Shown here: positions 1 through 64,000 of the stretch, piece by piece | How positions within the stretch are numbered: position 1 is the stretch's first letter | Layout: each line of letters begins with the position of its first letter | DNA from: a virus | Reading direction: 5' to 3' (one strand) | Virus record (IMG/VR): IMGVR_UViG_3300033978_000437 | DNA length: 64,000 bases | Made by a program: the position numbers and the translations under genes | The notes under the pieces: model-generated | What the model saw: the letters and a program-made list of their open reading frames with translations, nothing else | The model's database searches: none | Told to the model about the DNA's origin: nothing

Positions 1-2394
1 ATGCTTTTTTACATGCTCGATAGAACCATTTGGAATGTAAGAGTATAAGTTCATTGGAGCAGCTGACTTTTCTTTAGCTGCTGCCAAGAAGCCCCTACCA
101 CTCTTTAACGCCTTGAATAATCTCTGTTGTTGCTCCATAGGCATATCACTTAATGCCTCGGCTTCGCTACGAGTCCTTCTGGCAGGCATCATGCCCGCAT
201 ACATGGGCCTAGTACCCAATAACTGCTCTGCTGCCCTACTTGGAACTGTACCAGTTAGCCCTCTTTTGTTCACTTGTAATCTAAACCTATCCGCAAGCTT
301 CTGCTTAAAGGTGTCGTTAGGATCCATAAGCGGGTCAGCTGGGTCATACATGTTAGACATGCGATACGCCAAATGATGGATAGCATTAAGCCTCTCTGAG
401 TCTTTGTTTGATAACTTCACTGGAGTTGAAGTCTGAGGAACAGTAGTAGGAGCAAAGGTTACAGGATGATTGGTCTTAGCCCTAATCCTTGCAGCTAGCT
501 CTTTGAACACTTCTTTCCTTCTTGCCTCATCTCCATCGAAGGACAACTCCACATCGCCCGTGTCCTCGTTGTTGACTCCTAAGCCAGTTAGCCCACGCTC
601 GTCTAATAAAGAGTGATACAACTTCCTAAGCCCAACACCTTGCACCTTATTACCTGAGGCGGTGAAGACTCCTGCACCTTTGGTTAAATTAGGTGGTAGT
701 ATCTTTGAGTCGATCCAATCCATAAGCTGACCCGGCATAGCTTTAACCCGCCTTGGAATATCTCTAGGGAAGGAAAGAGTGTTGTGCACCCATTGTTCAG
801 TTGGGGTGTATTTAGGTGCGTAAGCGCGAGCACGCCAAGGATCTGTAGCGAAGCTTATGGCCTCCCCAATCTGTCCTAAGGGAGTTCTACTCATAGCCGC
901 ATTTGCATTCATTTCCATAAGAAAGTTACTCCTATTCGGAGCCACTTTACCTCTAACAGTAGTCCAACCAGATTCAGGTTTAATAGGAAATTTTGTGCCT
1001 GTGATCAAGGTATGCAGTGAGTTAAAGTTGTTGGGCAATTGAAATTGAAGACCATGCGTAAGTTCATGCCGCATGAATTTATTATTATTTGGAGTAAAAT
1101 TAACAATAGCATTAGTTCTTGGAAGATAATGAGCACCTGGAGGTGTATATATCTCGCCCCAAGGTGCATGTTTGAAATCAGCTGTTGCTTGATTTTTTGC
1201 TACAAATCCCGAATAAGTCCTCTGTAGCGGAGTTCCAGACATCTCAGTCGTTATCTTATCAAATACGCCTTCGGGAGTTTGATTCTCTGGGACCATTGTT
1301 TTAAATTGACTTCTCAATGCTTTAAAAGCTGGAGAGTTTTCACCCCTAACAGCAAAAGTCGGAATGTCACCTACCCCAGTTGACGGAACAACTGTCTTTA
1401 CCCTACCAGTAGCCCGCAACGCTTCTCTAACCGCAGGAAAGCCTGGGTAAAAAGTGTTCTTAACAAAGCTAGGAGTAATAGGACTTTTTATGAGAGTGCT
1501 CAATACTCGGTTAGCTATGTCTGCTATTCCGGCTTCTTTATCTAAATCAGCTGCTGATTTAAGAATCTCTGGTGGGAGCTGAGCACCTGCAGGCAGCGTA
1601 CCAGTCTGTAATAACTCCCGTCCTTTAGCTGTTGCGGGAAGTACTTGGCCGTCAAGTAAAACGGACTGCAGTTGGGATGGCTTTACTAGTGTTTCATATC
1701 TGTTTGAGGTATGATAGAAGAAAGGTTGAAACACTTCTGGGATTGGATTTTTTGGGGTAATAGAAGTCAATTGGTGTTTACGAATATGATTCTTTATCTT
1801 CATTGAATCTTGCCATGCCCTATAGGCATAATTTAACCCTCTAGTTGGATCAATTCTATCATGACCCATCAGCTGAGTTCGATCTCGTTCAAAGCCATAA
1901 TCAGGCATATATCTTTGATTTTTTGTTGTTCCATAAACACCAACTAAACTTTTAGGGCTGTAAACAGTGCCATCATAACTGTCAGGGGGAACATAGTTAG
2001 AACGTGGCCCTAACAGTCTTGGTTGCTTTATTCGACCATATGCCGCAGCAACGCCTTTAAATGGGGTAGCATGAAGATAATCAGTAGAATAACCTCCACG
2101 AGTCAAATCAGCTACATTCCCGCCACGAAATACTTGAGCAGGTTCTGCAGATCTTGAAAAACCTATAGTTGCACCTGCTGGGCCGCTAGGCAGGCTATCT
2201 AATGCCTTAGCAAACCCTTCTCCTGGTAATTTTATGCCTTGTTGCTTTGCTGCTAATTGCAATGCTCCAATTCGTGGATACTCTGCAACAACATCTTTAC
2301 CCAACAAAGCAGTTAAGCCTTGAACTGTACGCCAGCGTGACGCAGTCTTCTCCATCCGAGCAAGCATCAATCGCAGTTTAGGAATGTTAGCCAT
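1..2394 (-). CDS. Large multidomain protein (>=798 aa, runs off the left edge): ART-like region, HExxH motif, acylphosphatase-like domain
   Basis: Manual translation from ATG 2394 (MANIPKLRL...) stays open to base 1, so it is absent from the ORF track. Contains VFRG..HATPF..AAAY..YET, HELTH and GNKVQGVGLR..GLTGLGVNNEDTGDVE. Confidence 0.65.
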   Translation of the reverse strand, partial: MANIPKLRLMLARMEKTASRWRTVQGLTALLGKDVVAEYPRIGALQLAAKQQGIKLPGEGFAKALDSLPSGPAGATIGFSRSAEPAQVFRGGNVADLTRGGYSTDYLHATPFKGVAAAYGRIKQPRLLGPRSNYVPPDSYDGTVYSPKSLVGVYGTTKNQRYMPDYGFERDRTQLMGHDRIDPTRGLNYAYRAWQDSMKIKNHIRKHQLTSITPKNPIPEVFQPFFYHTSNRYETLVKPSQLQSVLLDGQVLPATAKGRELLQTGTLPAGAQLPPEILKSAADLDKEAGIADIANRVLSTLIKSPITPSFVKNTFYPGFPAVREALRATGRVKTVVPSTGVGDIPTFAVRGENSPAFKALRSQFKTMVPENQTPEGVFDKITTEMSGTPLQRTYSGFVAKNQATADFKHAPWGEIYTPPGAHYLPRTNAIVNFTPNNNKFMRHELTHGLQFQLPNNFNSLHTLITGTKFPIKPESGWTTVRGKVAPNRSNFLMEMNANAAMSRTPLGQIGEAISFATDPWRARAYAPKYTPTEQWVHNTLSFPRDIPRRVKAMPGQLMDWIDSKILPPNLTKGAGVFTASGNKVQGVGLRKLYHSLLDERGLTGLGVNNEDTGDVELSFDGDEARRKEVFKELAARIRAKTNHPVTFAPTTVPQTSTPVKLSNKDSERLNAIHHLAYRMSNMYDPADPLMDPNDTFKQKLADRFRLQVNKRGLTGTVPSRAAEQLLGTRPMYAGMMPARRTRSEAEALSDMPMEQQQRLFKALKSGRGFLAAAKEKSAAPMNLYSYIPNGSIEHVKKH

Positions 2395-2410
2395 GGTTAG
2401 TCTCGTTAAT

Positions 2411-3070
2411 TTAAAGTCTCTTTAGCACTTCACGCACCAACGGATGGCGAAGAGACTCACCCTCCGTAAAGGTGTGTGTGCATGCTGTGGGCATAGAGGA
2501 CAATCGCTGCATCACAGACAGTATATCACAAGGTGTGTTGTCAGGGTTGTGTGGTTTAACATCAGTTTGTTCGGGGTCACAGGAGATGAGTACCTTAGAG
2601 TTGTTACCCACCCTAGTCAAAAACATCTTAAGTTGGCTATAGGTTGCGTTTTGAGCCTCATCAAGGAACAATACAGTGTCTTCAAAGGTATCGCCCCGCA
2701 TATAGGCTAAGGGCTGAAACAACACAGCTTCCTCAGGCAACTTATAAGTTAAGCGTTTGATCAATCTTCGGATTGGATCGAAGTAAGGACTTATCTTCTC
2801 TTCCACGGTGCCTGGGAGGAATCCCAGAGTATCTCCAACCTCTACAATGGGCCTAACCACAAGGATCTGCTTCTTTTCACCAGCTAACAGCTCTTGCAGT
2901 GCACAGGCTAGGGCACAATGAGTTTTGCCGGTTCCAGCGGGTCCGGTGAGAAATATGAGGTCATGGGTGGGGTAATCTTTAGCAACTTTGATCTGAGTCG
3001 GGTTTGCAGGTTTGAAGTGGAACACAGTTTCTTGTAATGATGCAGTTGTATTAGGTTTCTTCTTGGCCAT
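2411..3070 (-). CDS. phoH: PhoH-family ATPase
   Basis: GPAGTGKT, GFLPG, AYMRGDTF, LDEAQN, FLTRVG motifs. Confidence 0.92.
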   Translation of the reverse strand: MAKKKPNTTASLQETVFHFKPANPTQIKVAKDYPTHDLIFLTGPAGTGKTHCALACALQELLAGEKKQILVVRPIVEVGDTLGFLPGTVEEKISPYFDPIRRLIKRLTYKLPEEAVLFQPLAYMRGDTFEDTVLFLDEAQNATYSQLKMFLTRVGNNSKVLISCDPEQTDVKPHNPDNTPCDILSVMQRLSSMPTACTHTFTEGESLRHPLVREVLKRL

Positions 3071-3527
3071 GGTAAGACTCCTTGTTAAAGGTGAATTGTT
3101 TCCAAGGTCGGTATATTCGGTTTAAGTAATGGAAGCAGAGATAATCTTCACTAGCTTGCGTACACACAGGGCGGTACAGCAATACTTCAGTCTTAGGCAA
3201 CTGTACTAGTATGCAGTGCTCATGCCCTAGCATGCTGAACTTCTTAATCCAGTGGCATAACGACTTTCTTTGACCTGCTACTAGGTTCACAGATAAGCAG
3301 TTAAATTCCGGATTTAAGTTACAGTGCCAACCATTACACACTAGGTCAGATAGCCCCTTAGAGCTCATATCTTGAAGCGTAGCCTTCTGTCTACAACGAC
3401 TTATCTGCATTGATACAGGCCATGCTGTCAGATGCGGGGCTGAAGCGATATCGGGTAGGGCTTTGGCTGTTTTCATAGTGCGTCTCATAAGATATGAGTC
3501 TACCCAAGACATGCCTAAATAGTACAC
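3051..3527 (-). CDS. Hypothetical protein
   Basis: 158-aa ORF tiling between neighbours; start uncertain. Confidence 0.5.
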   Translation of the reverse strand: MYYLGMSWVDSYLMRRTMKTAKALPDIASAPHLTAWPVSMQISRCRQKATLQDMSSKGLSDLVCNGWHCNLNPEFNCLSVNLVAGQRKSLCHWIKKFSMLGHEHCILVQLPKTEVLLYRPVCTQASEDYLCFHYLNRIYRPWKQFTFNKESYHGQEET

Positions 3528-3625
3528 AGCAGCATTACAAATATGATCAAAGTTATTAATATTATCGCCAGCCTACAATATAGACTGGCGATGCTTCCAT
3601 ATCTCAGCCTAACAGAGATATAGTG

Positions 3626-4333
3626 CTATTTTTTAGGTATCAGACTGATTGGGGTCAGCGAGAACACTGTGTCGCCACCACGGATCCTAATACCATAGCC
3701 ATCTTGGCTACCAGTCTTACCGTGACAGGACATACAGGACTGCCCCGCACCAGTGAAACCACTAGGGGCGCAATCAACATCGGTGAATATTACTTTGGAT
3801 GTCCATTCATCTTCACCTACCTTCTCTCGCTTACGCACCTCAAAGGTTTGTTTCTTGTGCGTTAGCATGTCAATGAAGATAGAACCCTTGGGCCAACCCC
3901 ACTTGTGCATGGGTAATGCCCTTCTTGCCCCTGCATCCACATGTTCAATGTAGAGGTTTACTTCCGCATCCTTGGGGAACGAGACTCCCACATAGGATAC
4001 AAAGTCGGCTAGATCATCTGTACCACCCGAGGTTGCCCAAGGGAACTTGCGGTTAGGATTAGTTTCCCTTGCAATGCTGTCATCTTGGCTGGTAGGTACC
4101 CAGACATGGTGATCCAGTCCATTGGTGATGGTGAGTCGCTGGCTGTAGTTAGATCGGTTGTAGAAGTGTAGCCTGTCGGGGAATGCTAATCCCTTGGGCC
4201 ACATCTTATGGATCCTTTGTTGTTCCGCTAAGGATAAGTATTGATCTTGGCCCGCATTGGGGAAAGAAACTGCTCCCTGCAGGGGCAGTGCAATTAAAAC
4301 AAATACGCAATTAAACATGAGAATTCCTTTCAA
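3626..4333 (-). CDS. Secreted protein with a CxxCH heme-binding motif (putative c-type cytochrome)
   Basis: Hydrophobic N-terminal signal-like segment; C-terminal SCMSCHG (CxxCH at 3722-3736). Confidence 0.55.
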   Translation of the reverse strand: MKGILMFNCVFVLIALPLQGAVSFPNAGQDQYLSLAEQQRIHKMWPKGLAFPDRLHFYNRSNYSQRLTITNGLDHHVWVPTSQDDSIARETNPNRKFPWATSGGTDDLADFVSYVGVSFPKDAEVNLYIEHVDAGARRALPMHKWGWPKGSIFIDMLTHKKQTFEVRKREKVGEDEWTSKVIFTDVDCAPSGFTGAGQSCMSCHGKTGSQDGYGIRIRGGDTVFSLTPISLIPKK

Positions 4334-4347
4334 GAGAGTTTATAACA

Positions 4348-4698
4348 TCAACTAATGTCTTTTCTAAAGCCTTTGGTTATCGGTTCCACCTCTCGATCTA
4401 TCCATAGGACATGTACAGTAACACTACGAAGATTGGGCCATTCCAGCTTCTCGAAGACAAAGCCTTCCTTACGGAGCTTTTCCATGTCTTCCTCTACAGC
4501 TTCCATCGCTCCAACTGAGCATTCCTTGGAAGTGTTTCGCCTAGCGAATCGGGCAGCAAGCTCTTGGCTCGCAAATGTAGGGACAGTCGGTTGATCCTCC
4601 TTCTGGTACACCAGCAGAGGACATACACGATTGTTGCGAAGTTCATTTAGAAATTCAGATTTGTTTAATTCACCACCATCCGATAGTGCGAACCACAT
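4348..4698 (-). CDS. Hypothetical protein
   Basis: 116-aa ORF, operon-like spacing. Confidence 0.6.
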   Translation of the reverse strand: MWFALSDGGELNKSEFLNELRNNRVCPLLVYQKEDQPTVPTFASQELAARFARRNTSKECSVGAMEAVEEDMEKLRKEGFVFEKLEWPNLRSVTVHVLWIDREVEPITKGFRKDIS

Positions 4699-4717
4699 AC
4701 ATGCATCCTTGCAAGTT

Positions 4718-4730
4718 AAAATCCGGATTT
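4718..4730. promoter_or_regulatory. Dyad motif AAAATCCRGATTTT copy
   Basis: Intergenic palindromic AAATCCGGATTT just upstream of the 4698 start. Confidence 0.5.
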
Positions 4731-4744
4731 GAAACTAAGTTTCA

Positions 4745-5014
4745 TCACTTAATAAAAACCGGTTTATCGGGCATGCCACGTTTCTGCACCTGTTGCTCTA
4801 GCTGGTGTGCTAGATCTCCCAAGGTTTGGTGCATGCCATTGTCTAATATAGCTTTGTCTATGCCCCAGCGATCTTCAATCACGAACCATAGCTCCATAGA
4901 GCTAAGACTGTCTATTCCTAACGAATGGAAGGTATCGGTAGCTCGAATGCGGTCCGCAGCTATGTCCAAATGCTCCGCCACGATGTCCACTAAATTGCCG
5001 TATAAGTTAGCCAT
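4745..5014 (-). CDS. Acyl carrier protein-like
   Basis: LGIDSLSSMEL..IEDRWGI phosphopantetheine-site motif; likely start ATG 5014 with purine-rich RBS. Confidence 0.8.
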   Translation of the reverse strand: MANLYGNLVDIVAEHLDIAADRIRATDTFHSLGIDSLSSMELWFVIEDRWGIDKAILDNGMHQTLGDLAHQLEQQVQKRGMPDKPVFIK

Positions 5015-5111
5015 TAGCTCGTCCTTTCTCCATCTATTCTGATATCCGTCACAATATCGGCCTATTTCAAGGGTATTAGCCAAATAAGGGTGTTCGATAT
5101 TGTAATTTATG

Positions 5112-5684
5112 TCAAGTGCCTTTTCTAACTAACCAGCTAGTATCATTGAAAACAACATCTGGCTCCCCATAGATCTCATTCACAGCCTTATCGACATACC
5201 CTACCCAGCCACCACCATAATCATGCCCAGCTACAAACCCACCTTTACGAACTAAATCCCTATAGTTCAATATGTCTTTCTTCACTTGTTCATACTGGTG
5301 CATGCCATCTATATACACAACATCAAAGCAGTGCACTACTGGGTTATTCATTAACTCTTGGATCGCATCATCAGACTTCTTTTTTATTAGTTCGTAATTA
5401 TTGTATCTACCCATTCTCGCACAGAATTCAACGTAAATGGCAGACATGGGCACACCCTCACTACAGACTCTATCACTACCATCGTAGTCGTCTAAAAAAG
5501 GATCAACAGTAACTACAGTTTTGAAGTTTTGGCAGAAGATAGCGGTGGATTCACCTGTGTAAGCACCTATCTCCAATAACCTCATGTTTTTGATTGGGGA
5601 CCTTTTATCTATATACGCTATCATGTCCCTCAAACCTTGCTCATACTGGCCCACTCTCATTTGAATAATGCTAGATACGATCAT
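5112..5684 (-). CDS. Class I SAM-dependent methyltransferase (Methyltransf_24-like)
   Basis: LLEIGAYTGES, VDPF, FDVVYIDGMHQY, GGFVAGHDY. Confidence 0.82.
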   Translation of the reverse strand: MIVSSIIQMRVGQYEQGLRDMIAYIDKRSPIKNMRLLEIGAYTGESTAIFCQNFKTVVTVDPFLDDYDGSDRVCSEGVPMSAIYVEFCARMGRYNNYELIKKKSDDAIQELMNNPVVHCFDVVYIDGMHQYEQVKKDILNYRDLVRKGGFVAGHDYGGGWVGYVDKAVNEIYGEPDVVFNDTSWLVRKGT

Positions 5685-5685
5685 G

Positions 5686-6228
5686 TTATTCCTTTTCAGT
5701 TTTTCTTACTAACCAGCTTGCGTCTCTGAATCTCATTTGAGGCTTACCCAAGCACTCATTAACTGCTTGTTCTACGCCCGGCCAGCCATCTTCATAATCA
5801 TGCCCAGTAATAAAGCCATTCGGTTTTACTAGCTTTTGATAGTTTAATATGTCTTTCTTTACATAGTCATAATCATGATTACCATCTATGTACACCACAT
5901 CGAACTGTCGATTTGCTAACTCTTCAAAAGCATCATTAGAGGTTTTTCGTATTAAATTATGGTTAGCATAGGGCTTCATCCTAAAACAGAATGCACCATG
6001 AACCTCATTGCCATCAGCAAATTTGGAATCAACTATATTGTGAGGATCTACAGCGGTAACACTTTCAAAGTGCTGGCAGAAGACTGAAGTGGATTCTCCA
6101 GTATATGACCCTATCTCAAGTAGTCTCATGCTTTTAGTTGGATATATGTTATTTATGTAGCTTATAAGGTCTAACAGCCCTTGCGTTAGGTTCTTGTCAC
6201 CACGCATTGACCTATATTTAGCACCCAT
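5686..6228 (-). CDS. Class I SAM-dependent methyltransferase, paralog of 5112-5684
   Basis: LLEIGSYTGES, FDVVYIDGNHDY, GFITGHDY. Confidence 0.82.
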   Translation of the reverse strand: MGAKYRSMRGDKNLTQGLLDLISYINNIYPTKSMRLLEIGSYTGESTSVFCQHFESVTAVDPHNIVDSKFADGNEVHGAFCFRMKPYANHNLIRKTSNDAFEELANRQFDVVYIDGNHDYDYVKKDILNYQKLVKPNGFITGHDYEDGWPGVEQAVNECLGKPQMRFRDASWLVRKTEKE

Positions 6229-6298
6229 TTTGTAATTCCTTTGTGAGTTAAAACAGCGGGTTGAATCCTTTCATTCCCGCCGTTAATAAGGCAAAATA

Positions 6299-6604
6299 CT
6301 AAGTATTAAAGATAGCAATCGATGAATCTGGGCTCGACATTGTACCCGCTACGGCTTTAGTTGCAGTTACATCTGGACTGATTTTAAGTCTTTGTCCATT
6401 TGACAACATGATGCCATAGTTGTTACTTACACTGAACACTTCTACTGGTCTCTTTTCTGACAATAGCTTCTTTGCCCAATCAAGGAACTTATCAGAGTCA
6501 TCAGAAATACTTGTAGGTATCTCATATGCCTTACGATACTCTGTTTCCAAATAACTGAGCAAGTCTACCAATTCTCCAGACATCTTGCTTATAGTACTAT
6601 TCAT
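6299..6604 (-). CDS. Hypothetical protein
   Basis: 101-aa ORF with AAGGA RBS, directly after the tubulin-like gene. Confidence 0.6.
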   Translation of the reverse strand: MNSTISKMSGELVDLLSYLETEYRKAYEIPTSISDDSDKFLDWAKKLLSEKRPVEVFSVSNNYGIMLSNGQRLKISPDVTATKAVAGTMSSPDSSIAIFNT

Positions 6605-6616
6605 ATCAATCCTTTC

Positions 6617-7912
6617 TTAATCATTCACACCGAGGAACTGAGCTAACCCACTGGTCAGCTGACTTTTAGAAATGTTAGCTTCTTTTGCCAACTTAGCCAA
6701 GGTAGGCAAGGGTGGCTTAAGATCACTAATCATAGCATAGGCTTGTAAACCGGGCGATGAGCCAATGTACACACCCCTATGCACTACACTAGTACCACCC
6801 TTCAATGTACGATTCATTTGCGTGAACCCTGCATCGAAGTATTCCAAACCAAGGTTGTCTAAGTGGTTTTGATCTCCCACAAACAGACAAGCACCCTTAG
6901 TTCCTTGCTTCAGATCTACTTCAGCTAACACATTGTTAGTGAGCTGATCTCTAATCGCTGCAGAAATGTCTGCAGGACTTGTAATGTTTTGTAAGCTAGC
7001 TGCACCCATCACACAAATACCATGATCCAGCAACTGAGCTAGCTCACTGCGATCAAAGGTGATTAAAGGGCTATGTACCGCAGCCAATTGGTTAAACAAA
7101 TGGAATAGCTGACTGACTGTGCTATTAGCCACATTGTACAGCTGTGCCATGCCTGGGCGGTACAATTGGTTAATGCGGGCATTGTCAATCAAGATTAATG
7201 GGCTTACTTTGAGCTCCATTAGTCTTTGGAAAGATGTAACTGCATTACGACATACTTGCTGACCTTCCGTAAAAGCCGGAATTGAAGCTATCACTCCAAC
7301 TCGAGGTGGCTTGCCCTTAGACTCTAAGTACTCTCTAGCCACTTGCACCAGCTTACCACTAGTACCAGAGCCAGTACCACCACCTAAACCTACACAGATT
7401 AGGCCATAGTCCACATCGTTGCCCCACGAGCGTTGCAACAGATCCCAGATTTCCTCTTCGTGTCCATTTATTGCTTGTTCCGCAAACCTCGCATCTTTTG
7501 CAGCTCCACCCAATTGCAGCGTATGTCGCTGAATCTCATCGGGTAATCCTTGGAAGTCGCTCTCTGCGGTGTTGAATAAGGCCACTCGTCTATAGCCTAA
7601 AGACCAGAAGCTGGAGGCTAAGCGAGCACCGCCCTGCCCAGACCCCAGAAATGCCATGTTAAATGCGACATCATAAGGAAAGGCATCGTTTACCACTACT
7701 TGGGTTGCCGCTTGCTTATGGGCAGCAGGATTCAATGCTGCAGCGATGTTACCTATGTGCACAACGCCGGGGGCTGCAACTGGAGGTGCGATTGAAGGTG
7801 TGGCGACAGGGGCAACTGGGGCAGCAATGGGAGGGGTGGCAATGGGGATGCCCGATGCCTTGCTCAACGATGCCTTCATTTGCTGCTCAATCGAACCATC
7901 TGAATTACTCAT
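6617..7912 (-). CDS. Tubulin/FtsZ-superfamily GTPase with Pro/Ala-rich N-terminal extension
   Basis: GSGQGGARLA (T1), GLGGGTGSG (tubulin signature), LIDN, FDRSEL. Confidence 0.9.
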   Translation of the reverse strand: MSNSDGSIEQQMKASLSKASGIPIATPPIAAPVAPVATPSIAPPVAAPGVVHIGNIAAALNPAAHKQAATQVVVNDAFPYDVAFNMAFLGSGQGGARLASSFWSLGYRRVALFNTAESDFQGLPDEIQRHTLQLGGAAKDARFAEQAINGHEEEIWDLLQRSWGNDVDYGLICVGLGGGTGSGTSGKLVQVAREYLESKGKPPRVGVIASIPAFTEGQQVCRNAVTSFQRLMELKVSPLILIDNARINQLYRPGMAQLYNVANSTVSQLFHLFNQLAAVHSPLITFDRSELAQLLDHGICVMGAASLQNITSPADISAAIRDQLTNNVLAEVDLKQGTKGACLFVGDQNHLDNLGLEYFDAGFTQMNRTLKGGTSVVHRGVYIGSSPGLQAYAMISDLKPPLPTLAKLAKEANISKSQLTSGLAQFLGVND

Positions 7913-7936
7913 TGCGTTATCCTTGTTTTAAAAACA

Positions 7937-8527
7937 TTAAATAGAAGTTAGAAACTTATCTAAATTCTCAAACTGATTGTCTTTAACTTCAGAGTTTGTC
8001 ATTGTGAAAACTTTATTAAACAATTTCAAGTGCGTATTGTACCTCTTACGGTAACAATTGCAGATAGATTTTATGTAATCAGGATTAAACGAACCCTTGG
8101 TCCAACGTGTAATCATAGCTGCATCTTCAGCCTCTGTTGCTTGTACATCTATTACAATATTAGTTATATTAACCCACAAATCTAAAAATGGAGCCATTGT
8201 TGTGCCCGAGATAACTGCAGGACTATTGAATTTAGCAATAAACTCAGCTGGGCCAGGAAATGGAGTAGGGTAATAAAGAGGAATCTGATCACTTAAACAA
8301 CTAACTCCATGGTTTTCACAAATATCTTCATGAATCCTCTGTGACTCGTAATTTTGAAAATCATGTTCAAAATAAAAATTAACATGTGGCATTTCTATGT
8401 CTTGATTAGGCCACAACACTGCCCAGCCAAAATTGTATAATCTTCTAGCTACTTGGTTTACCCAAGCTCCGGGAGTACCCGCTACCAACACATGCTTGGT
8501 TACACAAACTCGTTGCAAATGAACCAT
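7937..8527 (-). CDS. Hypothetical protein, weakly sulfotransferase/P-loop-like
   Basis: VLVAGTPG..RRLYNFG..YFEH..RIHEDI resembles a degenerate sulfotransferase N-terminus; inference. Confidence 0.3.
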   Translation of the reverse strand: MVHLQRVCVTKHVLVAGTPGAWVNQVARRLYNFGWAVLWPNQDIEMPHVNFYFEHDFQNYESQRIHEDICENHGVSCLSDQIPLYYPTPFPGPAEFIAKFNSPAVISGTTMAPFLDLWVNITNIVIDVQATEAEDAAMITRWTKGSFNPDYIKSICNCYRKRYNTHLKLFNKVFTMTNSEVKDNQFENLDKFLTSI

Positions 8528-9564
8528 TCAAAAGCTTTCTGTTTCTTACGCACATACTCTGCTGTAACCAGCTGCATGGACTCTAGTAACTCTGTGGGAA
8601 CCTCAGCTAACTCCGACAAGGCAATTTCCACATCATCTAAAGACACTTCGGCAATAGGAGCTGGCTGTTCATCTAACCCACACACAATTAGCTTACCATT
8701 GGAGTCGTCCACCAAATGGGCTCCCACTGGAGGAATATCATGACAAGCCAAAACTGAGGAACTACTAACCAAGGCTGCCATGACCGACCCATAAGTATAT
8801 CTAGTGTTCGCCATGTAGACCCAATCATGCTGACGAGCTAGATTACTGTAGTCATAGTAAGGCGGGCTGGTTACACAAGCAACTCTATTAGGATAAGCCT
8901 GTTGAAGCTGCTTGATATCTGTACGATATCTGCGAGGCATGGAGTGTTCTAACAAAAAAGTAAATCTAGTCCCACTGTAATTGTCTAAAAGCGAATAAAA
9001 TATATCTAACAGTTCTGGTCCCATATCTAATTTTACTGACTTAGATAAAACAATTAAAAACTGTTGAAGGCCAGGCTGTACCCACCCACACTTTGGAGAT
9101 AACAATTTATCCGGAACTACCAAGTTAGCCCAAGTGCGATTAGGCAAAACCCTGCCTTGATGCTTGTCTAACCAATTAGATAAGTCATGGCTTAAACAAA
9201 TAATTCGATCTGCCATTTTTAGAAATGTTGAGTTATCTTCATTCCACATTCCCCAATAAGGGAAGTAATAATGTAAAGTCTGATACTTTGGGCTAAATGA
9301 ACTTACTAGCTTAGCTTCTTGTAATGCCCATATGCTAGGGCTAAACCAGCACAAATGTGTTGCTTGAAAAGCCCAATGATGTATCGAATCTTCGTTTGCT
9401 CGTTTAACCTTACAATCCCATATAGGGTGAATGCCCTTTGAAACCTTACCATCAGCTAGAAATTCTACTTCAATACCGCAACGCACTAACCAGTCTGCTA
9501 TTTGCACGGCTGCTAAAGTGGTTTCGTTGCGAACATAGGGAGCAAAAATTCCAACTTTGAGCAC
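8500..9564 (-). CDS. Putative GT-B-fold glycosyltransferase-like protein
   Basis: MLKVGIFAPY start, ADRIICLSH, HDWVY..YGSVMAAL..LACHDIPP; glyco-cluster context. Confidence 0.4.
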   Translation of the reverse strand: MLKVGIFAPYVRNETTLAAVQIADWLVRCGIEVEFLADGKVSKGIHPIWDCKVKRANEDSIHHWAFQATHLCWFSPSIWALQEAKLVSSFSPKYQTLHYYFPYWGMWNEDNSTFLKMADRIICLSHDLSNWLDKHQGRVLPNRTWANLVVPDKLLSPKCGWVQPGLQQFLIVLSKSVKLDMGPELLDIFYSLLDNYSGTRFTFLLEHSMPRRYRTDIKQLQQAYPNRVACVTSPPYYDYSNLARQHDWVYMANTRYTYGSVMAALVSSSSVLACHDIPPVGAHLVDDSNGKLIVCGLDEQPAPIAEVSLDDVEIALSELAEVPTELLESMQLVTAEYVRKKQKAFEWFICNEFV

Positions 9565-9587
9565 GATAACTCCTAGGCTTGAATTAT

Positions 9588-10337
9588 CTATTTTGAATGA
9601 ATCATGTGATGGAAAAAATTAGATTTATCCCGCCTTCCTGGAATTAGACCATATTTTTGCTTATTTTTCCATGCTACATAATTAAAACTCAATTGATCCC
9701 TATAGCTGTTGTGCTCTATCTCGGCCCACCAATGCTTATTAAATTCCGTAGTTGCTTCCCCTTGCTTGCGTAGTAAACAAGCTGTCTCTACTAACCCGTT
9801 GTAAGCTGGATAACCTTCTTTTCGATAGTTTGCAATTTGCTGCTGCATCAATGCTTTGTTGTCTTTTTTGTACTTTATGCATGCGTTCAGTTCTTGATAA
9901 ATACAAATACGCTCAGGATGCTTGAAAGTAGAAATAAAATTGTCTTTTAAAAAAGGCAGCACACTATCTACTAATTTTACATCTTCTTTGATGATTTGAG
10001 TTCCATCCAACCAGAGGGTGTGGGTTATATCATCAGTACAAAAGATATGGGGGTTAACTTTGCAGAAACGAGCTGTGCGCCTTTTACACAAAGGGTGCGT
10101 CCAAACTAAAGGCTTTATCTGCCAAACAATACTTCCATTAGGTGCTTGATACTGATAACAGTCTTGGCTTATTTTAATAGCATTTTTAATTGTTTGATCG
10201 GTATATAAGACATACTCTACATCCTGTTCTGTAGGAGCAAGCGAAGATAACAAGCTTTTTGTAACATTATCATGTTTACCCGCAACGCAACTGTAGACTA
10301 GCGTTTTACTCATGATTGCCGGTACCATCTTCCCCAC
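9588..10337 (-). CDS. DUF616/TOD1-MUCI70-like glycosyltransferase
   Basis: ARFCKVNPH, LWLDG, FKHPERICIYQE, WWAEI..SYRDQLSFNYV. Confidence 0.75.
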   Translation of the reverse strand: MGKMVPAIMSKTLVYSCVAGKHDNVTKSLLSSLAPTEQDVEYVLYTDQTIKNAIKISQDCYQYQAPNGSIVWQIKPLVWTHPLCKRRTARFCKVNPHIFCTDDITHTLWLDGTQIIKEDVKLVDSVLPFLKDNFISTFKHPERICIYQELNACIKYKKDNKALMQQQIANYRKEGYPAYNGLVETACLLRKQGEATTEFNKHWWAEIEHNSYRDQLSFNYVAWKNKQKYGLIPGRRDKSNFFHHMIHSK

Positions 10338-11107
10338 TTATATTTGTCACCTCTAGAAACAGATCGATAATGAAAAATAAAAGTGCTTAAAACAACACCG
10401 GATTTCATTCCTTTTTTAGCCCAGCGTGCTTGTAGCTCATCTTCATTTCCGGTCATCATAGGAGTTGGATTAAGCCTACCATAGACATAATATTTATTTT
10501 TAGGTCTGAAAAAATGACGCTCATCAAACTTTCCATCTTCCCAAGCTTTTAAAGTTGCCATTAAGAAAAACCCATTGATTTTTCTTTCTAAAATTTTATT
10601 AAAGTGCATTTGCTTTAATTGCGTTGCGACTTGCTCAATTTCTACCGAATCATCCGTAAGCTTGTAATTAGGTATGTAGGCTTCCACATTCTGTCTACCT
10701 TTGGCTGTGACTCCAGGAGCGTTAGAGATTGGGCCAACTAGCGAATAACCATTAGCTAAAGCATATGTCATCCCTTCGTGCCAACCCGCCGAGAAAATGA
10801 TGTCATTATTCCCCGCAATAACATAGTCTAATTTTAGTTTTGAAGCTAACGCAAGCCCTGCATTCCAGCTTCGAGTCAGTCCTGCAGATTCAGTGAAATT
10901 TAAAATATATAAAGAAATGGTGGGGTAGCTATTTGCTAGCTGCTGCAATGACTGCTCATAATCATTGCTCCACCCAGCTTCTCCATCGTTTACGACGATA
11001 GCTACACCATTTGGAGTAGTATCAAAAAAAGACTTTAAAGCTTTTTGAGTGTAACTTGCAAAAGCTGTCGCATTGTATACGGGGCAAATGAACCCAATTT
11101 TAAGCAT
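10310..11107 (-). CDS. GT2-family glycosyltransferase
   Basis: FICPVYN, IVVNDG, GLTRSWNAGL, GNNDII; likely start MLKIGF at 11107. Confidence 0.75.
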   Translation of the reverse strand: MLKIGFICPVYNATAFASYTQKALKSFFDTTPNGVAIVVNDGEAGWSNDYEQSLQQLANSYPTISLYILNFTESAGLTRSWNAGLALASKLKLDYVIAGNNDIIFSAGWHEGMTYALANGYSLVGPISNAPGVTAKGRQNVEAYIPNYKLTDDSVEIEQVATQLKQMHFNKILERKINGFFLMATLKAWEDGKFDERHFFRPKNKYYVYGRLNPTPMMTGNEDELQARWAKKGMKSGVVLSTFIFHYRSVSRGDKYKWGRWYRQS

Positions 11108-11117
11108 AATATTTTCT

Positions 11118-13034
11118 TTAGCTGCCTCCGCCGCCCTGCTGTAGTTGCTGCTGTAACATAGCCCCGCCTTGCATACGCATCTGCCTACGCTGTTCATCTA
11201 GCTTAGTGCGAGTAATTGAATGCAATGTAGGATTATTTGCTTTAAGTTTGCGCAATTCAGAATCTTTGACGGATTCAGGAATGCCTAACAACTCTTGTGC
11301 AAGCTGTTCTGCTGCTGACTGTAGATCATTAGGGGTAATGGCTGCATTCGGTCCCATTGAAGCCAAATAAGTCGTGACGGGGGTTGGAACACCGCCACCA
11401 AGTGCACCGCCTGCACCCGCTGGGGCAGGTCCGCCACCGGCTGGAGGGGCACCGCCCGCTGGAGGGGCACCACCTGGAGGAGGAGCACCTGCCCCAGCTT
11501 CTGGGTTAATACCTTTAGACACTTGAGAAGCGAACCCAGCTTGCTCTGCTTCTTCCGCTTGACGAGCTTGCATTTTCTGTTGTTTGCTTGCTTCTTCTGC
11601 AAGTAACTTCTGTTCTGCGTCCCAACTGTAGCCCATTGCTCGAAGTCCAGTTGTACCAGACAACTGTTGCCCCATCATTAACTGCAACGCAGCCATCTGT
11701 TTCTGCATATCATCCGCAGTAGTAACACGCTGTAAGCTGCACTCCACTGTTTCCCAAGACATGATTTGACTAATAGCAGTGCACATCCACTGCAGAAAGG
11801 AGTTTGCATCTGTAACCAGCTGACGATGGGTGCTTTCAAAAAGGCGAAGGGCCACAGGGGCAGCTTGTAGCGACAAGGAACCTTGATAGAACTCCACAGG
11901 TGTACCGCATTCGTTTAATAACTCTTCAGTACCTTGTTGAATCAACTCAGTGGGAGCTAGTTGTTTCGCATCTCCCCCAAGGATCTGGTAGTTAACTGGA
12001 AAAGGCAGAAGCTGCCAAGCTGCTGGATCTCGTCTGCGTCTGTTGATCATTTGTCTGACTTGAGATCGAAAGTCACCAGCTGAGTAAATAGACATGGGGT
12101 CTTGTGTCGCCACACTACCTGCATTAGAGCCACCACTGCGGGCAGCAGGGGTAATTAAACGGAAGGGGATAACATAGTCCAAGGCGATGGCTTCATTGTA
12201 CCTACGAAGGACCTGCACATACCATATTTGGCGATAGTTGGTTAAACTGCGTGGTAAACCCCAGCCTAGGTTACGAATACCCGCTAAGGTTGGTTCTTTC
12301 ATATGAAAAATGGCATCTGGATTAAATCTAAACAATTTGTCTGTACGAATAGCTTCAAGCACTTGCTTACTTGCTCGCTCGAGATGAAATAGATTCCCAT
12401 CTTTAATCATTTTCTTGTAGTACTCGGGAATACGCCATAGATAAGATACTTCGTCTGTGTAGGGGTCATGCAAGATTTCAATTTCGTGGGGACTCCATCG
12501 CTTTAAAATTACATGCTTTGATTCTTCTCTGGCCTTATCTTCAACAATCCAAGCACCACGCCATTTAGTCTTTGGGCAAGTAGCTTCAAATTTGAAATCT
12601 TCTGTAAACTTGAAATCAAAATTATCGTATACATATTTAAGTGGGTAGATATCTCCGGTCTTTGGATTGCGAAGAAACCTACGAAATGGAACAACTACGC
12701 TAGAAAAAGAATTTCCATAGCAAAGGCGGTCTCGCATAATTTGCCCAAGGAAATCTAACACATGCAATTGTTTGTTTAAAAAGTCAGAATACTTGTTTTT
12801 TTCGTCGTCACTAGTGTCTCCCCCTATTTCAATATCTGTGATGAAATAGCTGACAATGCGTTCCATTGCCATGCGGTAGGTGCCCTGCACAGTCCAAATG
12901 TACTCAGACCACCACAATGCCGACTTCATAGTAGTCGGCATTTGCGTAGTGGCTATGTCATTAAAAGGGTCAGCAAAACCGGTATTAGTGGCACTGCGAT
13001 TAAAGAATTGGCTGCCCGAAGACATCATTGACAT
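11118..13034 (-). CDS. Probable portal protein
   Basis: 638 aa; YRMAMERIVSYF, YGNSF, WSPHEIEI, GLPRSL pattern recalled from large-phage portals; flexible P/G/A-rich C-terminus; inference. Confidence 0.5.
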   Translation of the reverse strand: MSMMSSGSQFFNRSATNTGFADPFNDIATTQMPTTMKSALWWSEYIWTVQGTYRMAMERIVSYFITDIEIGGDTSDDEKNKYSDFLNKQLHVLDFLGQIMRDRLCYGNSFSSVVVPFRRFLRNPKTGDIYPLKYVYDNFDFKFTEDFKFEATCPKTKWRGAWIVEDKAREESKHVILKRWSPHEIEILHDPYTDEVSYLWRIPEYYKKMIKDGNLFHLERASKQVLEAIRTDKLFRFNPDAIFHMKEPTLAGIRNLGWGLPRSLTNYRQIWYVQVLRRYNEAIALDYVIPFRLITPAARSGGSNAGSVATQDPMSIYSAGDFRSQVRQMINRRRRDPAAWQLLPFPVNYQILGGDAKQLAPTELIQQGTEELLNECGTPVEFYQGSLSLQAAPVALRLFESTHRQLVTDANSFLQWMCTAISQIMSWETVECSLQRVTTADDMQKQMAALQLMMGQQLSGTTGLRAMGYSWDAEQKLLAEEASKQQKMQARQAEEAEQAGFASQVSKGINPEAGAGAPPPGGAPPAGGAPPAGGGPAPAGAGGALGGGVPTPVTTYLASMGPNAAITPNDLQSAAEQLAQELLGIPESVKDSELRKLKANNPTLHSITRTKLDEQRRQMRMQGGAMLQQQLQQGGGGS

Positions 13035-13069
13035 TGCTGATTCTCCCTAGCAATTTTGCACAGCTATAA

Positions 13070-13279
13070 TTACTGAGCTGGTTTACTGCTATCTTTAACT
13101 AATTCTACTGCTTTTTTAATTAAGTCTTGGTCTAGATTGTCTGCAATTTCCTTAGTTTCTGGAAATAACAAAAGTTGTTTTGCACCAGCTGTTTTAGTTT
13201 TACAGCTGCAATTACCACCACAGCCGCAACCACCGCCACATCTAGGGGTGTTTGTTGTAATAGCTCCATTCTTTTCCAT
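13070..13279 (-). CDS. Small protein with Cys/Gly cluster
   Basis: CGGGCGCGGNCSCK. Confidence 0.6.
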   Translation of the reverse strand: MEKNGAITTNTPRCGGGCGCGGNCSCKTKTAGAKQLLLFPETKEIADNLDQDLIKKAVELVKDSSKPAQ

Positions 13280-13283
13280 TGCA

Positions 13284-14285
13284 TTAATCCTCCTTATATC
13301 GAATTAAAATAACGACATCTAAACAACCAAGTGACCAATGCAGCCCAAGTGAAGAGCACAAATAAGTTTCTTTGGTTTTGGGAACAGAAATTGAAATCTG
13401 TTCTTCCCCTAGATTTGGAGGTAAATATTGAAATCCATCTTCAAATCTAGTGTCATAAACCAAAGCAACACAAGCATCCCCAGCAATCACTGCATGGTAC
13501 CTTGCAGACATTGTACCTAACTTTGCCATTTCAAAATAGACTTCATATAGCGGTCTCTCTGGTTTAACTCCAGAAAAGAATGGAATTTGTAGCTTAGCAA
13601 AGGCTGTCTGTATAGAATCAGGCATTTCTTTGTGCTCAACGGAAGCAGCACTTAGCCTATTTACTCTACCAACGAGCGCGTTTAGCAAGTTAGTCTGGTC
13701 AGCTAATTGCTGAGGGTTAGATGTTGACGACAGGGCGGCAATTGCCGCTTCTGTTTGCAACTTACGAGTTTGAAATTCTAATTTTGCATTTTGTACCCTA
13801 GGCATTTCTACTTGTAATAGGTTTTGAATTTCATCTGCAAGTTTAGTAGTTGGATTATTTTCAAATCCTAGAGAGGGAGCTGCTAACATATCCTCGCCAG
13901 AATCATCATTTGAATTAAGAAAATTTAAAGGTTTAAGAGGTTCATCCACACGCAGCTCCTTTTCGTTATAGTTTGTTTTTTCATCTAAAACCGGCACTTG
14001 CTGACTCAACCCTTTGTAAAAAGAATGTACATCATTGACTACACCACTACGCTTCGCTTCCGAATTAAACTGAGGTCTAGAGGAAGATATTGCCTTTAAA
14101 TCTAAAATAAAACCACCACCTTCTACTCCGGGATCTACTATTACAGTCTGGGGCTGATTAGGGTCAAATCCTAAAGATTGACCATCAGCTCCAGACCGAG
14201 GTATCATGGTGCCAGTCATGCCTGACTGGTTAGCGTGGTAACGTGTTGGGTCTGGAGTGTTAGATCTAACTGAGTTATCTGCCAT
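13284..14285 (-). CDS. Hypothetical protein
   Basis: 333-aa ORF. Confidence 0.75.
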   Translation of the reverse strand: MADNSVRSNTPDPTRYHANQSGMTGTMIPRSGADGQSLGFDPNQPQTVIVDPGVEGGGFILDLKAISSSRPQFNSEAKRSGVVNDVHSFYKGLSQQVPVLDEKTNYNEKELRVDEPLKPLNFLNSNDDSGEDMLAAPSLGFENNPTTKLADEIQNLLQVEMPRVQNAKLEFQTRKLQTEAAIAALSSTSNPQQLADQTNLLNALVGRVNRLSAASVEHKEMPDSIQTAFAKLQIPFFSGVKPERPLYEVYFEMAKLGTMSARYHAVIAGDACVALVYDTRFEDGFQYLPPNLGEEQISISVPKTKETYLCSSLGLHWSLGCLDVVILIRYKED

Positions 14286-14315
14286 AATTGTTGTCCAATA
14301 GCTAAAAAAAAAGAA

Positions 14316-14909
14316 TTAGTCTTCGTCTGGTTCTTCTGAAAACTGGTCATCATCCACAAAACCAGGCGTGTAAAACTGTTGAGATTCTAAATATAAAGGA
14401 TTACCAAGCCATCCTGTTTCTTCCAAAGTTGTCGGGGGCAACAATGATTGCTCCATCATTTGGTAATCTTCCTTGTTACCCACAGTAACCGCCATTTGAT
14501 TAGGCAACAACAAATAACGCTGCTTATCTCCATTTGGTTTAAGGATTGGCTTAGTCAACTGTAAAGGTATACCATACATTGCCCACACAGCGGTTTCTTT
14601 TCCTTCTCGTTTAGCAATTGCTTCGCTTAAACTTTGCAAATTTGGGTAAATATGCACTCTAGGAAAATCTCCTTCTTGCATGTCACATAGACACCAATGA
14701 TGCGTAATACTAATATTGGTTCCAGCTTCACCGCTTTCTTGTTTTATATCTTGCATCTGTGCTGATACATCTGAAGGCAATTTTTCTTTTAATGAATTGT
14801 ATTCCATGTCAGAGTCAGATAATGCCGTAAGTGCTGGTTTTAACAAAGAGTCTAAGCCGGGTACAGCAACTTTATAAGCTTCCCATTTCTCGCCATTAGT
14901 CTTAGCCAT
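14316..14909 (-). CDS. Hypothetical protein
   Basis: 197-aa ORF, acidic tail. Confidence 0.7.
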   Translation of the reverse strand: MAKTNGEKWEAYKVAVPGLDSLLKPALTALSDSDMEYNSLKEKLPSDVSAQMQDIKQESGEAGTNISITHHWCLCDMQEGDFPRVHIYPNLQSLSEAIAKREGKETAVWAMYGIPLQLTKPILKPNGDKQRYLLLPNQMAVTVGNKEDYQMMEQSLLPPTTLEETGWLGNPLYLESQQFYTPGFVDDDQFSEEPDED

Positions 14910-15141
14910 TTGTTATCCCTTCTGCTGCTTCTACAAAAGTCAAACTCAATACTACACCTTCTGATGTAATAACTACTGGGCCAGGTATAGCAATAATGTT
15001 ATTGGTTTGTTTCACCCATGTATTAATTTGCGTATCAAGTTGTTGTAAATCTTTTGCTTCAAAAGTCTTTAACTTTACAGTTTGATCCGGCAGCATAAAT
15101 TGGCGTAATGATTGTAATGGAAATTCTACAGATTTACTCAT
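14902..15141 (-). CDS. Hypothetical protein
   Basis: 79 aa, overlaps both neighbours. Confidence 0.6.
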   Translation of the reverse strand: MSKSVEFPLQSLRQFMLPDQTVKLKTFEAKDLQQLDTQINTWVKQTNNIIAIPGPVVITSEGVVLSLTFVEAAEGITNG

Positions 15142-15839
15142 GGTTTACCTTTCTTTATATTTTGTTTTTGATAAGCCAAATCTTGTTCACTAATCAAGAT
15201 TTCTTTATATCGAGAAAATGCTTTATCTTGAGTCAGCTCTGGGTAAGAAAAAAGCCGATTAGCTGCTTTTATATGTAAAGGATCTGGCTTAAAACTAGAA
15301 ACAGATGGAAGTAACCGCACATCTTTATTCCTAACATCAAAAGCATATTGTTGCTCATTACTTAATACAGCAAAAGCATGCACTTTAACTGTAGGGGTTA
15401 AGCTAGAAACAACTCGCTGCACATCTACAGCTAAAGGATCATATATGGTTAATTGCTGTAAAGCATATTGATAAAGCTTTGAGTTTTGAATGTCAAATTG
15501 AACAGATTCGAGCATGCCGTCTACAAGACTACCCCACTGTTCAACACTTGAAGCCCATAAGACATGATTCCAACTAGGATCGTCATTAAACTTAAATCCA
15601 TTAAAAACTGGCTTCTCAAATTTGTACCAAAATATCTTTAAATTATGTTGTTGCACTAAGTCTGCTAAGTTGGTGTCGGTGTACCTACCCCATAGATACA
15701 AAGCAGCAGGAGTGTACCAAACATAACCAGGAACATCTTCGAGCCTCCCTGCCCGTTGAAATTCTATACGGTACTTTGGTACACGAAATGCTTTAAACTC
15801 ATAGAATTTGTCATCTTTTGGTTTAAATGGAGAATCCAT
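15138..15839 (-). CDS. Hypothetical protein
   Basis: 233-aa ORF. Confidence 0.7.
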   Translation of the reverse strand: MDSPFKPKDDKFYEFKAFRVPKYRIEFQRAGRLEDVPGYVWYTPAALYLWGRYTDTNLADLVQQHNLKIFWYKFEKPVFNGFKFNDDPSWNHVLWASSVEQWGSLVDGMLESVQFDIQNSKLYQYALQQLTIYDPLAVDVQRVVSSLTPTVKVHAFAVLSNEQQYAFDVRNKDVRLLPSVSSFKPDPLHIKAANRLFSYPELTQDKAFSRYKEILISEQDLAYQKQNIKKGKP

Positions 15840-15842
15840 GGT

Positions 15843-16520
15843 TCAAAACCCTAATTTAAACAATGTAGCAACTAGCAAAGAACTATCACGATCAGCACTA
15901 GCTCCTATGCCCATCCAACCTTGTGTTAATCCAGTATATTTTTGCTTGTTCTCCTCAATAGGCTCTGTAAAAGCACAAGCTTCCATTAAATCTCGTACTG
16001 AGATTGCATCCGCTATTTCTAACTGCGGGCTGTCCATCCATAAAGCCGATGGAAGAGGTTGTCCTAGTGCCCCGCATGCGTAAGCAAATCGTTGCATAAA
16101 ATTCTTTAAACCTTGCATGCCTATAAATGTAATGTGCTTAGCCTGTGAGTTACCTACCCATTCACCGGGAAAGGTGTTTAATAAGAAAGCACGAGCTGCT
16201 AGGCTTACCGCCAACTTATTATCTCCAGGTACTCTCTTGGCAAGTTGGTAAGTCACCACTTTTTCCAAAGCTGGAACAACAAATCGAATTGCAAGAATAT
16301 TACGATTGAGCGGGTCTAACTGTGCGAACGCACTTTCTTGCTGTTTCATGGTTTGCAAGTATTCGTGATACTCTGGAAGACACAGAGTAGGAGCTAATGT
16401 AGCTGCAAATTGTTTATCCTCTGCAGCTTTAGACTTCTTAGCTTTTTCTACCCAATCTAATCGAGCTGTCTCTGCTTCTTCCGCAGTTGTCACATCTGCC
16501 CAACTAACAAATACACGCAT
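15843..16520 (-). CDS. Hypothetical protein
   Basis: 225-aa ORF. Confidence 0.7.
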   Translation of the reverse strand: MRVFVSWADVTTAEEAETARLDWVEKAKKSKAAEDKQFAATLAPTLCLPEYHEYLQTMKQQESAFAQLDPLNRNILAIRFVVPALEKVVTYQLAKRVPGDNKLAVSLAARAFLLNTFPGEWVGNSQAKHITFIGMQGLKNFMQRFAYACGALGQPLPSALWMDSPQLEIADAISVRDLMEACAFTEPIEENKQKYTGLTQGWMGIGASADRDSSLLVATLFKLGF

Positions 16521-16528
16521 AAGTTCTC

Positions 16529-17656
16529 CTAAGCGATAATGATTTCACTAATGTGAAAATTAGATAGTTCTGCAGCTGTAATTTGTGCAACTTCGTGCTG
16601 CCCAACCCATATCTTGACATGAGGAACTTCGTTTACCATACAAGGTTCGGCTACAACTCCTCGAATGACATTATGGACTCTCAGAGTTTCGTACTCCGTC
16701 CCATTTAATTCGTTTGCTCGTAGCTCTCTGTCTAAAGGTATACACCCAAGAACTAAAGCTCCAGCTTTCTCTCCCCAGTTTTTAAATCTACGCTGTGCTT
16801 CGTTTGCAATGCTTGTAATAGGTATAGAAGTCATGCCTTTGCAAGTTTGCATCAAGTTATCAACTATCAGTAGATCTACTGGTTCATTAAGCTTGGGATA
16901 GACAAAAAAGTCATAAATCTTTTGAAACCCTGCGTTACTGCTTGCACAGTTCTCCCACACATCTTTAGGAATGTTAACCAAATGTGAGTCAGTAATCTTA
17001 GGTGCACCTTCTAACAACCTAGTTAGCTGCGTTGCACCACTTCCGGGAGTTAAAACACTTTCAGTAATTCGATGCAATAGCCAACGGACTGCATCTTGTT
17101 TGCCAACCAACAAAACAGGTTTATGCCGATTGATCGCATGCGTTTCAACTGCTTCGTTTTCTGCATAAAATTGAAATCCAAGATTGATAGGAGTAGAAAC
17201 ACGCAACTCTTCTCTTTGTTCATTACCTTTCTTCTTCTCTGCAGCTTGATGCTCACTGTGTTTTTTAACTACAGTCTGCATCCAAGGGAATACAGTTTGA
17301 GTCATTCCAGCAAATAGAACTTGCTCGTCAAAGGGCTGTTGAGCTTGTACAGCAGCTGCATTAATTAGCACTTCTTTAAACATGATCATCTGCTGGTCTG
17401 TCATGTCTGCAAGGGCAGTGTCTACAGCACTAAAGTCAGTGTCTCGACAAAGCCAATCCAGTTCATAAAGGCACATAGCATACAGCTGCCTAGATGCAAG
17501 CATGCTTGCTATAAGCTGGGTGAAACCAGGATGACTACCTACTAATTTATTGGCGGTTGCTGCGACTAACTCCATGTCAGTAACGAGCTGCGGATCAATT
17601 GCGTCGGCAACTGGGTTAGTGGCTGTCTCTGTGGGTTTGAGTTCTTCTTCTGACAT
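16529..17656 (-). CDS. Hypothetical protein (possibly degenerate P-loop/helicase-like C-terminus)
   Basis: 375 aa; VDLLIVDNL Walker-B-like segment but no intact Walker A. Confidence 0.6.
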   Translation of the reverse strand: MSEEELKPTETATNPVADAIDPQLVTDMELVAATANKLVGSHPGFTQLIASMLASRQLYAMCLYELDWLCRDTDFSAVDTALADMTDQQMIMFKEVLINAAAVQAQQPFDEQVLFAGMTQTVFPWMQTVVKKHSEHQAAEKKKGNEQREELRVSTPINLGFQFYAENEAVETHAINRHKPVLLVGKQDAVRWLLHRITESVLTPGSGATQLTRLLEGAPKITDSHLVNIPKDVWENCASSNAGFQKIYDFFVYPKLNEPVDLLIVDNLMQTCKGMTSIPITSIANEAQRRFKNWGEKAGALVLGCIPLDRELRANELNGTEYETLRVHNVIRGVVAEPCMVNEVPHVKIWVGQHEVAQITAAELSNFHISEIIIA

Positions 17657-17669
17657 TACAATCCTTTCT

Positions 17670-17683
17670 AAAATCTGGATTTT
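17670..17683. promoter_or_regulatory. Dyad motif AAAATCCRGATTTT copy
   Basis: Intergenic, immediately upstream of the RBS of the 17656 gene. Confidence 0.55.
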
Positions 17684-17686
17684 AAA

Positions 17687-18061
17687 TTAAACAATCACTA
17701 CACCGGTATCGTTTGTTGGCTGTCGCTGAGACAACACCTCTTGCAACGCAATAGAAAATGCTTCGATGTCATCTAAACGAACTGTAACCAACCAAGGTTT
17801 GTGGTTCCTACGATGAAACACCGCAGGTATTTTAACAGACTTTGCATCAGTGACCGCTTGTTCTACTGCTTCGTAGATGTTCAGTTTTTCTACACGTTTG
17901 CTTTCTACATGGATATTGCCCAGCCCTACAACATCTTCTCCTTCTAACCCGCTATATTGCTGCCCTCTTCGTGCCTTTGCACCAAACAGTCTATTTAATT
18001 CCGCAGCTAGTTCTCTTTCACCAACTGCACCTTTGTTACGAGAATTCTTTCTTTTTGCCAT
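17687..18061 (-). CDS. Holliday-junction resolvase-like PD-(D/E)xK nuclease
   Basis: SRNKGAVGERE, GEDV, HVESKR; likely start MAKRK at 18061. Confidence 0.7.
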   Translation of the reverse strand: MAKRKNSRNKGAVGERELAAELNRLFGAKARRGQQYSGLEGEDVVGLGNIHVESKRVEKLNIYEAVEQAVTDAKSVKIPAVFHRRNHKPWLVTVRLDDIEAFSIALQEVLSQRQPTNDTGVVIV

Positions 18062-18103
18062 ATTTGTATTTCCTTTAATAATAAAAGTTATATTCATTGA
18101 TTC

Positions 18104-18817
18104 TTATTTGAACCTTACGACAATTTCCCACTCTTCAACAACCGGCTGTTTAAATTTGACATCTAATGGTTTTGGACCATGACTAGGTTCATACTTTTGA
18201 GTATCTATTGGTGCATTAATAGGGACTACACGAGAATTAGCCATGTTATGCACAAGACTTGAAGGTCTCACAAATAAATCATATGCCCTACTTGGCACTT
18301 CCTTAGCCCAAGTCGCAATAGCTTCGGTGCAGTCTTCGACTAACCAGTGGGTTGGATGTCCTTGCCAAAAAGTCCAAGTAAACCGCATACCATGTTGCCG
18401 AAGCACACCCTCTCCGTTTTCAGTATCCTGCTGAAAACTAGGTAAACGAAACCAAACTAAATGTTTGGCATTCTTCAATGACTCCCATACTAGTTTTCGA
18501 GCCCACTCTTTGTTTGGTACATGTTCAAGAAAATGCCAAGCAAGATAAATTTCTGATTTAGGTAAAGCTGCAATAGATTCGTCCACTGCCAGATCCGCAA
18601 TACGAAAATTGTAATTCTTTTTTTCAACAATTGTTCGATATTTTTCCATCTCTGGTCTTTCATATCCAACGCAACGGCGTGGCTGTAGTTTATCAAACAA
18701 ATCTTTATTTTTTAGATACATGTTACCTATTCGACGGCATTCATCCATTGCCCATCCATGTTTAGTACCAAGATCTACAATATCAAATTCGGGATTCATT
18801 CTTATACCCCCTTTCAT
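18104..18817 (-). CDS. SAM-dependent methyltransferase-like protein
   Basis: DIVDLGTKHG, LAWHFLEHVP. Confidence 0.5.
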   Translation of the reverse strand: MKGGIRMNPEFDIVDLGTKHGWAMDECRRIGNMYLKNKDLFDKLQPRRCVGYERPEMEKYRTIVEKKNYNFRIADLAVDESIAALPKSEIYLAWHFLEHVPNKEWARKLVWESLKNAKHLVWFRLPSFQQDTENGEGVLRQHGMRFTWTFWQGHPTHWLVEDCTEAIATWAKEVPSRAYDLFVRPSSLVHNMANSRVVPINAPIDTQKYEPSHGPKPLDVKFKQPVVEEWEIVVRFK

Positions 18818-19665
18818 ATTAAGCGCTGTCGCCGTGTCGGGTTACGCTGCCTTAAATCTGATTGCGAAGAATTAGCCACAAGTATCGACTTAGGCTTTGT
18901 TTCTTGCTTTTTCTGCATCTGTGCTCGAAACTCTTCCATAATCCAATGCAAGCATAACGAATCAAAACCTGCACTATGCATTTGTTCTGGGGAAACATTG
19001 TGCTTAGCTATCAATCCATATTGTTCCAAGATTAATGGCAATGACCATTTAATTCCGGCTACTTTTATTCCGATTACTCGTTTAAAGTAACTTTTTAAAT
19101 CGTCTGACCTATAAGGTAATACGGTTAATCGATAATTAGCACAGTTAGAATTTGAAGATTCCCATATCTGTGTAGCCTTATAAATGCCACCCACATCAAA
19201 GTAATTATCAGAAGGTAGTTCAAAACCTTTGTTTAAGAATCTATTAAAGTTACCACGAAGCAACCTTTCATCTGCGTTCTGCCCATTCTGAGCTACAAAT
19301 GGAAGATTTCTGTTATTCCATGCGTCAAACAACTTGTAATAGAATTGTAAGGCTTGTAAAGGATTGATGCCTTTTTTCTTCACATAGTCCGGTAGTAGTT
19401 GCCAGCCTTCCCCTATGATAGATCGCATGGTATTTAACTTGTAGTCTAACCAATCTTCTGTGATGGAAGGATGATCATACCAGTTAAGGACAAGACTAAG
19501 CTGATCAACAACTTTGCCATCTTCAACTATTGTGTGACCAATCTCCATGATTAGATCAGTTTGTTCGCTACTCCCAGTAAACTCTGTGTCGAAACACAAA
19601 TAGCTTTTAGGTAAAGTATTGCCATACTTTGTAGCGAACTCTTGCCCCCATGCATCAATAATCAT
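18814..19665 (-). CDS. DEDDh 3'-5' exonuclease (DnaQ-like)
   Basis: FDTEFTG, MEIG, AQNG..AD, HSAGFD. Confidence 0.78.
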   Translation of the reverse strand: MIIDAWGQEFATKYGNTLPKSYLCFDTEFTGSSEQTDLIMEIGHTIVEDGKVVDQLSLVLNWYDHPSITEDWLDYKLNTMRSIIGEGWQLLPDYVKKKGINPLQALQFYYKLFDAWNNRNLPFVAQNGQNADERLLRGNFNRFLNKGFELPSDNYFDVGGIYKATQIWESSNSNCANYRLTVLPYRSDDLKSYFKRVIGIKVAGIKWSLPLILEQYGLIAKHNVSPEQMHSAGFDSLCLHWIMEEFRAQMQKKQETKPKSILVANSSQSDLRQRNPTRRQRLI

Positions 19666-19679
19666 TTACAATTACTTTC

Positions 19680-20189
19680 TTACTTTGATAAGGCCGAAAA
19701 GCTAGCGTATATGCGTGCTTTCCATTTAATAAACCAGCGTTGCCATCTGGACATACCAGCGTACTTACGAAAACGTTCAGCATGTTTCATTAAATCACCA
19801 ATGGTCTGCATTGGACCTTCACTGGCAATCGTGGCTTCTCTTATGCCTGCATAATGTAGCCCAGCATAACATGTACCAATCATAGCTAGAACAGCTACTT
19901 GAGCTCCTGGTTTACATTGGAAGAACTTGCTCTGAGCTAAGCTTTCAAACATAGACAAAGTGGGAAAATCAACAGCATTGGCTAGATAACTGCAATAAGC
20001 TCCACAAGCTTCGCCTAAATCGTCCATACTTACTTTTTCTCGCCGAAGTATTTCTTCCAGCTCGGGCCAACTTTGGTCTTCTAGTCTAGCTGCTACTAGC
20101 TCCATAACTTGTTGAAAATTATGAGCAACATCTCTACTTGGGTTATAAAGTCGGCGATCTTCTGCACTCATTCTAGCTTGTAGTGTCAT
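19680..20189 (-). CDS. Hypothetical protein
   Basis: 169 aa, ATGA-coupled to the upstream gene. Confidence 0.7.
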   Translation of the reverse strand: MTLQARMSAEDRRLYNPSRDVAHNFQQVMELVAARLEDQSWPELEEILRREKVSMDDLGEACGAYCSYLANAVDFPTLSMFESLAQSKFFQCKPGAQVAVLAMIGTCYAGLHYAGIREATIASEGPMQTIGDLMKHAERFRKYAGMSRWQRWFIKWKARIYASFSALSK

Positions 20190-21100
20190 GACTTCCTTTC
20201 AGCATCTGCACATGCGATACATACCCCAATATGATCCATTTCTGCAGGATTCAAAAAACTTAACTGGTTACACCTTTTACACTTACCCTTTTTATAAGTT
20301 AATAGATGCGTTGCCAAAGGACAATTATCTGTACCATAAGGGCAACGAAAACATTCGTGTGTCTCTGGAAATCCTTTCAAACACGGTGTCTGACTTCTAT
20401 CTCTCGCCACAATCAGTTGACGATTGTGCGTCATTGTAGCATGACTGTGTCCAATTTCTATTACAAAAGGGTCTTGCTGCGAGCGTTTTGGGTCAAGTAA
20501 TAGAAAACATTGCAACCCATAAAATTGTTGGACATCAAAATATAAACCTTGGCTGCGTTGCTCTCCTCTACTATTTATGCGAGATCTATTAAACCCAAAC
20601 CCTAACCCTTTGGCATTACGATAAGTTGCCAGATACTGCGTCTTTTTTAAAGACCAAGTTTGCGTTAACTTCTTAGGAACTACAGTCCCTGCTAAACTTT
20701 GAAAAGTAAACGCATTTACAAACTGTTTACCTTGCCTATGTGTGTATACATCACATATGCGTGCTGGCACCCATTCAAAACAAATTTGACGTAGCCACTG
20801 CGTAACCGGTCGCTGACAAGCTAAAGCGGGTAGATTCCCAGCCATACGCCAGCAAGTGGCTACTAATAACTGGCGAGTCAACTCTCTGCCGACTAAGCTT
20901 TTCACGCTTGCATGCACTGTAGCTTTAACAATGTTATTCGGTAAAGCAGTATGCAGCTGGGATACAAAAGATGCAAAATTAGTACCTACTAGTGTAGTAC
21001 CTATAAATGGGGCTAAAGTTCCAACTAATCTATCTCTAGCCGCCAATACTCGTTTGATTGACATCTCCGGTAAAGGAGGATGTACTTCTGCAATAGTCAT
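20186..21100 (-). CDS. Hypothetical protein with Cys-rich C-terminus
   Basis: C..CFRC..C, CKRC, CIAC. Confidence 0.7.
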   Translation of the reverse strand: MTIAEVHPPLPEMSIKRVLAARDRLVGTLAPFIGTTLVGTNFASFVSQLHTALPNNIVKATVHASVKSLVGRELTRQLLVATCWRMAGNLPALACQRPVTQWLRQICFEWVPARICDVYTHRQGKQFVNAFTFQSLAGTVVPKKLTQTWSLKKTQYLATYRNAKGLGFGFNRSRINSRGEQRSQGLYFDVQQFYGLQCFLLLDPKRSQQDPFVIEIGHSHATMTHNRQLIVARDRSQTPCLKGFPETHECFRCPYGTDNCPLATHLLTYKKGKCKRCNQLSFLNPAEMDHIGVCIACADAERKS

Positions 21101-21915
21101 TCAACCCCTCCATTTTCGTATCTAGTTATTTTTAAATTAAATACTTGATGTTCAAGTGATGGAGTAACATTCCCATCTTTCCAAAGAGTTTGTTCAGAGG
21201 TTTTACCTATCCCTCGTCTACCATTTCTACCCCCTACATTGATCCTAACTACTGCGTTTAATTTTATGTAACTTTTAAGACAACTATCGCAACAGCATTG
21301 TACTCCTTTGTGAAACTCACCTACGCTGCCACCTTGCTGCCTTATCAACTCTCCTAAAATAGAATCACCACCATTGTGATATAAGTCTGCAAAAGGATAA
21401 TCCCATTTAGCTAAAAAAGCAGTATCCGCAACCCACCAACCACCTGTGGCAAATAAAAAAAAGCTACGGTTATTAAATGGTTTTCCTGTAAACCAAGGTT
21501 GTTTAACAATTACTTCATGCTGCCGGCCTTGTTGCAACATTCTATGTAAAGATCCAACTTGAGTATATTGCTGACTCATCGCTAAAGCCTTATCCCACCA
21601 ATCCGTGTAAGTTGCGTCTAAAAAACTATCGTCGTCAAACCACATTGTTTTAGCTGCTAACTGTCTATCTTTAAACATCTGTCGCATCAAAGGATACTTG
21701 CCTAGGTTTTTGCCATTCTCTTCTTCATAGAGATAAACAGGACAGCTACGCATTTGTTTTGTTGCCCAGCCTTCTACATACTCCTTAGTTTCTTTGCTAA
21801 CTTCATTTAAACCGATACGAATATCTTGTATATGTGCGGTATATCTAAAAGAACTTAACAAATCCTTCGCCAGATTAAGGTAGTCTCCATACAAGAGTGC
21901 GCACACAGAAAACAT
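21097..21915 (-). CDS. Putative GT-A glycosyltransferase-like protein
   Basis: KYPLMRQM, MWFDDDS (DxD), FATGGWW, HNGGD. Confidence 0.45.
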   Translation of the reverse strand: MFSVCALLYGDYLNLAKDLLSSFRYTAHIQDIRIGLNEVSKETKEYVEGWATKQMRSCPVYLYEEENGKNLGKYPLMRQMFKDRQLAAKTMWFDDDSFLDATYTDWWDKALAMSQQYTQVGSLHRMLQQGRQHEVIVKQPWFTGKPFNNRSFFLFATGGWWVADTAFLAKWDYPFADLYHNGGDSILGELIRQQGGSVGEFHKGVQCCCDSCLKSYIKLNAVVRINVGGRNGRRGIGKTSEQTLWKDGNVTPSLEHQVFNLKITRYENGGVE

Positions 21916-21940
21916 AAAATAACTCCTTTTGATGATAGCT

Positions 21941-21984
21941 AAAAAAAAGGCCCACAGTTGTTATTACTGTGGGCCTTTTATTTT
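21941..21984. terminator. Bidirectional intrinsic terminator
   Basis: AAAAGGCCCACAG / CTGTGGGCCTTTT 13-bp stem with A/T tracts on both sides, intergenic. Confidence 0.8.
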
Positions 21985-21992
21985 AATTAATG

Positions 21993-22949
21993 TTAGCGGG
22001 GGGACCGTCCTCGTAATTGTTTCTTCGTTGTAATAGGAGGCTCATCAAATTCATCAATCATTTGAATCGTTTCAGGTAACTCTGGAAGTTCTTCAACTGA
22101 CTTCTTAGCAGCTGAAGCCATTACATTCTTATTTAGTGGCAGTTGAGCTTGTTTAATCAAAACACTCTGGGAACGCTCAAGCACTTTGGAAAGCTTTTCC
22201 ATTGTGCTTACTAATTGGTTTTTGGTTCTACCAATCCGCTCCATGGTGTTTTTGATGTTGCTCACAAACTGCTCAGACACATCTTGTGGAGGCATTTCCA
22301 TAAACATACCATCAAGAGGCTCTGCCACTGCTTCCAAGTAGTTGTCAGCTAATTGGATAGTGGTGTAAATCTTCTGAAGCATCGCAACAGGGGTCTTTGG
22401 CAGCTTAGGCTTTCGACCACCAGCCCTCTTTACTTCAGCTTCCTTATTGCCTTGCAACTCTAAGGCTAGCTCATTTGCGGATAAGCATTCCCTACGCACT
22501 TGCTTAAGCAATGCCAACTGTCGCTTTTCAGAGCTAACCTTTTGCAATTCCTTAAAGTGATTCCACGTCAGATAGCCACCATTGGACATCTTCTCTTCAA
22601 CCTGTGCTTTAACAAAATCACGGGTAAAAGCAGCCGAGACATTACACAGATCATAAATCGTAGCTGGAGTTAAATTAGGCAAGTTCCAATACGCTGCTAA
22701 CTTTCGTATCTCAATCTTTTTCTGTGCTTCATTCAAATGCTCTTGATTAAGCAAATTTAAGCATGATGTGCCAATATCATGCTGCACTAACAGTGCAACT
22801 TGAAATCCTACTTGAAGCTTTTTCCCAACTTCTAAAGCAATCGCTTGTGTCGTGGGGTCCATTTCCGAGAAAATGGCTTCTCTATCTTCCTGCTTCTTAA
22901 CGTCTAACCTTGCTACCTTGTTTGGTGTCACTGATTTTGTCTTACTCAT
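21993..22949 (-). CDS. Hypothetical helical, probably DNA-binding protein
   Basis: 318 aa; LTWNHFKEL..KRQLALL..LSANEL resembles ParB-like helical regions; weak. Confidence 0.55.
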   Translation of the reverse strand: MSKTKSVTPNKVARLDVKKQEDREAIFSEMDPTTQAIALEVGKKLQVGFQVALLVQHDIGTSCLNLLNQEHLNEAQKKIEIRKLAAYWNLPNLTPATIYDLCNVSAAFTRDFVKAQVEEKMSNGGYLTWNHFKELQKVSSEKRQLALLKQVRRECLSANELALELQGNKEAEVKRAGGRKPKLPKTPVAMLQKIYTTIQLADNYLEAVAEPLDGMFMEMPPQDVSEQFVSNIKNTMERIGRTKNQLVSTMEKLSKVLERSQSVLIKQAQLPLNKNVMASAAKKSVEELPELPETIQMIDEFDEPPITTKKQLRGRSPR

Positions 22950-22961
22950 AGTTCGTTCCTT

Positions 22962-22975
22962 AAAATCTGGATTTT
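22962..22975. promoter_or_regulatory. Dyad motif AAAATCCRGATTTT copy
   Basis: Intergenic, abuts the AAGGA RBS of the 22949 gene. Confidence 0.55.
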
Positions 22976-22979
22976 AAAA

Positions 22980-23534
22980 TTATTCTTTCCATGCGAGAAC
23001 ATCTCGTACATGGTCGATGAATCCACTGTACGGCTGTACAATTAGATTCATCTCTCTTTTTTTACCGCTTTTAAATACATGACAACTGGCTTGCAGCGGT
23101 GCGAACAATTCCCAGTCACCATTATGAATCAACAATCCTTGTAAGAAACCCTTCCTTGGGAACACCATACCAATAGGGCGATCTGGATACTTTGCTAACA
23201 AAGGTTCCAGTTGTTCTTCGTAGCGTTCCACAAAGGGAAGCCCACGAAAAGCTTTAAACCAAAAAGGATGAATAGTTCTAGGGTCCCGATGAATTGGAGG
23301 AACATTTAATAACGGTTCCGCAAATAGGTACATCGGAAAGTTAACTACTCGATTATACGCTTCAAAAGAGTAGTAAGGTCCTAGCTCTAGAATTTCTTTT
23401 CGTTTCTTTTCTAACTTCAGTCTGCGTAAAGTCCATTCTACTCGATTGGATTCCCATTGTTTACCATGTGTATCCACATGCTCAAACTTAGCGATTTTGC
23501 TGAGCAGTGGATTTAATGGGTTTATCTTATCCAT
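22980..23534 (-). CDS. Hypothetical protein
   Basis: 184-aa ORF. Confidence 0.7.
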   Translation of the reverse strand: MDKINPLNPLLSKIAKFEHVDTHGKQWESNRVEWTLRRLKLEKKRKEILELGPYYSFEAYNRVVNFPMYLFAEPLLNVPPIHRDPRTIHPFWFKAFRGLPFVERYEEQLEPLLAKYPDRPIGMVFPRKGFLQGLLIHNGDWELFAPLQASCHVFKSGKKREMNLIVQPYSGFIDHVRDVLAWKE

Positions 23535-23537
23535 GGG

Positions 23538-25001
23538 TTACTCCGCTGATTTTATGTGTTTAGCCACAATCTCATCATACGGCCTATCCAGCTGGTATCT
23601 GCGTTTAATATTCAACGCATCCCGAATGCCTTCGCATACCTTAGGGTTATCTTGAATAAGTTGCCCTACTTCTTGAAAGGGCAAATATTCATCTTTACCC
23701 ATACCTATAGCTCTGAAGTTTGCTAAACATTCCACATCAGCAGCTGGTGATTTACATTTAATTACTAATTCACGATCCGTCAACCTTACCTTATGAATTC
23801 CATCCATCTCATTCAGCAAGGTACATAGGGCCCAATTCCAGTCCCACAAGAACATGTCACGAGGGTGACCTGTCTCGGGTTCATCTTCGATCCACCAGAG
23901 AAACCTAGTTTTAAGAACACGACCTGTAGGACCAAATGAGTTTTTAGCACAATGGATTTTAATGCCTAACCCTTCAAACTGTGCGTTTTTAAACTTAGAT
24001 TTCCACACCGAATTTCGAAGCTCAAAGCTTTCATGAAAGTTAAAGCTTTGCCCACCCAGCGTGTATTGATGGGCATTACCTCGGTCATCTGTCTTTTCCT
24101 TGAGATGATTAACAATCAAAAGAGTGAAAGGCCAGTTCTCAAACTGTTTTTTGATGCCAGTCAAATAGTGCGTGTTCTTCAATGCATTGATTGGATGAGT
24201 TCGATTCGCATTACCTTCCTTAATAATCTTCTCTTGAATCTCTTCTGAGGTTGCCCCCGCAAGAGAATCGATACAAAAGCAACATGGGATGGTTTTGCCT
24301 GGGCCAGGCTCAGTAGCCGTACCTACCAGCATTTGCTGCACTTCTCTTAGATAATGCGTGAGGATCTGCTGCATCTGCTCTACAGAGTTTGCTCGGTTAG
24401 ACAAAATCGGAATAGCATCTCGTTCTACCCGCATGATGTCGCATGCAAAATCTGCATCAAATTTATCCTCGGTATCGATATGTACCGCTAAACCTCGTTG
24501 CTCGTAGAACCAGCGAAAGAACTCATAAGCCAACGCAGACTTACAGCTACCCCAGCTACCTGCAAGCATCATCACACTTGACAATGGGAACACATCATTA
24601 GCAATCAAGTATTCAAATGCCAGTGAAGGAGTAGGAATACCAATTGCAAGTTGTCCTAACTCTTCTCGTGAACCGAACACTCGATCTGCCCCAAACTTAT
24701 CTCGAGCAGTTGAGAACAATGTGTTCATCATCTCATTACGGCTTTCCCCGCTCTTCTCTCTAGACCAGCGTGCTCGTAAAGTGTCTTTACCTTTATTAGT
24801 TAACTTAACCCCACCCGACAAACCTATAATCTTTTTCTTAGATTCAAGTATGTGAGCCATCTTGTGAGGGGGAGGAGCAACGACTTTGGCTTCAGTTGGT
24901 TTTTCTTTAGGTTTAGGTTTAGGTTTAACTTTTGAGTGCTCTGCAACTGGCGGATTTAAAACTGAATCTAGCAAGTCATCTGTCTCATCTGACATAACCA
25001 C
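23538..25001 (-). CDS. RecA/UvsX-like recombinase
   Basis: AGSWGSCKS, IDTE, CIDSLAG, IVNHLK, GGQSFNF, KNSFGP. Confidence 0.85.
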   Translation of the reverse strand: MVMSDETDDLLDSVLNPPVAEHSKVKPKPKPKEKPTEAKVVAPPPHKMAHILESKKKIIGLSGGVKLTNKGKDTLRARWSREKSGESRNEMMNTLFSTARDKFGADRVFGSREELGQLAIGIPTPSLAFEYLIANDVFPLSSVMMLAGSWGSCKSALAYEFFRWFYEQRGLAVHIDTEDKFDADFACDIMRVERDAIPILSNRANSVEQMQQILTHYLREVQQMLVGTATEPGPGKTIPCCFCIDSLAGATSEEIQEKIIKEGNANRTHPINALKNTHYLTGIKKQFENWPFTLLIVNHLKEKTDDRGNAHQYTLGGQSFNFHESFELRNSVWKSKFKNAQFEGLGIKIHCAKNSFGPTGRVLKTRFLWWIEDEPETGHPRDMFLWDWNWALCTLLNEMDGIHKVRLTDRELVIKCKSPAADVECLANFRAIGMGKDEYLPFQEVGQLIQDNPKVCEGIRDALNIKRRYQLDRPYDEIVAKHIKSAE

Positions 25002-25077
25002 TCCTCAGATTAAATTACATAGAAAATAAGAGTGAGGCTGATAACCCCACTCTTATTGAAATTAACAGTAGTGCCAA

Positions 25078-26928
25078 TTAACGTGGACGCTTTTTCTTAA
25101 CAGGAGAAGGAGCGGGTGCTTCTTCTTTTGCTGGAATAGGCGCAACTCGTTTACGGCTTCGAGCCAGTCCTTTCGCTTTGGCCAAGCTGTTGTTCAGCTG
25201 GTCATTTAGCGTTTCGCTGGCTTCTTCGTCTTCATCGAAGTCTTTGGACTTGCTGTTTTCTTCGTCTTCGTCAACGAAGTCGTCATCGTCTTCGCTGTCT
25301 TCGTCTTCGCCGTCTTCTTCGGGGTCAGCTTCTTCGCTGTCGTCGTCTTCTTCAAGCTCGTCTTCGTCGAATTCTTCGTCACCGAAGTCTTCTTCTTTGG
25401 ACTTACTTTTGCTGACTTTCGCATTCCCGTTAGATCCGTTGTCAAACTCATCATCAGACTCCTCGTCATCCAACTTATCCTCGTCGAGTTCTTCATCAAA
25501 CTCATCTACGAGTTCTACTGCGGACTTTTTGCCACTGGATGGTTTAGCAAGGTTAGGGCTGTTGGTAACGCCCGCCTTGGCTGCAACCACCTTTGGTTTA
25601 GCCACAGGATTAACCTTTGGATAAACCGGCAATTCCTCCTCACTATCCTCCTCGACCGCAGCAGCAACCCCCGAGGTCACTACACGGTTGTTTAGGATGG
25701 CAGCTACCGCATCGTAATTTAAATACTCTGGGTGGCTCATCCAACCAAACTCAAGGAGTCGGGGTATTTGTCGAAATGCTTTCGCAATCAACACGCACCT
25801 TTCTTCAATCGTTGGCTCATGCAGCAGATAAGAATCAGCAGGGTCACCTGCATTTTCTTTCCACAAGAACACATTCTTACTAAGAATGTGATCCACTTGC
25901 TCACTGTTCAAGTCTGGAGTCAAAACTCCAGTAGGACCTGAATACTTCGTGGACACTGCTGCTTCGTATTCCACAGCCATCTTGCTGGTTGCACCACCTG
26001 CAAATGTACTGTGCTTTTCTATTACTGTTTGAGTAGGGTTATAAATCGTAAAGAATAACCCACCTTTAACAGTTCCTGTTTTAGCATCAAAGATGCCAGT
26101 AGGATCACCATACTTAAATGGAAGGGAAGGATTTGCTAGTTCATCCCCTGTCCAGTCTTGTTTTTCAATACAGCAAAGCTTCAGTAGGTTTCTACCGGCA
26201 GACACAGACAAGGGGAGCACAACCAGTGGATCATTCTCGCCTTCGCCTAATGGTATCCCATTTCTTGGGATATCTTTTGACACTTCCTTGCCTTGTTGCT
26301 TGTACGAGATGTGTTCTCGTAAAAGGTCAAGCGAATCACCATTCTCGTACACAGAAGCAATTACAAAGTACTTCTGAGTGAAAGCCCCAAGTGCTGGCAT
26401 TTTAGCACTCATTAAGCCATTCCAACGAGGATCGTAAACACCACCATAGCCAAAGTCTTTACCTTCAAATGCCTTCTTTACTGTCATGTAAAGCTTTACA
26501 TATGGCTCGTTCCAGAAAGTTACACCTTCGTAAACAGAACTCTTATTTCTCGCAATGATGTAACTGCATTGTTGAAACTCTCCATTACCACCGAAGTGTG
26601 GAGTGTCTCTTTTAATACCAGCATACTGGATAGTGTAAGCAGGTTCTGATATAGACATACCACCAAGTCCCGCCATATCAATGGCAGATAGCCTACCATT
26701 CAACAGCTTGTTACTTGGATCTTCTGGATCCAACATAGGCCACACACGCAACACTGTTTTGCCACCGGTGTAGCAGCGCAAATTCTCAAGTCTCACACTG
26801 GTAAGACTTGGATTGATGCACACATTACCCATAGGAACTCCCCTACGAGTTGTGTCTTCCTTGGCAGGATCCATCTGCCTATTTAAGGAAGCTAAGGTGC
26901 GGGGAACTAACGATCTTTGCTTACGCAT
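25078..26928 (-). CDS. Putative single-stranded DNA-binding protein with long acidic tail
   Basis: LRVWP motif, ~100-aa D/E-rich C-terminal region, position beside the recombinase; inference. Confidence 0.4.
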   Translation of the reverse strand: MRKQRSLVPRTLASLNRQMDPAKEDTTRRGVPMGNVCINPSLTSVRLENLRCYTGGKTVLRVWPMLDPEDPSNKLLNGRLSAIDMAGLGGMSISEPAYTIQYAGIKRDTPHFGGNGEFQQCSYIIARNKSSVYEGVTFWNEPYVKLYMTVKKAFEGKDFGYGGVYDPRWNGLMSAKMPALGAFTQKYFVIASVYENGDSLDLLREHISYKQQGKEVSKDIPRNGIPLGEGENDPLVVLPLSVSAGRNLLKLCCIEKQDWTGDELANPSLPFKYGDPTGIFDAKTGTVKGGLFFTIYNPTQTVIEKHSTFAGGATSKMAVEYEAAVSTKYSGPTGVLTPDLNSEQVDHILSKNVFLWKENAGDPADSYLLHEPTIEERCVLIAKAFRQIPRLLEFGWMSHPEYLNYDAVAAILNNRVVTSGVAAAVEEDSEEELPVYPKVNPVAKPKVVAAKAGVTNSPNLAKPSSGKKSAVELVDEFDEELDEDKLDDEESDDEFDNGSNGNAKVSKSKSKEEDFGDEEFDEDELEEDDDSEEADPEEDGEDEDSEDDDDFVDEDEENSKSKDFDEDEEASETLNDQLNNSLAKAKGLARSRKRVAPIPAKEEAPAPSPVKKKRPR

Positions 26929-27604
26929 TTGTAAAACCTTTCAAAAGGGAAACAACACGGGTGTGTATCTCATTGCCAATTACCGCAATTGACAAAAGTT
27001 GAGAACCACCCATACAGTCAACTATCTCAAACCTAGTCTTCGGATGATAATCCATTAAATCCGATGTGTAGAAAGATCTAACTTTCTCTAGATACACTTC
27101 ATCTTCTTCGTGAAGATCTTTCGGTTTAGCAGTGTAACCACGGACATTTTTTTGTGCAATGTTTTTAATTGCAAAAGATGTGGGAACATCCAAAAAAAAC
27201 ATTACATCTGGAACTGGCATCTGCCATAAGCCATATTCCAATTTAACAAAATGCTTGATTAGTTCATCTCGTTCTCCTTCCTCCGTTTTCATTGCGGAAT
27301 AACACAATGCTGAAGGTATGTAACGATCTGCAATAACCACATCGTTGTTTTTAATTAACGATTCTAGGTATGATTTAGATTCGTAGCGGTCAATGGAAAA
27401 TAAAGTGCTGTGTAGGTAAGGATGTGTGTTTTTTCCAAAATCACCATTCAGATACCGACCTACTAACTTTCCATAAAGAGTATCTGTGTACCTAGGAAAA
27501 CTAATCGTTTCAACAGTCAAGCCTACTTCCTGCAAGCTTGACTGCAATGCCTTGGTTACAGAACCCTTGCCCGATCCATCAATGCCTTCGATTACGACAA
27601 ACAT
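26921..27604 (-). CDS. tmk: Thymidylate kinase
   Basis: IEGIDGSGKG, SFPRY, IADRY, FFLDVP. Confidence 0.9.
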   Translation of the reverse strand: MFVVIEGIDGSGKGSVTKALQSSLQEVGLTVETISFPRYTDTLYGKLVGRYLNGDFGKNTHPYLHSTLFSIDRYESKSYLESLIKNNDVVIADRYIPSALCYSAMKTEEGERDELIKHFVKLEYGLWQMPVPDVMFFLDVPTSFAIKNIAQKNVRGYTAKPKDLHEEDEVYLEKVRSFYTSDLMDYHPKTRFEIVDCMGGSQLLSIAVIGNEIHTRVVSLLKGFTNA

Positions 27605-27620
27605 TACAATACTCTTTTAT

Positions 27621-30600
27621 TTAATCAGGTTTACTGTAATTGACAACACAACTTTCAACTCCACCAACTCCAACCGGCAATCCAAGTTCTCGAGCCTCTG
27701 CTGCTGTTAAAAGTTCACCCCAATGCTTTACCACTTCCATTTCAATGCCCAGATAATAGGGACCAGCTCCAGTAGGTAGCCCATCTAAACTAGAAGGGTA
27801 GATTGGAACTGCATCACGCATAAAAGTCGGCAAAACATATTCACACACATGCTTAACATGTTCGTAAGGAACTTCAAGCAACACGGCATCGTGAATTTGC
27901 AACAAGACTTTGAATAGGTCTCGTCCTTGCTTCAACTGCTTTTCCTTGTAATCGTGGATATAAGCTAAAGCACGGCTGACCGCTGATGCAATCATGGATT
28001 GAATCGGGTAGTTCATGGCTTGTCTTTCAAACTCACCCGCCAACCCTCGGTCAAAGTTGGCATCTGGAAATCTACGAAACCTACCATAGCAATTGCATAA
28101 GTAACGACCAGCCACTGTAGTGCCGGTCAGTGGGTCTATGTAGTCTCCAGTTGCACGCTGTTTGCATTCGTTGAAAAACGGACTTAACCTTGGATACATT
28201 AGAAAAATTGCATCGATGACTGCTTGTGCTTCATCTACTTCAATTTCGATACCTTGTTCTTTTGCTGCGATAGCAATTGCTTTAGGACCTCGACCATAGG
28301 CAATACCGAAGATTACAGATTTGGCCACGATCCTAATATGCTTCTTGCCGATAGCGGCTAACCCGCTTTTTGTCGGAGGACAAGTTAGTTTAAATGCAAA
28401 ACAAGCTACTTGACTGTGTATGTCATAGTAATCTGGATGAGTTTCAGGCAGTTGATTTCGCAACGCATGTTTAATCATATTTTCGTCACCAGACATAACC
28501 GCCATACCAAATAGCTCTGCACCTACATAATCTGCCTCTACCATCACATGACCAGGTGAAGCCTTTAAAACACTACGCAAAGTGTATTTGTAATCTTCAG
28601 CCCCAAGTAATCGTTTGTAGTCGGGATCTCTCTGCTTACTAATATTTTGTAAGTTAGGGCGAGCACTAGACCACCTTCCAGTTTCCTTGGTTTGATAGAC
28701 ATGAGTACGAACTTTGCCATCGTCACAGCATAAAGAAGCAAGACCATCATCATACTCTAGGTTGCCGTCATCATCGTACATGGACTCTTCTGTTGCATCA
28801 TCACACGCTGGAGGATGTAACACAGTCTTAAGCACTTGATCTAAAAAGCGGTAATCACGCAGCTGATTTATTAGCTTTGCTTTACCCTCGTTAGTAGTTG
28901 ATTGAGCTAACAGAGATAAAATCAGTTTGTTAGTAGACGGAGCATGCTCCGCCATCCTACCTGACTTTTTAACTTCACTCCATGGCTTGGGTGGTTTACT
29001 TGTGTCAAACAATGGATCTAAGTTTAAGCTAACTGCACCCTCTGGTCGCAATCTTATTACATCTCCAGTCTTCTTATCTTTCTTACCATTAAGAAGATGA
29101 CCATAAAGTAATTCTCGCACATGCTGTGTAGACCTAATGTTAAACTCAGGCCACTTGATTTCTGTGCGTATCTTTACTTCAAGTGTATTCTTTGCGTTCA
29201 TAAATCGCTTGGTTAAAAAATCAATACGATCTTTGTCCACAGTAATTCCGGTGCGATGTATCTCCAACACTGCAGGAGTTGCTATTTGAGATTCCCAGAA
29301 TGCTTCTCGACAGTTATTACCTTCGTAATCCTCGTCAAGTAACACAGCTAGTTTGTAAAACAAACGCAAAGTAACATCAGCATCGTACATACCATAAGGC
29401 AGCAAAATTTCATCGGGACATTCACCATATCCGTCTAGATCCGCATTCATTATACCTTTTGATTTGCAGTAAGATATCTTCCAATGCTGCAACTCTTTAT
29501 CATATCTCGGTGCAGAAGTATAACGCATTGCCAGAGTTTCCAGCTTATAGCTAGCTGTCTCCTCAATAGCATGTGTCATCAAACCTGTATCTGCACCGCC
29601 CTCAAACTTAGTGCGATACCACGCAGGTACTATTTCTTCTTCTGTAAACCCTTCTTTCTGATAAAGTTTAAACAACTTCTTATCCGCATTTTCTGCCTTC
29701 ATCTCGTAGTCAAACAATTGGCAAGAGAAACAAGCTTGGATGTTGATTCCATAATCTAACAACCACTCTAAGTCTGCATTGAAGAAATGACCAACAACTC
29801 GTTTACGCCTAAACTTAATTTCTTTGATCTCTTCGGCATCTTTGTATTTAAAGACACCACCAAGAAAGAACATGTTTAGAAGTTTAAGAGTTTTGTCGGG
29901 TAACTGCCTTGCTCTGCTAGTAGCAAAACCGGGAGTCATCTCACCCCCAGCCTCGTGAAACTTGATACCAAGTGCTTTCTTCTCGTACCAAGAAATCTGC
30001 ATAGTTCGCATGTAAGCATTTTTATTAATAGGATGCTTTCCATGCCACTCTGCATCTACTGCAATCAAGCTGTCTCTCTTGTCCTCGTCCTTCTCAATGC
30101 TGATGAGTTGTTGTAATAAATCCCAATGGTTGTCCACCACTCTATGATCTATTACTTCTGAAGCTCCAATCGTTACTCCCTTAGTTAAAGCGATGAAACG
30201 AGATATTCCGTTTTCTAACTGCCTACCCGCAGATTGATCTCGAAGCACTTGTCTAGGGTGAACTACAGTCATGACCTGTGCTTCTTTCCAATGCTGCTCT
30301 TGGTCTCTAGCAGTAAAGGCAACATTGTAGCGTAGTTTTTCTACTCTACCTTCCATCTCGCCTACACCCGCCGTACCTCCAAGCAAAGCTTTACTAACAT
30401 CGGCACCTAGACAAAGAATGTACTTGGGCTGCACAATCTTTATCTCTTGATAGAGCAGATGCATACAGTCTTTAATCCAGACTGCTTTCAATGTAGTTTT
30501 GTAATCTGGAGGACAAAATTTAACTAAATTCGTTACATAAAATTTAGTTAAATTAAAAGCTTTTAACTTACGGAATGTTTCAATCAATAAGGAACCATCT

Positions 30601-31112
30601 GCACCCGCCATGCACCTCCTTCTTTTGACCTCTTCACCCCAAGGATTACGACTGATGATCATTACATCTGCGGGCACCGGCCCGCTAGGATCAATTGATC
30701 CTAACAAATGGCCTAGTACAAATTCTGCTTCTTTATACTGATGAGGTCCAACTTCTACATCTAAAGTAAAAGGAGAAACTCGTAATGATTCACGGATTAA
30801 ACCCATTAATTCATTACTGTATTCCAACCTCTTTGCTTTAGTTTTTTCACCATCAGCATTTGTTATCGTTTCTTCAACCAGCTTGGATTCGATGTCCCCT
30901 AGACCTAATACATGTCTAAGAAACGCAGAGTTAGAAGGTAAAGGAGGCAAGCCGGGAGCTGCTAAAGGGAATACAGCTCCGCCTAATTGCACTTCATGCA
31001 ATCGTTTTTTATACACCATCTCAACTGCTGCAGAAGAAGTTTTAACCGCTGGAGTAATTCCACCTCCTCCCGCTATCTTTATCTTTCGTGCCATTTCTAC
31101 CTCTTTTTCCAA
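27621..31112 (-). CDS. polA: Family A DNA polymerase with N-terminal uracil-DNA-glycosylase-like domain and 3'-5' exonuclease
   Basis: UDG-like TNLVKFCPP..VVHP; exo VDAEW, YGMYDAD; pol motifs DYVGAEL, AKSVIFGIAYG, QIHDA; alternative start 31094. Confidence 0.93.
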   Translation of the reverse strand: MEKEVEMARKIKIAGGGGITPAVKTSSAAVEMVYKKRLHEVQLGGAVFPLAAPGLPPLPSNSAFLRHVLGLGDIESKLVEETITNADGEKTKAKRLEYSNELMGLIRESLRVSPFTLDVEVGPHQYKEAEFVLGHLLGSIDPSGPVPADVMIISRNPWGEEVKRRRCMAGADGSLLIETFRKLKAFNLTKFYVTNLVKFCPPDYKTTLKAVWIKDCMHLLYQEIKIVQPKYILCLGADVSKALLGGTAGVGEMEGRVEKLRYNVAFTARDQEQHWKEAQVMTVVHPRQVLRDQSAGRQLENGISRFIALTKGVTIGASEVIDHRVVDNHWDLLQQLISIEKDEDKRDSLIAVDAEWHGKHPINKNAYMRTMQISWYEKKALGIKFHEAGGEMTPGFATSRARQLPDKTLKLLNMFFLGGVFKYKDAEEIKEIKFRRKRVVGHFFNADLEWLLDYGINIQACFSCQLFDYEMKAENADKKLFKLYQKEGFTEEEIVPAWYRTKFEGGADTGLMTHAIEETASYKLETLAMRYTSAPRYDKELQHWKISYCKSKGIMNADLDGYGECPDEILLPYGMYDADVTLRLFYKLAVLLDEDYEGNNCREAFWESQIATPAVLEIHRTGITVDKDRIDFLTKRFMNAKNTLEVKIRTEIKWPEFNIRSTQHVRELLYGHLLNGKKDKKTGDVIRLRPEGAVSLNLDPLFDTSKPPKPWSEVKKSGRMAEHAPSTNKLILSLLAQSTTNEGKAKLINQLRDYRFLDQVLKTVLHPPACDDATEESMYDDDGNLEYDDGLASLCCDDGKVRTHVYQTKETGRWSSARPNLQNISKQRDPDYKRLLGAEDYKYTLRSVLKASPGHVMVEADYVGAELFGMAVMSGDENMIKHALRNQLPETHPDYYDIHSQVACFAFKLTCPPTKSGLAAIGKKHIRIVAKSVIFGIAYGRGPKAIAIAAKEQGIEIEVDEAQAVIDAIFLMYPRLSPFFNECKQRATGDYIDPLTGTTVAGRYLCNCYGRFRRFPDANFDRGLAGEFERQAMNYPIQSMIASAVSRALAYIHDYKEKQLKQGRDLFKVLLQIHDAVLLEVPYEHVKHVCEYVLPTFMRDAVPIYPSSLDGLPTGAGPYYLGIEMEVVKHWGELLTAAEARELGLPVGVGGVESCVVNYSKPD

Positions 31113-32179
31113 GAAATAATTACACCTTTATCACCAGCTTGCTTCGTAATATATTCACGAAGCATTGTGCGGGCTAAGGAACCAGGGTCGGTTCCCTCTG
31201 GAAGTTGCACGCTGCAAAATCCGGATTTTAACCGCTCATTTAAATCAGCTTCGATTTCGTTAACCTTTAACGCAAGCTTGTCTTTAACATCTGGATCAAA
31301 CAGCAACACTCCAGAGTAATCTTTGAAATGCTGTCTAAAGAGAGTTTGTTGTTCATTTGTTAAAGTTGCACCTAAGGTGCATACAGCTTGAGGTCCCACT
31401 CGCCACACATCTGTTACCCCCTCGACAATAATACCTACTTCATACTGGGAAGCATTCCCAAGGTTGTAAAGAATATTTCGTCTAGGTGTTCCAGGTGCTG
31501 TGTAATACTTAGGCAAGCTAGATTTCTTCCAATCCGTCTCGAAAGCAGCTCTAGCTTGCCACCCCACCATCTGCTTGTCATGGTAGATAGGAATGATTAA
31601 ACGATTCCTACATATGTACCGGTCACTAGTGTGACACCAATGCACATTGTAAAACCGACCAATCTTATCTGGGTCAAATCCTCGTCCGGCTAGGTACACA
31701 TTGGCTTCATGTGTGCTTGGAAGCTTATCAATCCTAGTGACTTCACCGGGCCAGCTTGTCCTTATTTTTGAAACATCAACTGTTCGTCCTTCACGCAGCT
31801 GAGCTTTGCGAAGATCTACTAAATGACGGCCCACCAGCATCTGCTCTAACTCCTCATAAATATGAGCAGTTTTAAGCGACAGCGGACAACCTCCATTAAA
31901 ACAAGTAGCAAGATGAAGCTGAGGTTTCCCCCATTGATTTTCAGATCCGTAGCAATGGTTAATATAACAACGAAACCTTGTATCGTTGCAGAAGGGACAA
32001 CACACTGCGTAATACTCGCCAGCATGTATAATCACTTCTTTTGGTTTACCTGTAATTAAATCAATGCTTGTCTTTCGTATTTGCTTCTCTCCCACTTGCG
32101 AGATACGCACATTACCAAACACGGCTTTGCACCTACGAAATAAAGCTCGATTTAAAGCATTTTTCTCGTCATTGTTCAT
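31097..32179 (-). CDS. DNA primase (Zn finger + TOPRIM)
   Basis: CPFCND, NRLIIPI, PKYY, IVEGVTD, LFDPD. Confidence 0.82.
   Translation of the reverse strand: MNNDEKNALNRALFRRCKAVFGNVRISQVGEKQIRKTSIDLITGKPKEVIIHAGEYYAVCCPFCNDTRFRCYINHCYGSENQWGKPQLHLATCFNGGCPLSLKTAHIYEELEQMLVGRHLVDLRKAQLREGRTVDVSKIRTSWPGEVTRIDKLPSTHEANVYLAGRGFDPDKIGRFYNVHWCHTSDRYICRNRLIIPIYHDKQMVGWQARAAFETDWKKSSLPKYYTAPGTPRRNILYNLGNASQYEVGIIVEGVTDVWRVGPQAVCTLGATLTNEQQTLFRQHFKDYSGVLLFDPDVKDKLALKVNEIEADLNERLKSGFCSVQLPEGTDPGSLARTMLREYITKQAGDKGVIISWKKR
31216..31229. promoter_or_regulatory. Dyad motif AAAATCCGGATTTT copy
   Basis: Perfect 14-bp palindrome inside the primase 3' end, ~100 bp upstream of polA. Confidence 0.45.
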
Positions 32180-32196
32180 TGGCTCCTCGTTAGTGT

Positions 32197-33891
32197 TTAA
32201 CTTTCATCTACAATTATGTTTGAAGTATCGGACGGAGCAGGAGTAGCACTTGCGTGATCTTCGTTATCAGCAAAATGATCAAAAGAAGAATCATTTACAT
32301 TTACACCCACAGATTTCATTGTGGACTTCTCCACAATTTGCCCACGGCTATCTATGTGATAGTTGTTAAGCCCTACCACTGAGTTGTACTCGCCATCTAC
32401 ACGGATAATGCTTGGAGGCACTCGCCGGAAACGACGATGCTTCGTACAGGCAATTTGGCCCATCGAGTCTGAATTTAAATTACCTATTACAAAAGAAAAA
32501 TCTAAATTCTCACCAAAGCTTTTACTGCCTTTTGCATCAGTATGATGCAAAGTTTTTGTAGGACTTAACATTGAGTTAGCTGCACCGCTAAGCTGATGTA
32601 ATACAACAGTATGGCAGCTAAATGGTTTACTGATCTCTCTAACAATCCGTGCTACTGCATTTTGATATGTTTTGTGATCTTCTTGCCGTCCGCTCTCTTG
32701 CTGTTTTAGAGTGGTATCTCTATCCACCATCAACCCAAGATAATCGATGATCACATTACGCACATAGCAAGAAGGGCCACGAGTACGCAACTCTAACTTA
32801 ATCCGCTGCACAATCTCATCGATCCCATTACTACCCGCAGTTGGATAATCTTTGTCGCTACCTGAAAAATCTAAACACAGCGTGTGGCCGTTCAACCAAG
32901 TTATGGCATTCTCCACACGAACTCGTTCTGGTTCAAATACCCCATCTTTGATTTCTTGTGCAAATATCTTACGTTCGTAATCTAATGGGGTTTCTGGATC
33001 GTTTAACAAAGAATCTAGCCCTTCCATGCCCATCTTATCTAAGCTGGCCCGATTCACCCTTGCTGCATACATTAACGCACGATGCAGAATCTCGGGTGCC
33101 TTAGCTGCTTCGTAAGTAACCAGCACAGAAATCCCATGCCTACCTTCGCTATTCTCTAACTTCTCTTCATAGGATTGCTTTGCAGCTTCGCACCACAGCA
33201 TGACTGCTAAGGTAGTTTTACAAGTACCATAAGGTGCCATGATGCCATAAACTTCGCCTTCCGCACTACCACCCCCAAGATACTTGTCTAAGAAACCAAG
33301 CCCTGTTGTGCGAATAATCCTAGGGTCACGTTTGTCCCAGCCAGTTTCAAAAGTAAGAGCCGCCTTATCTTTAATGCCCATTGTCTTGAGCATTTCTAAT
33401 TCAAGCAGCGTCTTTTGCAAAACAAAAGGTAGGTCTTCTATTTCTCCGTTTTTGTGAAGAGCTAGTTTTAAATTGTCAGACTGTGCAAACATTAAAAAAC
33501 GTTTGCCCGCTCTAAGTGCAAATTTCTCTAGCCACTTAGTGTGCACATCTTCCCCATCTAATGTGTCCGGATCGGCCGCATAAGACAGAAAATCCTCAAG
33601 ATCTAAACGGCTAGCCTCTGAAATGATTTCAGAATCTTGCTCAAGCATAGATTCTAAGTCTGCCCATATTTCGGTAAAACTGGGTAGACAATTGTTTTCT
33701 TTATGAAAGTCTAATAAAACCCGATAAAGCAATTGATAGCTTTCATCGGCAAAATGAGCGACAGTCAGTTTACTTTTAAAATGAGAAAATATTGTTTCAT
33801 TCTGCATTAGAATTGTAACAAATAATCGCAAGTGAGCAGCTGACAGCCGACCTTGTTTTCGGTCGCTTGGCATGTGCATCCTTTCTCGCAC
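32197..33891 (-). CDS. DnaB-like (SF4) replicative helicase
   Basis: APYGTCKTT, LVTYE, IIDYLGL, VLHQL, KHRR. Confidence 0.8.
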   Translation of the reverse strand: MRERMHMPSDRKQGRLSAAHLRLFVTILMQNETIFSHFKSKLTVAHFADESYQLLYRVLLDFHKENNCLPSFTEIWADLESMLEQDSEIISEASRLDLEDFLSYAADPDTLDGEDVHTKWLEKFALRAGKRFLMFAQSDNLKLALHKNGEIEDLPFVLQKTLLELEMLKTMGIKDKAALTFETGWDKRDPRIIRTTGLGFLDKYLGGGSAEGEVYGIMAPYGTCKTTLAVMLWCEAAKQSYEEKLENSEGRHGISVLVTYEAAKAPEILHRALMYAARVNRASLDKMGMEGLDSLLNDPETPLDYERKIFAQEIKDGVFEPERVRVENAITWLNGHTLCLDFSGSDKDYPTAGSNGIDEIVQRIKLELRTRGPSCYVRNVIIDYLGLMVDRDTTLKQQESGRQEDHKTYQNAVARIVREISKPFSCHTVVLHQLSGAANSMLSPTKTLHHTDAKGSKSFGENLDFSFVIGNLNSDSMGQIACTKHRRFRRVPPSIIRVDGEYNSVVGLNNYHIDSRGQIVEKSTMKSVGVNVNDSSFDHFADNEDHASATPAPSDTSNIIVDES

Positions 33892-33903
33892 AGAAGTACA
33901 TCG

Positions 33904-34671
33904 TTAACACCTTGCAGCTGAAACTATCTCAGCTGCCGCTACACGAAAATCCAACGGAACTAATTTCCCCAACACCGCTGTATACAGTTGGGGAAAGAGA
34001 GTGTAATCCATTGCCGCTAAAAATTCAAACTGCTTTGCTACTTTATTTAATTTTTCAATATGTGGATCTGTTTTTGGCAGACTTTCGCAAGTAGAAGTTG
34101 CAATGCAGTATTTAAATAAAGGAGACAATTCTAATCTAGGGTCAATCAATGCGTAATATACGGATAAACTAAGTGGATACCCATTTCCTTTTTTAAAGAT
34201 AACAATTGCAGTTTTGATCCTTTGGCTTTCCGCAATGAACTGACAGCGTAAATCATTTTCTGCTTTTTTTAAAAAATCAATAACTAGTTCTATAGTGTTA
34301 GGTGCTGCCAACTGGCCTAAAGCAGGCACAGTCAATGCACTACCACGCAATATGTAAAAAAGAACACGAACATAATGAATAGGGTTTAACTGATTCATTT
34401 GCTCAATCTTTTTGTACATAGCTTGCCATTGATTTGTGGTTTTTCTTTCTTCTGGTGTGTCAAACTTAGACTTACCATCTAAGCTTGAAGCAGGCTGATA
34501 AGAAACCGCAAATTCACCTTGGCGAAACCGGTCTAAAACTTGTCTCTCTTGTATATAAGTGTCTTTAAACAATTGTACTTCTGTCGTTAACCCTGTAGCC
34601 TCGTTACCCGATGAAGCTCGAGAATTTGCACCGGGGATAGGAGAGCGACTAAATTTATATTCGTTTTCCAT
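33904..34671 (-). CDS. Hypothetical protein
   Basis: Likely start MENEY at 34671 with AAAGGA RBS. Confidence 0.65.
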   Translation of the reverse strand: MENEYKFSRSPIPGANSRASSGNEATGLTTEVQLFKDTYIQERQVLDRFRQGEFAVSYQPASSLDGKSKFDTPEERKTTNQWQAMYKKIEQMNQLNPIHYVRVLFYILRGSALTVPALGQLAAPNTIELVIDFLKKAENDLRCQFIAESQRIKTAIVIFKKGNGYPLSLSVYYALIDPRLELSPLFKYCIATSTCESLPKTDPHIEKLNKVAKQFEFLAAMDYTLFPQLYTAVLGKLVPLDFRVAAAEIVSAARC

Positions 34672-36157
34672 TGTATTCCTTTTGTAATCCCGAAGATGGA
34701 AAAGATTGTTCCCAGTTATTAAGTGCATAAGAAGCACAGCGGTTTTTTGCTCGTGTTTTAAATGTGTAATTAAACTGATCTAGGTAATCATGGACTTGCC
34801 CATAAGGTTTGTCCGCTGAAATTCTAGATACTCTACCAGGAATTTGAATGTCGTTAATAGGGCTACCGCCACCATCTGCCCTAATTAGAACAGCCAAACT
34901 GTTAAAGGAAACCCCAACATTCCATACAGTAGTGCATATGACTTTTTTAAGTATTCCCTTTTCAAAGTCTTGTGTCAGTTTTTGCCTTCTGTTTAAATCC
35001 ATTAAAGGCTCATCTGCTTTGCAGAAACCTCCACGAGCATAGTGTGCCCGATCCATCTGACTTAACCCATTCTCCATGTATACTAAAGTAAAGTTTGGTA
35101 ACTGTTTCTTTAGGTTAAAAGCATGTTCTATCGTCTCTACTGTAATTAATACCTGCGTATCGTCGTCATAGCGTTTAGCATCTTCTGCTATTCTTCGATT
35201 ACGATACTCGTTACACCAAATACCCTGCCGTTTCTTTTTTACATCTTCTGCGTCCATACATGGATCTTGATCCATCACCACAGAAGTCCATTGGACTTTA
35301 ATAGGAACCACCATGCTGGCAGACTGTGCTTGTGCGTAATTTACTTTAAAAATGACAGGACCAAACATGCCTAAGTTTCTAAAGTCTTTACCATCCCAAC
35401 GAAGATCATGCGATGCAGACAACCCAAAATTACGACTGTTCTGCCACCTTGCCAACTCACCAGAAGCTTTGTCCGCAGAAAGCTCATGACACTCATCCCC
35501 GATAAGGATATCCGCAGTAGCTGGGCTATGATGTAAGGAACCAACTGTATAACACATCACCCGCTTGCCCCGAACATTCTTAGTTCCACCTACAATGCCA
35601 ACATCTCCTACCATCTGGCACAGCTCTGGGTAAATACGATCTCGTAATACAGATACCCGCTTGGTAACCACATCAATTTTTGTTCTTGGCAACAAAGAGG
35701 CAACTAACCCAATCATGAAAGATTTACCGAAGCCGGGAGGGCAATCAAAACGACCGCAGCGGTTTGCTAAAACTTTATCCAGAAATTCCTTTTGATTTGC
35801 TCTAAGCTTATATTTGTTAATGTTCTGCCATTGTGGTTCTAACTTTTTAGGATCCATAGGGGATAGATCTTTAAATTGCACATCATATCCAGCTTGGGTA
35901 AGCGTGCTACGCAGCAGTTTCCAAAACCCATAGAAAGTCACAATGCGTTGTTTGTAATCGATATCCATAAGTGTGTGTTCTTGTACTTCTAATACAGAAA
36001 GACCTTGTTGCTTTCGCTCTTTTGCCTCGTAACCAAAATAACATTTTCGTTCTGTAAAACTTAAAACTGGCTTGAGCAACTCAAGCATGCTATCTGTCGT
36101 TGGGTCTAGATAAAGTGTATTCCCAGTCTTATATAATGTGACAATTTGTTTGTCCAT
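34655..36157 (-). CDS. Superfamily 2 helicase (UvsW/ResIII-like)
   Basis: PPGFGKS, IGDECH, GLSAS, VWNVGV, QIPGRVSR. Confidence 0.9.
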   Translation of the reverse strand: MDKQIVTLYKTGNTLYLDPTTDSMLELLKPVLSFTERKCYFGYEAKERKQQGLSVLEVQEHTLMDIDYKQRIVTFYGFWKLLRSTLTQAGYDVQFKDLSPMDPKKLEPQWQNINKYKLRANQKEFLDKVLANRCGRFDCPPGFGKSFMIGLVASLLPRTKIDVVTKRVSVLRDRIYPELCQMVGDVGIVGGTKNVRGKRVMCYTVGSLHHSPATADILIGDECHELSADKASGELARWQNSRNFGLSASHDLRWDGKDFRNLGMFGPVIFKVNYAQAQSASMVVPIKVQWTSVVMDQDPCMDAEDVKKKRQGIWCNEYRNRRIAEDAKRYDDDTQVLITVETIEHAFNLKKQLPNFTLVYMENGLSQMDRAHYARGGFCKADEPLMDLNRRQKLTQDFEKGILKKVICTTVWNVGVSFNSLAVLIRADGGGSPINDIQIPGRVSRISADKPYGQVHDYLDQFNYTFKTRAKNRCASYALNNWEQSFPSSGLQKEYNGKRI

Positions 36158-36173
36158 TTACACTGACTCCTTC

Positions 36174-36201
36174 TTGCATTTTTGGATTAATTGATTAGAA
36201 T
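36174..36201 (+). promoter_or_regulatory. Candidate sigma70-like promoter
   Basis: TTGCAT-N16-TAGAAT, pointing toward a plus-strand terminator ~75 nt away. Confidence 0.35.
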
Positions 36202-36202
36202 G

Positions 36203-36278
36203 CAGCTGTGGGTTGGCGAAGCATCGCACCCGCTACACTTACCATCGGCTGGGCACCGCACCTAGCCGATGGTTTTTT
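36203..36278 (+). ncRNA. Candidate small structured RNA
   Basis: Lies between the candidate promoter and a terminator whose T-tract is on the + strand, where no ORF exists; two hairpins; imperfect 18-bp repeat at 32-bp period. Confidence 0.35.
36241..36278 (+). terminator. Intrinsic terminator
   Basis: 13-bp stem ACCATCGGCTGGG/CCTAGCCGATGGT, 7-nt loop, T6 tail on +. Confidence 0.7.
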
Positions 36279-36280
36279 AA

Positions 36281-36775
36281 TTAATCCATAGTATTATTTT
36301 GAGATTGTCTTCGTGGATGTATGTTCACAATTTCGTAATGTCCATATTTACCAGGCTGCCACGGAGACAACCCTTTATACTTACCTGCAATTTGCATCAA
36401 TGCCCAGAAATCTTGATCGTCTATTTCAGACGGTACTACACAGTTTATTACAACAGTTTGATTAGCCATGATTGATTCATGCAAAGACCAACGCTCTCGC
36501 CCATTAGCAGATTTCTGGTAGAAACAACGAGTTAGACATTTGTCTTTAATCTCCGCATCAAGCCCTATATCCCAACAGATATGCTTAACGGCTTCTTGAT
36601 GCCTACCTAACATCTCTGCAGCTAACTTCATGTTTGCATGATGCCATGTAGCTAAAAACAAAATCTTACCATCTCGACCAGGACTTCGTTGGAACCGAAA
36701 ACGACCTGTCTTCTTTTCTTTTTCATTCCCCAAACTAGGGGTGGTGAAACGAATTCTTACAGATAATTCACGCAC
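36281..36775 (-). CDS. Standalone RAMP (Cas7/Csm3-like RRM-fold) protein
   Basis: N-terminal VRIRFTTPSLG strand and C-terminal Gly-rich loop AGKYKGLSPWQPGKYGHYEI typical of RAMPs. Confidence 0.6.
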   Translation of the reverse strand: MRELSVRIRFTTPSLGNEKEKKTGRFRFQRSPGRDGKILFLATWHHANMKLAAEMLGRHQEAVKHICWDIGLDAEIKDKCLTRCFYQKSANGRERWSLHESIMANQTVVINCVVPSEIDDQDFWALMQIAGKYKGLSPWQPGKYGHYEIVNIHPRRQSQNNTMD

Positions 36776-36777
36776 AG

Positions 36778-37674
36778 CTATTCTCCAAATTGCTTTAAAA
36801 AACTGTCTTTGACTAACTTATTGCTAAAAAATATTCGAGGATCAAACTCAGCATGCTTCACGCTTCCGGATAACCAGTTACGTGCTATAAAATGCAATAA
36901 CCGCTTACAAGTTCGATACACCTCTTTCTTGTCCGTAACATCGCAAGGAATGTCTAGTAAGAGAGGGCTATCCGCTGGCAGAGCTTTTACAGCTTCAACC
37001 AATAGCCGAGCCCTATCTTGTTTAGCATCAAGTTCTGCTGTCTTTTTCCTTATGCGTAAATTCCAAAACTTAGAGAACTTAGCAAAAGGCATTAAACCAA
37101 AATGACTGTTTAACCGAGTCAGCCTATTGGGATGCTTTACATTAAAGTACCAGCGAGGATCTACTATTGAAGCAAGTATATCCAGCACTAGATCGGTGTG
37201 TTGCTCTATCTTTAAAAATTGCCAGAAAGGATAAGTAATATGCTGCGGATACCAGTGCTGCAGTCTATCTTGTATTTTTGGAGAGGAGTCATAAAGCTGT
37301 TCTTGCTTTACCTCTAGTAATAAAAAATTACGATAGCTTGTGCTGTCTATGTGATGCCAAGTATGTGGCAGATTATCATGCGGATTCAGCACAGAAATAC
37401 AATTTAACAACTGCAAACTTGAATTATGATACCTACGGCATATCCGAGGAGAACCCACTAATAAATTACCTTTTATCTCCTTGTTAATCAAAGCTAGGTA
37501 CAAGGAGATAATGACTTTATAATTCTGAGGTACTGCAATCACACGATAGGTCGTTGCCAGCAGTTTACTTGGGCGATACTTTCCAATTACCTGTGTAGGT
37601 ATACCTTCTGGAGTGTTTACCCAAGTAGTGCCATCGTGATCTATGTGAATACAGGTCATAAATTGTCTCAACAA
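36778..37674 (-). CDS. Nop/IS110-like RNA-binding-domain protein
   Basis: HITYPFW..ILASIVDPRWY..RLNSHFGLMP and CKRLLHFIARNW..FDP resemble the IS110 Transposase_20/Nop domain; no obvious intact DEDD N-terminus. Confidence 0.5.
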   Translation of the reverse strand: MLRQFMTCIHIDHDGTTWVNTPEGIPTQVIGKYRPSKLLATTYRVIAVPQNYKVIISLYLALINKEIKGNLLVGSPRICRRYHNSSLQLLNCISVLNPHDNLPHTWHHIDSTSYRNFLLLEVKQEQLYDSSPKIQDRLQHWYPQHITYPFWQFLKIEQHTDLVLDILASIVDPRWYFNVKHPNRLTRLNSHFGLMPFAKFSKFWNLRIRKKTAELDAKQDRARLLVEAVKALPADSPLLLDIPCDVTDKKEVYRTCKRLLHFIARNWLSGSVKHAEFDPRIFFSNKLVKDSFLKQFGE

Positions 37675-39812
37675 ACTTCACCCTTCTTTATTTCAACCAG
37701 TTGATCAAAAACTTTACCGAGTTCTTGTACATGAGTAATGACAATCAATTGATGGTCTGCCCCTACCTTCTTTGCAAGTTGTTGTAATGCCTCTTGGAAG
37801 AAGCTTACATTATCTGCATCTAAGCCAGAGGTCGGCTCATCAAGAAACATCATCCCTATATTATGCCCAAAAACACGATCTAAAGCTGCACGAAAAGCGA
37901 TAGAAAGTAGAACTTTCTGCCCTCCGCTTAACTGTTTTGCCTTAACTGGCTCTTGTCCGGCAAAAAATACATTAAAGGTTAGGTCTGCATCTGCCTCCAC
38001 ATAGAACGGATCGTTAAACATTTGAAGGTTGGCATTGATGTCTCCAACCAACAATTGGAGGTTTGACTGTGACACGAGCTTGGGCAAGTTATTCCAATGG
38101 AATACATCTCCAGCGGAACTAACTGTGTCCAATAGCTTACGCACCTTTTCACGCTCTGCCATCTTAGCCGTAAGCTGTTCTAAGCTTTGCTTAGTACGAA
38201 GCCAAGACCTCTTAGCTTCTTGAAAAGCTCCTACAGATTTCTGCCAAACAGCAAGAGCTTCTTGATGCTGAGCTAACCTTATCTTTGCAGTCGAGACTTT
38301 ATCCACAGCGGGCATCTGCTTAATTTGTTTACTTAGTTTACTTTTTTGCTCTAACACATTTTTAAGCTCACCTTGAAAACCTGCTATGTGATGCTGTTCT
38401 TGTTTAACATCTTTCTCTAAGTAAAACTTTTGTTGCTCTATATCAAGATTTCGAGCGATCAAAGCCTTGGCTGTATCTATGTGCTCATCGTTTACCCCTG
38501 CTAGTTTCTTGGAAATTAACTCAACTTCTTTTTCTACTTCTTCTAATTCTGCTGCCGCATCCATACAAAGTTGTTGGCAAATTTTATATCCCGCTTGATA
38601 CTGCTCTAACTTCTTGTCATAGCTTTCGGAGTAAGTCAAAATACGAACAACTTCTGCAAGTCTGGTTACATTCTTTAGATACTCTACTTTTACCCGCTCA
38701 ACATATTCTTTTGTAACTTCTTGCTGGCATTGCGTACAAAGACGATTGTCCGAATGTATCAACAATGTAGTTACTTGTTTTATTTGAAACTCAAGCTCAT
38801 GCTTTTCTTTAGTCAGTTGTTTTTGAAGTTTTAAATCCACATAATCTTTATTAGGTTTAGGCTTACTTCGTTTCTTAAGCTCAGCCACTGCTACATGTTC
38901 ATCGTGGATGTCTTTTTTAGAGAAGAGGTTAAGTCGAGCTGTCTTATGCACTTCCACTAGGTCTAACAATTCTTGAGCTACTGCTAACTTGTTTTTAAAC
39001 TTAGCTTGCCAAGCTTCTCGCCTAGCCAGCTTATGCTTAGATTGGCTTTGCTGCAGCTCTTCTAAAGATAGTTCTAGCCTTTCAATTTTATGTTTTACTT
39101 CTTTTAACTGAGTTTGAGCTTCTTTACCTAACTCATACTGCGAAAGCAATAACTGCCGTGCTTCTAGCTCTTCTTCCGTTAAGATGTGTAGCTTGGCAGC
39201 TTTACCTACCTTACTGTGCTCCGTCATCGCTGTGCGAGTTTCAGTAATAGCGTCTTCTAGCTCCACGCTATTGTCCACTACCTCGATACTCTGCTGCCTT
39301 GCCACATAATCCATACATACCTTGTGAATGCTAGAAGCTGCTTCCGTGCCACACAAGTACTGAAAGGTCTTAGCTCTCTCGCTAGCTGTCTGATCCAAGA
39401 AGCTAAACATCTCCCACTGATTGACAAACACATACTTGTCAATCACTGCTTTACTGATGTCGAGGTAGTTAATAACTGCATCGTTTACATCCGTAGCCTT
39501 CTCAAACACAGATACACCGATCTTAAACTCGTTCTTGTTAGGTCGCAGCCACCTTGTCAAGGTAAACGATTGACCTTGGTGTTTCCCTATTACACGGATG
39601 TAACTTGGATCACTACTGCCATTTGTAATGATCTCGGCTTTAGTACCGCCAAGGCGCGTGAAGTCATTAGTCAACGCTGCATAAATTGCGTTAACTAATG
39701 TTGATTTACCCGCCCCATTGGCTCCTACAATACCCACCAAACCACGCCCAAACTTAACAGTTAAGCTTTGGTGCGGGCCTATGTTCTTTAGCTCTACTTG
39801 TTCAATATACAT
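37668..39812 (-). CDS. sbcC: SbcC/Rad50-like SMC ATPase
   Basis: GANGAGKS, coiled coils, CTQC zinc hook, LSGGQ, FLDEPT, ITH. Confidence 0.9.
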   Translation of the reverse strand: MYIEQVELKNIGPHQSLTVKFGRGLVGIVGANGAGKSTLVNAIYAALTNDFTRLGGTKAEIITNGSSDPSYIRVIGKHQGQSFTLTRWLRPNKNEFKIGVSVFEKATDVNDAVINYLDISKAVIDKYVFVNQWEMFSFLDQTASERAKTFQYLCGTEAASSIHKVCMDYVARQQSIEVVDNSVELEDAITETRTAMTEHSKVGKAAKLHILTEEELEARQLLLSQYELGKEAQTQLKEVKHKIERLELSLEELQQSQSKHKLARREAWQAKFKNKLAVAQELLDLVEVHKTARLNLFSKKDIHDEHVAVAELKKRSKPKPNKDYVDLKLQKQLTKEKHELEFQIKQVTTLLIHSDNRLCTQCQQEVTKEYVERVKVEYLKNVTRLAEVVRILTYSESYDKKLEQYQAGYKICQQLCMDAAAELEEVEKEVELISKKLAGVNDEHIDTAKALIARNLDIEQQKFYLEKDVKQEQHHIAGFQGELKNVLEQKSKLSKQIKQMPAVDKVSTAKIRLAQHQEALAVWQKSVGAFQEAKRSWLRTKQSLEQLTAKMAEREKVRKLLDTVSSAGDVFHWNNLPKLVSQSNLQLLVGDINANLQMFNDPFYVEADADLTFNVFFAGQEPVKAKQLSGGQKVLLSIAFRAALDRVFGHNIGMMFLDEPTSGLDADNVSFFQEALQQLAKKVGADHQLIVITHVQELGKVFDQLVEIKKGEVC

Positions 39813-39820
39813 GGTAACTC

Positions 39821-40942
39821 CTAAGCATGAGATTTAACCCACTGTTGTAATGCTTGTTCGGGGTCAGGGCTTTGTAAAAGTGTTAATACTAGATCATGGA
39901 CTAAAGGTTTCTCTGATTTGCTTATGCATGCGTCCACGCATTGCATCATGCCTATGCGATCTCCAGAGACAACTTGAACATCTTGTTCTTCGGACTCAAA
40001 TTGTTTATTTTCTTTTTGCTTGAAAAACAAATGAGCTTTTGATTCAAAGTGTTGTTTGAATCTACCTACCAACTCGATGTCATTAGAGGTGTGCAACAAA
40101 TGCAGCAAAGGCATTGCTATTTCTGCCGGTATTGCATTGTCTTCAGCATAGGCTGCAGCCTTAGTCAGTTCTGCTTCTGCCATTAGTTTCAACACTTCCC
40201 AAGAGCCTTTTGCTTTATCTACAGTTAAGCGAATACATCTACGAGAGTACAAAGGCAGAGCTTCTATTATAAGCTTCTCTGTCGATTTGTATTTTTTATC
40301 GTAATTCTTAATCAAAAATACTTTCTTGTTTTCTGGTTCTGCAATATTACGCATGTGCGTGCTACCAGGACTCAGCACAGTCAAATCCCCATGGTGATGA
40401 ATCAAATTCATGTGGTAATCACCGGTGATTAGATACTTCACATTCGGAGGAATGTCATTGAAACACCCTTGTGGTTTAGCCATGTCTCCCATAAAGTCTC
40501 GCCACACTTGATGGCAAACAAGTATAGAAGACTCCTTTGCTAAATCACTTTTAAGAAATTGTTTTAATTTCTCTTCATTGTTCTGGTAATCGCATCCGGC
40601 AATTTGCCAGCCATCAAAAGTTCTGTTGTGTTCATGCAGCCAAACGGCCTTAGTGGCTGCTTGTAACCAAGGGCTTTCTTGATACTCATGCTGCCCTTGG
40701 TTATAGTAGACTCCAATACCTGTATCCGTTAACTTACGAACACCGGCTAAAAGTTTATGGATGGGTTCCGAGACATTGACTTGCTTGTCAAGGATGTCCC
40801 CTGCAAGAATGACTGCCTCGACTCCATGATCGAGGGCTAGAGTTACAATCTGGTCCCACGCATAATAACTATCTCCCTCAATAGGGCGATGAGTCCAGAC
40901 TCGATTACTGAGATGAAGATCACTTGTTACTAAGATATTCAT
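39821..40942 (-). CDS. sbcD: SbcD/Mre11-like metallophosphoesterase nuclease
   Basis: TSDLHL, AGDILD, GQHE, GDYH, PGS; start MNILV at 40942 with AAGGAG RBS. Confidence 0.85.
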   Translation of the reverse strand: MNILVTSDLHLSNRVWTHRPIEGDSYYAWDQIVTLALDHGVEAVILAGDILDKQVNVSEPIHKLLAGVRKLTDTGIGVYYNQGQHEYQESPWLQAATKAVWLHEHNRTFDGWQIAGCDYQNNEEKLKQFLKSDLAKESSILVCHQVWRDFMGDMAKPQGCFNDIPPNVKYLITGDYHMNLIHHHGDLTVLSPGSTHMRNIAEPENKKVFLIKNYDKKYKSTEKLIIEALPLYSRRCIRLTVDKAKGSWEVLKLMAEAELTKAAAYAEDNAIPAEIAMPLLHLLHTSNDIELVGRFKQHFESKAHLFFKQKENKQFESEEQDVQVVSGDRIGMMQCVDACISKSEKPLVHDLVLTLLQSPDPEQALQQWVKSHA

Positions 40943-40981
40943 GAGATACTCCTTATGGTTAAAAATGTACAAATAGTTGCT

Positions 40982-41389
40982 ATGCCCATTTGTGAGCTGT
41001 GTGATCGTCTTACCATCGCACAACTAAAACTGCAACGATTGCCGTCGGATGAACTAGACAAAGGTTTACTGCGAAAACAAATCGCATACTATGAAACTGG
41101 GATTGATTATACCGATCCTAAAATCTGTGACTTGATAGCAGCTTTGCTTGATATCAATGGACAAATGTGGGATGCCGAACACGACATACGCAAAGGATTA
41201 GATGAAATACTAGGGCTCTCCGAAATAGGAAGACGAGCTGTTAAAATCCGGAATTTAAACTGCATTAGAATTGCCATCAAAAATAAGATTACTATGCTGG
41301 CCGGACAACCTGAGTTTAGCGATTGCAAAATGAATCATGTTAGTCAACGTTCTAACAACTCAGATACAACTGAATCGCCATCGTTGTAG
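40982..41389 (+). CDS. Conserved phage protein (DUF6165-like)
   Basis: ELCDRLTIAQLK..INGQMWDAEHDIR..AVKIRNLN..RIAIKNKI pattern. Confidence 0.5.
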   Translation: MPICELCDRLTIAQLKLQRLPSDELDKGLLRKQIAYYETGIDYTDPKICDLIAALLDINGQMWDAEHDIRKGLDEILGLSEIGRRAVKIRNLNCIRIAIKNKITMLAGQPEFSDCKMNHVSQRSNNSDTTESPSL

Positions 41390-41667
41390 AACAGTGCTAC
41401 AGTCTCATAAGTTTCAATCCATATTCTAGCACCATTCTTTAATGGCTTATTCATACTCTGCACAATGCGTGCAACCTCGTTACCTTTTTTATCGTAGATG
41501 ATCACTGAGTTGCCTCGCAAGCTACGTCCTCGCCTATGCACAGCAATCACAGGATCATCTTTCCCGCTTCTAATGTTGTTCCGCATGTCCGCTCGGGATA
41601 CATGCATCCGGCAGATGCTTGCTCTAGTCTTCTTCCCCTTGGAAGGTGTCGAAGTCAATTTCGTCAT
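41344..41667 (-). CDS. Conserved phage hypothetical protein
   Basis: MHVS..PVIAV..KPLKNGARIWIET, a family motif recalled from many phages. Confidence 0.65.
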   Translation of the reverse strand: MTKLTSTPSKGKKTRASICRMHVSRADMRNNIRSGKDDPVIAVHRRGRSLRGNSVIIYDKKGNEVARIVQSMNKPLKNGARIWIETYETVALFYNDGDSVVSELLER

Positions 41668-42169
41668 TGTCTGTTCCTCCTTGAATATGGCTTAGCTCTC
41701 CAAGAGCACCTTTAAGCCATTTGAAAAACTCTTTCCTTGTTTTCTTTGCCAACTCCATCCCTTTAGCTTCTCGCCTCTCGAAGTCGAGAAATGCTACAGA
41801 CAGCAATAGTGCAGCTGCCTTCACTGTTGTGATGCGGTGAAACACACACGCATCTGAATTCCATTCATCTTCCTCTTCGTAATTCCTTACGATGGCATCA
41901 TACTTCTCTCGGATGCGTCTCAAGGCTTGCCACGACATAAACATATCGGGCACAGCCAGCCGTGTAAACTGGTTTATGGACGCATCCGTTGCCAAAGGCT
42001 CTTGACCCATCTTCCTAATAAAAGGAGTGTCGGGTGCATTTAACCGAATCGCTTCCTCATTAGCCCAGTCAAACTGTTCCGCAGCCCACTGATATAATTC
42101 TGTCAGATTAAAGAATAAGTCTCGGGGGCTGCCGCTGTTCTTAGGGTATGGGGGTGAATTAATTTCCAT
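41624..42169 (-). CDS. Hypothetical protein
   Basis: 181-aa ORF. Confidence 0.6.
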   Translation of the reverse strand: MEINSPPYPKNSGSPRDLFFNLTELYQWAAEQFDWANEEAIRLNAPDTPFIRKMGQEPLATDASINQFTRLAVPDMFMSWQALRRIREKYDAIVRNYEEEDEWNSDACVFHRITTVKAAALLLSVAFLDFERREAKGMELAKKTRKEFFKWLKGALGELSHIQGGTDNDEIDFDTFQGEED

Positions 42170-42983
42170 CGATGTCTCCTCTTTGTTTGTATTTAGTAAT
42201 GCGTAGTAAATGAGCGTCAGATCTAGTCAACAATGAGTAAAAACTTTGCAGATTGTCAGAAGCAAACAAGGTTGCCCAAGGAAAACGCAAAACTGTCGCC
42301 ATTGCTCGAACAATGTTAGTGTTAGTTCCTCCTTCAAAAGTTGTAAAAGTTAAGCTAGGGTGTGCAGCAAGCCTAGTCAATTGTTTAGACAAATCACAAT
42401 CAGCGGGCACAATCTGAATGCCAACATGCCGTAGTTGTAAGCTACCTTTTTCTGGGTCGATATAAGGAGCACACAATTGAACAGTAGCCAAAGCAGAACA
42501 CCACTGATGTGGGCCATAGTCAGAACGAAAGAAAGGTAATTTTGTTAAATTCCAGTTTTTAGTTCGTTGCCAGGCCACGACCTTGCAAGGTTGTCGCACA
42601 TCTTTAGGGATGCACGACAACGTTACATAGATAGGATACAACCACCTACGCACAAAACACCATGGGCACACTTTTGGATTATTGCAAAACCGAGTAATAG
42701 GTTCGACATCAAACCCAACTGGGCAACAGTTTAAAGCGTAAGTGTAAGCAAGCCGCTTTGCCGGATCTTCTCGCATTACTCGATAGTATTGCCATCGAAG
42801 ATTTTTCTGCAGCAAATAAGTTCGAATTGCATCTGAGCTGTGCGTAGTAGGCAGTGTCTGCAAAACACAATGGCGTAAAAGTGCCAAAGCCGTATGCTCG
42901 GGTTTAGGTTTCAGCTTGTGCTTGACCACACCTTTAATGAACTTAACCTCTGTCTCTGTCTCAACGATTTCTATGTTGTCCAT
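42159..42983 (-). CDS. Hypothetical protein with Cys cluster
   Basis: NCC..FCNNPKVCPWC. Confidence 0.65.
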   Translation of the reverse strand: MDNIEIVETETEVKFIKGVVKHKLKPKPEHTALALLRHCVLQTLPTTHSSDAIRTYLLQKNLRWQYYRVMREDPAKRLAYTYALNCCPVGFDVEPITRFCNNPKVCPWCFVRRWLYPIYVTLSCIPKDVRQPCKVVAWQRTKNWNLTKLPFFRSDYGPHQWCSALATVQLCAPYIDPEKGSLQLRHVGIQIVPADCDLSKQLTRLAAHPSLTFTTFEGGTNTNIVRAMATVLRFPWATLFASDNLQSFYSLLTRSDAHLLRITKYKQRGDIDGN

Positions 42984-42992
42984 AACTCTCTC

Positions 42993-43334
42993 TCACCAAG
43001 TGAACTGGGTACCTAGGTAAGGCTTACGAACTTGAACTGCGGTTACTTGATTTTGTTGCCTCTGAAACTTTAACACTTTGCTGACTTCAACTATACTTCG
43101 CCATAAGAAAGCTATTTCCTTTTGTTGAAGCACTTGTGAAGTTCCAAAAGTTATTGCAAAGAAGTCAGGAACAAACAGCGTATAACCAATAGGAAATTTG
43201 TTATCAGTTAAGTGTTTACAAAACTGCTTTAACTCCTTATCCCAGTTACGAAGTATGTCCGTAATCTTAGCGTGGTACCCTAGCCTATTGTTTACAGCCT
43301 TATCATCTTGTAGTAAGGCAATGTAATTATTCAT
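42993..43334 (-). CDS. Hypothetical protein
   Basis: ATGA-coupled ORF. Confidence 0.6.
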   Translation of the reverse strand: MNNYIALLQDDKAVNNRLGYHAKITDILRNWDKELKQFCKHLTDNKFPIGYTLFVPDFFAITFGTSQVLQQKEIAFLWRSIVEVSKVLKFQRQQNQVTAVQVRKPYLGTQFTW

Positions 43335-43639
43335 TTTTTATTTCTTTCTCTTTCTAGATTTTGATTGCTGCAGAAGTGCCATGACCAATGAAACCCCTGT
43401 TCAATGTGGCACCCATGCGTTTCAGCTATCTTGTCTAGTTTAGCCCATTCCTTCTTTCCAATACCGCTATTCAGTAAGTGATACAGTGTTCCTTCCGCAA
43501 CAAAGACCACTTCTCCAAATGCCATTTCTCCTTCTTTTTCTTTCCATTGTTCAGCTGTGTAAGTTTTTGTGTCGATGTACTTTGACACAAACTTATCCAC
43601 AGCTTTAAACAGTTTTTCTTTAGTTTTAGTTTTAAGCAT
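43331..43639 (-). CDS. Hypothetical protein
   Basis: AAGGA RBS, 102 aa. Confidence 0.65.
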   Translation of the reverse strand: MLKTKTKEKLFKAVDKFVSKYIDTKTYTAEQWKEKEGEMAFGEVVFVAEGTLYHLLNSGIGKKEWAKLDKIAETHGCHIEQGFHWSWHFCSNQNLERERNKK

Positions 43640-43650
43640 TGTTGTTATCC

Positions 43651-43881
43651 TTAGATAGATTGTAGATAAATGCCTCTGTTCGTCTTTAACCGGTCTTTGG
43701 CTTCAACCTTAGCAGCAGCTACCGAGCTGCAGTTAAATTGATAGCCATTGATAATCAAGGTAACTTCCGCCTTGTCATCACTTTCTAAAATAGTTGAAAC
43801 TGTACCATTGGGGTAACAGCGTCTGTAAACAGCATGCTTAACCCCATTGGTCTTTCCTCGTTCCACTTGCCATCTTTTCAT
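43651..43881 (-). CDS. Hypothetical protein
   Basis: AGGAG RBS, 76 aa. Confidence 0.55.
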   Translation of the reverse strand: MKRWQVERGKTNGVKHAVYRRCYPNGTVSTILESDDKAEVTLIINGYQFNCSSVAAAKVEAKDRLKTNRGIYLQSI

Positions 43882-43890
43882 TCATTTCTC

Positions 43891-44088
43891 CTATGCATCT
43901 ACTTCATACCCTTCAAACCAATTTCCAAGCTTTGCCGTCCTAGCTTTCGCAAGCGGTAGGACAGCCGTCTTAGAACTTGTCTCAGGGTCGGAACAATGCT
44001 TCTGGGCTTGCTCAAGGGTTAAACCTCGATGAAGCGTCCTTGGTCTTCCTTTAAAGTAAAACCTTATAATTTTGTATCGTAGTTCCAT
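43891..44088 (-). CDS. Conserved small phage protein
   Basis: YKIIRFY..RGLTLEQAQKHCSDPETSSKT..WFEGY. Confidence 0.7.
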   Translation of the reverse strand: MELRYKIIRFYFKGRPRTLHRGLTLEQAQKHCSDPETSSKTAVLPLAKARTAKLGNWFEGYEVDA

Positions 44089-44125
44089 AGGTTAACTTTC
44101 TTTAAAATAAGGGTGTAAGTTACAA

Positions 44126-44153
44126 CACAAGTTCACAAACTTGTGACTTTGTG
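44126..44153. promoter_or_regulatory. Nested inverted-repeat operator, copy 1
   Basis: CACAAGTTCACAA-AC-TTGTGACTTTGTG, intergenic. Confidence 0.5.
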
Positions 44154-44181
44154 GTATTCTAATGTAATGATAGAAGAAAAG

Positions 44182-44394
44182 CTAAGAACGGCTATCGCTA
44201 CTCTCCTCCACTTCTACATCACAATCTAACCCATACGCGCTCGAGATGGGGCCATCGTCTTCTTTTCCATTTACATACACATCCACCGCCACTCCTTCAT
44301 CAGTTTTGCGGATTCGCACTGCAAATCCCTTTACAGTAATCCAAGCACCATCATCCAGTAAAATGTAATCAGGACCTTCGCCATCAATTTCCAT
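44182..44394 (-). CDS. Hypothetical protein
   Basis: AAGGAG RBS, 70 aa. Confidence 0.65.
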   Translation of the reverse strand: MEIDGEGPDYILLDDGAWITVKGFAVRIRKTDEGVAVDVYVNGKEDDGPISSAYGLDCDVEVEESSDSRS

Positions 44395-44426
44395 TGGTTG
44401 TTCTCCTTGTTAAGTTTAAAGCTAAA

Positions 44427-44490
44427 GCCAGTGCCGGATCTCAAGGGGCGACACACATCGAAAAAGAGTCGCCTTCTTCTTAGCACTGGC
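44427..44490. other. Structured intergenic element (nested stems)
   Basis: GCCAGTGC/GCACTGGC outer stem and GGCGAC/GTCGCC inner stem. Confidence 0.4.
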
Positions 44491-44491
44491 C

Positions 44492-44782
44492 TTAGTCTGC
44501 CTTTGATACTAAAAGCTCACTGTTGTGAACTTGATCTGAGATTTGGGCTGCGGGTAATCCCGTAGCTTCTGAAATTAAATTGATTATCTTCTGCTCAATA
44601 ATGTTATCTAACTTATTCCTATGATTCATTACTATATCTATTATTAGCTTGAGCATTGGTACCGCTTGTATCTTTATTGCTTGGTTCTCCCAAGTACCTT
44701 CTTCTTTATTACTCCAAGCCGTAATAAAAGCCATAAATTTTTTATGGTTTTTACTTATTTCATTTAATTCATTTTGATTCAT
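44492..44782 (-). CDS. Hypothetical protein
   Basis: AAGGA RBS, 96 aa. Confidence 0.55.
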   Translation of the reverse strand: MNQNELNEISKNHKKFMAFITAWSNKEEGTWENQAIKIQAVPMLKLIIDIVMNHRNKLDNIIEQKIINLISEATGLPAAQISDQVHNSELLVSKAD

Positions 44783-44850
44783 TACATTCCTTTCGTTAGA
44801 AAGAAAGACAACTAGTTATGGTTGTCTTTCTCTATACTGTAGTAGAATAA

Positions 44851-44878
44851 CACAAGCTCACAACTTTGTGAGTTTGTG
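44851..44878. promoter_or_regulatory. Nested inverted-repeat operator, copy 2
   Basis: CACAAGCTCACAA-CT-TTGTGAGTTTGTG, 24/28 identical to copy 1. Confidence 0.5.
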
Positions 44879-44921
44879 TTGTGATTTATGATACGTATTG
44901 TAGGACGATTTATTGCGATGT

Positions 44922-45284
44922 CTACATTTTTGAAATTGTTTTTTCGACTAATTTAAGAATTTGATGAAGCAGCTTTATACCTACTTGAATATCGGAGTTA
45001 GGTTGAGTTTGAACTTTCTTACTAACTACTGCTAACTTAGGTATACTTGCTTTCATTCTCCATGCAGGTCTAGTTTTACCCGCTCTAATTGTAGACATAT
45101 GCCTTTCAATCAACCCCGCTTGAACTAGCTGGCTTCGGTATATCAATACCGTTGCCTTGGTTAGCCCTGTTGCTTTGACAATGTCTATGTCGCAAACACC
45201 GGCATTTCTGGCTGTTTGTTGTGCGATATACAAACAAATCTTTTGTTTGCCTTTGTTGAAACCTTTCGTGTAATCTTTACGCAT
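44922..45284 (-). CDS. Winged-helix DNA-binding protein
   Basis: IDIVKATGLTKATVLIYRSQLVQAGLIER. Confidence 0.65.
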   Translation of the reverse strand: MRKDYTKGFNKGKQKICLYIAQQTARNAGVCDIDIVKATGLTKATVLIYRSQLVQAGLIERHMSTIRAGKTRPAWRMKASIPKLAVVSKKVQTQPNSDIQVGIKLLHQILKLVEKTISKM

Positions 45285-45298
45285 AAAGCGTTCCTTTC

Positions 45299-45613
45299 TT
45301 ATTTTTTGTTAAGACAGTGAGGTATTTGCATTTCATTTAATAGTTTGGTACAGCGTGCTATAGTAACTTCTCCCAGGTTTTGAATGCTTTCTAAATCTTC
45401 AACAGTTAATTTAGCTAAATCTCCTATAGTTAATAACCCATAGTTTTCTAGCGTGTTAGCTACACGGACGGGCAGCCCAACATCTGACAACGATATAGTC
45501 TGACATTGTTCAATTCTGTCTTTTTCTTTTTCGTCGTCAGACATGAACTGCACCCAGAGTTGATCTGGAGGTTTTCTTCGTTTACGTTTGACTGGTCCGC
45601 CATGTAGTTCCAT
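45299..45613 (-). CDS. Standalone RNA polymerase alpha C-terminal-domain homolog
   Basis: LSDVGLPVRVANTLENYGLLTIGDL..LESIQNLGEVT matches the alpha-CTD pattern. Confidence 0.8.
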   Translation of the reverse strand: MELHGGPVKRKRRKPPDQLWVQFMSDDEKEKDRIEQCQTISLSDVGLPVRVANTLENYGLLTIGDLAKLTVEDLESIQNLGEVTIARCTKLLNEMQIPHCLNKK

Positions 45614-45639
45614 TTAGCACCTATGAGTTAAAAAACATT

Positions 45640-45676
45640 TAGCCACAAGCTTAGCAATGAACTAAGCTTGTGGCTA
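45640..45676. terminator. Perfect 15-bp inverted repeat (terminator or operator)
   Basis: TAGCCACAAGCTTAG-N7-CTAAGCTTGTGGCTA, intergenic. Confidence 0.55.
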
Positions 45677-45704
45677 TCTTTTGTACCTAAATTATGTAAT
45701 TTAT

Positions 45705-46109
45705 TTAAGTTAAACCATCTACGATTTGTTCTCGTAGTGTTTCTTCTACAGTTTCTGCCAGCTCTTCAATACCTTCGGCTTCCATCATTGCTTTAACGAT
45801 ATCATCTACTAACTCTGGCTGTGCTTCGTCATCGTTGTATCTAGGATCTTCAAAGAACGATTCCATCACTTTTTGGTTTCGAGCGTAAATGCTTTCTGCC
45901 ACTGGTGCATTTATTTGATCCATAGTTGCTTCAATAGTATCAAAGGTGCTACTCCAATCCATCTTGTCATCTATAAAATTACATAACCATTCCCAGTCTT
46001 TATCATCTTCTTTGTCAAATAGATCTGCTTCCCAATGTGCAAAGATGATGTTTTTAACACCTCGTTTCTTTACTTCCATTAGCGATTTAATTGCATCATC
46101 GATTTTCAT
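45705..46109 (-). CDS. Hypothetical acidic protein
   Basis: AAGGAG RBS, 134 aa. Confidence 0.65.
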   Translation of the reverse strand: MKIDDAIKSLMEVKKRGVKNIIFAHWEADLFDKEDDKDWEWLCNFIDDKMDWSSTFDTIEATMDQINAPVAESIYARNQKVMESFFEDPRYNDDEAQPELVDDIVKAMMEAEGIEELAETVEETLREQIVDGLT

Positions 46110-46500
46110 TTAGTTCTCCTTTAAGTTGTTTATGTTTAGCGCAAGTTTTGCATACCTTGGCCGAGTCGGAAAAAGTGCAAAACTTGCACATTATTTTGTT
46201 ACACAGTTCGCAACGTTGTTTAGGCATGTGCTTATATAAGGTGAGCTCATCTAGTTTAGAAAATCGGATAAGACATGCATCGCAATATTCTCCTTCTAGT
46301 CTAGGGAAAAGCAGTCTAATAGTGTTTTCCCTATCAAGAACAAAAGAAGCTCCATTAATAGTAATGGAGCAAACTGTACTAAAATTGCGAAAACCCGGAG
46401 ATCCGTTAATCTCCATTGCGAGATGGATAGCACCATCACTTTCCATGACAAGAAGATTGACCCCATTACTTAATGTCATTTTGTGAATACCTTTTGTCAT
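46096..46500 (-). CDS. Hypothetical protein with C-terminal Zn-finger-like Cys pairs
   Basis: CDAC, CELC, CKFC, CKTC. Confidence 0.65.
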   Translation of the reverse strand: MTKGIHKMTLSNGVNLLVMESDGAIHLAMEINGSPGFRNFSTVCSITINGASFVLDRENTIRLLFPRLEGEYCDACLIRFSKLDELTLYKHMPKQRCELCNKIMCKFCTFSDSAKVCKTCAKHKQLKGELNENR

Positions 46501-46562
46501 AATTGACTCCAGTATTTAGTAAACCTCCTTGTAGTAGCTAAATTTTTAAAGTTAAAGTTTAG

Positions 46563-46778
46563 TTACACACTGGCTAACAAATTAGCTACTTCTCTTGGTG
46601 TTTCCTTTACCCAGAGAAGTCCATTAGGATAAGTAGGGCCCGACACTTCGATGCAAGTAATTGCGGTGGAGTACTTTGACTTTTCTTCCCAGAACGCTTT
46701 TACAAACGCAGGGTTGACCCAGAATTCTTGACTACCACCACCGCCGGACCCTAGATTAAAGAATTGAACTGCTTTCAC
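46563..46778 (-). CDS. Hypothetical protein
   Basis: 71 aa, GTG start with AAGGAG RBS. Confidence 0.6.
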   Translation of the reverse strand: MKAVQFFNLGSGGGGSQEFWVNPAFVKAFWEEKSKYSTAITCIEVSGPTYPNGLLWVKETPREVANLLASV

Positions 46779-46780
46779 AA

Positions 46781-46978
46781 TTATACTCCTTCAATTTTTT
46801 CTTTTTCTTTAAAATCTTTTTTAGCTTGTTCAACTACTACGCTACGAATGTAGTCTCCCCAACGCATGCCTTTGTTGGCAGCAGCAAAAGCTATGAGGGC
46901 AAAATGCTCTCGAGGAAACAAAACTTTTACTTGTCTATCCGAAGTTGTAGTTATTTTGTCTGCTTTAATCTTTTTCAT
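46781..46978 (-). CDS. Ribbon-helix-helix-like DNA-binding protein, paralog B
   Basis: VKVLFP..ALIAFAAANKGMRWGDYIRSVVVEQAKKDF. Confidence 0.6.
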   Translation of the reverse strand: MKKIKADKITTTSDRQVKVLFPREHFALIAFAAANKGMRWGDYIRSVVVEQAKKDFKEKEKIEGV

Positions 46979-46983
46979 GTTAC

Positions 46984-47196
46984 TTACTCCATTTCTTTGC
47001 TAATGATTAATTGTGCTTCTTTGAAATCTTTTTTGGCTTGTTCAAGTACTACATTACGTATGTAGTCTCCCCAACGTATTTTTTTGTTAGCAGCAGCAAA
47101 AACTATAAGAGCATACTGCACATGCGAAAAAATAAGTTTTATTGGTTTCTCTTGGTTTTTATCTGGTTTAGCTTTAACCGATTCGTTTTTCTTCAT
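46984..47196 (-). CDS. Ribbon-helix-helix-like DNA-binding protein, paralog A
   Basis: IKLIFS..ALIVFAAANKKIRWGDYIRNVVLEQAKKDF. Confidence 0.6.
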   Translation of the reverse strand: MKKNESVKAKPDKNQEKPIKLIFSHVQYALIVFAAANKKIRWGDYIRNVVLEQAKKDFKEAQLIISKEME

Positions 47197-47201
47197 ACTG
47201 A

Positions 47202-47438
47202 TTATCCTTTTAATGTAAGTAAATTAATTGAAGGTAAGTCTGCAGTTGCTGTAAACACACTTTCAAAATCTGGGCATAGCACTACACACTCATCTGTAAT
47301 GCCGAGACATCTTCCATCCTTTAGATGGACTACATCTACCATGACACCGCCTCCTGTGTCTTCGCTGGTTATTTTTTCTATGTAAGTCAATTTGTTCCTC
47401 CTAAGTAAGTTGGTTAAAAATGTCATCAAAAATACCAT
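47202..47438 (-). CDS. Hypothetical protein
   Basis: EDTGGGVMVDVVHLKDG; start uncertain. Confidence 0.55.
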   Translation of the reverse strand: MVFLMTFLTNLLRRNKLTYIEKITSEDTGGGVMVDVVHLKDGRCLGITDECVVLCPDFESVFTATADLPSINLLTLKG

Positions 47439-47742
47439 CAGGCCCTTCCATAGCTCTTATAGCATTAGATTGGCCTCCGCTCATTTCGTTCTCGTAATTT
47501 TCCCAGTTGTAGTCTGACCTACCCCCAAAGAACGATATGTTCTGATTTACAATTTTGCCTGAGCGTAGCTCGCGGTAGCATTCAAGGCATAAATAGTGGT
47601 AACGAGACGTTCTTAATATTCTGACATCGGTTACAATGTCTTTACAACATGAGCACTCAAAATTATCACTAGAGCGAAGCACAGGTTTAACATCCATCTT
47701 AGGCTGCTCAACTACCACTCTATCCTTTTGTGCGGCGGTCAT
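47401..47742 (-). CDS. Hypothetical protein with Cys pairs
   Basis: CSCC, CLEC. Confidence 0.55.
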   Translation of the reverse strand: MTAAQKDRVVVEQPKMDVKPVLRSSDNFECSCCKDIVTDVRILRTSRYHYLCLECYRELRSGKIVNQNISFFGGRSDYNWENYENEMSGGQSNAIRAMEGPDGIFDDIFNQLT

Positions 47743-47745
47743 GAT

Positions 47746-48030
47746 TCATTCTCCGTGGTACTGAAACAAAACAGCGTTACAATGACAATGCACCGCACCG
47801 ATGGTCATTCCAGTGTCATGACAGTGATGCAAGTGTACAGGCCATCTAAAGAAGCCTAAAGGAAATAATTCGATGTCTATTTGTTTTTCCATTACTTTGC
47901 GAGCAGCAGCTTTATCAAGTGGCTCTTCGCAATAACTGCATTTTCCTTTTTGCTTGCTGATATACTCTTCACGCACTAATTTACGCTCTTGCCACGTAAG
48001 TTCTGCGTAGTCAACTGGGAGCTTCATCAT
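47746..48030 (-). CDS. Endonuclease VII-like (His-Me finger) protein
   Basis: CSYC..HLHHCHDTG..GAVHCHCN. Confidence 0.6.
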   Translation of the reverse strand: MMKLPVDYAELTWQERKLVREEYISKQKGKCSYCEEPLDKAAARKVMEKQIDIELFPLGFFRWPVHLHHCHDTGMTIGAVHCHCNAVLFQYHGE

Positions 48031-48041
48031 TATTCTCCTTG

Positions 48042-48323
48042 TTAGAGTTGTGAGTCAGCTACTTCGCTGCCTCCTAAGCTTCTTAGTTTGTCTTTCCAAA
48101 CTCTGCCGTTGTATGACATATACCCTACAAGTTTGTTGTTTAGAAAGAGGGGGCAATCTCCCCAATTACCCCCGCCTAGACCTTCAAGCTCTTGCCATTC
48201 TTGGACCTTTTCCCTTAGTTCTTTAATGGCATCGGCTTGCAGCTCTGTGTTTGCAATTTCTTCTTCTGGGTTTTGACCGTGGTCAATATTCCCATAAGCC
48301 GTAGCTTTAAGCTTCAACCGCAT
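48042..48323 (-). CDS. Hypothetical protein
   Basis: GNIDHGQNP..GLGGGNW..YMSYNGRVW, a phage family motif. Confidence 0.65.
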   Translation of the reverse strand: MRLKLKATAYGNIDHGQNPEEEIANTELQADAIKELREKVQEWQELEGLGGGNWGDCPLFLNNKLVGYMSYNGRVWKDKLRSLGGSEVADSQL

Positions 48324-48615
48324 TTTCAGTCCTTTCTTTAATTTGTTTAAAGATGTTCATATCGCAATCCAAGAATACTCCTTTGCAATTGTGTCCAGTG
48401 ATAATGATGCACCTCATGTGCGGGGCTACGGAGTTACCCGCTGCATGCTCATGAATCATGCTGAAGCTAACTGGGAAGATAAAATCTTCTGGAAGTTCTG
48501 CTAGCAGCTCTGGGCTAAGTATTCGGTTGTACCCTCTACTGATTGCCAACAAGTTGGCTTTTAGTAGTTCGGGTTTAGTAAAGAAAGGTATGTGACTGTA
48601 CGACTTAGTTTCCAT
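48307..48615 (-). CDS. Hypothetical protein
   Basis: Likely start METKS at 48615 with AAGGAG RBS. Confidence 0.65.
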   Translation of the reverse strand: METKSYSHIPFFTKPELLKANLLAISRGYNRILSPELLAELPEDFIFPVSFSMIHEHAAGNSVAPHMRCIIITGHNCKGVFLDCDMNIFKQIKERTENAVEA

Positions 48616-48628
48616 TAGAATCTCCTTG

Positions 48629-48817
48629 TTAAAATTGTTGTGACCAATTTTCAGTTCCAGGTCTACCGATAGACCATAAATCTGAATACGCATTGTTTAC
48701 AAATCTGGATTTTGACATTGCATTGAGATTACTCAACGACCAAATCCTATTTCTATTCCAAGCTCTAGCAGGGAGCTTAGCATCCCACCCACTTACCATA
48801 TTTAGTCTTCTTATCAT
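48629..48817 (-). CDS. Ser/Trp-rich microprotein 17 (MIRRL...NWSQQF)
   Basis: ATGA overlap with the preceding unit, TGGAG RBS. Confidence 0.7.
   Translation of the reverse strand: MIRRLNMVSGWDAKLPARAWNRNRIWSLSNLNAMSKSRFVNNAYSDLWSIGRPGTENWSQQF
48701..48713. promoter_or_regulatory. Dyad motif AAAATCCRGATTTT copy
   Basis: AAATCTGGATTTT inside the last array unit, ~85 bp upstream of the next gene. Confidence 0.4.
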
Positions 48818-48999
48818 CTGCTACGCCTCCAAACTTGAGACTGTTGCAGCATTCTACTCCAACTAAAATTCCACATACATCTATTAACCCAACTCTGCTG
48901 CTTCATTGTTGATTTAAACCAGCTTTTACTGTTTGGGCTTGTAAGTCTTTGTCCGGTCCAGTTTTGAGAAAGTGCTTGTGTTTTAATTGTCATTCTCAT
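48814..48999 (-). CDS. Ser/Trp-rich microprotein 16 (MRMTIK...VWRRSR)
   Basis: ATGA overlap. Confidence 0.7.
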   Translation of the reverse strand: MRMTIKTQALSQNWTGQRLTSPNSKSWFKSTMKQQSWVNRCMWNFSWSRMLQQSQVWRRSR

Positions 49000-49196
49000 T
49001 TTAACCAATTAAGTCCTTTCCAATAAGTAGTCCAACAATTAGACCAACATTCTGATCTAGTTAGATGTCCTATAGCTACAAAACCTTTCCAACTTACGGA
49101 CCAAGCATGAGCATTTTGAGAAGAATAACTCCAAGTTATAGCTTTTTTAAAAGAGCTAGATTGATCCGTTGGAAATGTATTGACTCTTCTTATCAT
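48996..49196 (-). CDS. Ser/Trp-rich microprotein 15 (MIRRV...NWLK)
   Basis: ATGATAAGA start, ATGA overlap. Confidence 0.75.
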   Translation of the reverse strand: MIRRVNTFPTDQSSSFKKAITWSYSSQNAHAWSVSWKGFVAIGHLTRSECWSNCWTTYWKGLNWLK

Positions 49197-49345
49197 TGGT
49201 AGCTTGCCCCCCGAGAAATAGTCCAACTTTTAGATCCCGATCTAAAGTTAGTCCAGCCCCAAGACCAGCCATTCCTAGGGGTCTTAGAAAGACAACTAGA
49301 CTTAGTCCAATGTAAAGAGAAACCATTTATATTTTTTCTTATCAT
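49193..49345 (-). CDS. Ser/Trp-rich microprotein 14 (MIRKNINGF...GASYQ, 50 aa)
   Basis: Manually translated, below the ORF-track cutoff; AGGAGG RBS, TAATG overlap. Confidence 0.75.
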   Translation of the reverse strand: MIRKNINGFSLHWTKSSCLSKTPRNGWSWGWTNFRSGSKSWTISRGASYQ

Positions 49346-49560
49346 TACCTCCTCCTTCTAGGTGACGGCCAGAGTGCAACCCCATAGTCAGACCATAGGT
49401 GACGATGCGCCCAGACTTTAGAGAACGCAGGACCAGAACCCCAGCCTCCAAAGAATGGAACACCAGGCCCTTTGGCAAGTGTTCCACCCCATGAAGACCA
49501 GACATAACTATTATCCCAAGATCCGGTCCTAGCCTGTATTCTGGCTATTTTTCTTATCAT
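49345..49560 (-). CDS. Ser/Trp/Gly-rich microprotein 13 (MIRKIA...PRRRR)
   Basis: TGGAG-N9-ATG. Confidence 0.75.
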   Translation of the reverse strand: MIRKIARIQARTGSWDNSYVWSSWGGTLAKGPGVPFFGGWGSGPAFSKVWAHRHLWSDYGVALWPSPRRRR

Positions 49561-49769
49561 CGCTTAGTCCTCCAAAGCAAAGAGCGATGAGCGTGACAAC
49601 CATTTAAAAACCAATGAGACCAACTGTACTCAAGTTGGTGTGAGTCCGTGGCAATCTCAGACCACATCGATTCACGGCTCCAAGACTCAGAATTAGTCCT
49701 TTCGTTTTTAGGTCCGAGTTTATTTGTTACCCAAGACTTAGATCCGGGCCATGTTGCTTTCCATATCAT
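49557..49769 (-). CDS. Ser/Trp-rich microprotein 12 (MIWKA...LWRTKR)
   Basis: TGGAG-N9-ATG. Confidence 0.75.
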   Translation of the reverse strand: MIWKATWPGSKSWVTNKLGPKNERTNSESWSRESMWSEIATDSHQLEYSWSHWFLNGCHAHRSLLWRTKR

Positions 49770-49945
49770 CTTCGGGTTCTCCAGCTATTTGAACGAAACC
49801 AAAGATATTCAGAAAAGATGCGGCACAAACCCCAACAGCCAGCAAAACTGTTTAAAGATGTTGACCAATGACTCAAATTAGTCCTAGACCTTTGTAATGC
49901 TTCAGTCCAGTTATTAGAGTTAGCAGTTATTCTATGCATTTTCAT
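49766..49945 (-). CDS. Ser/Trp-rich microprotein 11 (MKMHRIT...SWRTRR)
   Basis: TGGAG-N9-ATG. Confidence 0.75.
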   Translation of the reverse strand: MKMHRITANSNNWTEALQRSRTNLSHWSTSLNSFAGCWGLCRIFSEYLWFRSNSWRTRR

Positions 49946-50127
49946 TGAGCTGTTCTCCAAGAGTAGGAACGGTTGTACCATATGCCACTACCTACATCGC
50001 TGTGGGTGCGCTGGCGAAACCAGTTACCTGATTTTAAATCGTAATGATCCCATTGGTTGAACCATGAACATTTCTGTTCTCTGTTCCAAACAACAGATAT
50101 GATTACTACATTTGCTTTTCTTATCAT
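49942..50127 (-). CDS. Ser/Trp-rich microprotein 10 (MIRKAN...SWRTAQ)
   Basis: ATGA overlap. Confidence 0.75.
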   Translation of the reverse strand: MIRKANVVIISVVWNREQKCSWFNQWDHYDLKSGNWFRQRTHSDVGSGIWYNRSYSWRTAQ

Positions 50128-50300
50128 CGAGAGCCCCTTCTCCAATCTCTAGACTTTTCCCAAGTATTAGTCCAAGACCCAGAATCATAATTAGACTTAA
50201 ACCAAGACCAAGACTCACGCCATTCTTCTGCCCAATCCCAAGATCTAGCACAACCCCGAGAAAAAGTCGTAGCAGTAGTACATTTTGTTTTTCTTATCAT
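50124..50300 (-). CDS. Ser/Trp-rich microprotein 9 (MIRKTK...DWRRGSR)
   Basis: TGGAG-N9-ATG. Confidence 0.75.
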   Translation of the reverse strand: MIRKTKCTTATTFSRGCARSWDWAEEWRESWSWFKSNYDSGSWTNTWEKSRDWRRGSR

Positions 50301-50464
50301 TTGTCGGTGCTCCAAGAATAAGACCAAGGCTCAGGCCAAGACCCAGATCCAGCCCAACGCATAGACTCTGACCAAGATTCAGACCAAGGCCCAGACCAAG
50401 ACCAAGACCTAGTCCAAGACACAGACCAAGACCAAGAACTAGCCTCATTTGTTTTTCTTATCAT
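50297..50464 (-). CDS. Ser/Trp-rich microprotein 8 (MIRKTNEASSWSWSVSW...SWSTDK)
   Basis: 11 Trp in 55 aa; TCTTGG hexamer repeats. Confidence 0.78.
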   Translation of the reverse strand: MIRKTNEASSWSWSVSWTRSWSWSGPWSESWSESMRWAGSGSWPEPWSYSWSTDK

Positions 50465-50643
50465 ATATCTCCTTTCCAAGAGGAAGACTCTATAAAGTCC
50501 TCAGTCCATGCTCCACCAATACGCCATTCTTCTGACCAAAGATTAGACCATGTAGGCCAAGGTCTATACTTAGCCAAACACCAAGACATGTTCGTGTCCA
50601 AAGACCAAGAGAAAGATTGGCCAAAAGCTTTTCTTATTATCAT
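50461..50643 (-). CDS. Ser/Trp-rich microprotein 7 (MIIRKA...SWKGDI)
   Basis: TGGAG-N9-ATG. Confidence 0.75.
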   Translation of the reverse strand: MIIRKAFGQSFSWSLDTNMSWCLAKYRPWPTWSNLWSEEWRIGGAWTEDFIESSSWKGDI

Positions 50644-50816
50644 CGGAAAGAACTCCAAGAATTAGATCTAATCTTTGGAAAGACCCACAGGTAAGACCAA
50701 GATTTTCCAAAAGGCGTAGCGGTAGATCTGTGCCAATGTCGTGTAAAGCAAGTTCCCCAAAAAGACAAGTCTGACCAATCTCTTGATCTGGGAATTACTA
50801 ATGTTTTTCTTATCAT
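50640..50816 (-). CDS. Ser/Trp-rich microprotein 6 (MIRKTLVIPRSRDW...SWSSFR, 58 aa)
   Basis: Manually translated, below the ORF-track cutoff. Confidence 0.75.
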   Translation of the reverse strand: MIRKTLVIPRSRDWSDLSFWGTCFTRHWHRSTATPFGKSWSYLWVFPKIRSNSWSSFR

Positions 50817-50817
50817 G

Positions 50818-51000
50818 TTATCTCCATGCTATTCGCAGAATAGATAGGTTCCAGTTTCGTGCTCCCCATGTAATGCTGTAATGCCAGCGTCCGGGCCAGC
50901 CTAGAGATCCGGAACCGGACAACAAAGACGCAGACCAGTACACAGACCCAGACCAGTTACGAGATAGTTTTTCAGGAGCTCTCGCTGTTCGTTTGATCAT
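50818..51000 (-). CDS. Ser/Trp-rich microprotein 5 (MIKRT...IAWR)
   Basis: TGGAG-N9-ATG. Confidence 0.75.
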   Translation of the reverse strand: MIKRTARAPEKLSRNWSGSVYWSASLLSGSGSLGWPGRWHYSITWGARNWNLSILRIAWR

Positions 51001-51197
51001 ATGTGGTGACTCCAAGATCTAGGAATGGAACCGACTACGAAGTTAGACCGAAGTCTGTTTTGAGGCCAGCACCCAGTGTAATTTTGACTAAAATGCCAGT
51101 TCCAACTCCAAGTCTTGGGAAAAGGTTTAAGACGAGACCAAGAATAACCTTGAGACCAAGCTTCAGTTCGAGAGTATAGCAATGTTTTTCTTATCAT
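50997..51197 (-). CDS. Ser/Trp-rich microprotein 4 (MIRKTL...SWSHHI)
   Basis: TGGAG-N9-ATG. Confidence 0.75.
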   Translation of the reverse strand: MIRKTLLYSRTEAWSQGYSWSRLKPFPKTWSWNWHFSQNYTGCWPQNRLRSNFVVGSIPRSWSHHI

Positions 51198-51403
51198 GCG
51201 TTTGTACTCCACGACTCGGACATAGGTATGTTTATATCCATCGCCACCCAAGCCCAACAATGAGACTCAAAATCAGTCCAAGACTCTGAATGTGCCTCAA
51301 AATTTGAATTTATACTATATCCCCAATTATCTAACCAAGATGATGATATATGTGCACTAACGTTCCAAGAGTTTGAACTCCTCCACGTTATTTTTCTTAT
51401 CAT
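51194..51403 (-). CDS. Ser/Trp-rich microprotein 3 (MIRKIT...SWSTNA)
   Basis: TGGAG-N9-ATG. Confidence 0.75.
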   Translation of the reverse strand: MIRKITWRSSNSWNVSAHISSSWLDNWGYSINSNFEAHSESWTDFESHCWAWVAMDINIPMSESWSTNA

Positions 51404-51609
51404 AAGTTATCCCTCCAATGCCAAGACTCGTGTCTATTTTTAACCCAAGCACCAGATCTACCCTGAGACTCGGGCCAAGAATAAGATTTAGCATACTGAT
51501 GAGACCAAGCCCCACCCCAGCCACCTTGAGCTACAGTTGGCTTCCACTCAGATGTATCCCAATTCCCAGACCAAGACCCAGAACTTGCAAAATCAACACT
51601 TCTTATCAT
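51400..51609 (-). CDS. Ser/Trp-rich microprotein 2 (MIRSV...HWRDNL)
   Basis: TGGAG-N9-ATG. Confidence 0.75.
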   Translation of the reverse strand: MIRSVDFASSGSWSGNWDTSEWKPTVAQGGWGGAWSHQYAKSYSWPESQGRSGAWVKNRHESWHWRDNL

Positions 51610-51788
51610 CGGTATTCCCTCCATGCTGTGGTGGAAATAAATTTAGTGTGAGACCAACTACTTGACCAAGGTCTACCTAATCTATCAGAGGAAAAAACCA
51701 TACCTTCTGTTCTGTAAGTGCCGCAAGTCCAACTATTGGTCCAGAGCAAAGCTCTGGACCATGGAGGAATAGATTTTATTATTCTCAT
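51606..51788 (-). CDS. Ser/Trp-rich microprotein 1 (MRIIK...AWREYR)
   Basis: AGGGGAG RBS, 14 bp downstream of the Sm-like gene. Confidence 0.75.
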   Translation of the reverse strand: MRIIKSIPPWSRALLWTNSWTCGTYRTEGMVFSSDRLGRPWSSSWSHTKFISTTAWREYR

Positions 51789-51802
51789 ATGCACTCCCCT
51801 TG

Positions 51803-52120
51803 TTATGCATCCAAGGGAGCGAAGCACCAGCGTGGCTGATATATGATTTCCACTGCACCTAGGGAAATCACAACAGAGGAGCCGATTGGATCCTCGGTGT
51901 TAGGTTGTTCTTGACTAGAAGCACCCGAGGTCTCCACTGCCCTAGCTTGGGCCAACACCAAGCAGTCATCAGCTACATGGCTGAGGATGCCACGGTAGTT
52001 GTAGCGGGCACAAAGCACCGCAACGGGTTGACCCAAGAATTGCTGAGCAATACTGGCCATGTTGCCAGCAAGGGTGCCATCGATATTTACCAAAGTTACT
52101 TTGTTCTTTACTTTTGCCAT
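51803..52120 (-). CDS. Sm/LSm/Hfq-fold protein
   Basis: Sm1-like FLGQPVAVLCARYNYRGILSHVADDCLVLAQA and Sm2-like GSSVVISLGAVEII. Confidence 0.7.
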   Translation of the reverse strand: MAKVKNKVTLVNIDGTLAGNMASIAQQFLGQPVAVLCARYNYRGILSHVADDCLVLAQARAVETSGASSQEQPNTEDPIGSSVVISLGAVEIIYQPRWCFAPLDA

Positions 52121-52155
52121 AATACTAATTCCTTAATATAAGATTGATTCCAACG

Positions 52156-52183
52156 AAAAAGGGAGCAGACATTCTGCTCCCTT
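52156..52183 (-). terminator. Intrinsic terminator
   Basis: AAGGGAGCAGA/TCTGCTCCCTT stem with T-tract on the minus strand. Confidence 0.75.
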
Positions 52184-52217
52184 AGGTAAACTAAATAACA
52201 TTAATACCGACATCGAC

Positions 52218-52544
52218 CTAGTCTGCAACTTTGCGTTCACGCTCTGCGTTGAGCGGATCATACTCTCTTTGTCTAGTGACACAGACCCAGCTGTTAGCTG
52301 GCAAGCGGATGTCCGAATGCTCGTCGTGTCCGACTACTGTTTCTTCTTTAGAAAAGAGATAGATATCTCCTTTCACATTTACATAACTTTCGACCTCGGG
52401 CCCAGTCCTGATGGCATGACTGTGACCAGTCACTTCTCCGAATGCAAGAATCCTAGATTCGTGCTTTTTCATATCTTTAAGATCCTTTGGCTTAGCCACG
52501 GTCTTAAAGAAAATATCACCCTGACGACTTTGAAAATTCCGCAT
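52218..52544 (-). CDS. RQGD/GExTGHxH protein, partner of DUF6745-like
   Basis: RQGDI, LAFGEVTGHSH, HDEH..I.LP, RQREY. Confidence 0.75.
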   Translation of the reverse strand: MRNFQSRQGDIFFKTVAKPKDLKDMKKHESRILAFGEVTGHSHAIRTGPEVESYVNVKGDIYLFSKEETVVGHDEHSDIRLPANSWVCVTRQREYDPLNAERERKVAD

Positions 52545-52563
52545 GATAGCTCCTTCGTAAAAG

Positions 52564-53190
52564 TTAAGATTCCTGTGAAGGCTGGTACTTGTCAGCCTTC
52601 ATGTAATTCGTCCATGCTACTGCTTCCAAACATGTCTTCATGGTTGGCGGTACGCATAAGAAGTAGTTCTTAAATGTACCATCGGGTTCTGCAGTCGAGT
52701 TTACTACCTTGACATACAAGGTAGGCTCGGTGAAAACCCTTGGGATTTCAAACAGAATCCTTTCTCTTCCAAACTGATCCACATCCTTGTGGATAATTTT
52801 AGTAGTAGGTAGGGCCATGATTTTGTCTAACCCTATGACCTTCATCCCTACATATCTTACCTCCGTATTTGGGTTTCGCAAGACTTCTTCCAACAAAACC
52901 GTTTCTGGCTTGGTAAAGAAGTGCGGAGGAATGCGAACTCCTTCGTAATAATACAGGATGCTGCCGAACTTGTCGGCATCCATTCCATGTTGTTGACCAT
53001 TCTTGTACCAGATGATTCTGGTAGGGGAGATGTAGGCTGGACCATTGTCACAATGGAGCCTACCATCCTCGTTCAAGATTCGTTTAAGTGGCCCAAACCC
53101 AAACTCTCCATTAAAGAATTTGAGTCTGGAAGTCCACGCTTCATATCCTTGGTTTTTCATTCCAACTCCTTTTAGGTATGAATGCTCCAC
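52564..53190 (-). CDS. DUF6745-like protein
   Basis: LHCDNGPA, WYKNG, VKVVNSTAEPDGTFKNYFLCVPP..AVAWT. Confidence 0.7.
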   Translation of the reverse strand: MEHSYLKGVGMKNQGYEAWTSRLKFFNGEFGFGPLKRILNEDGRLHCDNGPAYISPTRIIWYKNGQQHGMDADKFGSILYYYEGVRIPPHFFTKPETVLLEEVLRNPNTEVRYVGMKVIGLDKIMALPTTKIIHKDVDQFGRERILFEIPRVFTEPTLYVKVVNSTAEPDGTFKNYFLCVPPTMKTCLEAVAWTNYMKADKYQPSQES

Positions 53191-53885
53191 AGTGCGTTTG
53201 TCTCAAGAGTCACGCTGAAGGTTTCACCAGACCCTGGTCCATGATAGATGAGCCCACCATTGTACCCATAGGTATAATACTGGCTATATCTGTATGCGTT
53301 TTTAAATGCATACTCGGTCAACACTTGAGAGTACCCTTCATTCAAGTGAACTTTCTCGGTGATCTTGAGTTCTTCAACAACCTTCTGATGAGGGTTAATA
53401 ACTCCTGCTTGGGCATGCTTGTTAAAGCAATCCCAATAGATTTCCGATCTAAGCGGGAAGTATGCAGAGAAGCTGAAACTGTGTAGACAACCATCGTCAT
53501 GTAGGATGACTTTCTGCTTAGGTACACCAATAGTCACTGGGTCTTTATCTTCTGGACCAAACAACACTTGCAGCTCTATCCAGCTTGGATCGGGCAACTC
53601 TGCGTATGGTGAAGTGCTACTGTGGGTGAGATGTGCCATTTTAGTAAAGAAGCTTTCGGCTAACTTCTCTGCAGTGTCGGTTTTCCCCGCATGGTACATT
53701 GCAAGGATATACCCTGCGATAGAACCTAAGCGAGTTTCTCCATGCTGCGTGAAGTACGCCTTGCCTTTCCAGTGTTCTGCGAGTCCATGCAGATACCTAT
53801 TTAATTTGGTGTTAAGTATTTCTAAGCAGTCTTGGCCATAAGTTTGCAATCCTAATTCACTTACTGGGCTTTTTAAATCACTCAT
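53172..53885 (-). CDS. DUF4120-like protein
   Basis: C-terminal NGGLIYHG..FSVTL..WSIHT. Confidence 0.55.
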   Translation of the reverse strand: MSDLKSPVSELGLQTYGQDCLEILNTKLNRYLHGLAEHWKGKAYFTQHGETRLGSIAGYILAMYHAGKTDTAEKLAESFFTKMAHLTHSSTSPYAELPDPSWIELQVLFGPEDKDPVTIGVPKQKVILHDDGCLHSFSFSAYFPLRSEIYWDCFNKHAQAGVINPHQKVVEELKITEKVHLNEGYSQVLTEYAFKNAYRYSQYYTYGYNGGLIYHGPGSGETFSVTLETNALWSIHT

Positions 53886-54195
53886 CGTTATTCTCCTTTT
53901 TGAAAGGGGTTATTTCTGTAAGATGTTTTTCATAATATTTTTCATCTTCTTCATCATCATCTTCTGGTTCATTGTGATCTTTAAACTGCATTAGCTTTTC
54001 CATCACATGCTCTTGTCTCGCCTCCCAACGCTCTATGTTACAGCCTTCCTGTGGGTTGCTTTCAAGAAAAGCTCGCATCCTATCCACATAAAATCTAATG
54101 GATGTTCTAATAAAATCTCTTTCCCAGTGTAGGAGCAAATTGGGATTGTCATAAACTGGCTTGCTGTTATCACTCATCATCTTCTTCCTCCTCAT
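53878..54195 (-). CDS. Hypothetical protein
   Basis: 105 aa; start likely near 54177-54180. Confidence 0.55.
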   Translation of the reverse strand: MRRKKMMSDNSKPVYDNPNLLLHWERDFIRTSIRFYVDRMRAFLESNPQEGCNIERWEARQEHVMEKLMQFKDHNEPEDDDEEDEKYYEKHLTEITPFKKENNDE

Positions 54196-54580
54196 TTTCG
54201 TTTTCGTTCTCAGTCTCTATTTCGATAGAAACTTCTGGGTCTGGATCAAGGTCTACTCTTTCCATCATCCACGATGAAACAGATGCTTTCATCGTTTCTA
54301 GGTTGTAGGTAACATCGTCACCATAGTCGTTGCCGTCACCGGCACCGCTGTACTGGTAAGCATCAAATGCCCATGTCTCCACATCTGTTTCTAGTTTACT
54401 CACCCTCTGTTTTCTCTTAACAATCTTAACTAGATCGTCTGTCTTGGGTGCCACTAAAACTACATACAGATTCCCTTCGTCATTTCCTCCACGAAACTCA
54501 AGTTCTATGGAACTTATTCCTAGTTCTTTTGCTTCATCATAAAGCTTTTTGGGTAGCGGAATAGGACTCAAATCTGACAT
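54170..54580 (-). CDS. DUF6878-like protein
   Basis: GISSIELEFRGGNDEG..YSGAGDGNDYG. Confidence 0.5.
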   Translation of the reverse strand: MSDLSPIPLPKKLYDEAKELGISSIELEFRGGNDEGNLYVVLVAPKTDDLVKIVKRKQRVSKLETDVETWAFDAYQYSGAGDGNDYGDDVTYNLETMKASVSSWMMERVDLDPDPEVSIEIETENENENEEEEDDE

Positions 54581-54593
54581 AGCTTCTCCTTAG

Positions 54594-54941
54594 TTAGTTA
54601 TCGCAAGTTTCATGTTTGTTAGTTGCAAATTGTGCTATGACATCAACATAGCCTGCGTTTGGATCTACATCGTTATGCCAAACGGCATTAACGAACCTCA
54701 GACCGCAAGAGTGTTCAAACCAATATTTAACATGAGCAGACAAGCTTTCGCCTGAAGAAGCTTCTACTCTGTTATCGTAGTTGTTGCGAAAGAAATCTGC
54801 TTTTACCTCGTCCATAGCAAGGTAAATCTTATGGCAGCCATCCCATGCTGCTAAAATTGCGTTTTTGCAATATTCCGGAAGGGCATCATAGCCTTCATCT
54901 ATGTCGTCAGAGTTGTGCACTCCATACTCATTTTGATCCAT
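54594..54941 (-). CDS. Hypothetical protein
   Basis: AWDGCHKIY..SCGLRFV phage motif. Confidence 0.65.
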   Translation of the reverse strand: MDQNEYGVHNSDDIDEGYDALPEYCKNAILAAWDGCHKIYLAMDEVKADFFRNNYDNRVEASSGESLSAHVKYWFEHSCGLRFVNAVWHNDVDPNAGYVDVIAQFATNKHETCDN

Positions 54942-54952
54942 GTTCGTTCTCC

Positions 54953-55312
54953 TTAGTTAATTTTTAAATCACTTTCAATACTTTTCTTAGCTACCCTAAG
55001 CATCCAGTCTTTAGGGTTTTCTAAAATAGGTTGAAGCCAATCTTGGACTGTTGGGATGAACCCACAATCTTCTTCTACATGTTGCTCTGCAAGCGACTTG
55101 ATTGGTACTTTCTTTTCTTCGCTGTTGCGAAGCGTGCTGCCAAACTTCTTCACTGCCCATTCCACGCCTGCAGCATGATGGCGCAAAGCTCGATGAGTCC
55201 AGTTGCCTGTAAAGGCTTTAGTCTCATCAAACCAGTTGTGCAGTTCGAGGTAGTCTTCTGGTAAGCCACCAAATTTCTTAGCGGAGCTTACCGCATGATG
55301 GTAAGGTGTCAT
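54953..55312 (-). CDS. DUF6915-like protein
   Basis: PYHHAVSSAKKFGG..YLELHNWFD..HRALRHH..AEQHVEED. Confidence 0.7.
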   Translation of the reverse strand: MTPYHHAVSSAKKFGGLPEDYLELHNWFDETKAFTGNWTHRALRHHAAGVEWAVKKFGSTLRNSEEKKVPIKSLAEQHVEEDCGFIPTVQDWLQPILENPKDWMLRVAKKSIESDLKIN

Positions 55313-55618
55313 TTATCTCCCATAATCAGATTGAGGTTTGAAGGGGCTGAACAGTTCACCATACTCTGTGGTGATGATTCCGTCGTCGGTGATGGTACAT
55401 GGAACGACCATGTCTTCATCTCTGTCGAGACAGTCTAAAGTTTCGTCTTCGAGAAATGTCTCAATCCTATGCATCATTAGGTCTACTATCTCTAGATAGG
55501 CTTCTCGTTGCGTTGCATAGGTTACTGGAGTGCTGAAGTTGTCTTCATCACTATCCCACCATGCGGGGATAAGATTTCCGCCTAGCTCTTCGGTGACTAT
55601 TACCCAAGCTTTCTTCAT
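55313..55618 (-). CDS. Hypothetical acidic protein
   Basis: AAGGAG RBS, 101 aa. Confidence 0.65.
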   Translation of the reverse strand: MKKAWVIVTEELGGNLIPAWWDSDEDNFSTPVTYATQREAYLEIVDLMMHRIETFLEDETLDCLDRDEDMVVPCTITDDGIITTEYGELFSPFKPQSDYGR

Positions 55619-55628
55619 GTTTTCTCCT

Positions 55629-55790
55629 TTACCATGTAGTTTTTAGCGTAGCACTTACGTTTACCCGTTGAATTATATACGGGTCGTGTGGGTACACTTC
55701 TGTGCTGGTGGTAGATTCCAGCGTTTTCGTGCAGCCTATGCTGCTTAACAACACTGCGGTTACTAATAACATTAAGCTTGTCTTTACCAT
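55629..55790 (-). CDS. Small putative lipoprotein
   Basis: MVKTSLMLLVTAVLLSSIG-C lipobox-like; AAGGA RBS before 55790. Confidence 0.45.
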   Translation of the reverse strand: MVKTSLMLLVTAVLLSSIGCTKTLESTTSTEVYPHDPYIIQRVNVSATLKTTW

Positions 55791-55861
55791 TGGAACTTCC
55801 TTGTAGGTGTGCAAATACACACACAATGTAATTGTGTTAAAGCGTATTTGTAGTGGTGAGG

Positions 55862-57439
55862 TTATTTAAATTTGTTGATTCGTTCGCCAATCCAACGCAT
55901 CACGGGGACAGCCATGCTATTCCCTAATGCTTTGTAACGAACTCCATCTGGGCATTGATCCGCTGGCTTTTTATTCCAAGGGATCTTAGTGTAATCGTCA
56001 GGGAATCCCTGCAATCTTTCACACTCGATGGGGGTTAATCTTCGCACTGCCATAGCTTGCATGACAGTGGGGCCGGTACCTGTTCCGTCTGATCCTCTAT
56101 TTGTCATGGGTGCTGCAACATCGCCAGTGATCGCACCATTAAACATATCTGTGCCGACTATTTTTGTAGTTGTTACAGACACAAGGTCGGTAGCGTCTTT
56201 GTAGTCTCTAGCCTTCATAGAGGAAGCTGTCTGGTCGTCTGCGTATTCACCAAAGGCTTGCATTCTGAATGCGTGCATTACAGTCGGACCGCTGGCATTT
56301 ACGCTGCTGCCTGATGTACCCATCGTGGCAGCAACATCTCCAGTGATCGAGCCATTGTAGCAGTCAGTGCCAAGGACAGGCTGCATCACAGTGGGACCGG
56401 AATGGGTCGCACTGCTACCTGTACTTGAGGTTACGGTTGCGGAGACATCTCCAGTTACTGCACCATTGTAGCAGTCAGTACCAATGGCTACCGCAGTCTG
56501 GTTGTCTCCCATGTTGCGTCGTAGTGTACCCGCTACTTCCTCCGTGAATCGACTAGGATTGCCTTCTCGTGCTGCAATGCCTGGTTCGAAAGCATAGGCT
56601 ACTGCTAGCCCACGACCTTCGGTAAGGTCATCATTCCCAATCCCTTTGTAGTCTCTAGCGCGCATAGCCCCTACGATGTCTTTACCATTCGGGCTTTGCC
56701 ATTTGATTTCCGTTTTGCTAACGACTAGATGCTCTCCCCTAGAGGAAGGCACCCCGCCATTACCGCCACTTCTGAGGCAAGCTGCAATGGAATAATTCCC
56801 ATTGGCTATTTGGTCTGCGTCAACGCCGCGTTCTCCAAAGCCGCCCGTAAGAGTGGCGGCAACTCTTTTCCCCGCTTCTCTGCTCGGCGCAGGATGCCGC
56901 TGCAGGCTTTCGGACTCAAATAGAACTTTTGCGGCACGCCCTGCGTCTCCAAGACATCCGATAACGAACAAACGTCTCCTTCTCTGGGCCACTCCGAACC
57001 ACTGAGCGTCCATGATCCTAAATGCGAACCCATACCCCAGGTTTCCCAACGCCCCGAGGAAGGTACCAAAATCCCTTCCTCCGTTGGAGGACAGAACACC
57101 GGGGACGTTTTCCCAGACCAACCACCTAGGTTGGTAACGTTGAGCGATTTTAAGATAGGTAAGCATAAGGTTACCTCGGGGATCTTCGAGACCTTTTCTA
57201 AGGCCGGCGATGGAGAAGCTTTGGCAGGGCGTGCCACCGACGAGGAGATCGATTTTTTCATAGGGTTTCCATTCCATGTACTTAGTCATATCCCCAAGGT
57301 TAGGGACTTTGGGGTAATGATGGTTGAGGACTGCAGAAGGGAATTTATCAATTTCCGAGAAAGCGACAGGCTTCCAGTTAAGATGGTGCCAAGCTGCGGT
57401 GGCTGCTTCTATCCCCGAACACACTGATAAATACTTCAT
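55862..57439 (-). CDS. C5 cytosine DNA methyltransferase with expanded variable region
   Basis: SVCSGIEA, GTPCQ, ENV, QRRRR, RRLTPIECERLQGFPD, YKALGNS; start MKYLS at 57439. Confidence 0.93.
   Translation of the reverse strand: MKYLSVCSGIEAATAAWHHLNWKPVAFSEIDKFPSAVLNHHYPKVPNLGDMTKYMEWKPYEKIDLLVGGTPCQSFSIAGLRKGLEDPRGNLMLTYLKIAQRYQPRWLVWENVPGVLSSNGGRDFGTFLGALGNLGYGFAFRIMDAQWFGVAQRRRRLFVIGCLGDAGRAAKVLFESESLQRHPAPSREAGKRVAATLTGGFGERGVDADQIANGNYSIAACLRSGGNGGVPSSRGEHLVVSKTEIKWQSPNGKDIVGAMRARDYKGIGNDDLTEGRGLAVAYAFEPGIAAREGNPSRFTEEVAGTLRRNMGDNQTAVAIGTDCYNGAVTGDVSATVTSSTGSSATHSGPTVMQPVLGTDCYNGSITGDVAATMGTSGSSVNASGPTVMHAFRMQAFGEYADDQTASSMKARDYKDATDLVSVTTTKIVGTDMFNGAITGDVAAPMTNRGSDGTGTGPTVMQAMAVRRLTPIECERLQGFPDDYTKIPWNKKPADQCPDGVRYKALGNSMAVPVMRWIGERINKFK
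56806..57261 (-). CDS. Nested out-of-frame ORF, putative methyltransferase beta polypeptide
   Basis: Same strand, different frame; EWP..VCSLSDVLETQGVPQKFYLSPKACSGILRRAEKRGK. Confidence 0.55.
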   Translation of the reverse strand: MKKSISSSVARPAKASPSPALEKVSKIPEVTLCLPILKSLNVTNLGGWSGKTSPVFCPPTEEGILVPSSGRWETWGMGSHLGSWTLSGSEWPREGDVCSLSDVLETQGVPQKFYLSPKACSGILRRAEKRGKELPPLLRAALENAALTQTK

Positions 57440-57440
57440 G

Positions 57441-57650
57441 CTAACCCTTTTTAGTGCCTTCATTTAGTTGTAACAGACCCAAGTAAACAGCTTTTGCCAT
57501 TTCCTCTTTGGCTGCATAGTAAAGGGGGGCACCGCCTGTTTTCACTAGGTAACCATTTCCGATACAGCTTACCCTAAGCTGTATACTTATGTCGTTACCA
57601 TCTTTACGGATAACAAACTCCGGCACAATCGGTGCTTCAGTAGTTGTCAT
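57441..57650 (-). CDS. Hypothetical protein
   Basis: 69 aa, coupled to the upstream gene. Confidence 0.55.
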   Translation of the reverse strand: MTTTEAPIVPEFVIRKDGNDISIQLRVSCIGNGYLVKTGGAPLYYAAKEEMAKAVYLGLLQLNEGTKKG

Positions 57651-58004
57651 TTATACTCCTTTATTTTTCTTTTCTAATAATTCTTTAGACATGCTTGTTA
57701 ATTCGTTTAGCATTGTCTGATGTCGCTGAAACATCTCATCCAAGATGTGTGCTGCACTTTGCAGCAATGCACCAAAAGACCCAACAACGGAGTCTATTGG
57801 TTTTTCTTTACCACTTTCTGCTGACAACCACATCCCTTTGCCGATGTTTTGGATATCGTTTAGGTTTCTGTAGTAGTCATACACGACTATTACACTGCGT
57901 AGTTCTGGAACATCTAGAAACGCAGAGTGTATGGTTTCTCTAAACTTGTGATTCAATTTTTCGTCAAACATGTATTTAGGTTCGACTTCTGGTTCTTGAC
58001 TCAT
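57651..58004 (-). CDS. Hypothetical protein
   Basis: 117-aa ORF. Confidence 0.65.
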   Translation of the reverse strand: MSQEPEVEPKYMFDEKLNHKFRETIHSAFLDVPELRSVIVVYDYYRNLNDIQNIGKGMWLSAESGKEKPIDSVVGSFGALLQSAAHILDEMFQRHQTMLNELTSMSKELLEKKNKGV

Positions 58005-58006
58005 AA

Positions 58007-58333
58007 CTACTCCATTTCTTTAAAATTTATTCCCATTTTTGGGGTTAGACAAAATCTTTTGAATACGTCGTTGCCCAGATTGGCTAGCCTTGATACCGCT
58101 AATGCACAGATCATCAGTGATAGTATATATCCCGCCAATCCACAGTCAGCCAACTCTAGACCGAGCATACAAAAGAGACTTACCCAGACTGATAGGCAAA
58201 AGGGGCAACTTAGTAGCTCCCCTAGGAAGCTATCCCACATCTCGGTGCGACTTCGCAACGATGCCATCAGTTTTGAGTGTCTCCATATCTCCACGATTTG
58301 CCAAGTGGCTAACGCAGCAACGACAATATTCAT
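58007..58333 (-). CDS. Membrane protein, DUF1360-like
   Basis: LGELLSCPFCLSVWVS plus hydrophobic helices. Confidence 0.55.
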   Translation of the reverse strand: MNIVVAALATWQIVEIWRHSKLMASLRSRTEMWDSFLGELLSCPFCLSVWVSLFCMLGLELADCGLAGYILSLMICALAVSRLANLGNDVFKRFCLTPKMGINFKEME

Positions 58334-58342
58334 AAAAATTCC

Positions 58343-58477
58343 TTAATTACCGGTAATATACATACCTGCATATAAGATTAAACCTGTTAGGAAAGCAAGA
58401 AGATATAATCCTTGCACCAAGAAAACTCCAACGGCTATGGTGTAACATAGCCCCCATACTGCAATAGTTGAATCCAT
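58343..58477 (-). CDS. Small hydrophobic membrane peptide (44 aa)
   Basis: Manual translation MDSTIAVWGLCYTIAVGVFLVQGLYLLAFLTGLILYAGMYITGN; GGAAGAG upstream. Confidence 0.45.
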   Translation of the reverse strand: MDSTIAVWGLCYTIAVGVFLVQGLYLLAFLTGLILYAGMYITGN

Positions 58478-58480
58478 TTT

Positions 58481-58696
58481 TTACGTCTCTTCCGTGTTGG
58501 GAGGAGACCAATTAGCCAACACTACTCGGTCAGGGGACGGCGCACCTTCGCCAATTATTAGCTCACTTAATGGTTTACCAGTCGGGTCTGGGTATTGGTG
58601 AATTAACAATTGTTTAGTAGAAAACGATGGCAACAACCCTCCGGGCGGTTTTTTTAGTTTTCTTATTTGATAGGCGATGGCGCTGCGAGATGGCAT
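58481..58696 (-). CDS. Hypothetical protein
   Basis: 71 aa with GGGGAGG RBS. Confidence 0.55.
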   Translation of the reverse strand: MPSRSAIAYQIRKLKKPPGGLLPSFSTKQLLIHQYPDPTGKPLSELIIGEGAPSPDRVVLANWSPPNTEET

Positions 58697-58717
58697 AATA
58701 GCCTCCCCTGGTTAAAG

Positions 58718-58888
58718 TTATTGGTGGTTATCTACGGGCTTGATTATCGGAGTCAACCCGCTGGCGTCTATCATCATTGAGCCCACCGATGTGAGCCCTT
58801 TTCCAGTATAATAGCAGCTGACTCCGATTACTAGAACAGGGTATGCTAAACACATACCGATAATAGCACTGATCTCTGGCTTTGACAT
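58718..58888 (-). CDS. Small membrane protein
   Basis: Start MSKPE at 58888 with AAGGA RBS; one hydrophobic helix. Confidence 0.5.
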   Translation of the reverse strand: MSKPEISAIIGMCLAYPVLVIGVSCYYTGKGLTSVGSMMIDASGLTPIIKPVDNHQ

Positions 58889-58901
58889 AGAAAGTTCCTT
58901 A

Positions 58902-60857
58902 ATGAGTGAAGAAATAAACATGTTACGCAAAACCTCTAGCCAAGTATTGGCAGAGGAACAAAGCTCGGGCTCCGAAATTGACTTTGGCCCAATGCTGGAA
59001 TCGTCGCTGTTGGCTGATTATGTAAAGAACTCTTTAGATACTCAGCAAATCCAACAGTTACGAATGGCTCAGCATGTAATGGCCAAGACGGGTTATCTGA
59101 CATTAAAACCATTGCTTCCCCTTTTGTTATCTATTAGGGGAAAGCCATATCATTTACATGACCATTTTCCATTTGCTCCTTTCTTTAGAACAAGAATGCC
59201 TCGTACCACACTATTGAAAACAGGAAGACAGGTGTCAAAGTCCACATCGCTTGCAGCGCAAGGAGTGTTGTTTGCTAACTGTATTCCCTATTTTTCGACA
59301 CTTTATATCACACCATTGTTTGAAATGGTGCGAAGGTTTTCACAAAATTATGTAGCTCCTTTTATTGAAAGCAGCCCAGTGGGTCGTCTGTTTTCGGGAG
59401 AGACTACGATTAACAATGTGCTACAGCGTTCATTCAAGAATAAGTCTCAGATGCTCTTCTCCTTTGCCTACACCGACGCAGAAAGAGTGCGTGGGGTAAG
59501 TGCAGATAAGAACTGTATTGACGAGATCCAGTACATGGATATTTCGTTTCTACCTATTATTCATGAAACGCTATCTGCGTCTAGGGACTGGGGTATTATC
59601 CAGTACGCTGGAACTCCTAAGACTCTAGACAATACCATCGAGAAGCTTTGGAATGATTCCTCCATGGCTGAATGGGTTATCCGCTGCCCCCACCCAGGCT
59701 GCGGACATTGGAACATTCCGGCATTAGAGTACGACCTAATTAAGATGATTGGGCCAGTACACTCCGGCATTTGCGAGACTGTACCCGGTGTAATTTGTGC
59801 TAAGTGTGCAAAAGCTATAAACCCTCGACCTGCAGCACAAGGTGGCACAGGACGATGGGTTCATCGCAATGCAAGCAAGCGTTGGTCTTTTGTTGGGTAT
59901 CATGTCCCTCAGCTGATTATGCCGATGCATTACTCTGATCCAGAAAAATGGCAGAAGCTTGTAGACAAGATGAATGGGAAGGGTAATGTTCCCGTCAATG
60001 TTTTCTACAACGAAGTTTGCGGGGAGTCGTGGGACAGTGGGTCTAAGTTAGTCACTGTTACTGACATAAAACAGGCTGCCTGTCTTCCTTGGCCTTGCCT
60101 AGTAGACGAAGCCAAAAAGCACATTGATTCTTACATTTACCGCTTTGTCTCTGTAGACTGGGGCGGCGGTGGTGTAAGTCGAGGTAAAAGCAGCATGAGT
60201 CTGCAATCCTACACCGCAATTGCAGTATGCGGATTGACTCCAGATGGGCGAGTAGACATCATTTATGGGTTCCGCAGCATGACTCCGCATGAACATGTGA
60301 GAGAAGCTAGGCTTATCCTTGGCATCATGCAGACATTCCATTGCAGCCATATAGTACACGACTACACTGGAGCTGGTACTGTTCGAGAAACCTTGCTAGT
60401 ACAATCTGGATTAGATCCAGCCAACATACTAGCAGTAGCTTATGTGGGACCAGCTAAGAGTGGGTTGATCAACTTTAAACCTGCTAACGAGTTTCATCCC
60501 CGCAACCATTACACTATGGATCGTAATCGAGCATTGAACTACTGCTGCCAGTTCATCAAATCCCATGTAGTACGCTTCTTTCAATACGATCATCGAGGTT
60601 CAGAAGATATTGGGTTGCTCCATGATTTTCTAAACCTTATTGAAGACAAAGCAGAATCTGGAAGCGGAAGGGATCATTACCGAATCTTACGAGATCCAGC
60701 TGGCCCAGATGACTTTGCACAAGCGGTTACTATGGGAACTATGATGTTGTTCCAAATGCATGGTCGATGGCCAGACTTATCCGCTTATGAGAGTATGAAC
60801 ATCAGTGATGAAGTGCGATCTGCAATGAAAGGTCGGGCATTAGAAGACCCCGAATAA
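58902..60857 (+). CDS. Terminase large subunit (GpA-like)
   Basis: KTGRQVSKST, RVRGVSAD..DE, GTPK, CPHPGC/CAKC Zn region, FYNEVCGESW, VDWGG, DDFAQA. Confidence 0.85.
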   Translation: MSEEINMLRKTSSQVLAEEQSSGSEIDFGPMLESSLLADYVKNSLDTQQIQQLRMAQHVMAKTGYLTLKPLLPLLLSIRGKPYHLHDHFPFAPFFRTRMPRTTLLKTGRQVSKSTSLAAQGVLFANCIPYFSTLYITPLFEMVRRFSQNYVAPFIESSPVGRLFSGETTINNVLQRSFKNKSQMLFSFAYTDAERVRGVSADKNCIDEIQYMDISFLPIIHETLSASRDWGIIQYAGTPKTLDNTIEKLWNDSSMAEWVIRCPHPGCGHWNIPALEYDLIKMIGPVHSGICETVPGVICAKCAKAINPRPAAQGGTGRWVHRNASKRWSFVGYHVPQLIMPMHYSDPEKWQKLVDKMNGKGNVPVNVFYNEVCGESWDSGSKLVTVTDIKQAACLPWPCLVDEAKKHIDSYIYRFVSVDWGGGGVSRGKSSMSLQSYTAIAVCGLTPDGRVDIIYGFRSMTPHEHVREARLILGIMQTFHCSHIVHDYTGAGTVRETLLVQSGLDPANILAVAYVGPAKSGLINFKPANEFHPRNHYTMDRNRALNYCCQFIKSHVVRFFQYDHRGSEDIGLLHDFLNLIEDKAESGSGRDHYRILRDPAGPDDFAQAVTMGTMMLFQMHGRWPDLSAYESMNISDEVRSAMKGRALEDPE

Positions 60858-60858
60858 G

Positions 60859-61104
60859 TTATTCTTGCGGGATACCTACAATGCTGACGAACTCGTGTTT
60901 AGCGTAGCTATACACCTTAGTCTTTGTGATGTCTTCACTTAGCACCTCAGTAGGCCCGTGTAGACCTACTGGGTGATTGTTTTGATATCTTGTGTAAAAT
61001 GGATGCGTTTTGCTATTCCACTTTTTGTAGGATAGCACAGGCATGCGACCCTTACGGTCTACGTAAATTCGAAAGTTTTGAAAATCTAACGACATATTGT
61101 TCAT
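60859..61104 (-). CDS. Hypothetical protein
   Basis: 81-aa ORF convergent on the terminase. Confidence 0.45.
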   Translation of the reverse strand: MNNMSLDFQNFRIYVDRKGRMPVLSYKKWNSKTHPFYTRYQNNHPVGLHGPTEVLSEDITKTKVYSYAKHEFVSIVGIPQE

Positions 61105-61294
61105 TAACCCCTTTCGGTTTTAAAGAAATTTCTATTTTTTTAATATCTTCTTTTGTGAACAGTCGTCTTCCTGCCACACGAGAGGAAGCCTCCGACAAAT
61201 CGCCTTTTTCAATAAGATAAAGCAATTTTGCTCTAGGAATTTGGAGTTGTTTAGCTACTTGCCCGCTTGTAAAAAAAGCTAATTCCTTATCCAT
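61052..61294 (-). CDS. MerR/excisionase-like HTH protein
   Basis: FTSGQVAKQLQIP..LLYLIEKG..GRRLFTKEDI. Confidence 0.75.
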   Translation of the reverse strand: MDKELAFFTSGQVAKQLQIPRAKLLYLIEKGDLSEASSRVAGRRLFTKEDIKKIEISLKPKGVNEQYVVRFSKLSNLRRP

Positions 61295-61335
61295 ATCTAT
61301 TTCTCCTTTTGATTTTATACGCTAGCTGTTGTCCG

Positions 61336-61385
61336 CCACTAACATACTGGGGAAAACCGACACCACTAATAGTCTGGGGAAAACC
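61336..61385. repeat. Two 23-bp direct repeats (27-bp period)
   Basis: CCACTAAcAtaCTGGGGAAAACC and CCACTAAtAgtCTGGGGAAAACC. Confidence 0.75.
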
Positions 61386-61393
61386 CACACTCC

Positions 61394-63568
61394 TTAGGTT
61401 ATGTGCAGATGGCTTGGAGCATTGTTTAAAGCTTTAGATTTAATAAAGCCAAACAACTGCTGCATTTGCCTTACTGTATAATCTTTCCACGCTTCCCAGC
61501 TGGCTGGTATCTCATGGTCAGACTTACTGAAATGTTTTAAATACTGCAGCACAATTTTGTCACAGCTATGGGTTACCTTTCGAGGTTGTAACCCTTCGGG
61601 AATGTTTGTGACTTTTATCAAATTAGAGGTATCACTTTTACACTGGTTTGCTGCGAAGCTAGTTACAAAGAATCCAGTGTCATCTTGGGTCAATGCAGTG
61701 ACAAACCGCTGAATTCTGCGAGGCCATTTATGTACCCATCCACGAGGTTGCCCACATCTTATTTCAAACCTATGGTACAGTTCTTGTAAGAATAAACTGC
61801 AAGTGGGATGGTCTACCCATATACCATAAGCTGGGAAACCTACAGCAGGGGCTGTGACCTGTGCGCACATTGCTATAGCAAATGCCCATATTATTTCTAA
61901 CTCGGGACTCTCGTCACTGATTGCAAGAATCACATCATCTCGCAACCGGCAAAGCAATTGCTTAGGTCCGGGAGCATCTTCTGGAAATGTAAATTCCGGA
62001 TTTGAAGAAAACTCACCACGACACAGCCTGGAGTTACGGAATTGAAAGCCACTGCCATCCCAACCGATAGACTGCAGCCCATTGACAACCTCGGGTAATT
62101 CAATCTGACAAGCTGCTGTGAATGGGTTAAACTTCTCCAGCCATCGATTACCCCATATGTTACAGAAGCAGTCGGATTGCAAAACTATACCATGGCTCAA
62201 TCCGAATTCGGTTATCCAAGCTAGGTTAGCTTTTTCAACCGGCACTCTAAATGGATACTTGCCTTTGTTGGTTTGCAGATACCCGACGTATTCCTTAGAT
62301 GCATCTGGGCGAATCACTATCTTGTCTACACGCACAATGCCTGAAAACCTTACATTCCCCGCATCGTCATACCACTTGTTATTCTTCTCCACCATTACCA
62401 TATAGGTGGTTCCACCTACTGTTGGTAACTTCTGGTTAATTGGAACTCGTATTCTTCTCCCAACTTCTGTGAGCAAGTTTGGAGCAACATAAGAGCGAAC
62501 AAGCTTAGCTACTTCCGAACTATGCTGTTCCGCATCTTGAAGTAACTTAGTCTTGTCAGCGGGTGCGGCATATAATGCCCAATTAGAAAGAGCTCGCTCA
62601 TAAGGCTTAGCCGTGCGTACTATCTGCTGGTAGACTTCTGTTACTGGCATGTCGGACATCCAGCGATTCCAGCGAGGTCCACTAACTTCTTTAGGTTGCT
62701 GTCGCACAATCTCTGGACCAGTAAAAGTCATAGAAGCATTTGACAGCATGGCTTGATGCAATATTGCTGCAGTAGGATGACATTCCCAGAAGATGAGTTG
62801 TCTACCTCCCAGCATGGGCCATTGCTTTTTCCTCTCCGTGATCATGAACTGTCGCCACGCTAAGATAGGCAAGGGTATCTCGCTGCTGTTGAAGTTACGC
62901 AGCTGCAGCCTAACCATGTTGGTAAGCATTGAGGTAAGTACAAGACTGTCAGACTGTATTTGCCATAGGTAGGGCAAGCCAGCAAACCCAACCTCACCGC
63001 CAGTATTGGAATTAACTATCGTTTCAGTTCCGTTGTTAAAGCACGCTAGCGCACCTATCTGAGTAGGTGAGCGGTAATAAGGCACTACCACGGTAGGGTC
63101 TTTCTTTTTAAGTAAACGGAATCTTCCATACTTAGCGACTTGTGTTGGGGTTAAAATACCCAAGAGTTGCCCAGGACCTGCCTGATGTCGTTCTTTACTC
63201 ATGGGTGAAGATATATTCCAACCCAATCGTAACAAGGCTTGATAATGCTCTCTGCCTTCGTTCTTCATGGAAAGCTGAGATTGTTTCCATAATTCTTGTA
63301 ATTTTGCAGAAAATCCTAGCCCACGTAGGTATAATCGCATATTGCTCGGACTTATGGTTCGGTTTAACTGCTCGGCCAAATAGTACATAGCTTCTTCTTG
63401 AAGCATATTTAATCGTGCAGCTGCCATTGCCAAAATCGTCCCTGTGGCCTTACACTGGGAGCAATAATACCATTCTTCCAAAGTTTTGGTATCTTGATAA
63501 ATGGCCCAAGCTTGTGCTTCACAGTAAGGGCACTTAGCTGAGACTGGGTAAGATGCGATTGGCTCCAT
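61394..63568 (-). CDS. Large protein with N-terminal primase-type Zn finger
   Basis: CPYC..WYYCSQC..G..L.MAA..L..EA; start uncertain (63568 versus track 63670). Confidence 0.65.
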   Translation of the reverse strand: MEPIASYPVSAKCPYCEAQAWAIYQDTKTLEEWYYCSQCKATGTILAMAAARLNMLQEEAMYYLAEQLNRTISPSNMRLYLRGLGFSAKLQELWKQSQLSMKNEGREHYQALLRLGWNISSPMSKERHQAGPGQLLGILTPTQVAKYGRFRLLKKKDPTVVVPYYRSPTQIGALACFNNGTETIVNSNTGGEVGFAGLPYLWQIQSDSLVLTSMLTNMVRLQLRNFNSSEIPLPILAWRQFMITERKKQWPMLGGRQLIFWECHPTAAILHQAMLSNASMTFTGPEIVRQQPKEVSGPRWNRWMSDMPVTEVYQQIVRTAKPYERALSNWALYAAPADKTKLLQDAEQHSSEVAKLVRSYVAPNLLTEVGRRIRVPINQKLPTVGGTTYMVMVEKNNKWYDDAGNVRFSGIVRVDKIVIRPDASKEYVGYLQTNKGKYPFRVPVEKANLAWITEFGLSHGIVLQSDCFCNIWGNRWLEKFNPFTAACQIELPEVVNGLQSIGWDGSGFQFRNSRLCRGEFSSNPEFTFPEDAPGPKQLLCRLRDDVILAISDESPELEIIWAFAIAMCAQVTAPAVGFPAYGIWVDHPTCSLFLQELYHRFEIRCGQPRGWVHKWPRRIQRFVTALTQDDTGFFVTSFAANQCKSDTSNLIKVTNIPEGLQPRKVTHSCDKIVLQYLKHFSKSDHEIPASWEAWKDYTVRQMQQLFGFIKSKALNNAPSHLHIT

Positions 63569-63629
63569 CCCGATTAGTGGAGCGATGGCTGCAAATGATA
63601 ACCCTGCATGAATATCTAGGAGAGACACA

Positions 63630-64000
63630 ATGCCTTCGCCTTCTATAGTTTTAGATCCTGCAAGTGACAAAAATAAAACCGAGCTGGTTAAGATTGCTCA
63701 GCGTTATGATTTCCCGCAATTCGTGAAGGATGCCGATCTGGAAACCACAATGGCTCCAGCAACTATCGCAGTCACCGCTTATGCCGATCCTATCCATAAG
63801 AAGTACGCATGTCATTCTGCCGCTGCTACTTGGCTGTCTGCAGCGTACTTCCATGAAAAGTCAGCTGAGTACCATCCTAACGACCAAAACAAAATTTGTG
63901 AACGCTTTAAAAGGTTTTCTGATTATTTTGGTATTCGCCCAGCTTACGATGCAATAGTCAAGCGTGCCACCGATTTAAAGGGCAGCGATCAACTTCCAGA
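63630..64000 (+). CDS. Hypothetical protein, truncated at the right edge
   Basis: AGGAGA RBS; MPSPSIVLDPASDKNKTELVKIAQRYDFPQFVKDA... open to 64000. Confidence 0.75.
   Translation, partial: MPSPSIVLDPASDKNKTELVKIAQRYDFPQFVKDADLETTMAPATIAVTAYADPIHKKYACHSAAATWLSAAYFHEKSAEYHPNDQNKICERFKRFSDYFGIRPAYDAIVKRATDLKGSDQLP

What the first reader, a model, noticed from the sequence alone, without database searches (positions are those of the whole stretch)
36281..37674. Nop/IS110-like gene coupled to a standalone RAMP/Cas7-like gene inside the replication operon
Seen: two ORFs 2 bp apart, between sbcC and an SF2 helicase. The 164-aa protein has the RAMP first strand and Gly-rich loop. The 298-aa protein has HxxxPFW..ILASIVDPRW..LNSHFGLxP and a KRLLHFIARNW helix. 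Known: Nop domains bind guide RNAs in IS110 bridge recombinases, TIGR-Tas and box C/D snoRNPs; RAMPs form crRNA backbones. No CRISPR array, cas1, IS ends or TIGR-style array is visible. Inference: a possibly undescribed two-component RNA-guided module joining both ancient RNA-binding lineages, perhaps recruiting the neighbouring helicase or nuclease.
Basis: partly seen in the sequence, partly recalled or inferred. Interest (0 to 1): 0.85.

Follow-up and report, generated by a model that had tools for sequence, protein, structure and literature searches.

The report
Array-less phage RAMP, dead TasR-like, small RNA
A large uncultured phage keeps a miniature CRISPR/VIPR-type RAMP protein and a nuclease-dead TasR/IS110-like protein as fixed neighbours in its DNA-replication operon. 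There is no guide array, but next to them lies a conserved small RNA gene whose bases match the start region of the phage's own replicative helicase gene.

Summary
Two minus-strand ORFs, 2 bp apart, lie between an SbcC-like gene and an SF2 helicase gene.

- **164-aa protein:** the model is confident (pLDDT 93.6) and has a RAMP fold. Its best matches are Csm/Cmr/Cas7 (Z up to 11.3). Its G-loop aligns with phage SUSP1 Vipr (hhalign 89%).
- **298-aa protein:** it has a Nop-type domain closest to TIGR-TasR (Z 11.6), behind a RuvC-like domain without conserved catalytic residues.
- **Conservation:** both are core genes. The order SbcD-SbcC-Nop-like-RAMP-helicase-p260-DnaB-like-primase-PolA holds in 31 of 33 related loci. 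The RAMP is usually the best conserved gene of the block.
- **No array:** neither this window nor relatives' 157-194 kb contigs hold a CRISPR, TIGR or VIPR (YNNGG) array. Two of the three Vipr G-loop residues that read GGY are replaced.
- **Small RNA gene:** a roughly 70-nt gene on the opposite strand (36202-36279) has its own promoter and terminator. Its 9-mer CCGCUACAC pairs with a site upstream of the DnaB-like gene, with two compensatory double changes in relatives. Cognate-specific complementarity extends to that gene's ribosome-binding region (permutation p<5e-5).

My best reading is a domesticated, fixed-guide RNA-protein module or regulator of replication, not a programmable defence system. 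No result shows that the proteins bind the RNA. The scan had already found this module in other genomes.

The parts
36778..37674 (-). Nop-like protein (298 aa; the likely start is the ATG at 37659, giving 293 aa). It has an N-terminal RNase H/RuvC-like domain without a conserved catalytic set and a C-terminal Nop/TasR/IS110-type helical domain.
   Evidence: AF2 model: pLDDT 62.6 overall and about 80-90 in most of residues 130-270. VIA: TasR 9mty_B Z 11.6 over residues 117-277, TasH Z 8.7, ISCro4 Z 7.8, Nop5 Z 5.5. The N-domain matches RuvC, RuvX, TnpB and Cas12 at Z 5-6. Foldseek top hits are TasR and IS621. No conserved DEDD set or Ser.
36281..36775 (-). Mini-RAMP (164 aa): a single RRM core, a beta-hairpin thumb and a C-terminal glycine-rich loop. 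It is Cas7/Vipr-like.
   Evidence: AF2 pLDDT 93.6. Foldseek: type VII Cas7 and Csm3 at E 4e-6. VIA Z 11.3, with every top match a RAMP. phrog_4652 (the SUSP1 Vipr family) at E 0.0099. hhalign against the Vipr profile gives 89%.
36202..36279 (+). Small RNA gene of roughly 70 nt, antisense to the operon. It has a 5' two-part hairpin, a linker carrying the invariant CCGCUACAC (36230-36238), and an intrinsic terminator hairpin at 36241-36273 followed by T6.
   Evidence: Sequence and terminator scan. The fold has z -5.0 and the same architecture appears in at least 11 of 12 relatives folded. 10 of 13 terminator pairs show compensatory changes. The covariance model hits once per locus and once in the window. 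No Rfam match.
36175..36201 (+). Sigma-70-type promoter of the small RNA: TTGCAT, 16 nt, TAGAAT.
   Evidence: Read. The same -35/-10 arrangement (TTGnnT, 16-18 nt, TAnAAT/TATAGT) is present in the relatives' sequences printed.
33936..33944 (-). Box 1 is the mRNA-sense sequence GUGUAGCGG in the 3' end of the p277 gene. It lies 45-70 nt upstream of the DnaB-like start and is complementary to the small RNA 9-mer.
   Evidence: the site sits at the same place in 11 of 12 relatives with all 9 pairs kept, two double compensatory changes and three wobbles. Synonymous positions are unusually conserved.
33886..33891 (-). Box 2 (weak in this phage) is GUGCGA, directly 5' of the Shine-Dalgarno sequence of the DnaB-like gene. 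It is complementary to small RNA bases UCGCAC, which adjoin the 9-mer.
   Evidence: In relatives the equivalent box is 13-15 nt long. It is cognate-specific: permutation p<5e-5, control p 0.55.
37668..41023 (-). SbcC-like ATPase (37668-39812) and SbcD-like phosphoesterase (39821-41023), immediately upstream.
   Evidence: Pfam SMC_N/AAA_23/SbcC_Walker_B and Metallophos; PHROG 77 and 100.
34655..36157 (-). SF2 helicase (XPB-like), immediately downstream of the small RNA gene.
   Evidence: Pfam Helicase_C/ResIII and PHROG 16. Weak PDB sequence match to XPBII, E 3e-5.
32197..34737 (-). p277 (33904-34737, no known family) and the DnaB-like helicase gene (32197-33891; probable ATG start at 33879 or 33873). 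This is the putative target gene of the small RNA.
   Evidence: Weak Pfam DnaB_C/DnaB matches; start region read.

Best explanation
**Shown**
- The 164-aa gene encodes a minimal single-RRM RAMP of the Cas7/Vipr kind.
- The 298-aa gene encodes a compact TasR/IS110-like protein: a RuvC-like domain without a conserved catalytic set, plus a Nop-type domain.
- Both are vertically inherited core genes of the recombination-replication operon of a clade of large (about 155-235 kb) uncultured phages.
- No guide array accompanies them.
- Between the RAMP gene and the SF2 helicase gene lies an independently transcribed small RNA gene of roughly 70 nt on the opposite strand.
- Part of that RNA is complementary, in a co-varying and phage-specific way, to the region just upstream of the DnaB-like replicative helicase gene 2.3 kb further down the operon.

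**Inferred**
- The small RNA is a fixed 'guide' that pairs with the DnaB-like message, or with the DNA at that site. In this way it would set how much replicative helicase is made.
- The RAMP and the Nop-like protein are its protein partners. The RAMP would hold the single-stranded linker next to a hairpin, as Cas5, Cas6 and Cas7 hold crRNA. The Nop-type domain would hold the hairpins, as TasR and IS110 hold their RNAs.
- On this reading the module is a domesticated, non-programmable relative of VIPR and dead-TasR silencers, turned on the phage's own replication gene.
For: **Folds.** RAMP: pLDDT 93.6, Z up to 11.3, and only RAMPs among the top 43 matches. Nop domain: TasR Z 11.6, TasH 8.7, ISCro4 7.8.

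**Link to Vipr.** phrog_4652 is the SUSP1 Vipr family, and the RAMP matches it at E 0.0099. hhalign of the two profiles gives 89%, E 2e-6, over helix 2, the G-loop and strand 4.

**Core-gene status.** Synteny is conserved in 31 of 33 loci, down to about 20% identity of the Nop-like protein. In most of the relatives compared the RAMP is the most conserved gene of the block, for example 83% against 72% for the helicase, 65% for DnaB and 45% for SbcC in L010.

**Small RNA gene.** It has a promoter, a terminator with a T-tract only on the + strand, and a conserved two-hairpin fold. The strand asymmetry of G-U against A-C pairs favours the + strand.

**Target.**
- A 9/9 pairing is kept in 11 of 12 relatives, with two double compensatory changes (L013, L015) and three wobble-compatible changes.
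- Third codon positions inside the box are conserved at 1.0, 0.67 and 1.0, against a background mean of 0.53.
- With the box masked, cognate small RNA locus against DnaB-like start region gives p<5e-5; a control region gives p 0.55.
- Matches of 13-15 nt lie next to the Shine-Dalgarno sequence in L010, L012 and L016.

**Precedent.** Dead TasR proteins and Vipr are RNA-guided transcriptional repressors, and each TasR spacer pairs with 9 nt (bioRxiv 10.64898/2026.09.09.750476; 10.64898/2026.04.26.720920).
Against: - Nothing shows that either protein binds this RNA. The only link is position.
- L034 keeps a small-RNA-like gene but has no RAMP, and L013 keeps the RAMP and the RNA but has no Nop-like gene. 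The three parts are therefore separable.
- The small RNA could be an ordinary protein-independent antisense regulator.
- Its single-stranded stretch is short (about 5-10 nt), which leaves little room for a RAMP filament.
- In this phage the second pairing box is only 6 nt. Duplex energies at start regions were no better than those of shuffled RNAs.
- Two identical sense-strand boxes could instead be binding sites for a protein, or be kept alike by gene conversion.
- The extreme conservation of the RAMP would also fit a direct structural role on replication or recombination intermediates.
- The N-terminal half of the 298-aa model is of low confidence.
Confidence: 0.4

Rival explanations
1. The two proteins are replication or recombination factors that no longer use RNA. 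The RAMP binds ssDNA or RNA-DNA intermediates such as primers, R-loops or D-loops. The dead RuvC/Nop protein binds branched DNA, working with SbcCD, the SF2 helicase and the UvsX-like recombinase. The small RNA next door is an independent antisense regulator of the DnaB-like gene.
For: - The genes hold a fixed place between SbcCD and the helicases in all relatives.
- In most comparisons the RAMP is more conserved than the helicases, SbcC and SbcD, and in both loci that hold the polymerase gene it also exceeds the polymerase.
- There is no array, and no catalytic residues are conserved.
- A UvsX-like recombinase is encoded nearby.
- The small RNA persists where the RAMP is missing.
Against: - Every close structural relative of both proteins is an RNA-binding protein.
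- The tryptophan of the RAMP G-loop, which stacks on guide RNA in Vipr, is kept.
- A conserved small RNA gene sits exactly at the end of the RAMP gene across the clade. That would be a coincidence under this reading.
Confidence: 0.35
2. It is a genuine programmable system (VIPR-like or TIGR-Tas-like) used against competing phages, satellites or the host. Its variable guides lie elsewhere in the genome or have a form that escaped detection.
For: - VIPR loci are two-gene loci (RAMP plus accessory gene) in phages, and some carry only one vrRNA.
- Xu et al. leave open whether the array-less viral TasR clade has another guide source.
- Only 64 kb of a genome likely to be 155-235 kb was seen here.
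Against: - The window holds no YNNGG, NNNGG, YNNNG or NNNNG runs beyond what shuffles give.
- Relatives' 157-194 kb contigs hold no more pentamer runs than the reversed-pattern control.
- The only repeat array in the window is protein-coding.
- Vipr residues D177 and R179, which read GGY, are replaced by an invariant Pro and a variable residue.
- The genes are core and slowly evolving rather than variable, as conflict genes tend to be.
- The adjacent RNA is conserved, not hypervariable.
Confidence: 0.08
3. The RAMP is a decoy or anti-defence protein. It would mimic Cas7 or Vipr to soak up host crRNAs or rival phages' vrRNAs, and the Nop-like protein would do the same for TIGR or bridge RNAs.
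For: Both are stripped-down, apparently non-catalytic copies of guide-binding proteins and are carried by a phage.
Against: - Anti-defence genes are usually accessory, fast-evolving and patchy. Here the RAMP is the most conserved gene of a core replication operon in most of the relatives compared.
- Only 2 of about 185,000 species' genomes hold a relative, both on MAG contigs (one of them 87% identical to this RAMP), so no host system for it to mimic is apparent.
Confidence: 0.05

Closest known systems
Vipr, the RAMP of VIPR systems (Escherichia phage SUSP1 type; bioRxiv 10.64898/2026.04.26.720920 and 10.64898/2026.04.26.720927; PDB 36pp; phrog_4652)
   Same: - It is a phage-encoded, standalone, single-RRM RAMP with a thumb and a G-loop.
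- It sits in a two-gene arrangement beside a non-coding RNA gene.
- The G-loop segment aligns at profile level (89%, E 2e-6), and the tryptophan that stacks on the guide is kept.
   Different: - There is no GGY/NN pentamer repeat RNA in the window or in relatives' near-complete contigs.
- D177 and R179 of the GGY pocket are replaced.
- The protein is shorter (164 aa against about 195).
- Similarity outside the G-loop is undetectable by sequence.
- The partner gene is not related to Vap1.
- It is a core replication-operon gene, not an accessory locus.
- The adjacent RNA is conserved and matches the phage's own genome.
TIGR-Tas TasR, especially the catalytically dead TasR repressors and the array-less 'divergent tas clade' of compact TasR in dense viral genomes (Faure et al. 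2025, PMC12045711; Xu et al., bioRxiv 10.64898/2026.09.09.750476)
   Same: - The architecture is a RuvC-like N-domain plus a Nop-type C-domain of about 290 aa (Z 11.6 to 9mty_B).
- No catalytic set is conserved.
- No long coiled-coil helices are predicted.
- There is no array, and the gene lies in a tightly packed viral genome.
- The 9-nt pairing box equals the length of one TasR spacer.
   Different: - An 84-sequence profile finds no sequence-level match to any Tas, IS110 or Nop entry in Pfam or the PDB.
- No box C/D motifs or dual-spacer unit were recognised in the adjacent RNA.
- Identity with the published divergent clade could not be checked, because no sequences were available.
- The RAMP neighbour is not mentioned in either paper.
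IS110-family bridge-RNA recombinases (IS621, ISCro4)
   Same: The domain order is the same, and so is the helix-hairpin 'GLxP' motif region (LNSHFGLMP). Fold matches are Foldseek E about 0.1 and VIA Z 7.8 over residues 3-271.
   Different: It has no conserved DEDD residues, no conserved serine nucleophile, no IS ends and no multi-copy element. It is single-copy, syntenic and vertically inherited.
CRISPR class 1 backbone RAMPs (Csm3, Cmr4, type VII Cas7)
   Same: These are the best structural matches, covering nearly the whole protein (Z 9-11, 140-156 residues aligned).
   Different: The window has no CRISPR array, and none of the genes examined is a cas gene. The protein is much smaller than Csm3 or Cmr4. 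Sequence identity is 8-14%.
Antisense RNA control of replication genes in plasmids and phages (CopA/RNA I type; from general knowledge)
   Same: It is a short, highly structured RNA with its own promoter and terminator. Its exposed bases pair close to the ribosome-binding site of a replication gene.
   Different: It acts on a site 2.3 kb away rather than on its own antisense partner. It sits next to two proteins that have guide-RNA-binding folds.

Membership tests
RAMP superfamily (Cas5/6/7, Vipr) | RRM (ferredoxin-like) core with a beta-hairpin thumb and a C-terminal glycine-rich loop | tested here: met
   AF2 pLDDT 93.6, with secondary structure b-a-b-b-b-b-a-b and a G-loop at 131-146. VIA Z 11.3 to 6.0, exclusively to RAMPs, in the top 43 rows. 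Foldseek finds 74 hits at E<=1e-3, and every listed hit is a CRISPR effector-complex entry.
CRISPR-Cas system | A CRISPR repeat-spacer array and further cas genes in the neighbourhood | tested here: not met
   There is no repeat-spacer array in the 64 kb. The neighbours are SbcCD, helicases, primase and polymerase.
VIPR system | vrRNA: tandem YNNGG (GGY/NN) pentamer repeats (9-16 units; at least 4 in the authors' screen) next to vipr | tested here: not met
   The longest run is 3 units. Windowed counts are no better than shuffles for YNNGG, NNNGG, YNNNG and NNNNG. Relatives' 157-194 kb contigs hold no more 5-unit runs than the reversed-pattern control.
VIPR system | Vipr protein homology (PSI-BLAST-connected family; SUSP1 type = phrog_4652) | tested here: inconclusive
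   phrog_4652 E 0.0099 and PDB 36pp_D E 0.73, both over the G-loop only. hhalign 89%, E 2e-6, over 39 columns. Only type II Vipr could be compared.
VIPR system | Residues that read the GGY motif (SUSP1 H17, R138, D177, W178, R179) | tested here: not met
   In the hhalign alignment D177 corresponds to the invariant P138, W178 to W139 (kept), and R179 to the variable Q140. H17 and R138 lie outside the aligned stretch.
VIPR system | An adjacent vap accessory gene of a described class (vap1-6) | tested here: inconclusive
   A partner gene is adjacent, but it shows no similarity to SUSP1 Vap1. Sequences of vap2-6 were not available. The text of the paper names WH, HTH, HNH, nuclease and helicase types, and no Nop type.
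TIGR-Tas | Nop-type guide-binding domain | tested here: met
   VIA: 9mty_B (TasR) Z 11.6, rmsd 3.9, 143 residues over 117-277. 21kl_A (TasH) Z 8.7. Nop5 3nvm Z 5.5. The fold is from a model with pLDDT about 80-90 in most of residues 130-270.
TIGR-Tas | TIGR array (dual-repeat or stem-loop units with two spacers and box C/D motifs) beside tas | tested here: not met
   No tandem or interspersed repeat lies within the operon. The only adjacent RNA is a single two-hairpin gene. My inspection for box C/D motifs was by eye only.
TIGR-Tas (TasR, active) | RuvC catalytic acidic residues | tested here: not met
   Across 84 family members, D12 is present in only 57. The helix-1 position is Asn in 82, and no other acidic column in the N-domain is conserved. 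Residue correspondence rests on fold order and not on a residue-level superposition.
TIGR-Tas / IS110 / Nop (sequence families) | A match to PF01548, PF02371 or PF01798, or to the sequence of a solved Tas or IS110 protein | tested here: not met
   No Pfam hit for any of 84 members at E<=0.01. No PDB sequence hit at E<=10 with either the 11- or the 84-sequence profile.
IS110 insertion sequences | DEDD RuvC residues, a C-terminal serine nucleophile, multi-copy mobile element with ends and a bridge RNA | tested here: not met
   No DEDD set or Ser is conserved. The gene is single-copy and strictly syntenic.
Box C/D snoRNP Nop5-like | Partner proteins fibrillarin and L7Ae; a k-turn box C/D RNA | not tested
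   There is only a weak fold match (Z 5.5 and 4.8). I did not search for the partner proteins.

The most novel reading that the evidence does not exclude
The RAMP, the dead TasR-like protein and the neighbouring small RNA form one ribonucleoprotein with a single hard-wired guide. It recognises the phage's own DnaB-like helicase locus, as mRNA or as DNA. It would be a domesticated, or perhaps ancestral, pre-array form of RNA-guided silencing that controls viral replication. It would also supply the 'alternative guide RNA source' left open for the array-less viral TasR clade, and it would be the first system to join a RAMP and a Nop-type guide binder on one RNA.
Probability: 0.25. Interest if true: 0.9.

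Novelty: new variant of a known kind. Interest (0 to 1): 0.7.

Why it matters
RAMPs (CRISPR, VIPR) and Nop-type proteins (box C/D, IS110, TIGR-Tas) are the two great lineages of guide-RNA-binding proteins, and they have not been reported working together. In this clade of environmental phages they are fixed neighbours in a core replication operon. The RAMP is the best conserved gene of the block in most relatives compared. They have no array, and they sit beside a small RNA that matches the phage's own replicative helicase gene.

If the three parts act together, this would show guide-RNA machinery used for a virus's own gene control. That bears on how programmable systems arose or decayed. It would also answer the question that Xu et al. 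left open about array-less viral TasR proteins. If the parts do not act together, it is still a clear case of guide-binding folds recruited into DNA replication. Either outcome can be tested by expression in a laboratory host.

Tried and rejected
- **Family searches.** Pfam and PHROG searches of both proteins gave nothing, apart from the weak phrog_4652 hit. tblastn against 50,697 phage records found no match.
- **Profile searches.** Profiles of the Nop-like family matched no Pfam family and no PDB sequence. The ESM Atlas gave no usable hit.
- **VIPR-type guides.** Strict and windowed pentamer scans of the window gave nothing above chance. A 5-unit pattern in five relatives' records gave no more matches than the reversed-pattern control.
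- **The repeat region at 48.7-51.7 kb.** I considered this 6-nt-periodic UCUUGG region as a possible guide array for a Cas7-like 6-nt binder and rejected it. It consists of about 16 open reading frames of 55-75 codons, each with a GGAG ribosome site, most of them with ATGA start/stop overlaps, so it is protein-coding.
- **Known RNA families.** No Rfam family matched the small RNA, even at E<=1.
- **Vap1.** It is unrelated to the Nop-like protein.
- **A second, opposite-strand 'spacer'.** The sequence GCAGCUG at the 5' edge of the small RNA resembles the sequence next to box 1. It is palindromic, probably lies upstream of the transcription start, and is not conserved in relatives, so I dropped it.
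- **Duplex energies.** Duplex energies at 69 start regions ranked the DnaB-like gene first, but the energies were no better than those of shuffled RNAs.
- **5' hairpin alignment.** MAFFT aligned it poorly, so RNAalifold and the covariance model captured only the terminator. The case for the 5' hairpin rests on the single-sequence folds.
Full report
**1. Observation**

The window is all phage: terminase, DNA methyltransferase, a UvsX-like recombinase, thymidylate kinase and a UDG-PolA fusion. Nearly all genes lie on the minus strand and GC is about 42%. The gene order on the minus strand is:

- SbcD-like, 39821-41023
- SbcC-like, 37668-39812
- the 298-aa ORF, 36778-37674
- the 164-aa ORF, 36281-36775
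- a 123-nt gap
- SF2 helicase, 34655-36157
- p277, 33904-34737
- DnaB-like, 32197-33891
- primase, 31097-32179
- UDG-PolA, 27621-31112

**2. The 164-aa protein is a RAMP**

It has no Pfam hit. There are more than 95 homologue clusters, all unnamed metagenomic proteins on contigs of up to 235 kb.

With a 45-sequence alignment, AlphaFold2 gives pLDDT 93.6. Foldseek against the PDB gives 74 hits at E<=1e-3, led by type VII Cas7, Csm3 and Cmr4. An exhaustive VIA search gives Z 11.3 (Csm), 11.1 (Cmr-beta) and 10.6 (gRAMP). Only CRISPR RAMPs appear in the top 43 rows; the first unrelated fold has Z 5.9.

At sequence level the only signals are phrog_4652 (E 0.0099) and PDB 36pp 'SUSP1 Vipr protein' (E 0.73), both over residues 112-149. 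I confirmed that phrog_4652 is the Vipr gene of phage SUSP1 (E 2e-98). I then built a 33-sequence Vipr profile and compared profiles. hhalign gives 89% probability, E 2e-6, over 39 columns covering helix 2, the G-loop and the last strand.

VIPR systems were described in 2026. Vipr is a standalone phage RAMP with an accessory vap gene and vrRNAs made of 9-16 YNNGG repeats plus a structured tail (bioRxiv 10.64898/2026.04.26.720920).

**3. It is not a canonical VIPR**

- The window has no pentamer run longer than 3 units. Windowed counts for YNNGG, NNNGG, YNNNG and NNNNG are within the range of shuffles.
- Four relatives' contigs of 157-194 kb, 76-94% complete, have no more 5-unit runs than the reversed-pattern control.
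- In SUSP1 Vipr the GGY motif is read by H17, R138, D177, W178 and R179, and D177A and R138A abolish silencing (bioRxiv 10.64898/2026.04.26.720927). In the alignment, D177 corresponds to an invariant proline (P138), R179 to a variable residue, and only W178 is kept as W139.

**4. The 298-aa protein is a compact TasR/IS110-like protein without a catalytic set**

It has no Pfam or PDB sequence match, even with an 84-member profile. An exhaustive profile search finds 569 representatives at E<=1e-3.

The model is mediocre overall (pLDDT 62.6) but about 80-90 in most of residues 130-270. Foldseek's top hits are TIGR-TasR (E 3.5e-3, probability 0.99) and then the ISCro4 and IS621 bridge recombinases. 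VIA gives:

- TasR 9mty_B: Z 11.6 (143 residues over 117-277)
- TasH: Z 8.7
- ISCro4: Z 7.8 over residues 3-271
- Nop5: Z 5.5
- residues 1-107: RNase H/RuvC folds (TnpB, Cas12, RuvX, poxvirus resolvase) at Z 5-6

Across the family the first-strand Asp is present in only 57 of 84 members. The helix-1 position, where RuvC enzymes have Glu, is Asn in 82 of 84. No other acidic column in the N-domain and no serine is conserved. The most conserved residues (H145, D172-P173-R174-W175, G193, W267, F277, F283) lie in the Nop-type domain.

Xu et al. (bioRxiv 10.64898/2026.09.09.750476) report 'one long branch' of compact TasR proteins. These lack the coiled coil and any array, and are encoded in densely packed viral genomes. 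The authors call their guide source an open question. This family fits that description, but I could not verify identity. Neither TIGR paper mentions a RAMP neighbour. No paper in the library contains 'Nop domain', 'RAMP' and 'phage' together.

**5. Both are core genes of one operon**

In 33 related loci from IMG/VR, ENA, Logan and MAGs, the order SbcD-SbcC-Nop-like-RAMP-helicase-p260-DnaB-like-primase-UDG/PolA recurs. It holds even where the Nop-like protein is only about 20% identical. The pair is adjacent in 31 loci. L013 lacks the Nop-like gene and L034 lacks the RAMP.

The RAMP is the most conserved protein of the block in most comparisons, and the Nop-like protein is the least conserved or among the least. 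In L010 the identities are RAMP 83%, helicase 72%, DnaB 65%, SbcC 45% and Nop-like 39%. In L003 the RAMP is 76% identical and PolA 68%.

Among about 185,000 prokaryotic species' genomes, only two MAG contigs (Gemmataceae, 87% identity; Nanopelagicales) carry a relative. This is the profile of an essential viral gene, not of a conflict gene.

**6. The gap holds a small RNA gene on the other strand**

On the + strand the sequence reads TTGCAT (36175), 16 nt, TAGAAT (36196-36201). About 70 nt of 61% GC follows, and then a 13-bp hairpin (36241-36273) followed by T6. On the operon strand the same hairpin has no U-tract.

The promoter, the two-hairpin architecture and the terminator recur in relatives (z-scores -3.8 to -6.9). 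10 of 13 terminator pairs show compensatory changes. Wobble pairs favour the + strand: G-U on the + strand would be A-C on the minus strand.

A covariance model finds the element once per locus and once in the 64 kb. No Rfam family matches it.

**7. The small RNA matches the DnaB-like gene's upstream region**

The linker carries an invariant CCGCUACAC (36230-36238). Its complement, GUGUAGCGG, occurs once more in the window. That copy is on the mRNA strand at 33936-33944, in the last codons of p277 and 45-70 nt before the DnaB-like start.

- The site is at the same place in 11 of 12 relatives, with all nine pairs intact.
- L013 has changed A-U to G-C, and L015 has changed U-A to C-G, both on both sides. 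Three further changes are wobble-compatible.
- The box lies in codons F-[R/C]-V-A-A. Their third positions are conserved at 1.0, 0.67 and 1.0. The mean is 0.53 at 25 other conserved four-fold codons of the same gene, and only one of those reaches 1.0.
- A second, phage-specific match lies next to the Shine-Dalgarno sequence of the DnaB-like gene. It is 14/14 nt in L010, 14/15 in L012 and 13/13 in L016. In this window it is only 6 nt (UCGCAC to GUGCGA, 33886-33891), contiguous with the 9-mer on the RNA.
- With box 1 masked, cognate pairs score far above non-cognate ones: 0 of 20,000 permutations reach the observed sum. A control region inside the gene gives p 0.55.
- Plain duplex energies were not better than those of shuffled RNAs, so the case rests on covariation and position.

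An earlier agent had reported a similar match on another genome. I tested it independently here.

**8. Reading**

*Shown:*
- two guide-binding folds, fixed and adjacent in a replication operon;
- no array, and no conserved catalytic set in the RuvC-like domain;
- a conserved small RNA gene whose bases co-vary with the DnaB-like 5' region.

*Inferred:*
- the RNA regulates the replicative helicase gene, which I consider likely;
- the two proteins are its partners. This is plausible from their folds and position, and from the precedent of Vipr and dead TasR acting as RNA-guided repressors with 9-nt spacers. It is untested.

The main rival is that the proteins act on DNA or replication intermediates and the RNA is an independent antisense regulator. 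L034 fits this rival: it has the RNA but no RAMP. A programmable system with hidden guides and an anti-defence decoy both fit the conservation pattern poorly.

**9. Novelty**

Each part belongs to a known kind: a Vipr-like RAMP, an array-less TasR-like protein and an antisense RNA regulator. The combination, the replication context and the self-directed fixed RNA are not in the papers I could search. I class it as a new variant of a known kind. The same module was found earlier by this scan on several other genomes of the clade. My fold, synteny, array and RNA-target results were obtained here and agree with those notes.

Noticed in passing
window 48629-51624, minus strand: A tandem array of about 16 small ORFs of 55-75 codons. 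Most begin MIR[KR], each is preceded by GGAG, and most are joined by ATGA start/stop overlaps. They encode tryptophan-rich peptides full of SW repeats (for example SWSWSVSWTRSWSWSGPW). Ser is almost always TCT, which gives a UCUUGG hexamer periodicity. There are no Pfam hits, and the function is unknown.
   Followed up: partly
window 27621-31112, minus strand: A DNA polymerase A of 1163 aa with an N-terminal uracil-DNA-glycosylase-like domain. The same UDG-PolA fusion is annotated by Pfam in the relatives' contigs.
   Followed up: partly
L013:1849-4492 and L034:6001-7216: There are natural single-gene losses. L013 has the RAMP and the small RNA but no Nop-like gene between SbcC and the RAMP. 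L034 has the Nop-like gene and a promoter-hairpin-terminator small-RNA-like element but no RAMP. These are useful natural controls for whether the three parts depend on each other.
   Followed up: partly
window 33913-33935, minus strand: An 8-bp hairpin (GCAGCUGA...UCAGCUGC) lies directly 3' of the small RNA target box, within the end of the p277 gene. It could present or hide the site.
   Followed up: no
window 46794-47151: Two direct copies of a 146-nt stretch (77% identical, 212 nt apart) lie in a region of short ORFs.
   Followed up: no
window 61336-61389: Two tandem 27-nt copies (85% identical) lie just downstream of the stop codon of the 758-aa ORF at 61394-63670.
   Followed up: no
window 42159-42983, minus strand: A 274-aa ORF with cysteine motifs (CPVGF...CPWCFVRRW) lies upstream of the SbcD-like gene. 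It has no Pfam or PHROG match. Most large ORFs of the window also lack any PHROG match, so the phage lineage is poorly charted.
   Followed up: partly

Follow-up and report, generated by a model that had tools for sequence, protein, structure and literature searches.

Behind a gene for a predicted Sm/LSm-like protein, the DNA of an uncultured lake phage carries an array of 17 small Ser- and Trp-rich genes, and sequence comparison supports the view that these small genes are real, selected and fast-diversifying. The array occupies positions 51788 to 48629 of the window, the whole 64,000-nucleotide stretch that was analysed, and lies on its minus strand, as do the head gene (51803–52120) and a terminator-like hairpin (52159–52183; 11-bp stem and a T tail). 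The hairpin marks the end of the upstream genes and is followed by the head gene and the array; terminator, conserved acidic head gene and 17 small genes form one transcription-unit-like block. We give about an even chance to the explanation that the array is coding, is a (Ser-X)n module of a kind present in other phages, and yields peptides that act with the head protein on nucleic acid.

Organization of the array and its junctions

The 17 units are back-to-back ORFs of 50–71 aa, each starting with ATG. ORFs of at least 50 aa fill 99.97% of the array stretch, whereas 300 dinucleotide shuffles averaged 14.7% and never exceeded 41%, and the units contain 67 and 97 stops in the +1 and +2 frames, respectively. 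Of the 16 junctions, 14 are ATGA overlaps; units 13 and 14 overlap by TAATG, and a single nucleotide separates units 5 and 6. ATGATAAGAA opens 11 of the 17 units, and 12 have a Trp five residues from the C-terminus (−5). The counts of units, junctions, shared starts and C-terminal Trp agree with those of an earlier sequence-only reading, which had taken the C-terminal Trp and the MIRK start as features of the peptides; that peptide-motif sense did not hold. The Trp at −5, which is present in 58 of 97 units across loci, is encoded by the TGG within TGGAG(G), the next unit's Shine-Dalgarno site, which lies 8–14 nt before its ATG. At nearly every junction, a cassette of the type TGGAG(G)-N7-9-ATGATAAGAAAA (for example, 51400–51425, minus strand) joins this Trp codon and Shine-Dalgarno site to the unit's double stop, TGA followed by TAA, and to the start of the following unit. 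The MIRK start is conserved at synonymous sites (ATA encodes 72 of 78 Ile residues, AGA 65 of 67 Arg residues and AAA 51 of 55 Lys residues), which argues that it is at least partly a nucleotide-level junction signal made up of the TGA-TAA double stop and an A-rich start. As judged from the sequence, the Trp near the C-terminus and a good part of MIRK thus serve as translation signals and not as peptide motifs, and the conserved start cassette and its spacing indicate termination-reinitiation coupling between the units.

The earlier reading had also offered RiPP-like precursors for enzymes elsewhere. Such enzymes, of the phage or the host, could introduce Trp crosslinks or dehydrate Ser, for example. 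The number of small hypervariable ORFs, their constant start and their richness in Trp and Ser, both common modification sites, would suit such precursors, and a neighbouring gene (52218–52544) with RQGD, GH.H and HDEH motifs could bind metal. However, no leader or follower is shared beyond four residues, which are themselves conserved at the nucleotide level, no peptidase or exporter gene adjoins the array, no signal peptide or hydrophobic run is apparent by eye in the units, and what stays constant beside the peptides from lineage to lineage is an Sm-like protein rather than an enzyme. The prochlorosins are likewise encoded by many small hypervariable genes per genome, but the ProcA precursors have a long conserved leader in common, depend on the LanM enzyme ProcM and come from scattered genes that are not translationally chained; the array encodes no leader, and radical SAM and YcaO genes were not found in five related records that are 28–88% complete. 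Reverse transcriptase genes were not found in these records either. With no shared leader and none of these three genes found in the five records, the RiPP and DGR readings are unsupported, and we regard RiPP-like precursors as very improbable.

Coding frame and selection

In the Ser/Trp frame, the pooled dN/dS was 0.44; the two alternative frames gave 1.09 and 0.85. Trp is conserved at 149 of 155 orthologous positions (96%), compared with 81% for all residues, and the three bases of TGG diverge by 1.3, 3.8 and 1.3%, compared with 16.8% and 11.3% for the adjacent bases on either side, the constraint ending exactly at the TGG codon boundaries. All 22 stops are kept. By these comparisons, the Ser/Trp frame is the coding frame, under purifying selection that is weak overall and very strong on Trp, in agreement with the protein-level selection that had been proposed earlier. 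The rates vary among units: four evolve at dN/dS ~1, and several complex, non-repeat units at 0.04–0.25. Synonymous divergence (pS) is 0.20 in the units versus 0.33–0.56 in the flanking genes, which suggests that some nucleotide-level constraint, or a selection bias towards alignable pairs, is mixed into dN/dS.

Composition, register and probable hexamer ancestry

Trp accounts for 11.3% and Ser for 16.6% of the unit residues, 6.5 and 2.8 times their content in the long ORFs of the window, and the units are basic, averaging a net charge of about +5. Trp-rich ORFs are confined to the array in the window and likewise in a 172-kb relative. Even Trp-Trp spacings from 2 to 10 are enriched and odd ones 3–5 fold depleted, with adjacent Trp pairs occurring 3 times versus 76 expected. 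Arg, Lys, Gly, Glu and Gln share the Trp register, Ser, Ala, Pro and Thr occupy the other, and the even Trp register is retained in diverged units.

Unit 8 (50297–50464; 55 aa, 11 Trp) has a near-pure (Ser-Trp)n core and contains, on the minus strand, a TCTTGG run of ~19 copies with a period of 6 (50321–50437). This hexamer is 25 times denser in the array than in the remainder of the window, and TCT makes up 57% of the Ser codons in the array versus 28% in the background. The dominance of TCT points to TCTTGG ancestry and not to protein-level selection, so the synonymous use of Ser codons, on which the sequence-only reading had partly based such selection, fails as an argument for it. The hexamer score is at most 0.24 in 16 of the 17 units, most of which are no longer dipeptide repeats; the most hexamer-like unit has no orthologue, and the best-conserved units are unlike the hexamer.

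Such an origin would also be expected if the peptides had no function, either because a selfish expansion of hexamers or units is tolerated or because translation itself is the function, in which case the array would be a coupled leader, rich in Trp codons, that could sense or deplete Trp-tRNA and set downstream expression. The microsatellite-like TCT bias and pure hexamer run, the ~119 Trp codons in tightly coupled series across the array, the synonymous sites that evolve more slowly than those of the flanks, the nucleotide-level conservation of the junction and the four units at dN/dS ~1 are consistent with these two possibilities. However, Trp positions, and not only Trp counts, are conserved in the unit 7 family down to 37–40% identity, the complex units are constrained at the low dN/dS values given above, and the even register persists in diverged units. 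Downstream of the array, gene content changes from clade to clade, which leaves translation as a function without a constant regulated target. Even jointly, we consider the two possibilities quite improbable.

The combination of Trp with Arg and Lys, the net positive charge and the preference of Trp for membrane interfaces could indicate membrane-active peptides serving in lysis timing, superinfection exclusion or the killing of competitors. This is highly unlikely in our view: no hydrophobic segment is apparent by eye in the units, nor is a signal peptide, the array lies away from the lysis and structural genes, and units of 50–71 aa with 17% Ser do not resemble known Trp-rich antimicrobial peptides of the indolicidin and tritrpticin type, which are 13–20 aa long. 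With Trp at every second residue, small polar flanks and turn-prone Gly, Pro and Asn in between, the units are reminiscent of designed tryptophan-zipper beta-hairpins (W-x-W, 12–16 residues), but the AlphaFold2 model of one unit family reached a pLDDT of 49 and showed nothing beyond a weak hairpin at residues 9–25, with no confident fold, so that both 'disordered' and 'beta-hairpin' remain guesses.

Conservation and turnover of the units

Unit 1 (51606–51788; 60 aa) starts with MRII and has orthologues in loci L010, L011, L013 and L029. The family of unit 2 (51400–51609; 69 aa) occurs in both phage clades and evolves at dN/dS ~1.1, unit 3 (51194–51403; 69 aa) shares 90% aa identity with its L011 copy, and unit 4 (50997–51197; 66 aa) evolves at dN/dS ~1. 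Lower values were obtained for unit 5 (50818–51000; 60 aa, starting with MIKR; 0.26–0.64), unit 6 (50640–50816; 58 aa; 0.20–0.24) and unit 7 (50461–50643; 60 aa; 0.20–0.25), whose family spans 6 loci in both clades, with 37–40% identity from one clade to the other and six invariant Trp residues. Unit 8 has no clear orthologue and is followed by unit 9 (50124–50300; 58 aa). Unit 10 (49942–50127; 61 aa) is one of the two best-conserved units, with 84–97% aa identity and dN/dS of 0.04–0.35. Beyond unit 11 (49766–49945; 59 aa, starting with MKMH) and unit 12 (49557–49769; 70 aa, starting with MIWK) lies unit 13 (49345–49560; 71 aa), which has 92–99% aa identity in relatives, dN/dS of 0.11–0.16 and a single 90% cluster from 26 contigs in a collection of 5.8 billion proteins. 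Unit 14 (49193–49345; 50 aa) is a singleton, and unit 15 (48996–49196; 66 aa) precedes unit 16 (48814–48999; 61 aa), which is identical in L029 and missing from L010 and L011. The end of the last unit, 17 (48629–48817; 62 aa), overlaps the start of a downstream 128-aa ORF in its long reading.

All nine related loci whose array was read (L010–L016, L026 and L029) keep an open array of 8–18 units with ATGA overlaps behind the conserved 105-aa head gene, and a partial array at a contig end (L024) is also open. A set of 98 units from seven loci falls into 47 clusters, including 26 singletons. In close relatives, the slots between conserved units are replaced while the array size stays at 17–18 units. 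The hypervariability that had been claimed for the array shows when related phages are compared but does not extend to variation inside a strain: a 2%-diverged strain carries 85 substitutions and no indel across 3.9 kb.

High turnover could also reflect a peptide library directed at the host and independent of the Sm-like protein. Its members would each inhibit or decoy a separate host target (a defence system, a protease or an RNase, for instance), with replacement driven by an arms race as in multigene families of large viruses. The replaced slots in an array of steady size, the units at dN/dS ~1 and the position in the early/replication region beside other small unassigned genes agree with this possibility. 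However, the units have no match in PADLOC, PHROGs or Pfam, so nothing ties the array to defence; every unit is strongly constrained at the same residue type in the same register, which suggests a shared physical property more than a multitude of individual targets; and the head gene is constant across the clade and recurs with simpler peptides elsewhere. We consider such a library unlikely.

The head gene and its neighbourhood

The head gene encodes an acidic protein of 105 aa (net charge −2) with a predicted Sm/LSm-like fold. Its AlphaFold2 model comprises a helix and five strands, and the top Foldseek matches listed, at a TM-score of ~0.6 by target, are without exception Sm/LSm proteins; sequence homology to Pfam LSM was not detected. 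The protein has 68–99% aa identity in all related loci and a dN/dS of 0.01–0.04. Head proteins are acidic in 18 of 18 cases (−1 to −6) and the peptides are basic (+5 here, +10 in other loci). The array's link to this gene is the most informative context; the sequence-only reading made no connection between the two. The surrounding genes are early/replication genes and other small genes without assigned function, and the gene with the RQGD, GH.H and HDEH motifs matches only a PHROG of unknown function.

GoF, MotB.1 and Frd.2 of T4-type phages are, like the head protein, small proteins of the phage early region with a predicted LSm-like fold, functionally uncharacterised apart from a possible influence on RNA stability (PMC12152347). 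The resemblance is one of predicted fold, their hosts are enterobacteria, and the title, abstract and outline of that paper mention no partner peptide genes.

(Ser-X)n gene pairs in other viral contigs

A separate search of viral contigs for (TCTTGG)3, an independent route, found this sequence in at least 119 contigs. In 22 of these loci, all on other viral contigs, there are 51 (Ser-X)n peptide ORFs in which X is Trp, Arg or Gly, with arrays of up to 13 ATGA-coupled units (L161). A head-gene homologue lies directly upstream in 12 of the 22: the upstream gene is homologous to the head protein in seven (hhalign 92%, E 6e-7), and in five further loci it is homologous to the upstream gene of the first seven (96%, E 2.5e-9). 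A recognisable head gene was not found directly upstream in about ten of the 22 loci. Downstream of six distant head homologues with readable DNA (L039–L043 and L045), no such peptide gene was found, and a further one (L044) has one doubtful Trp/Ser-rich ORF, further downstream only.

The pairs elsewhere resemble the array in having an acidic head gene of the same superfamily directly upstream (hhalign 92–96%), basic peptides with a basic N-terminus and Ser alternating with Trp, Arg or Gly, an apparent derivation from hexamers of the NNN-TCN type, and ATGA-coupled tandem units. The array differs from them in that most units are no longer dipeptide repeats, the dominant X is Trp and not Arg or Gly, the net charge is +5 versus +10, the 17–18 units are the longest series seen, and several units are conserved as complex sequences. 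The units belong to this wider class of phage (Ser-X)n peptide genes, which in many unrelated viral contigs sit immediately behind a head-gene homologue, and the array looks like an extreme, diversified form of the pair of head and (Ser-X)n gene. A description of the pair was not found in the databases or literature searched, nor was one of the array, which the earlier reading had already called undescribed. Among the modules examined, the array is the largest and the most diversified.

A model for the peptides

In the explanation that we favour, that of peptides acting with the Sm-like head protein, units would be born by expansion of TCTTGG-type hexamers and by duplication or replacement of whole units, perhaps with the shared junction as the site of exchange, and would afterwards drift away from the hexamer repeat. 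Units 5, 6, 7, 10 and 13 would since have become complex, well-conserved sequences, and units 8 and 14 may be young or lineage-specific. The peptides are basic, aromatic and Ser-spaced and have no confidently predicted fold of their own. They would serve the acidic Sm-like protein in trans as exchangeable low-complexity partners, and the two together would target nucleic acid, RNA being the likeliest, with Trp and Arg as putative contact residues. We infer binding to the Sm-like protein or RNA from gene order, charge complementarity and analogy. Of the options in the sequence-only reading, RNA-binding peptides fits best because the head gene is Sm-like. The location of the block among replication genes leads us to propose that it acts in early or middle infection.

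The eukaryotic proteins SmB, SmD1, SmD3 and LSm4 have an Sm core with Arg-Gly tails, and SR proteins contain RS domains. Like the head gene and array, these Sm/LSm proteins pair an Sm-fold core with basic, dipeptide-periodic low-complexity sequence, and RS repeats similarly alternate Ser with a basic residue. The eukaryotic low-complexity tails are fused to the Sm core or reside in separate RRM-domain proteins and are not rich in Trp, whereas here 17 separate genes encode Trp-rich peptides.

Organisation of the microprotein array

The array comprises 17 ATG-started open reading frames (ORFs) of 50–71 aa that follow one another on the minus strand from 51788 (unit 1) down to 48629 (unit 17), and the 16 junctions between them consist of 14 ATGA overlaps, one TAATG and one junction with a 1-nt gap. 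ORFs of at least 50 aa occupy 99.97% of this stretch; across 300 shuffles that preserve dinucleotides, their cover averaged 15% and reached at most 41%. The ORF count and junction types of the sequence-only reading, which had described 17 back-to-back small ORFs with ATGA-type junctions, were thus reproduced, with a cover far above that of the shuffled controls.

Eleven of the 17 units start with ATGATAAGAA, and MIRK or MIRR opens 63 of 97 units across loci. The recurring MIRK-type start had been noticed earlier and holds for the 11 units, but its constancy lies in the nucleotides. Since the MIRK codons are kept at synonymous sites (Ile is ATA in 72 of 78 cases, Arg is AGA in 65 of 67 and Lys is AAA in 51 of 55), the constant element is a nucleotide cassette, TGGAG-N7-9-ATGATAAGAAAA. 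This cassette holds a Shine-Dalgarno (SD) site, ends the upstream unit with two stops, TGA and then TAA, and opens the following unit with an A-rich start. The Trp reported five residues from the C-terminus is likewise correct in position, but its codon is the TGG of TGGAG(G), the SD site of the following unit; GGAG lies at −13 to −10 before the ATG in 67–75% of 96 junctions. In a search of IMG/VR with the junction-cassette pattern, multiple matches, among those listed, came from already-known contigs only, and single ones were chance-like.

We rejected the possibility that the array is one long gene read by programmed frameshifting, as each junction carries two in-frame stops plus its own SD site and ATG, and no conserved pre-stop sequence fit to serve as a slippery site was found. 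With 16 junctions built on one cassette, the array offers a clear-cut natural example of termination-reinitiation coupling over a long range. Such coupling would be expected to give roughly equal translation of all units.

Coding capacity and selection

Searching with the 105-aa head gene, which lies just upstream of unit 1, yielded seven related viral contigs, and more lake contigs were reached through unit 13. All nine related loci in which the array was read have the head gene followed by 8–18 units with a common frame logic, and the partial array of a tenth locus (L024), which runs into the contig end, is open too. The pooled dN/dS of alignable orthologous units was 0.44 in the Ser/Trp frame versus 1.09 and 0.85 in the shifted frames; it fell to 0.04–0.3 in units 5, 6, 7, 10 and 13 and was ~1 in units 2, 4, 9 and 15. 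Stop codons were retained in 22 of 22 cases. This comparison, proposed in the sequence-only reading as a check on protein coding, reveals purifying selection and indicates, from substitution patterns, that the array units are coding in the Ser/Trp frame. That the peptides have no function, or that the array has a role at the level of translation, appears improbable to us.

Trp was the best-conserved residue, being kept at 149 of 155 positions versus 81% over all residues, and the unit 7 family, with members in two phage clades at 37–40% identity, has six invariant Trp. The three bases of TGG diverged by 1.3, 3.8 and 1.3%, whereas the bases immediately before and after it diverged by 16.8% and 11.3%, the level of third positions elsewhere. 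Selection therefore acts on the Trp codon rather than on a longer DNA motif; a motif such as CTTGG was rejected as the selected unit because the constraint stops exactly at the TGG codon. Synonymous divergence (pS) was 0.20 in the alignable units versus 0.33–0.56 in the flanking genes of the same genomes, or about half, and the dN/dS of these flanking genes was 0.01–0.14. The low pS of the units means that their dN/dS partly reflects constraint at the nucleotide level or the choice of alignable pairs; possible causes of the low value are nucleotide-level constraint, gene conversion and the selection of alignable pairs.

The other two frames of the units contain 67 and 97 stops. The +1 frame of the array (48629–51788, minus strand; for example 50245–50448 and 50024–50251) reads as Gly-Leu repeats with ATG-started ORFs of up to 75 aa, or up to 77 aa in the related locus L015. 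This alternative frame was rejected as a real gene and is regarded as a by-product of the hexamer, because it has 67 stops and a dN/dS of 1.09.

Composition of the peptides

The units have a mean length of 63 aa and a mean net charge of ~+5, with 11.3% Trp (6.5 times the level in the long ORFs of the window), 16.6% Ser and an enrichment in Arg. Trp residues tend to lie an even distance apart: spacings of 2, 4, 6, 8 and 10 residues are strongly over-represented, odd ones are under-represented three- to five-fold, and 3 adjacent WW pairs were counted where 76 are expected. The register occupied by Trp also holds Arg, Lys, Gly, Glu, Gln and Met, and the other register is 40% Ser, followed by Ala, Pro and Thr. 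These contents do not describe the hydrophobic face of an amphipathic strand but a drifted (Ser-X)n pattern in which X is Trp, Arg or Gly. We consider it very unlikely that the units are membrane-active peptides. The AlphaFold2 prediction for the unit 7 family (pLDDT 49) gave no usable fold; compared with a tryptophan-zipper-like beta-hairpin carrying cross-strand Trp pairs, it contained only a weak hairpin, with strands at residues 9–15 and 21–25 at pLDDT ~60.

The suggestion that the units are RiPP-like precursors was not borne out. The peptides are without a leader: in a 62-unit alignment only M1, I2 and the Trp columns are conserved, and the conservation of the four-residue start extends to synonymous sites. 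The recommended check for modifying enzymes covered phage-encoded enzymes in five related records and found neither a radical SAM nor a YcaO gene, and RiPP precursors accordingly rank among the least probable readings of the array. The statement that the array is not recognisable as a described system has held up on sequence grounds, as literature, Pfam, PHROGs, PADLOC and ESM Atlas searches returned no match to the units or to the gene pairing described below. Specifically, Pfam, PHROGs and PADLOC gave no match to any unit, the unit 7 family profile had no significant match among PDB sequences, the best score of the ESM Atlas feature search with unit 7 (0.79) was at chance level, and nothing scored when a profile of 62 units was compared with 5.8 billion proteins, a result of little weight because this profile is weak and of low complexity.

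Descent from a hexamer repeat

TCT accounts for 57% of the Ser codons in the array versus 28% in the background, and the density of TCTTGG is 25 times that in the rest of the window. These two features point to descent from a hexamer repeat; the uneven Ser codon use, once cited in favour of protein-level selection, thus provides no argument for it. Unit 8, a near-pure repeat without an orthologue, is the most hexamer-like (score 0.44), the other 16 units score at most 0.24, and the best-conserved units (5, 6, 10, 13 and 17) are the least hexamer-like (0.03–0.10). Whatever its function, the array displays a gradation within a single locus, with the raw hexamer repeat of unit 8 at one end and the complex, well-conserved microproteins of units 10 and 13 at the other, so that the origin of proteins in simple repeats can be tested directly.

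The earlier call to compare copy number and order in related phages was answered by arrays of 8–18 units. Close relatives have 17–18 units in which the backbone order is kept and particular slots differ, consistent with slot replacement, and BLASTP clustering sorts the 98 units of seven loci into 47 groups, of which 26 have a single member. Units also decay as well as arise: the array of the related locus L014 contains gaps of 95–201 nt and a truncated 41-aa unit remnant whose counterpart in L012 is full-length (L014:6893–6989, 8173–8371 and 8520–8722). Contig comparison with a strain 2% diverged revealed 85 ordinary substitutions, of all types, and no indels, so the array is stable at strain level, and no reverse transcriptase (RVT_1) was present in five related records. 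Together these observations argue for ordinary birth, drift and loss of units and against targeted hypermutation, and on the same grounds the array is not supported as the target of a diversity-generating retroelement.

The arrays of L024 and L015 differ by an in-frame change in repeat length, with one unit of 86 aa in L024 and 80 aa in L015. In lake metagenomes, the pure hexamer run of the window (50370–50437) recruits hundreds of other short contigs with a summed depth in the thousands; other organisms in these waters thus contain similar hexamer repeats in abundance.

The head gene and its pairing with (Ser-X)n peptides

The head gene (51803–52120, minus strand; 105 aa) is preceded by a terminator-like hairpin (52183–52159, minus strand) and ends 14 nt before unit 1. 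Its product, with a net charge of −2, is 68–99% identical across all related loci, and its dN/dS is 0.01–0.04. The AlphaFold2 model (mean pLDDT 62.7) has a helix (H21–26) followed by five strands, and all top Foldseek hits, among the matches listed, were Sm/LSm chains (best E 5.5e-3; TM by target 0.55–0.71). These models support, with moderate confidence, a helix plus five-stranded sheet of the Sm/LSm type. By sequence, the protein matched no curated Sm, LSm or Hfq model: the only Pfam match was DUF6897 (E 2.8e-4), below the cut-off, and searches of PHROGs and PDB sequences gave none. Tandem fusions of two Sm-like domains (184–274 aa) occur in some members of the head family (P0003–P0007, P0010 and P0012; L044:249–857).

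The exact 18-mer (TCTTGG)3 is present in at least 119 viral contigs, and 22 of the loci found with it encode (Ser-X)n peptides, 51 ORFs in all, in which X stands for Trp, Arg or Gly. In seven loci, the gene directly upstream of the peptides encodes 85–90 aa and is homologous to the head protein of the window (hhalign 92%, E 6e-7, 66 columns); in five more, a 110-aa upstream gene is homologous to the 85–90 aa type (96%, E 2.5e-9). The presence of head homologues upstream of (Ser-X)n peptides in these twelve loci shows that the pairing is real and spans distant lineages. The head proteins are all acidic (n = 18) and the peptides basic. As defined from the (TCTTGG)3 loci, the module consists of a small Sm-like superfamily gene with an acidic product, placed immediately upstream in the same orientation, a basic peptide of ~40–110 aa with a basic N-terminus, and alternation of Ser with Trp, Arg or Gly derived from a 6-nt repeat. 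In the window the first two features are present and the register of the third is kept, with a near-pure repeat in unit 8 only. Among the pairings examined, the array of the window is the largest and most diversified form.

ATGA-coupled arrays were also found elsewhere, each with its own constant basic start. L161:5543–8955 (IMGVR_UViG_3300042987_003260) has 13 tandem (Ser-X)n genes, most of them ATGA-coupled and all starting with MITKR or VITKR; preceded by an 87-aa head-gene homologue, it represents a second, independent large array of nearly pure repeats. L187:1548–3182 contains 8 Ser-Trp/Arg/Gly peptide genes starting with MRYLFEGS downstream of the 110-aa head type, and L245:1960–4841 contains 5 starting with MIKKSIYKRNIW, where the upstream gene is instead one of 333 aa.

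The link between head gene and peptides is not universal. The head family has 177 representatives at 50% identity, and six more distant members with readable DNA have none of these peptides downstream; a seventh has one doubtful Trp/Ser-rich ORF further downstream and no array. We consider it rather unlikely that the array is a host-interaction or anti-defence library, such as the decoys proposed earlier, that works independently of the head gene.

Proposed working of the module

The data establish that the selected small genes form a coupled operon downstream of a conserved gene with a predicted Sm-like product, that Trp at alternate positions is the constrained feature, that the ancestry of the units lies in a hexamer repeat and that they belong to a wider pairing of head gene and peptides. 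The chains are basic, aromatic and spaced by Ser; their Trp and Arg residues would touch nucleic acid or the acidic head protein, and the peptides would serve an Sm-like and probably RNA-binding assembly as separate partners of low complexity during early or middle infection. We give about an even chance to this composite of a coupled, selected operon and peptides that serve as low-complexity partners of an Sm-like assembly; its coding and module parts are much more secure than its functional part. If the peptides do act with the Sm-like protein, they would constitute an undescribed kind of phage RNA-handling module in which interchangeable low-complexity partners are encoded as separate genes, and the head-plus-peptide module appears to be widespread in uncultured phages.

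A more speculative extension, to which we assign a low probability, is that the array is a nursery of new proteins in which hexamer-repeat peptides became 17 individually selected microproteins serving a phage ribonucleoprotein assembly. Simple (Ser-Trp/Arg)n peptides would already have stuck, as generic partners, to an Sm-like ring that binds RNA, and duplication and drift would then have produced 17 distinct microproteins, each under selection, so that an assembly made by the phage, possibly a condensate, could be tuned or diversified in the infected cell. Were the nursery reading true, phages would have independently evolved, in split and modular form, a counterpart of the eukaryotic 'Sm core plus low-complexity tail' arrangement. 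Full-text literature searches returned no description of phage Ser-Trp/Arg peptide genes paired with Sm-like genes, and we rate the array as far from any described system. The nearest published parallels are analogies: the Arg-Gly-tailed Sm/LSm proteins and the RS domains of eukaryotes, and, among T4-type phages, early proteins with an LSm-like fold that likewise have no known function (PMC12152347).

Genomic context and distribution

The window appears to belong to a large phage genome; it carries genes for a DNA polymerase, a DnaB-like helicase, an SbcC-like protein, a C5 methyltransferase and a large terminase. INPHARED phages gave no DNA match to the array or to 18 kb of flank, and the nearest cultured TerL is 30% identical. 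The exact array was present in about twenty lake-water metagenome runs. L024 (JBDNHI010000076.1), which is nearly identical to L015 and L016, was binned in a Gemmataceae (Planctomycetota) MAG, a weak and sole hint of the host. In the gene tables of the related loci L026, L027, L028 and L029, automatic calls miss several units, and gaps of ~175–210 nt hold open units; (Ser-X)n modules are thus probably under-counted, and microgenes under-annotated, in public data.

Upstream of the head gene are a gene with RQGD, GH.H and HDEH motifs (52218–52544, minus strand), which matches only a PHROG of unknown function, and a DUF6745 gene (52564–53190, minus strand). DUF6745 also adjoins the head-gene homologues in L041 and L044, and the two genes may be part of a wider conserved neighbourhood. 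A few kb downstream of the array, relatives encode a stand-alone 103-aa protein that matches the Pfam RNA polymerase alpha C-terminal domain (L026:9127–9438, corresponding to ~45299–45613 in the window).
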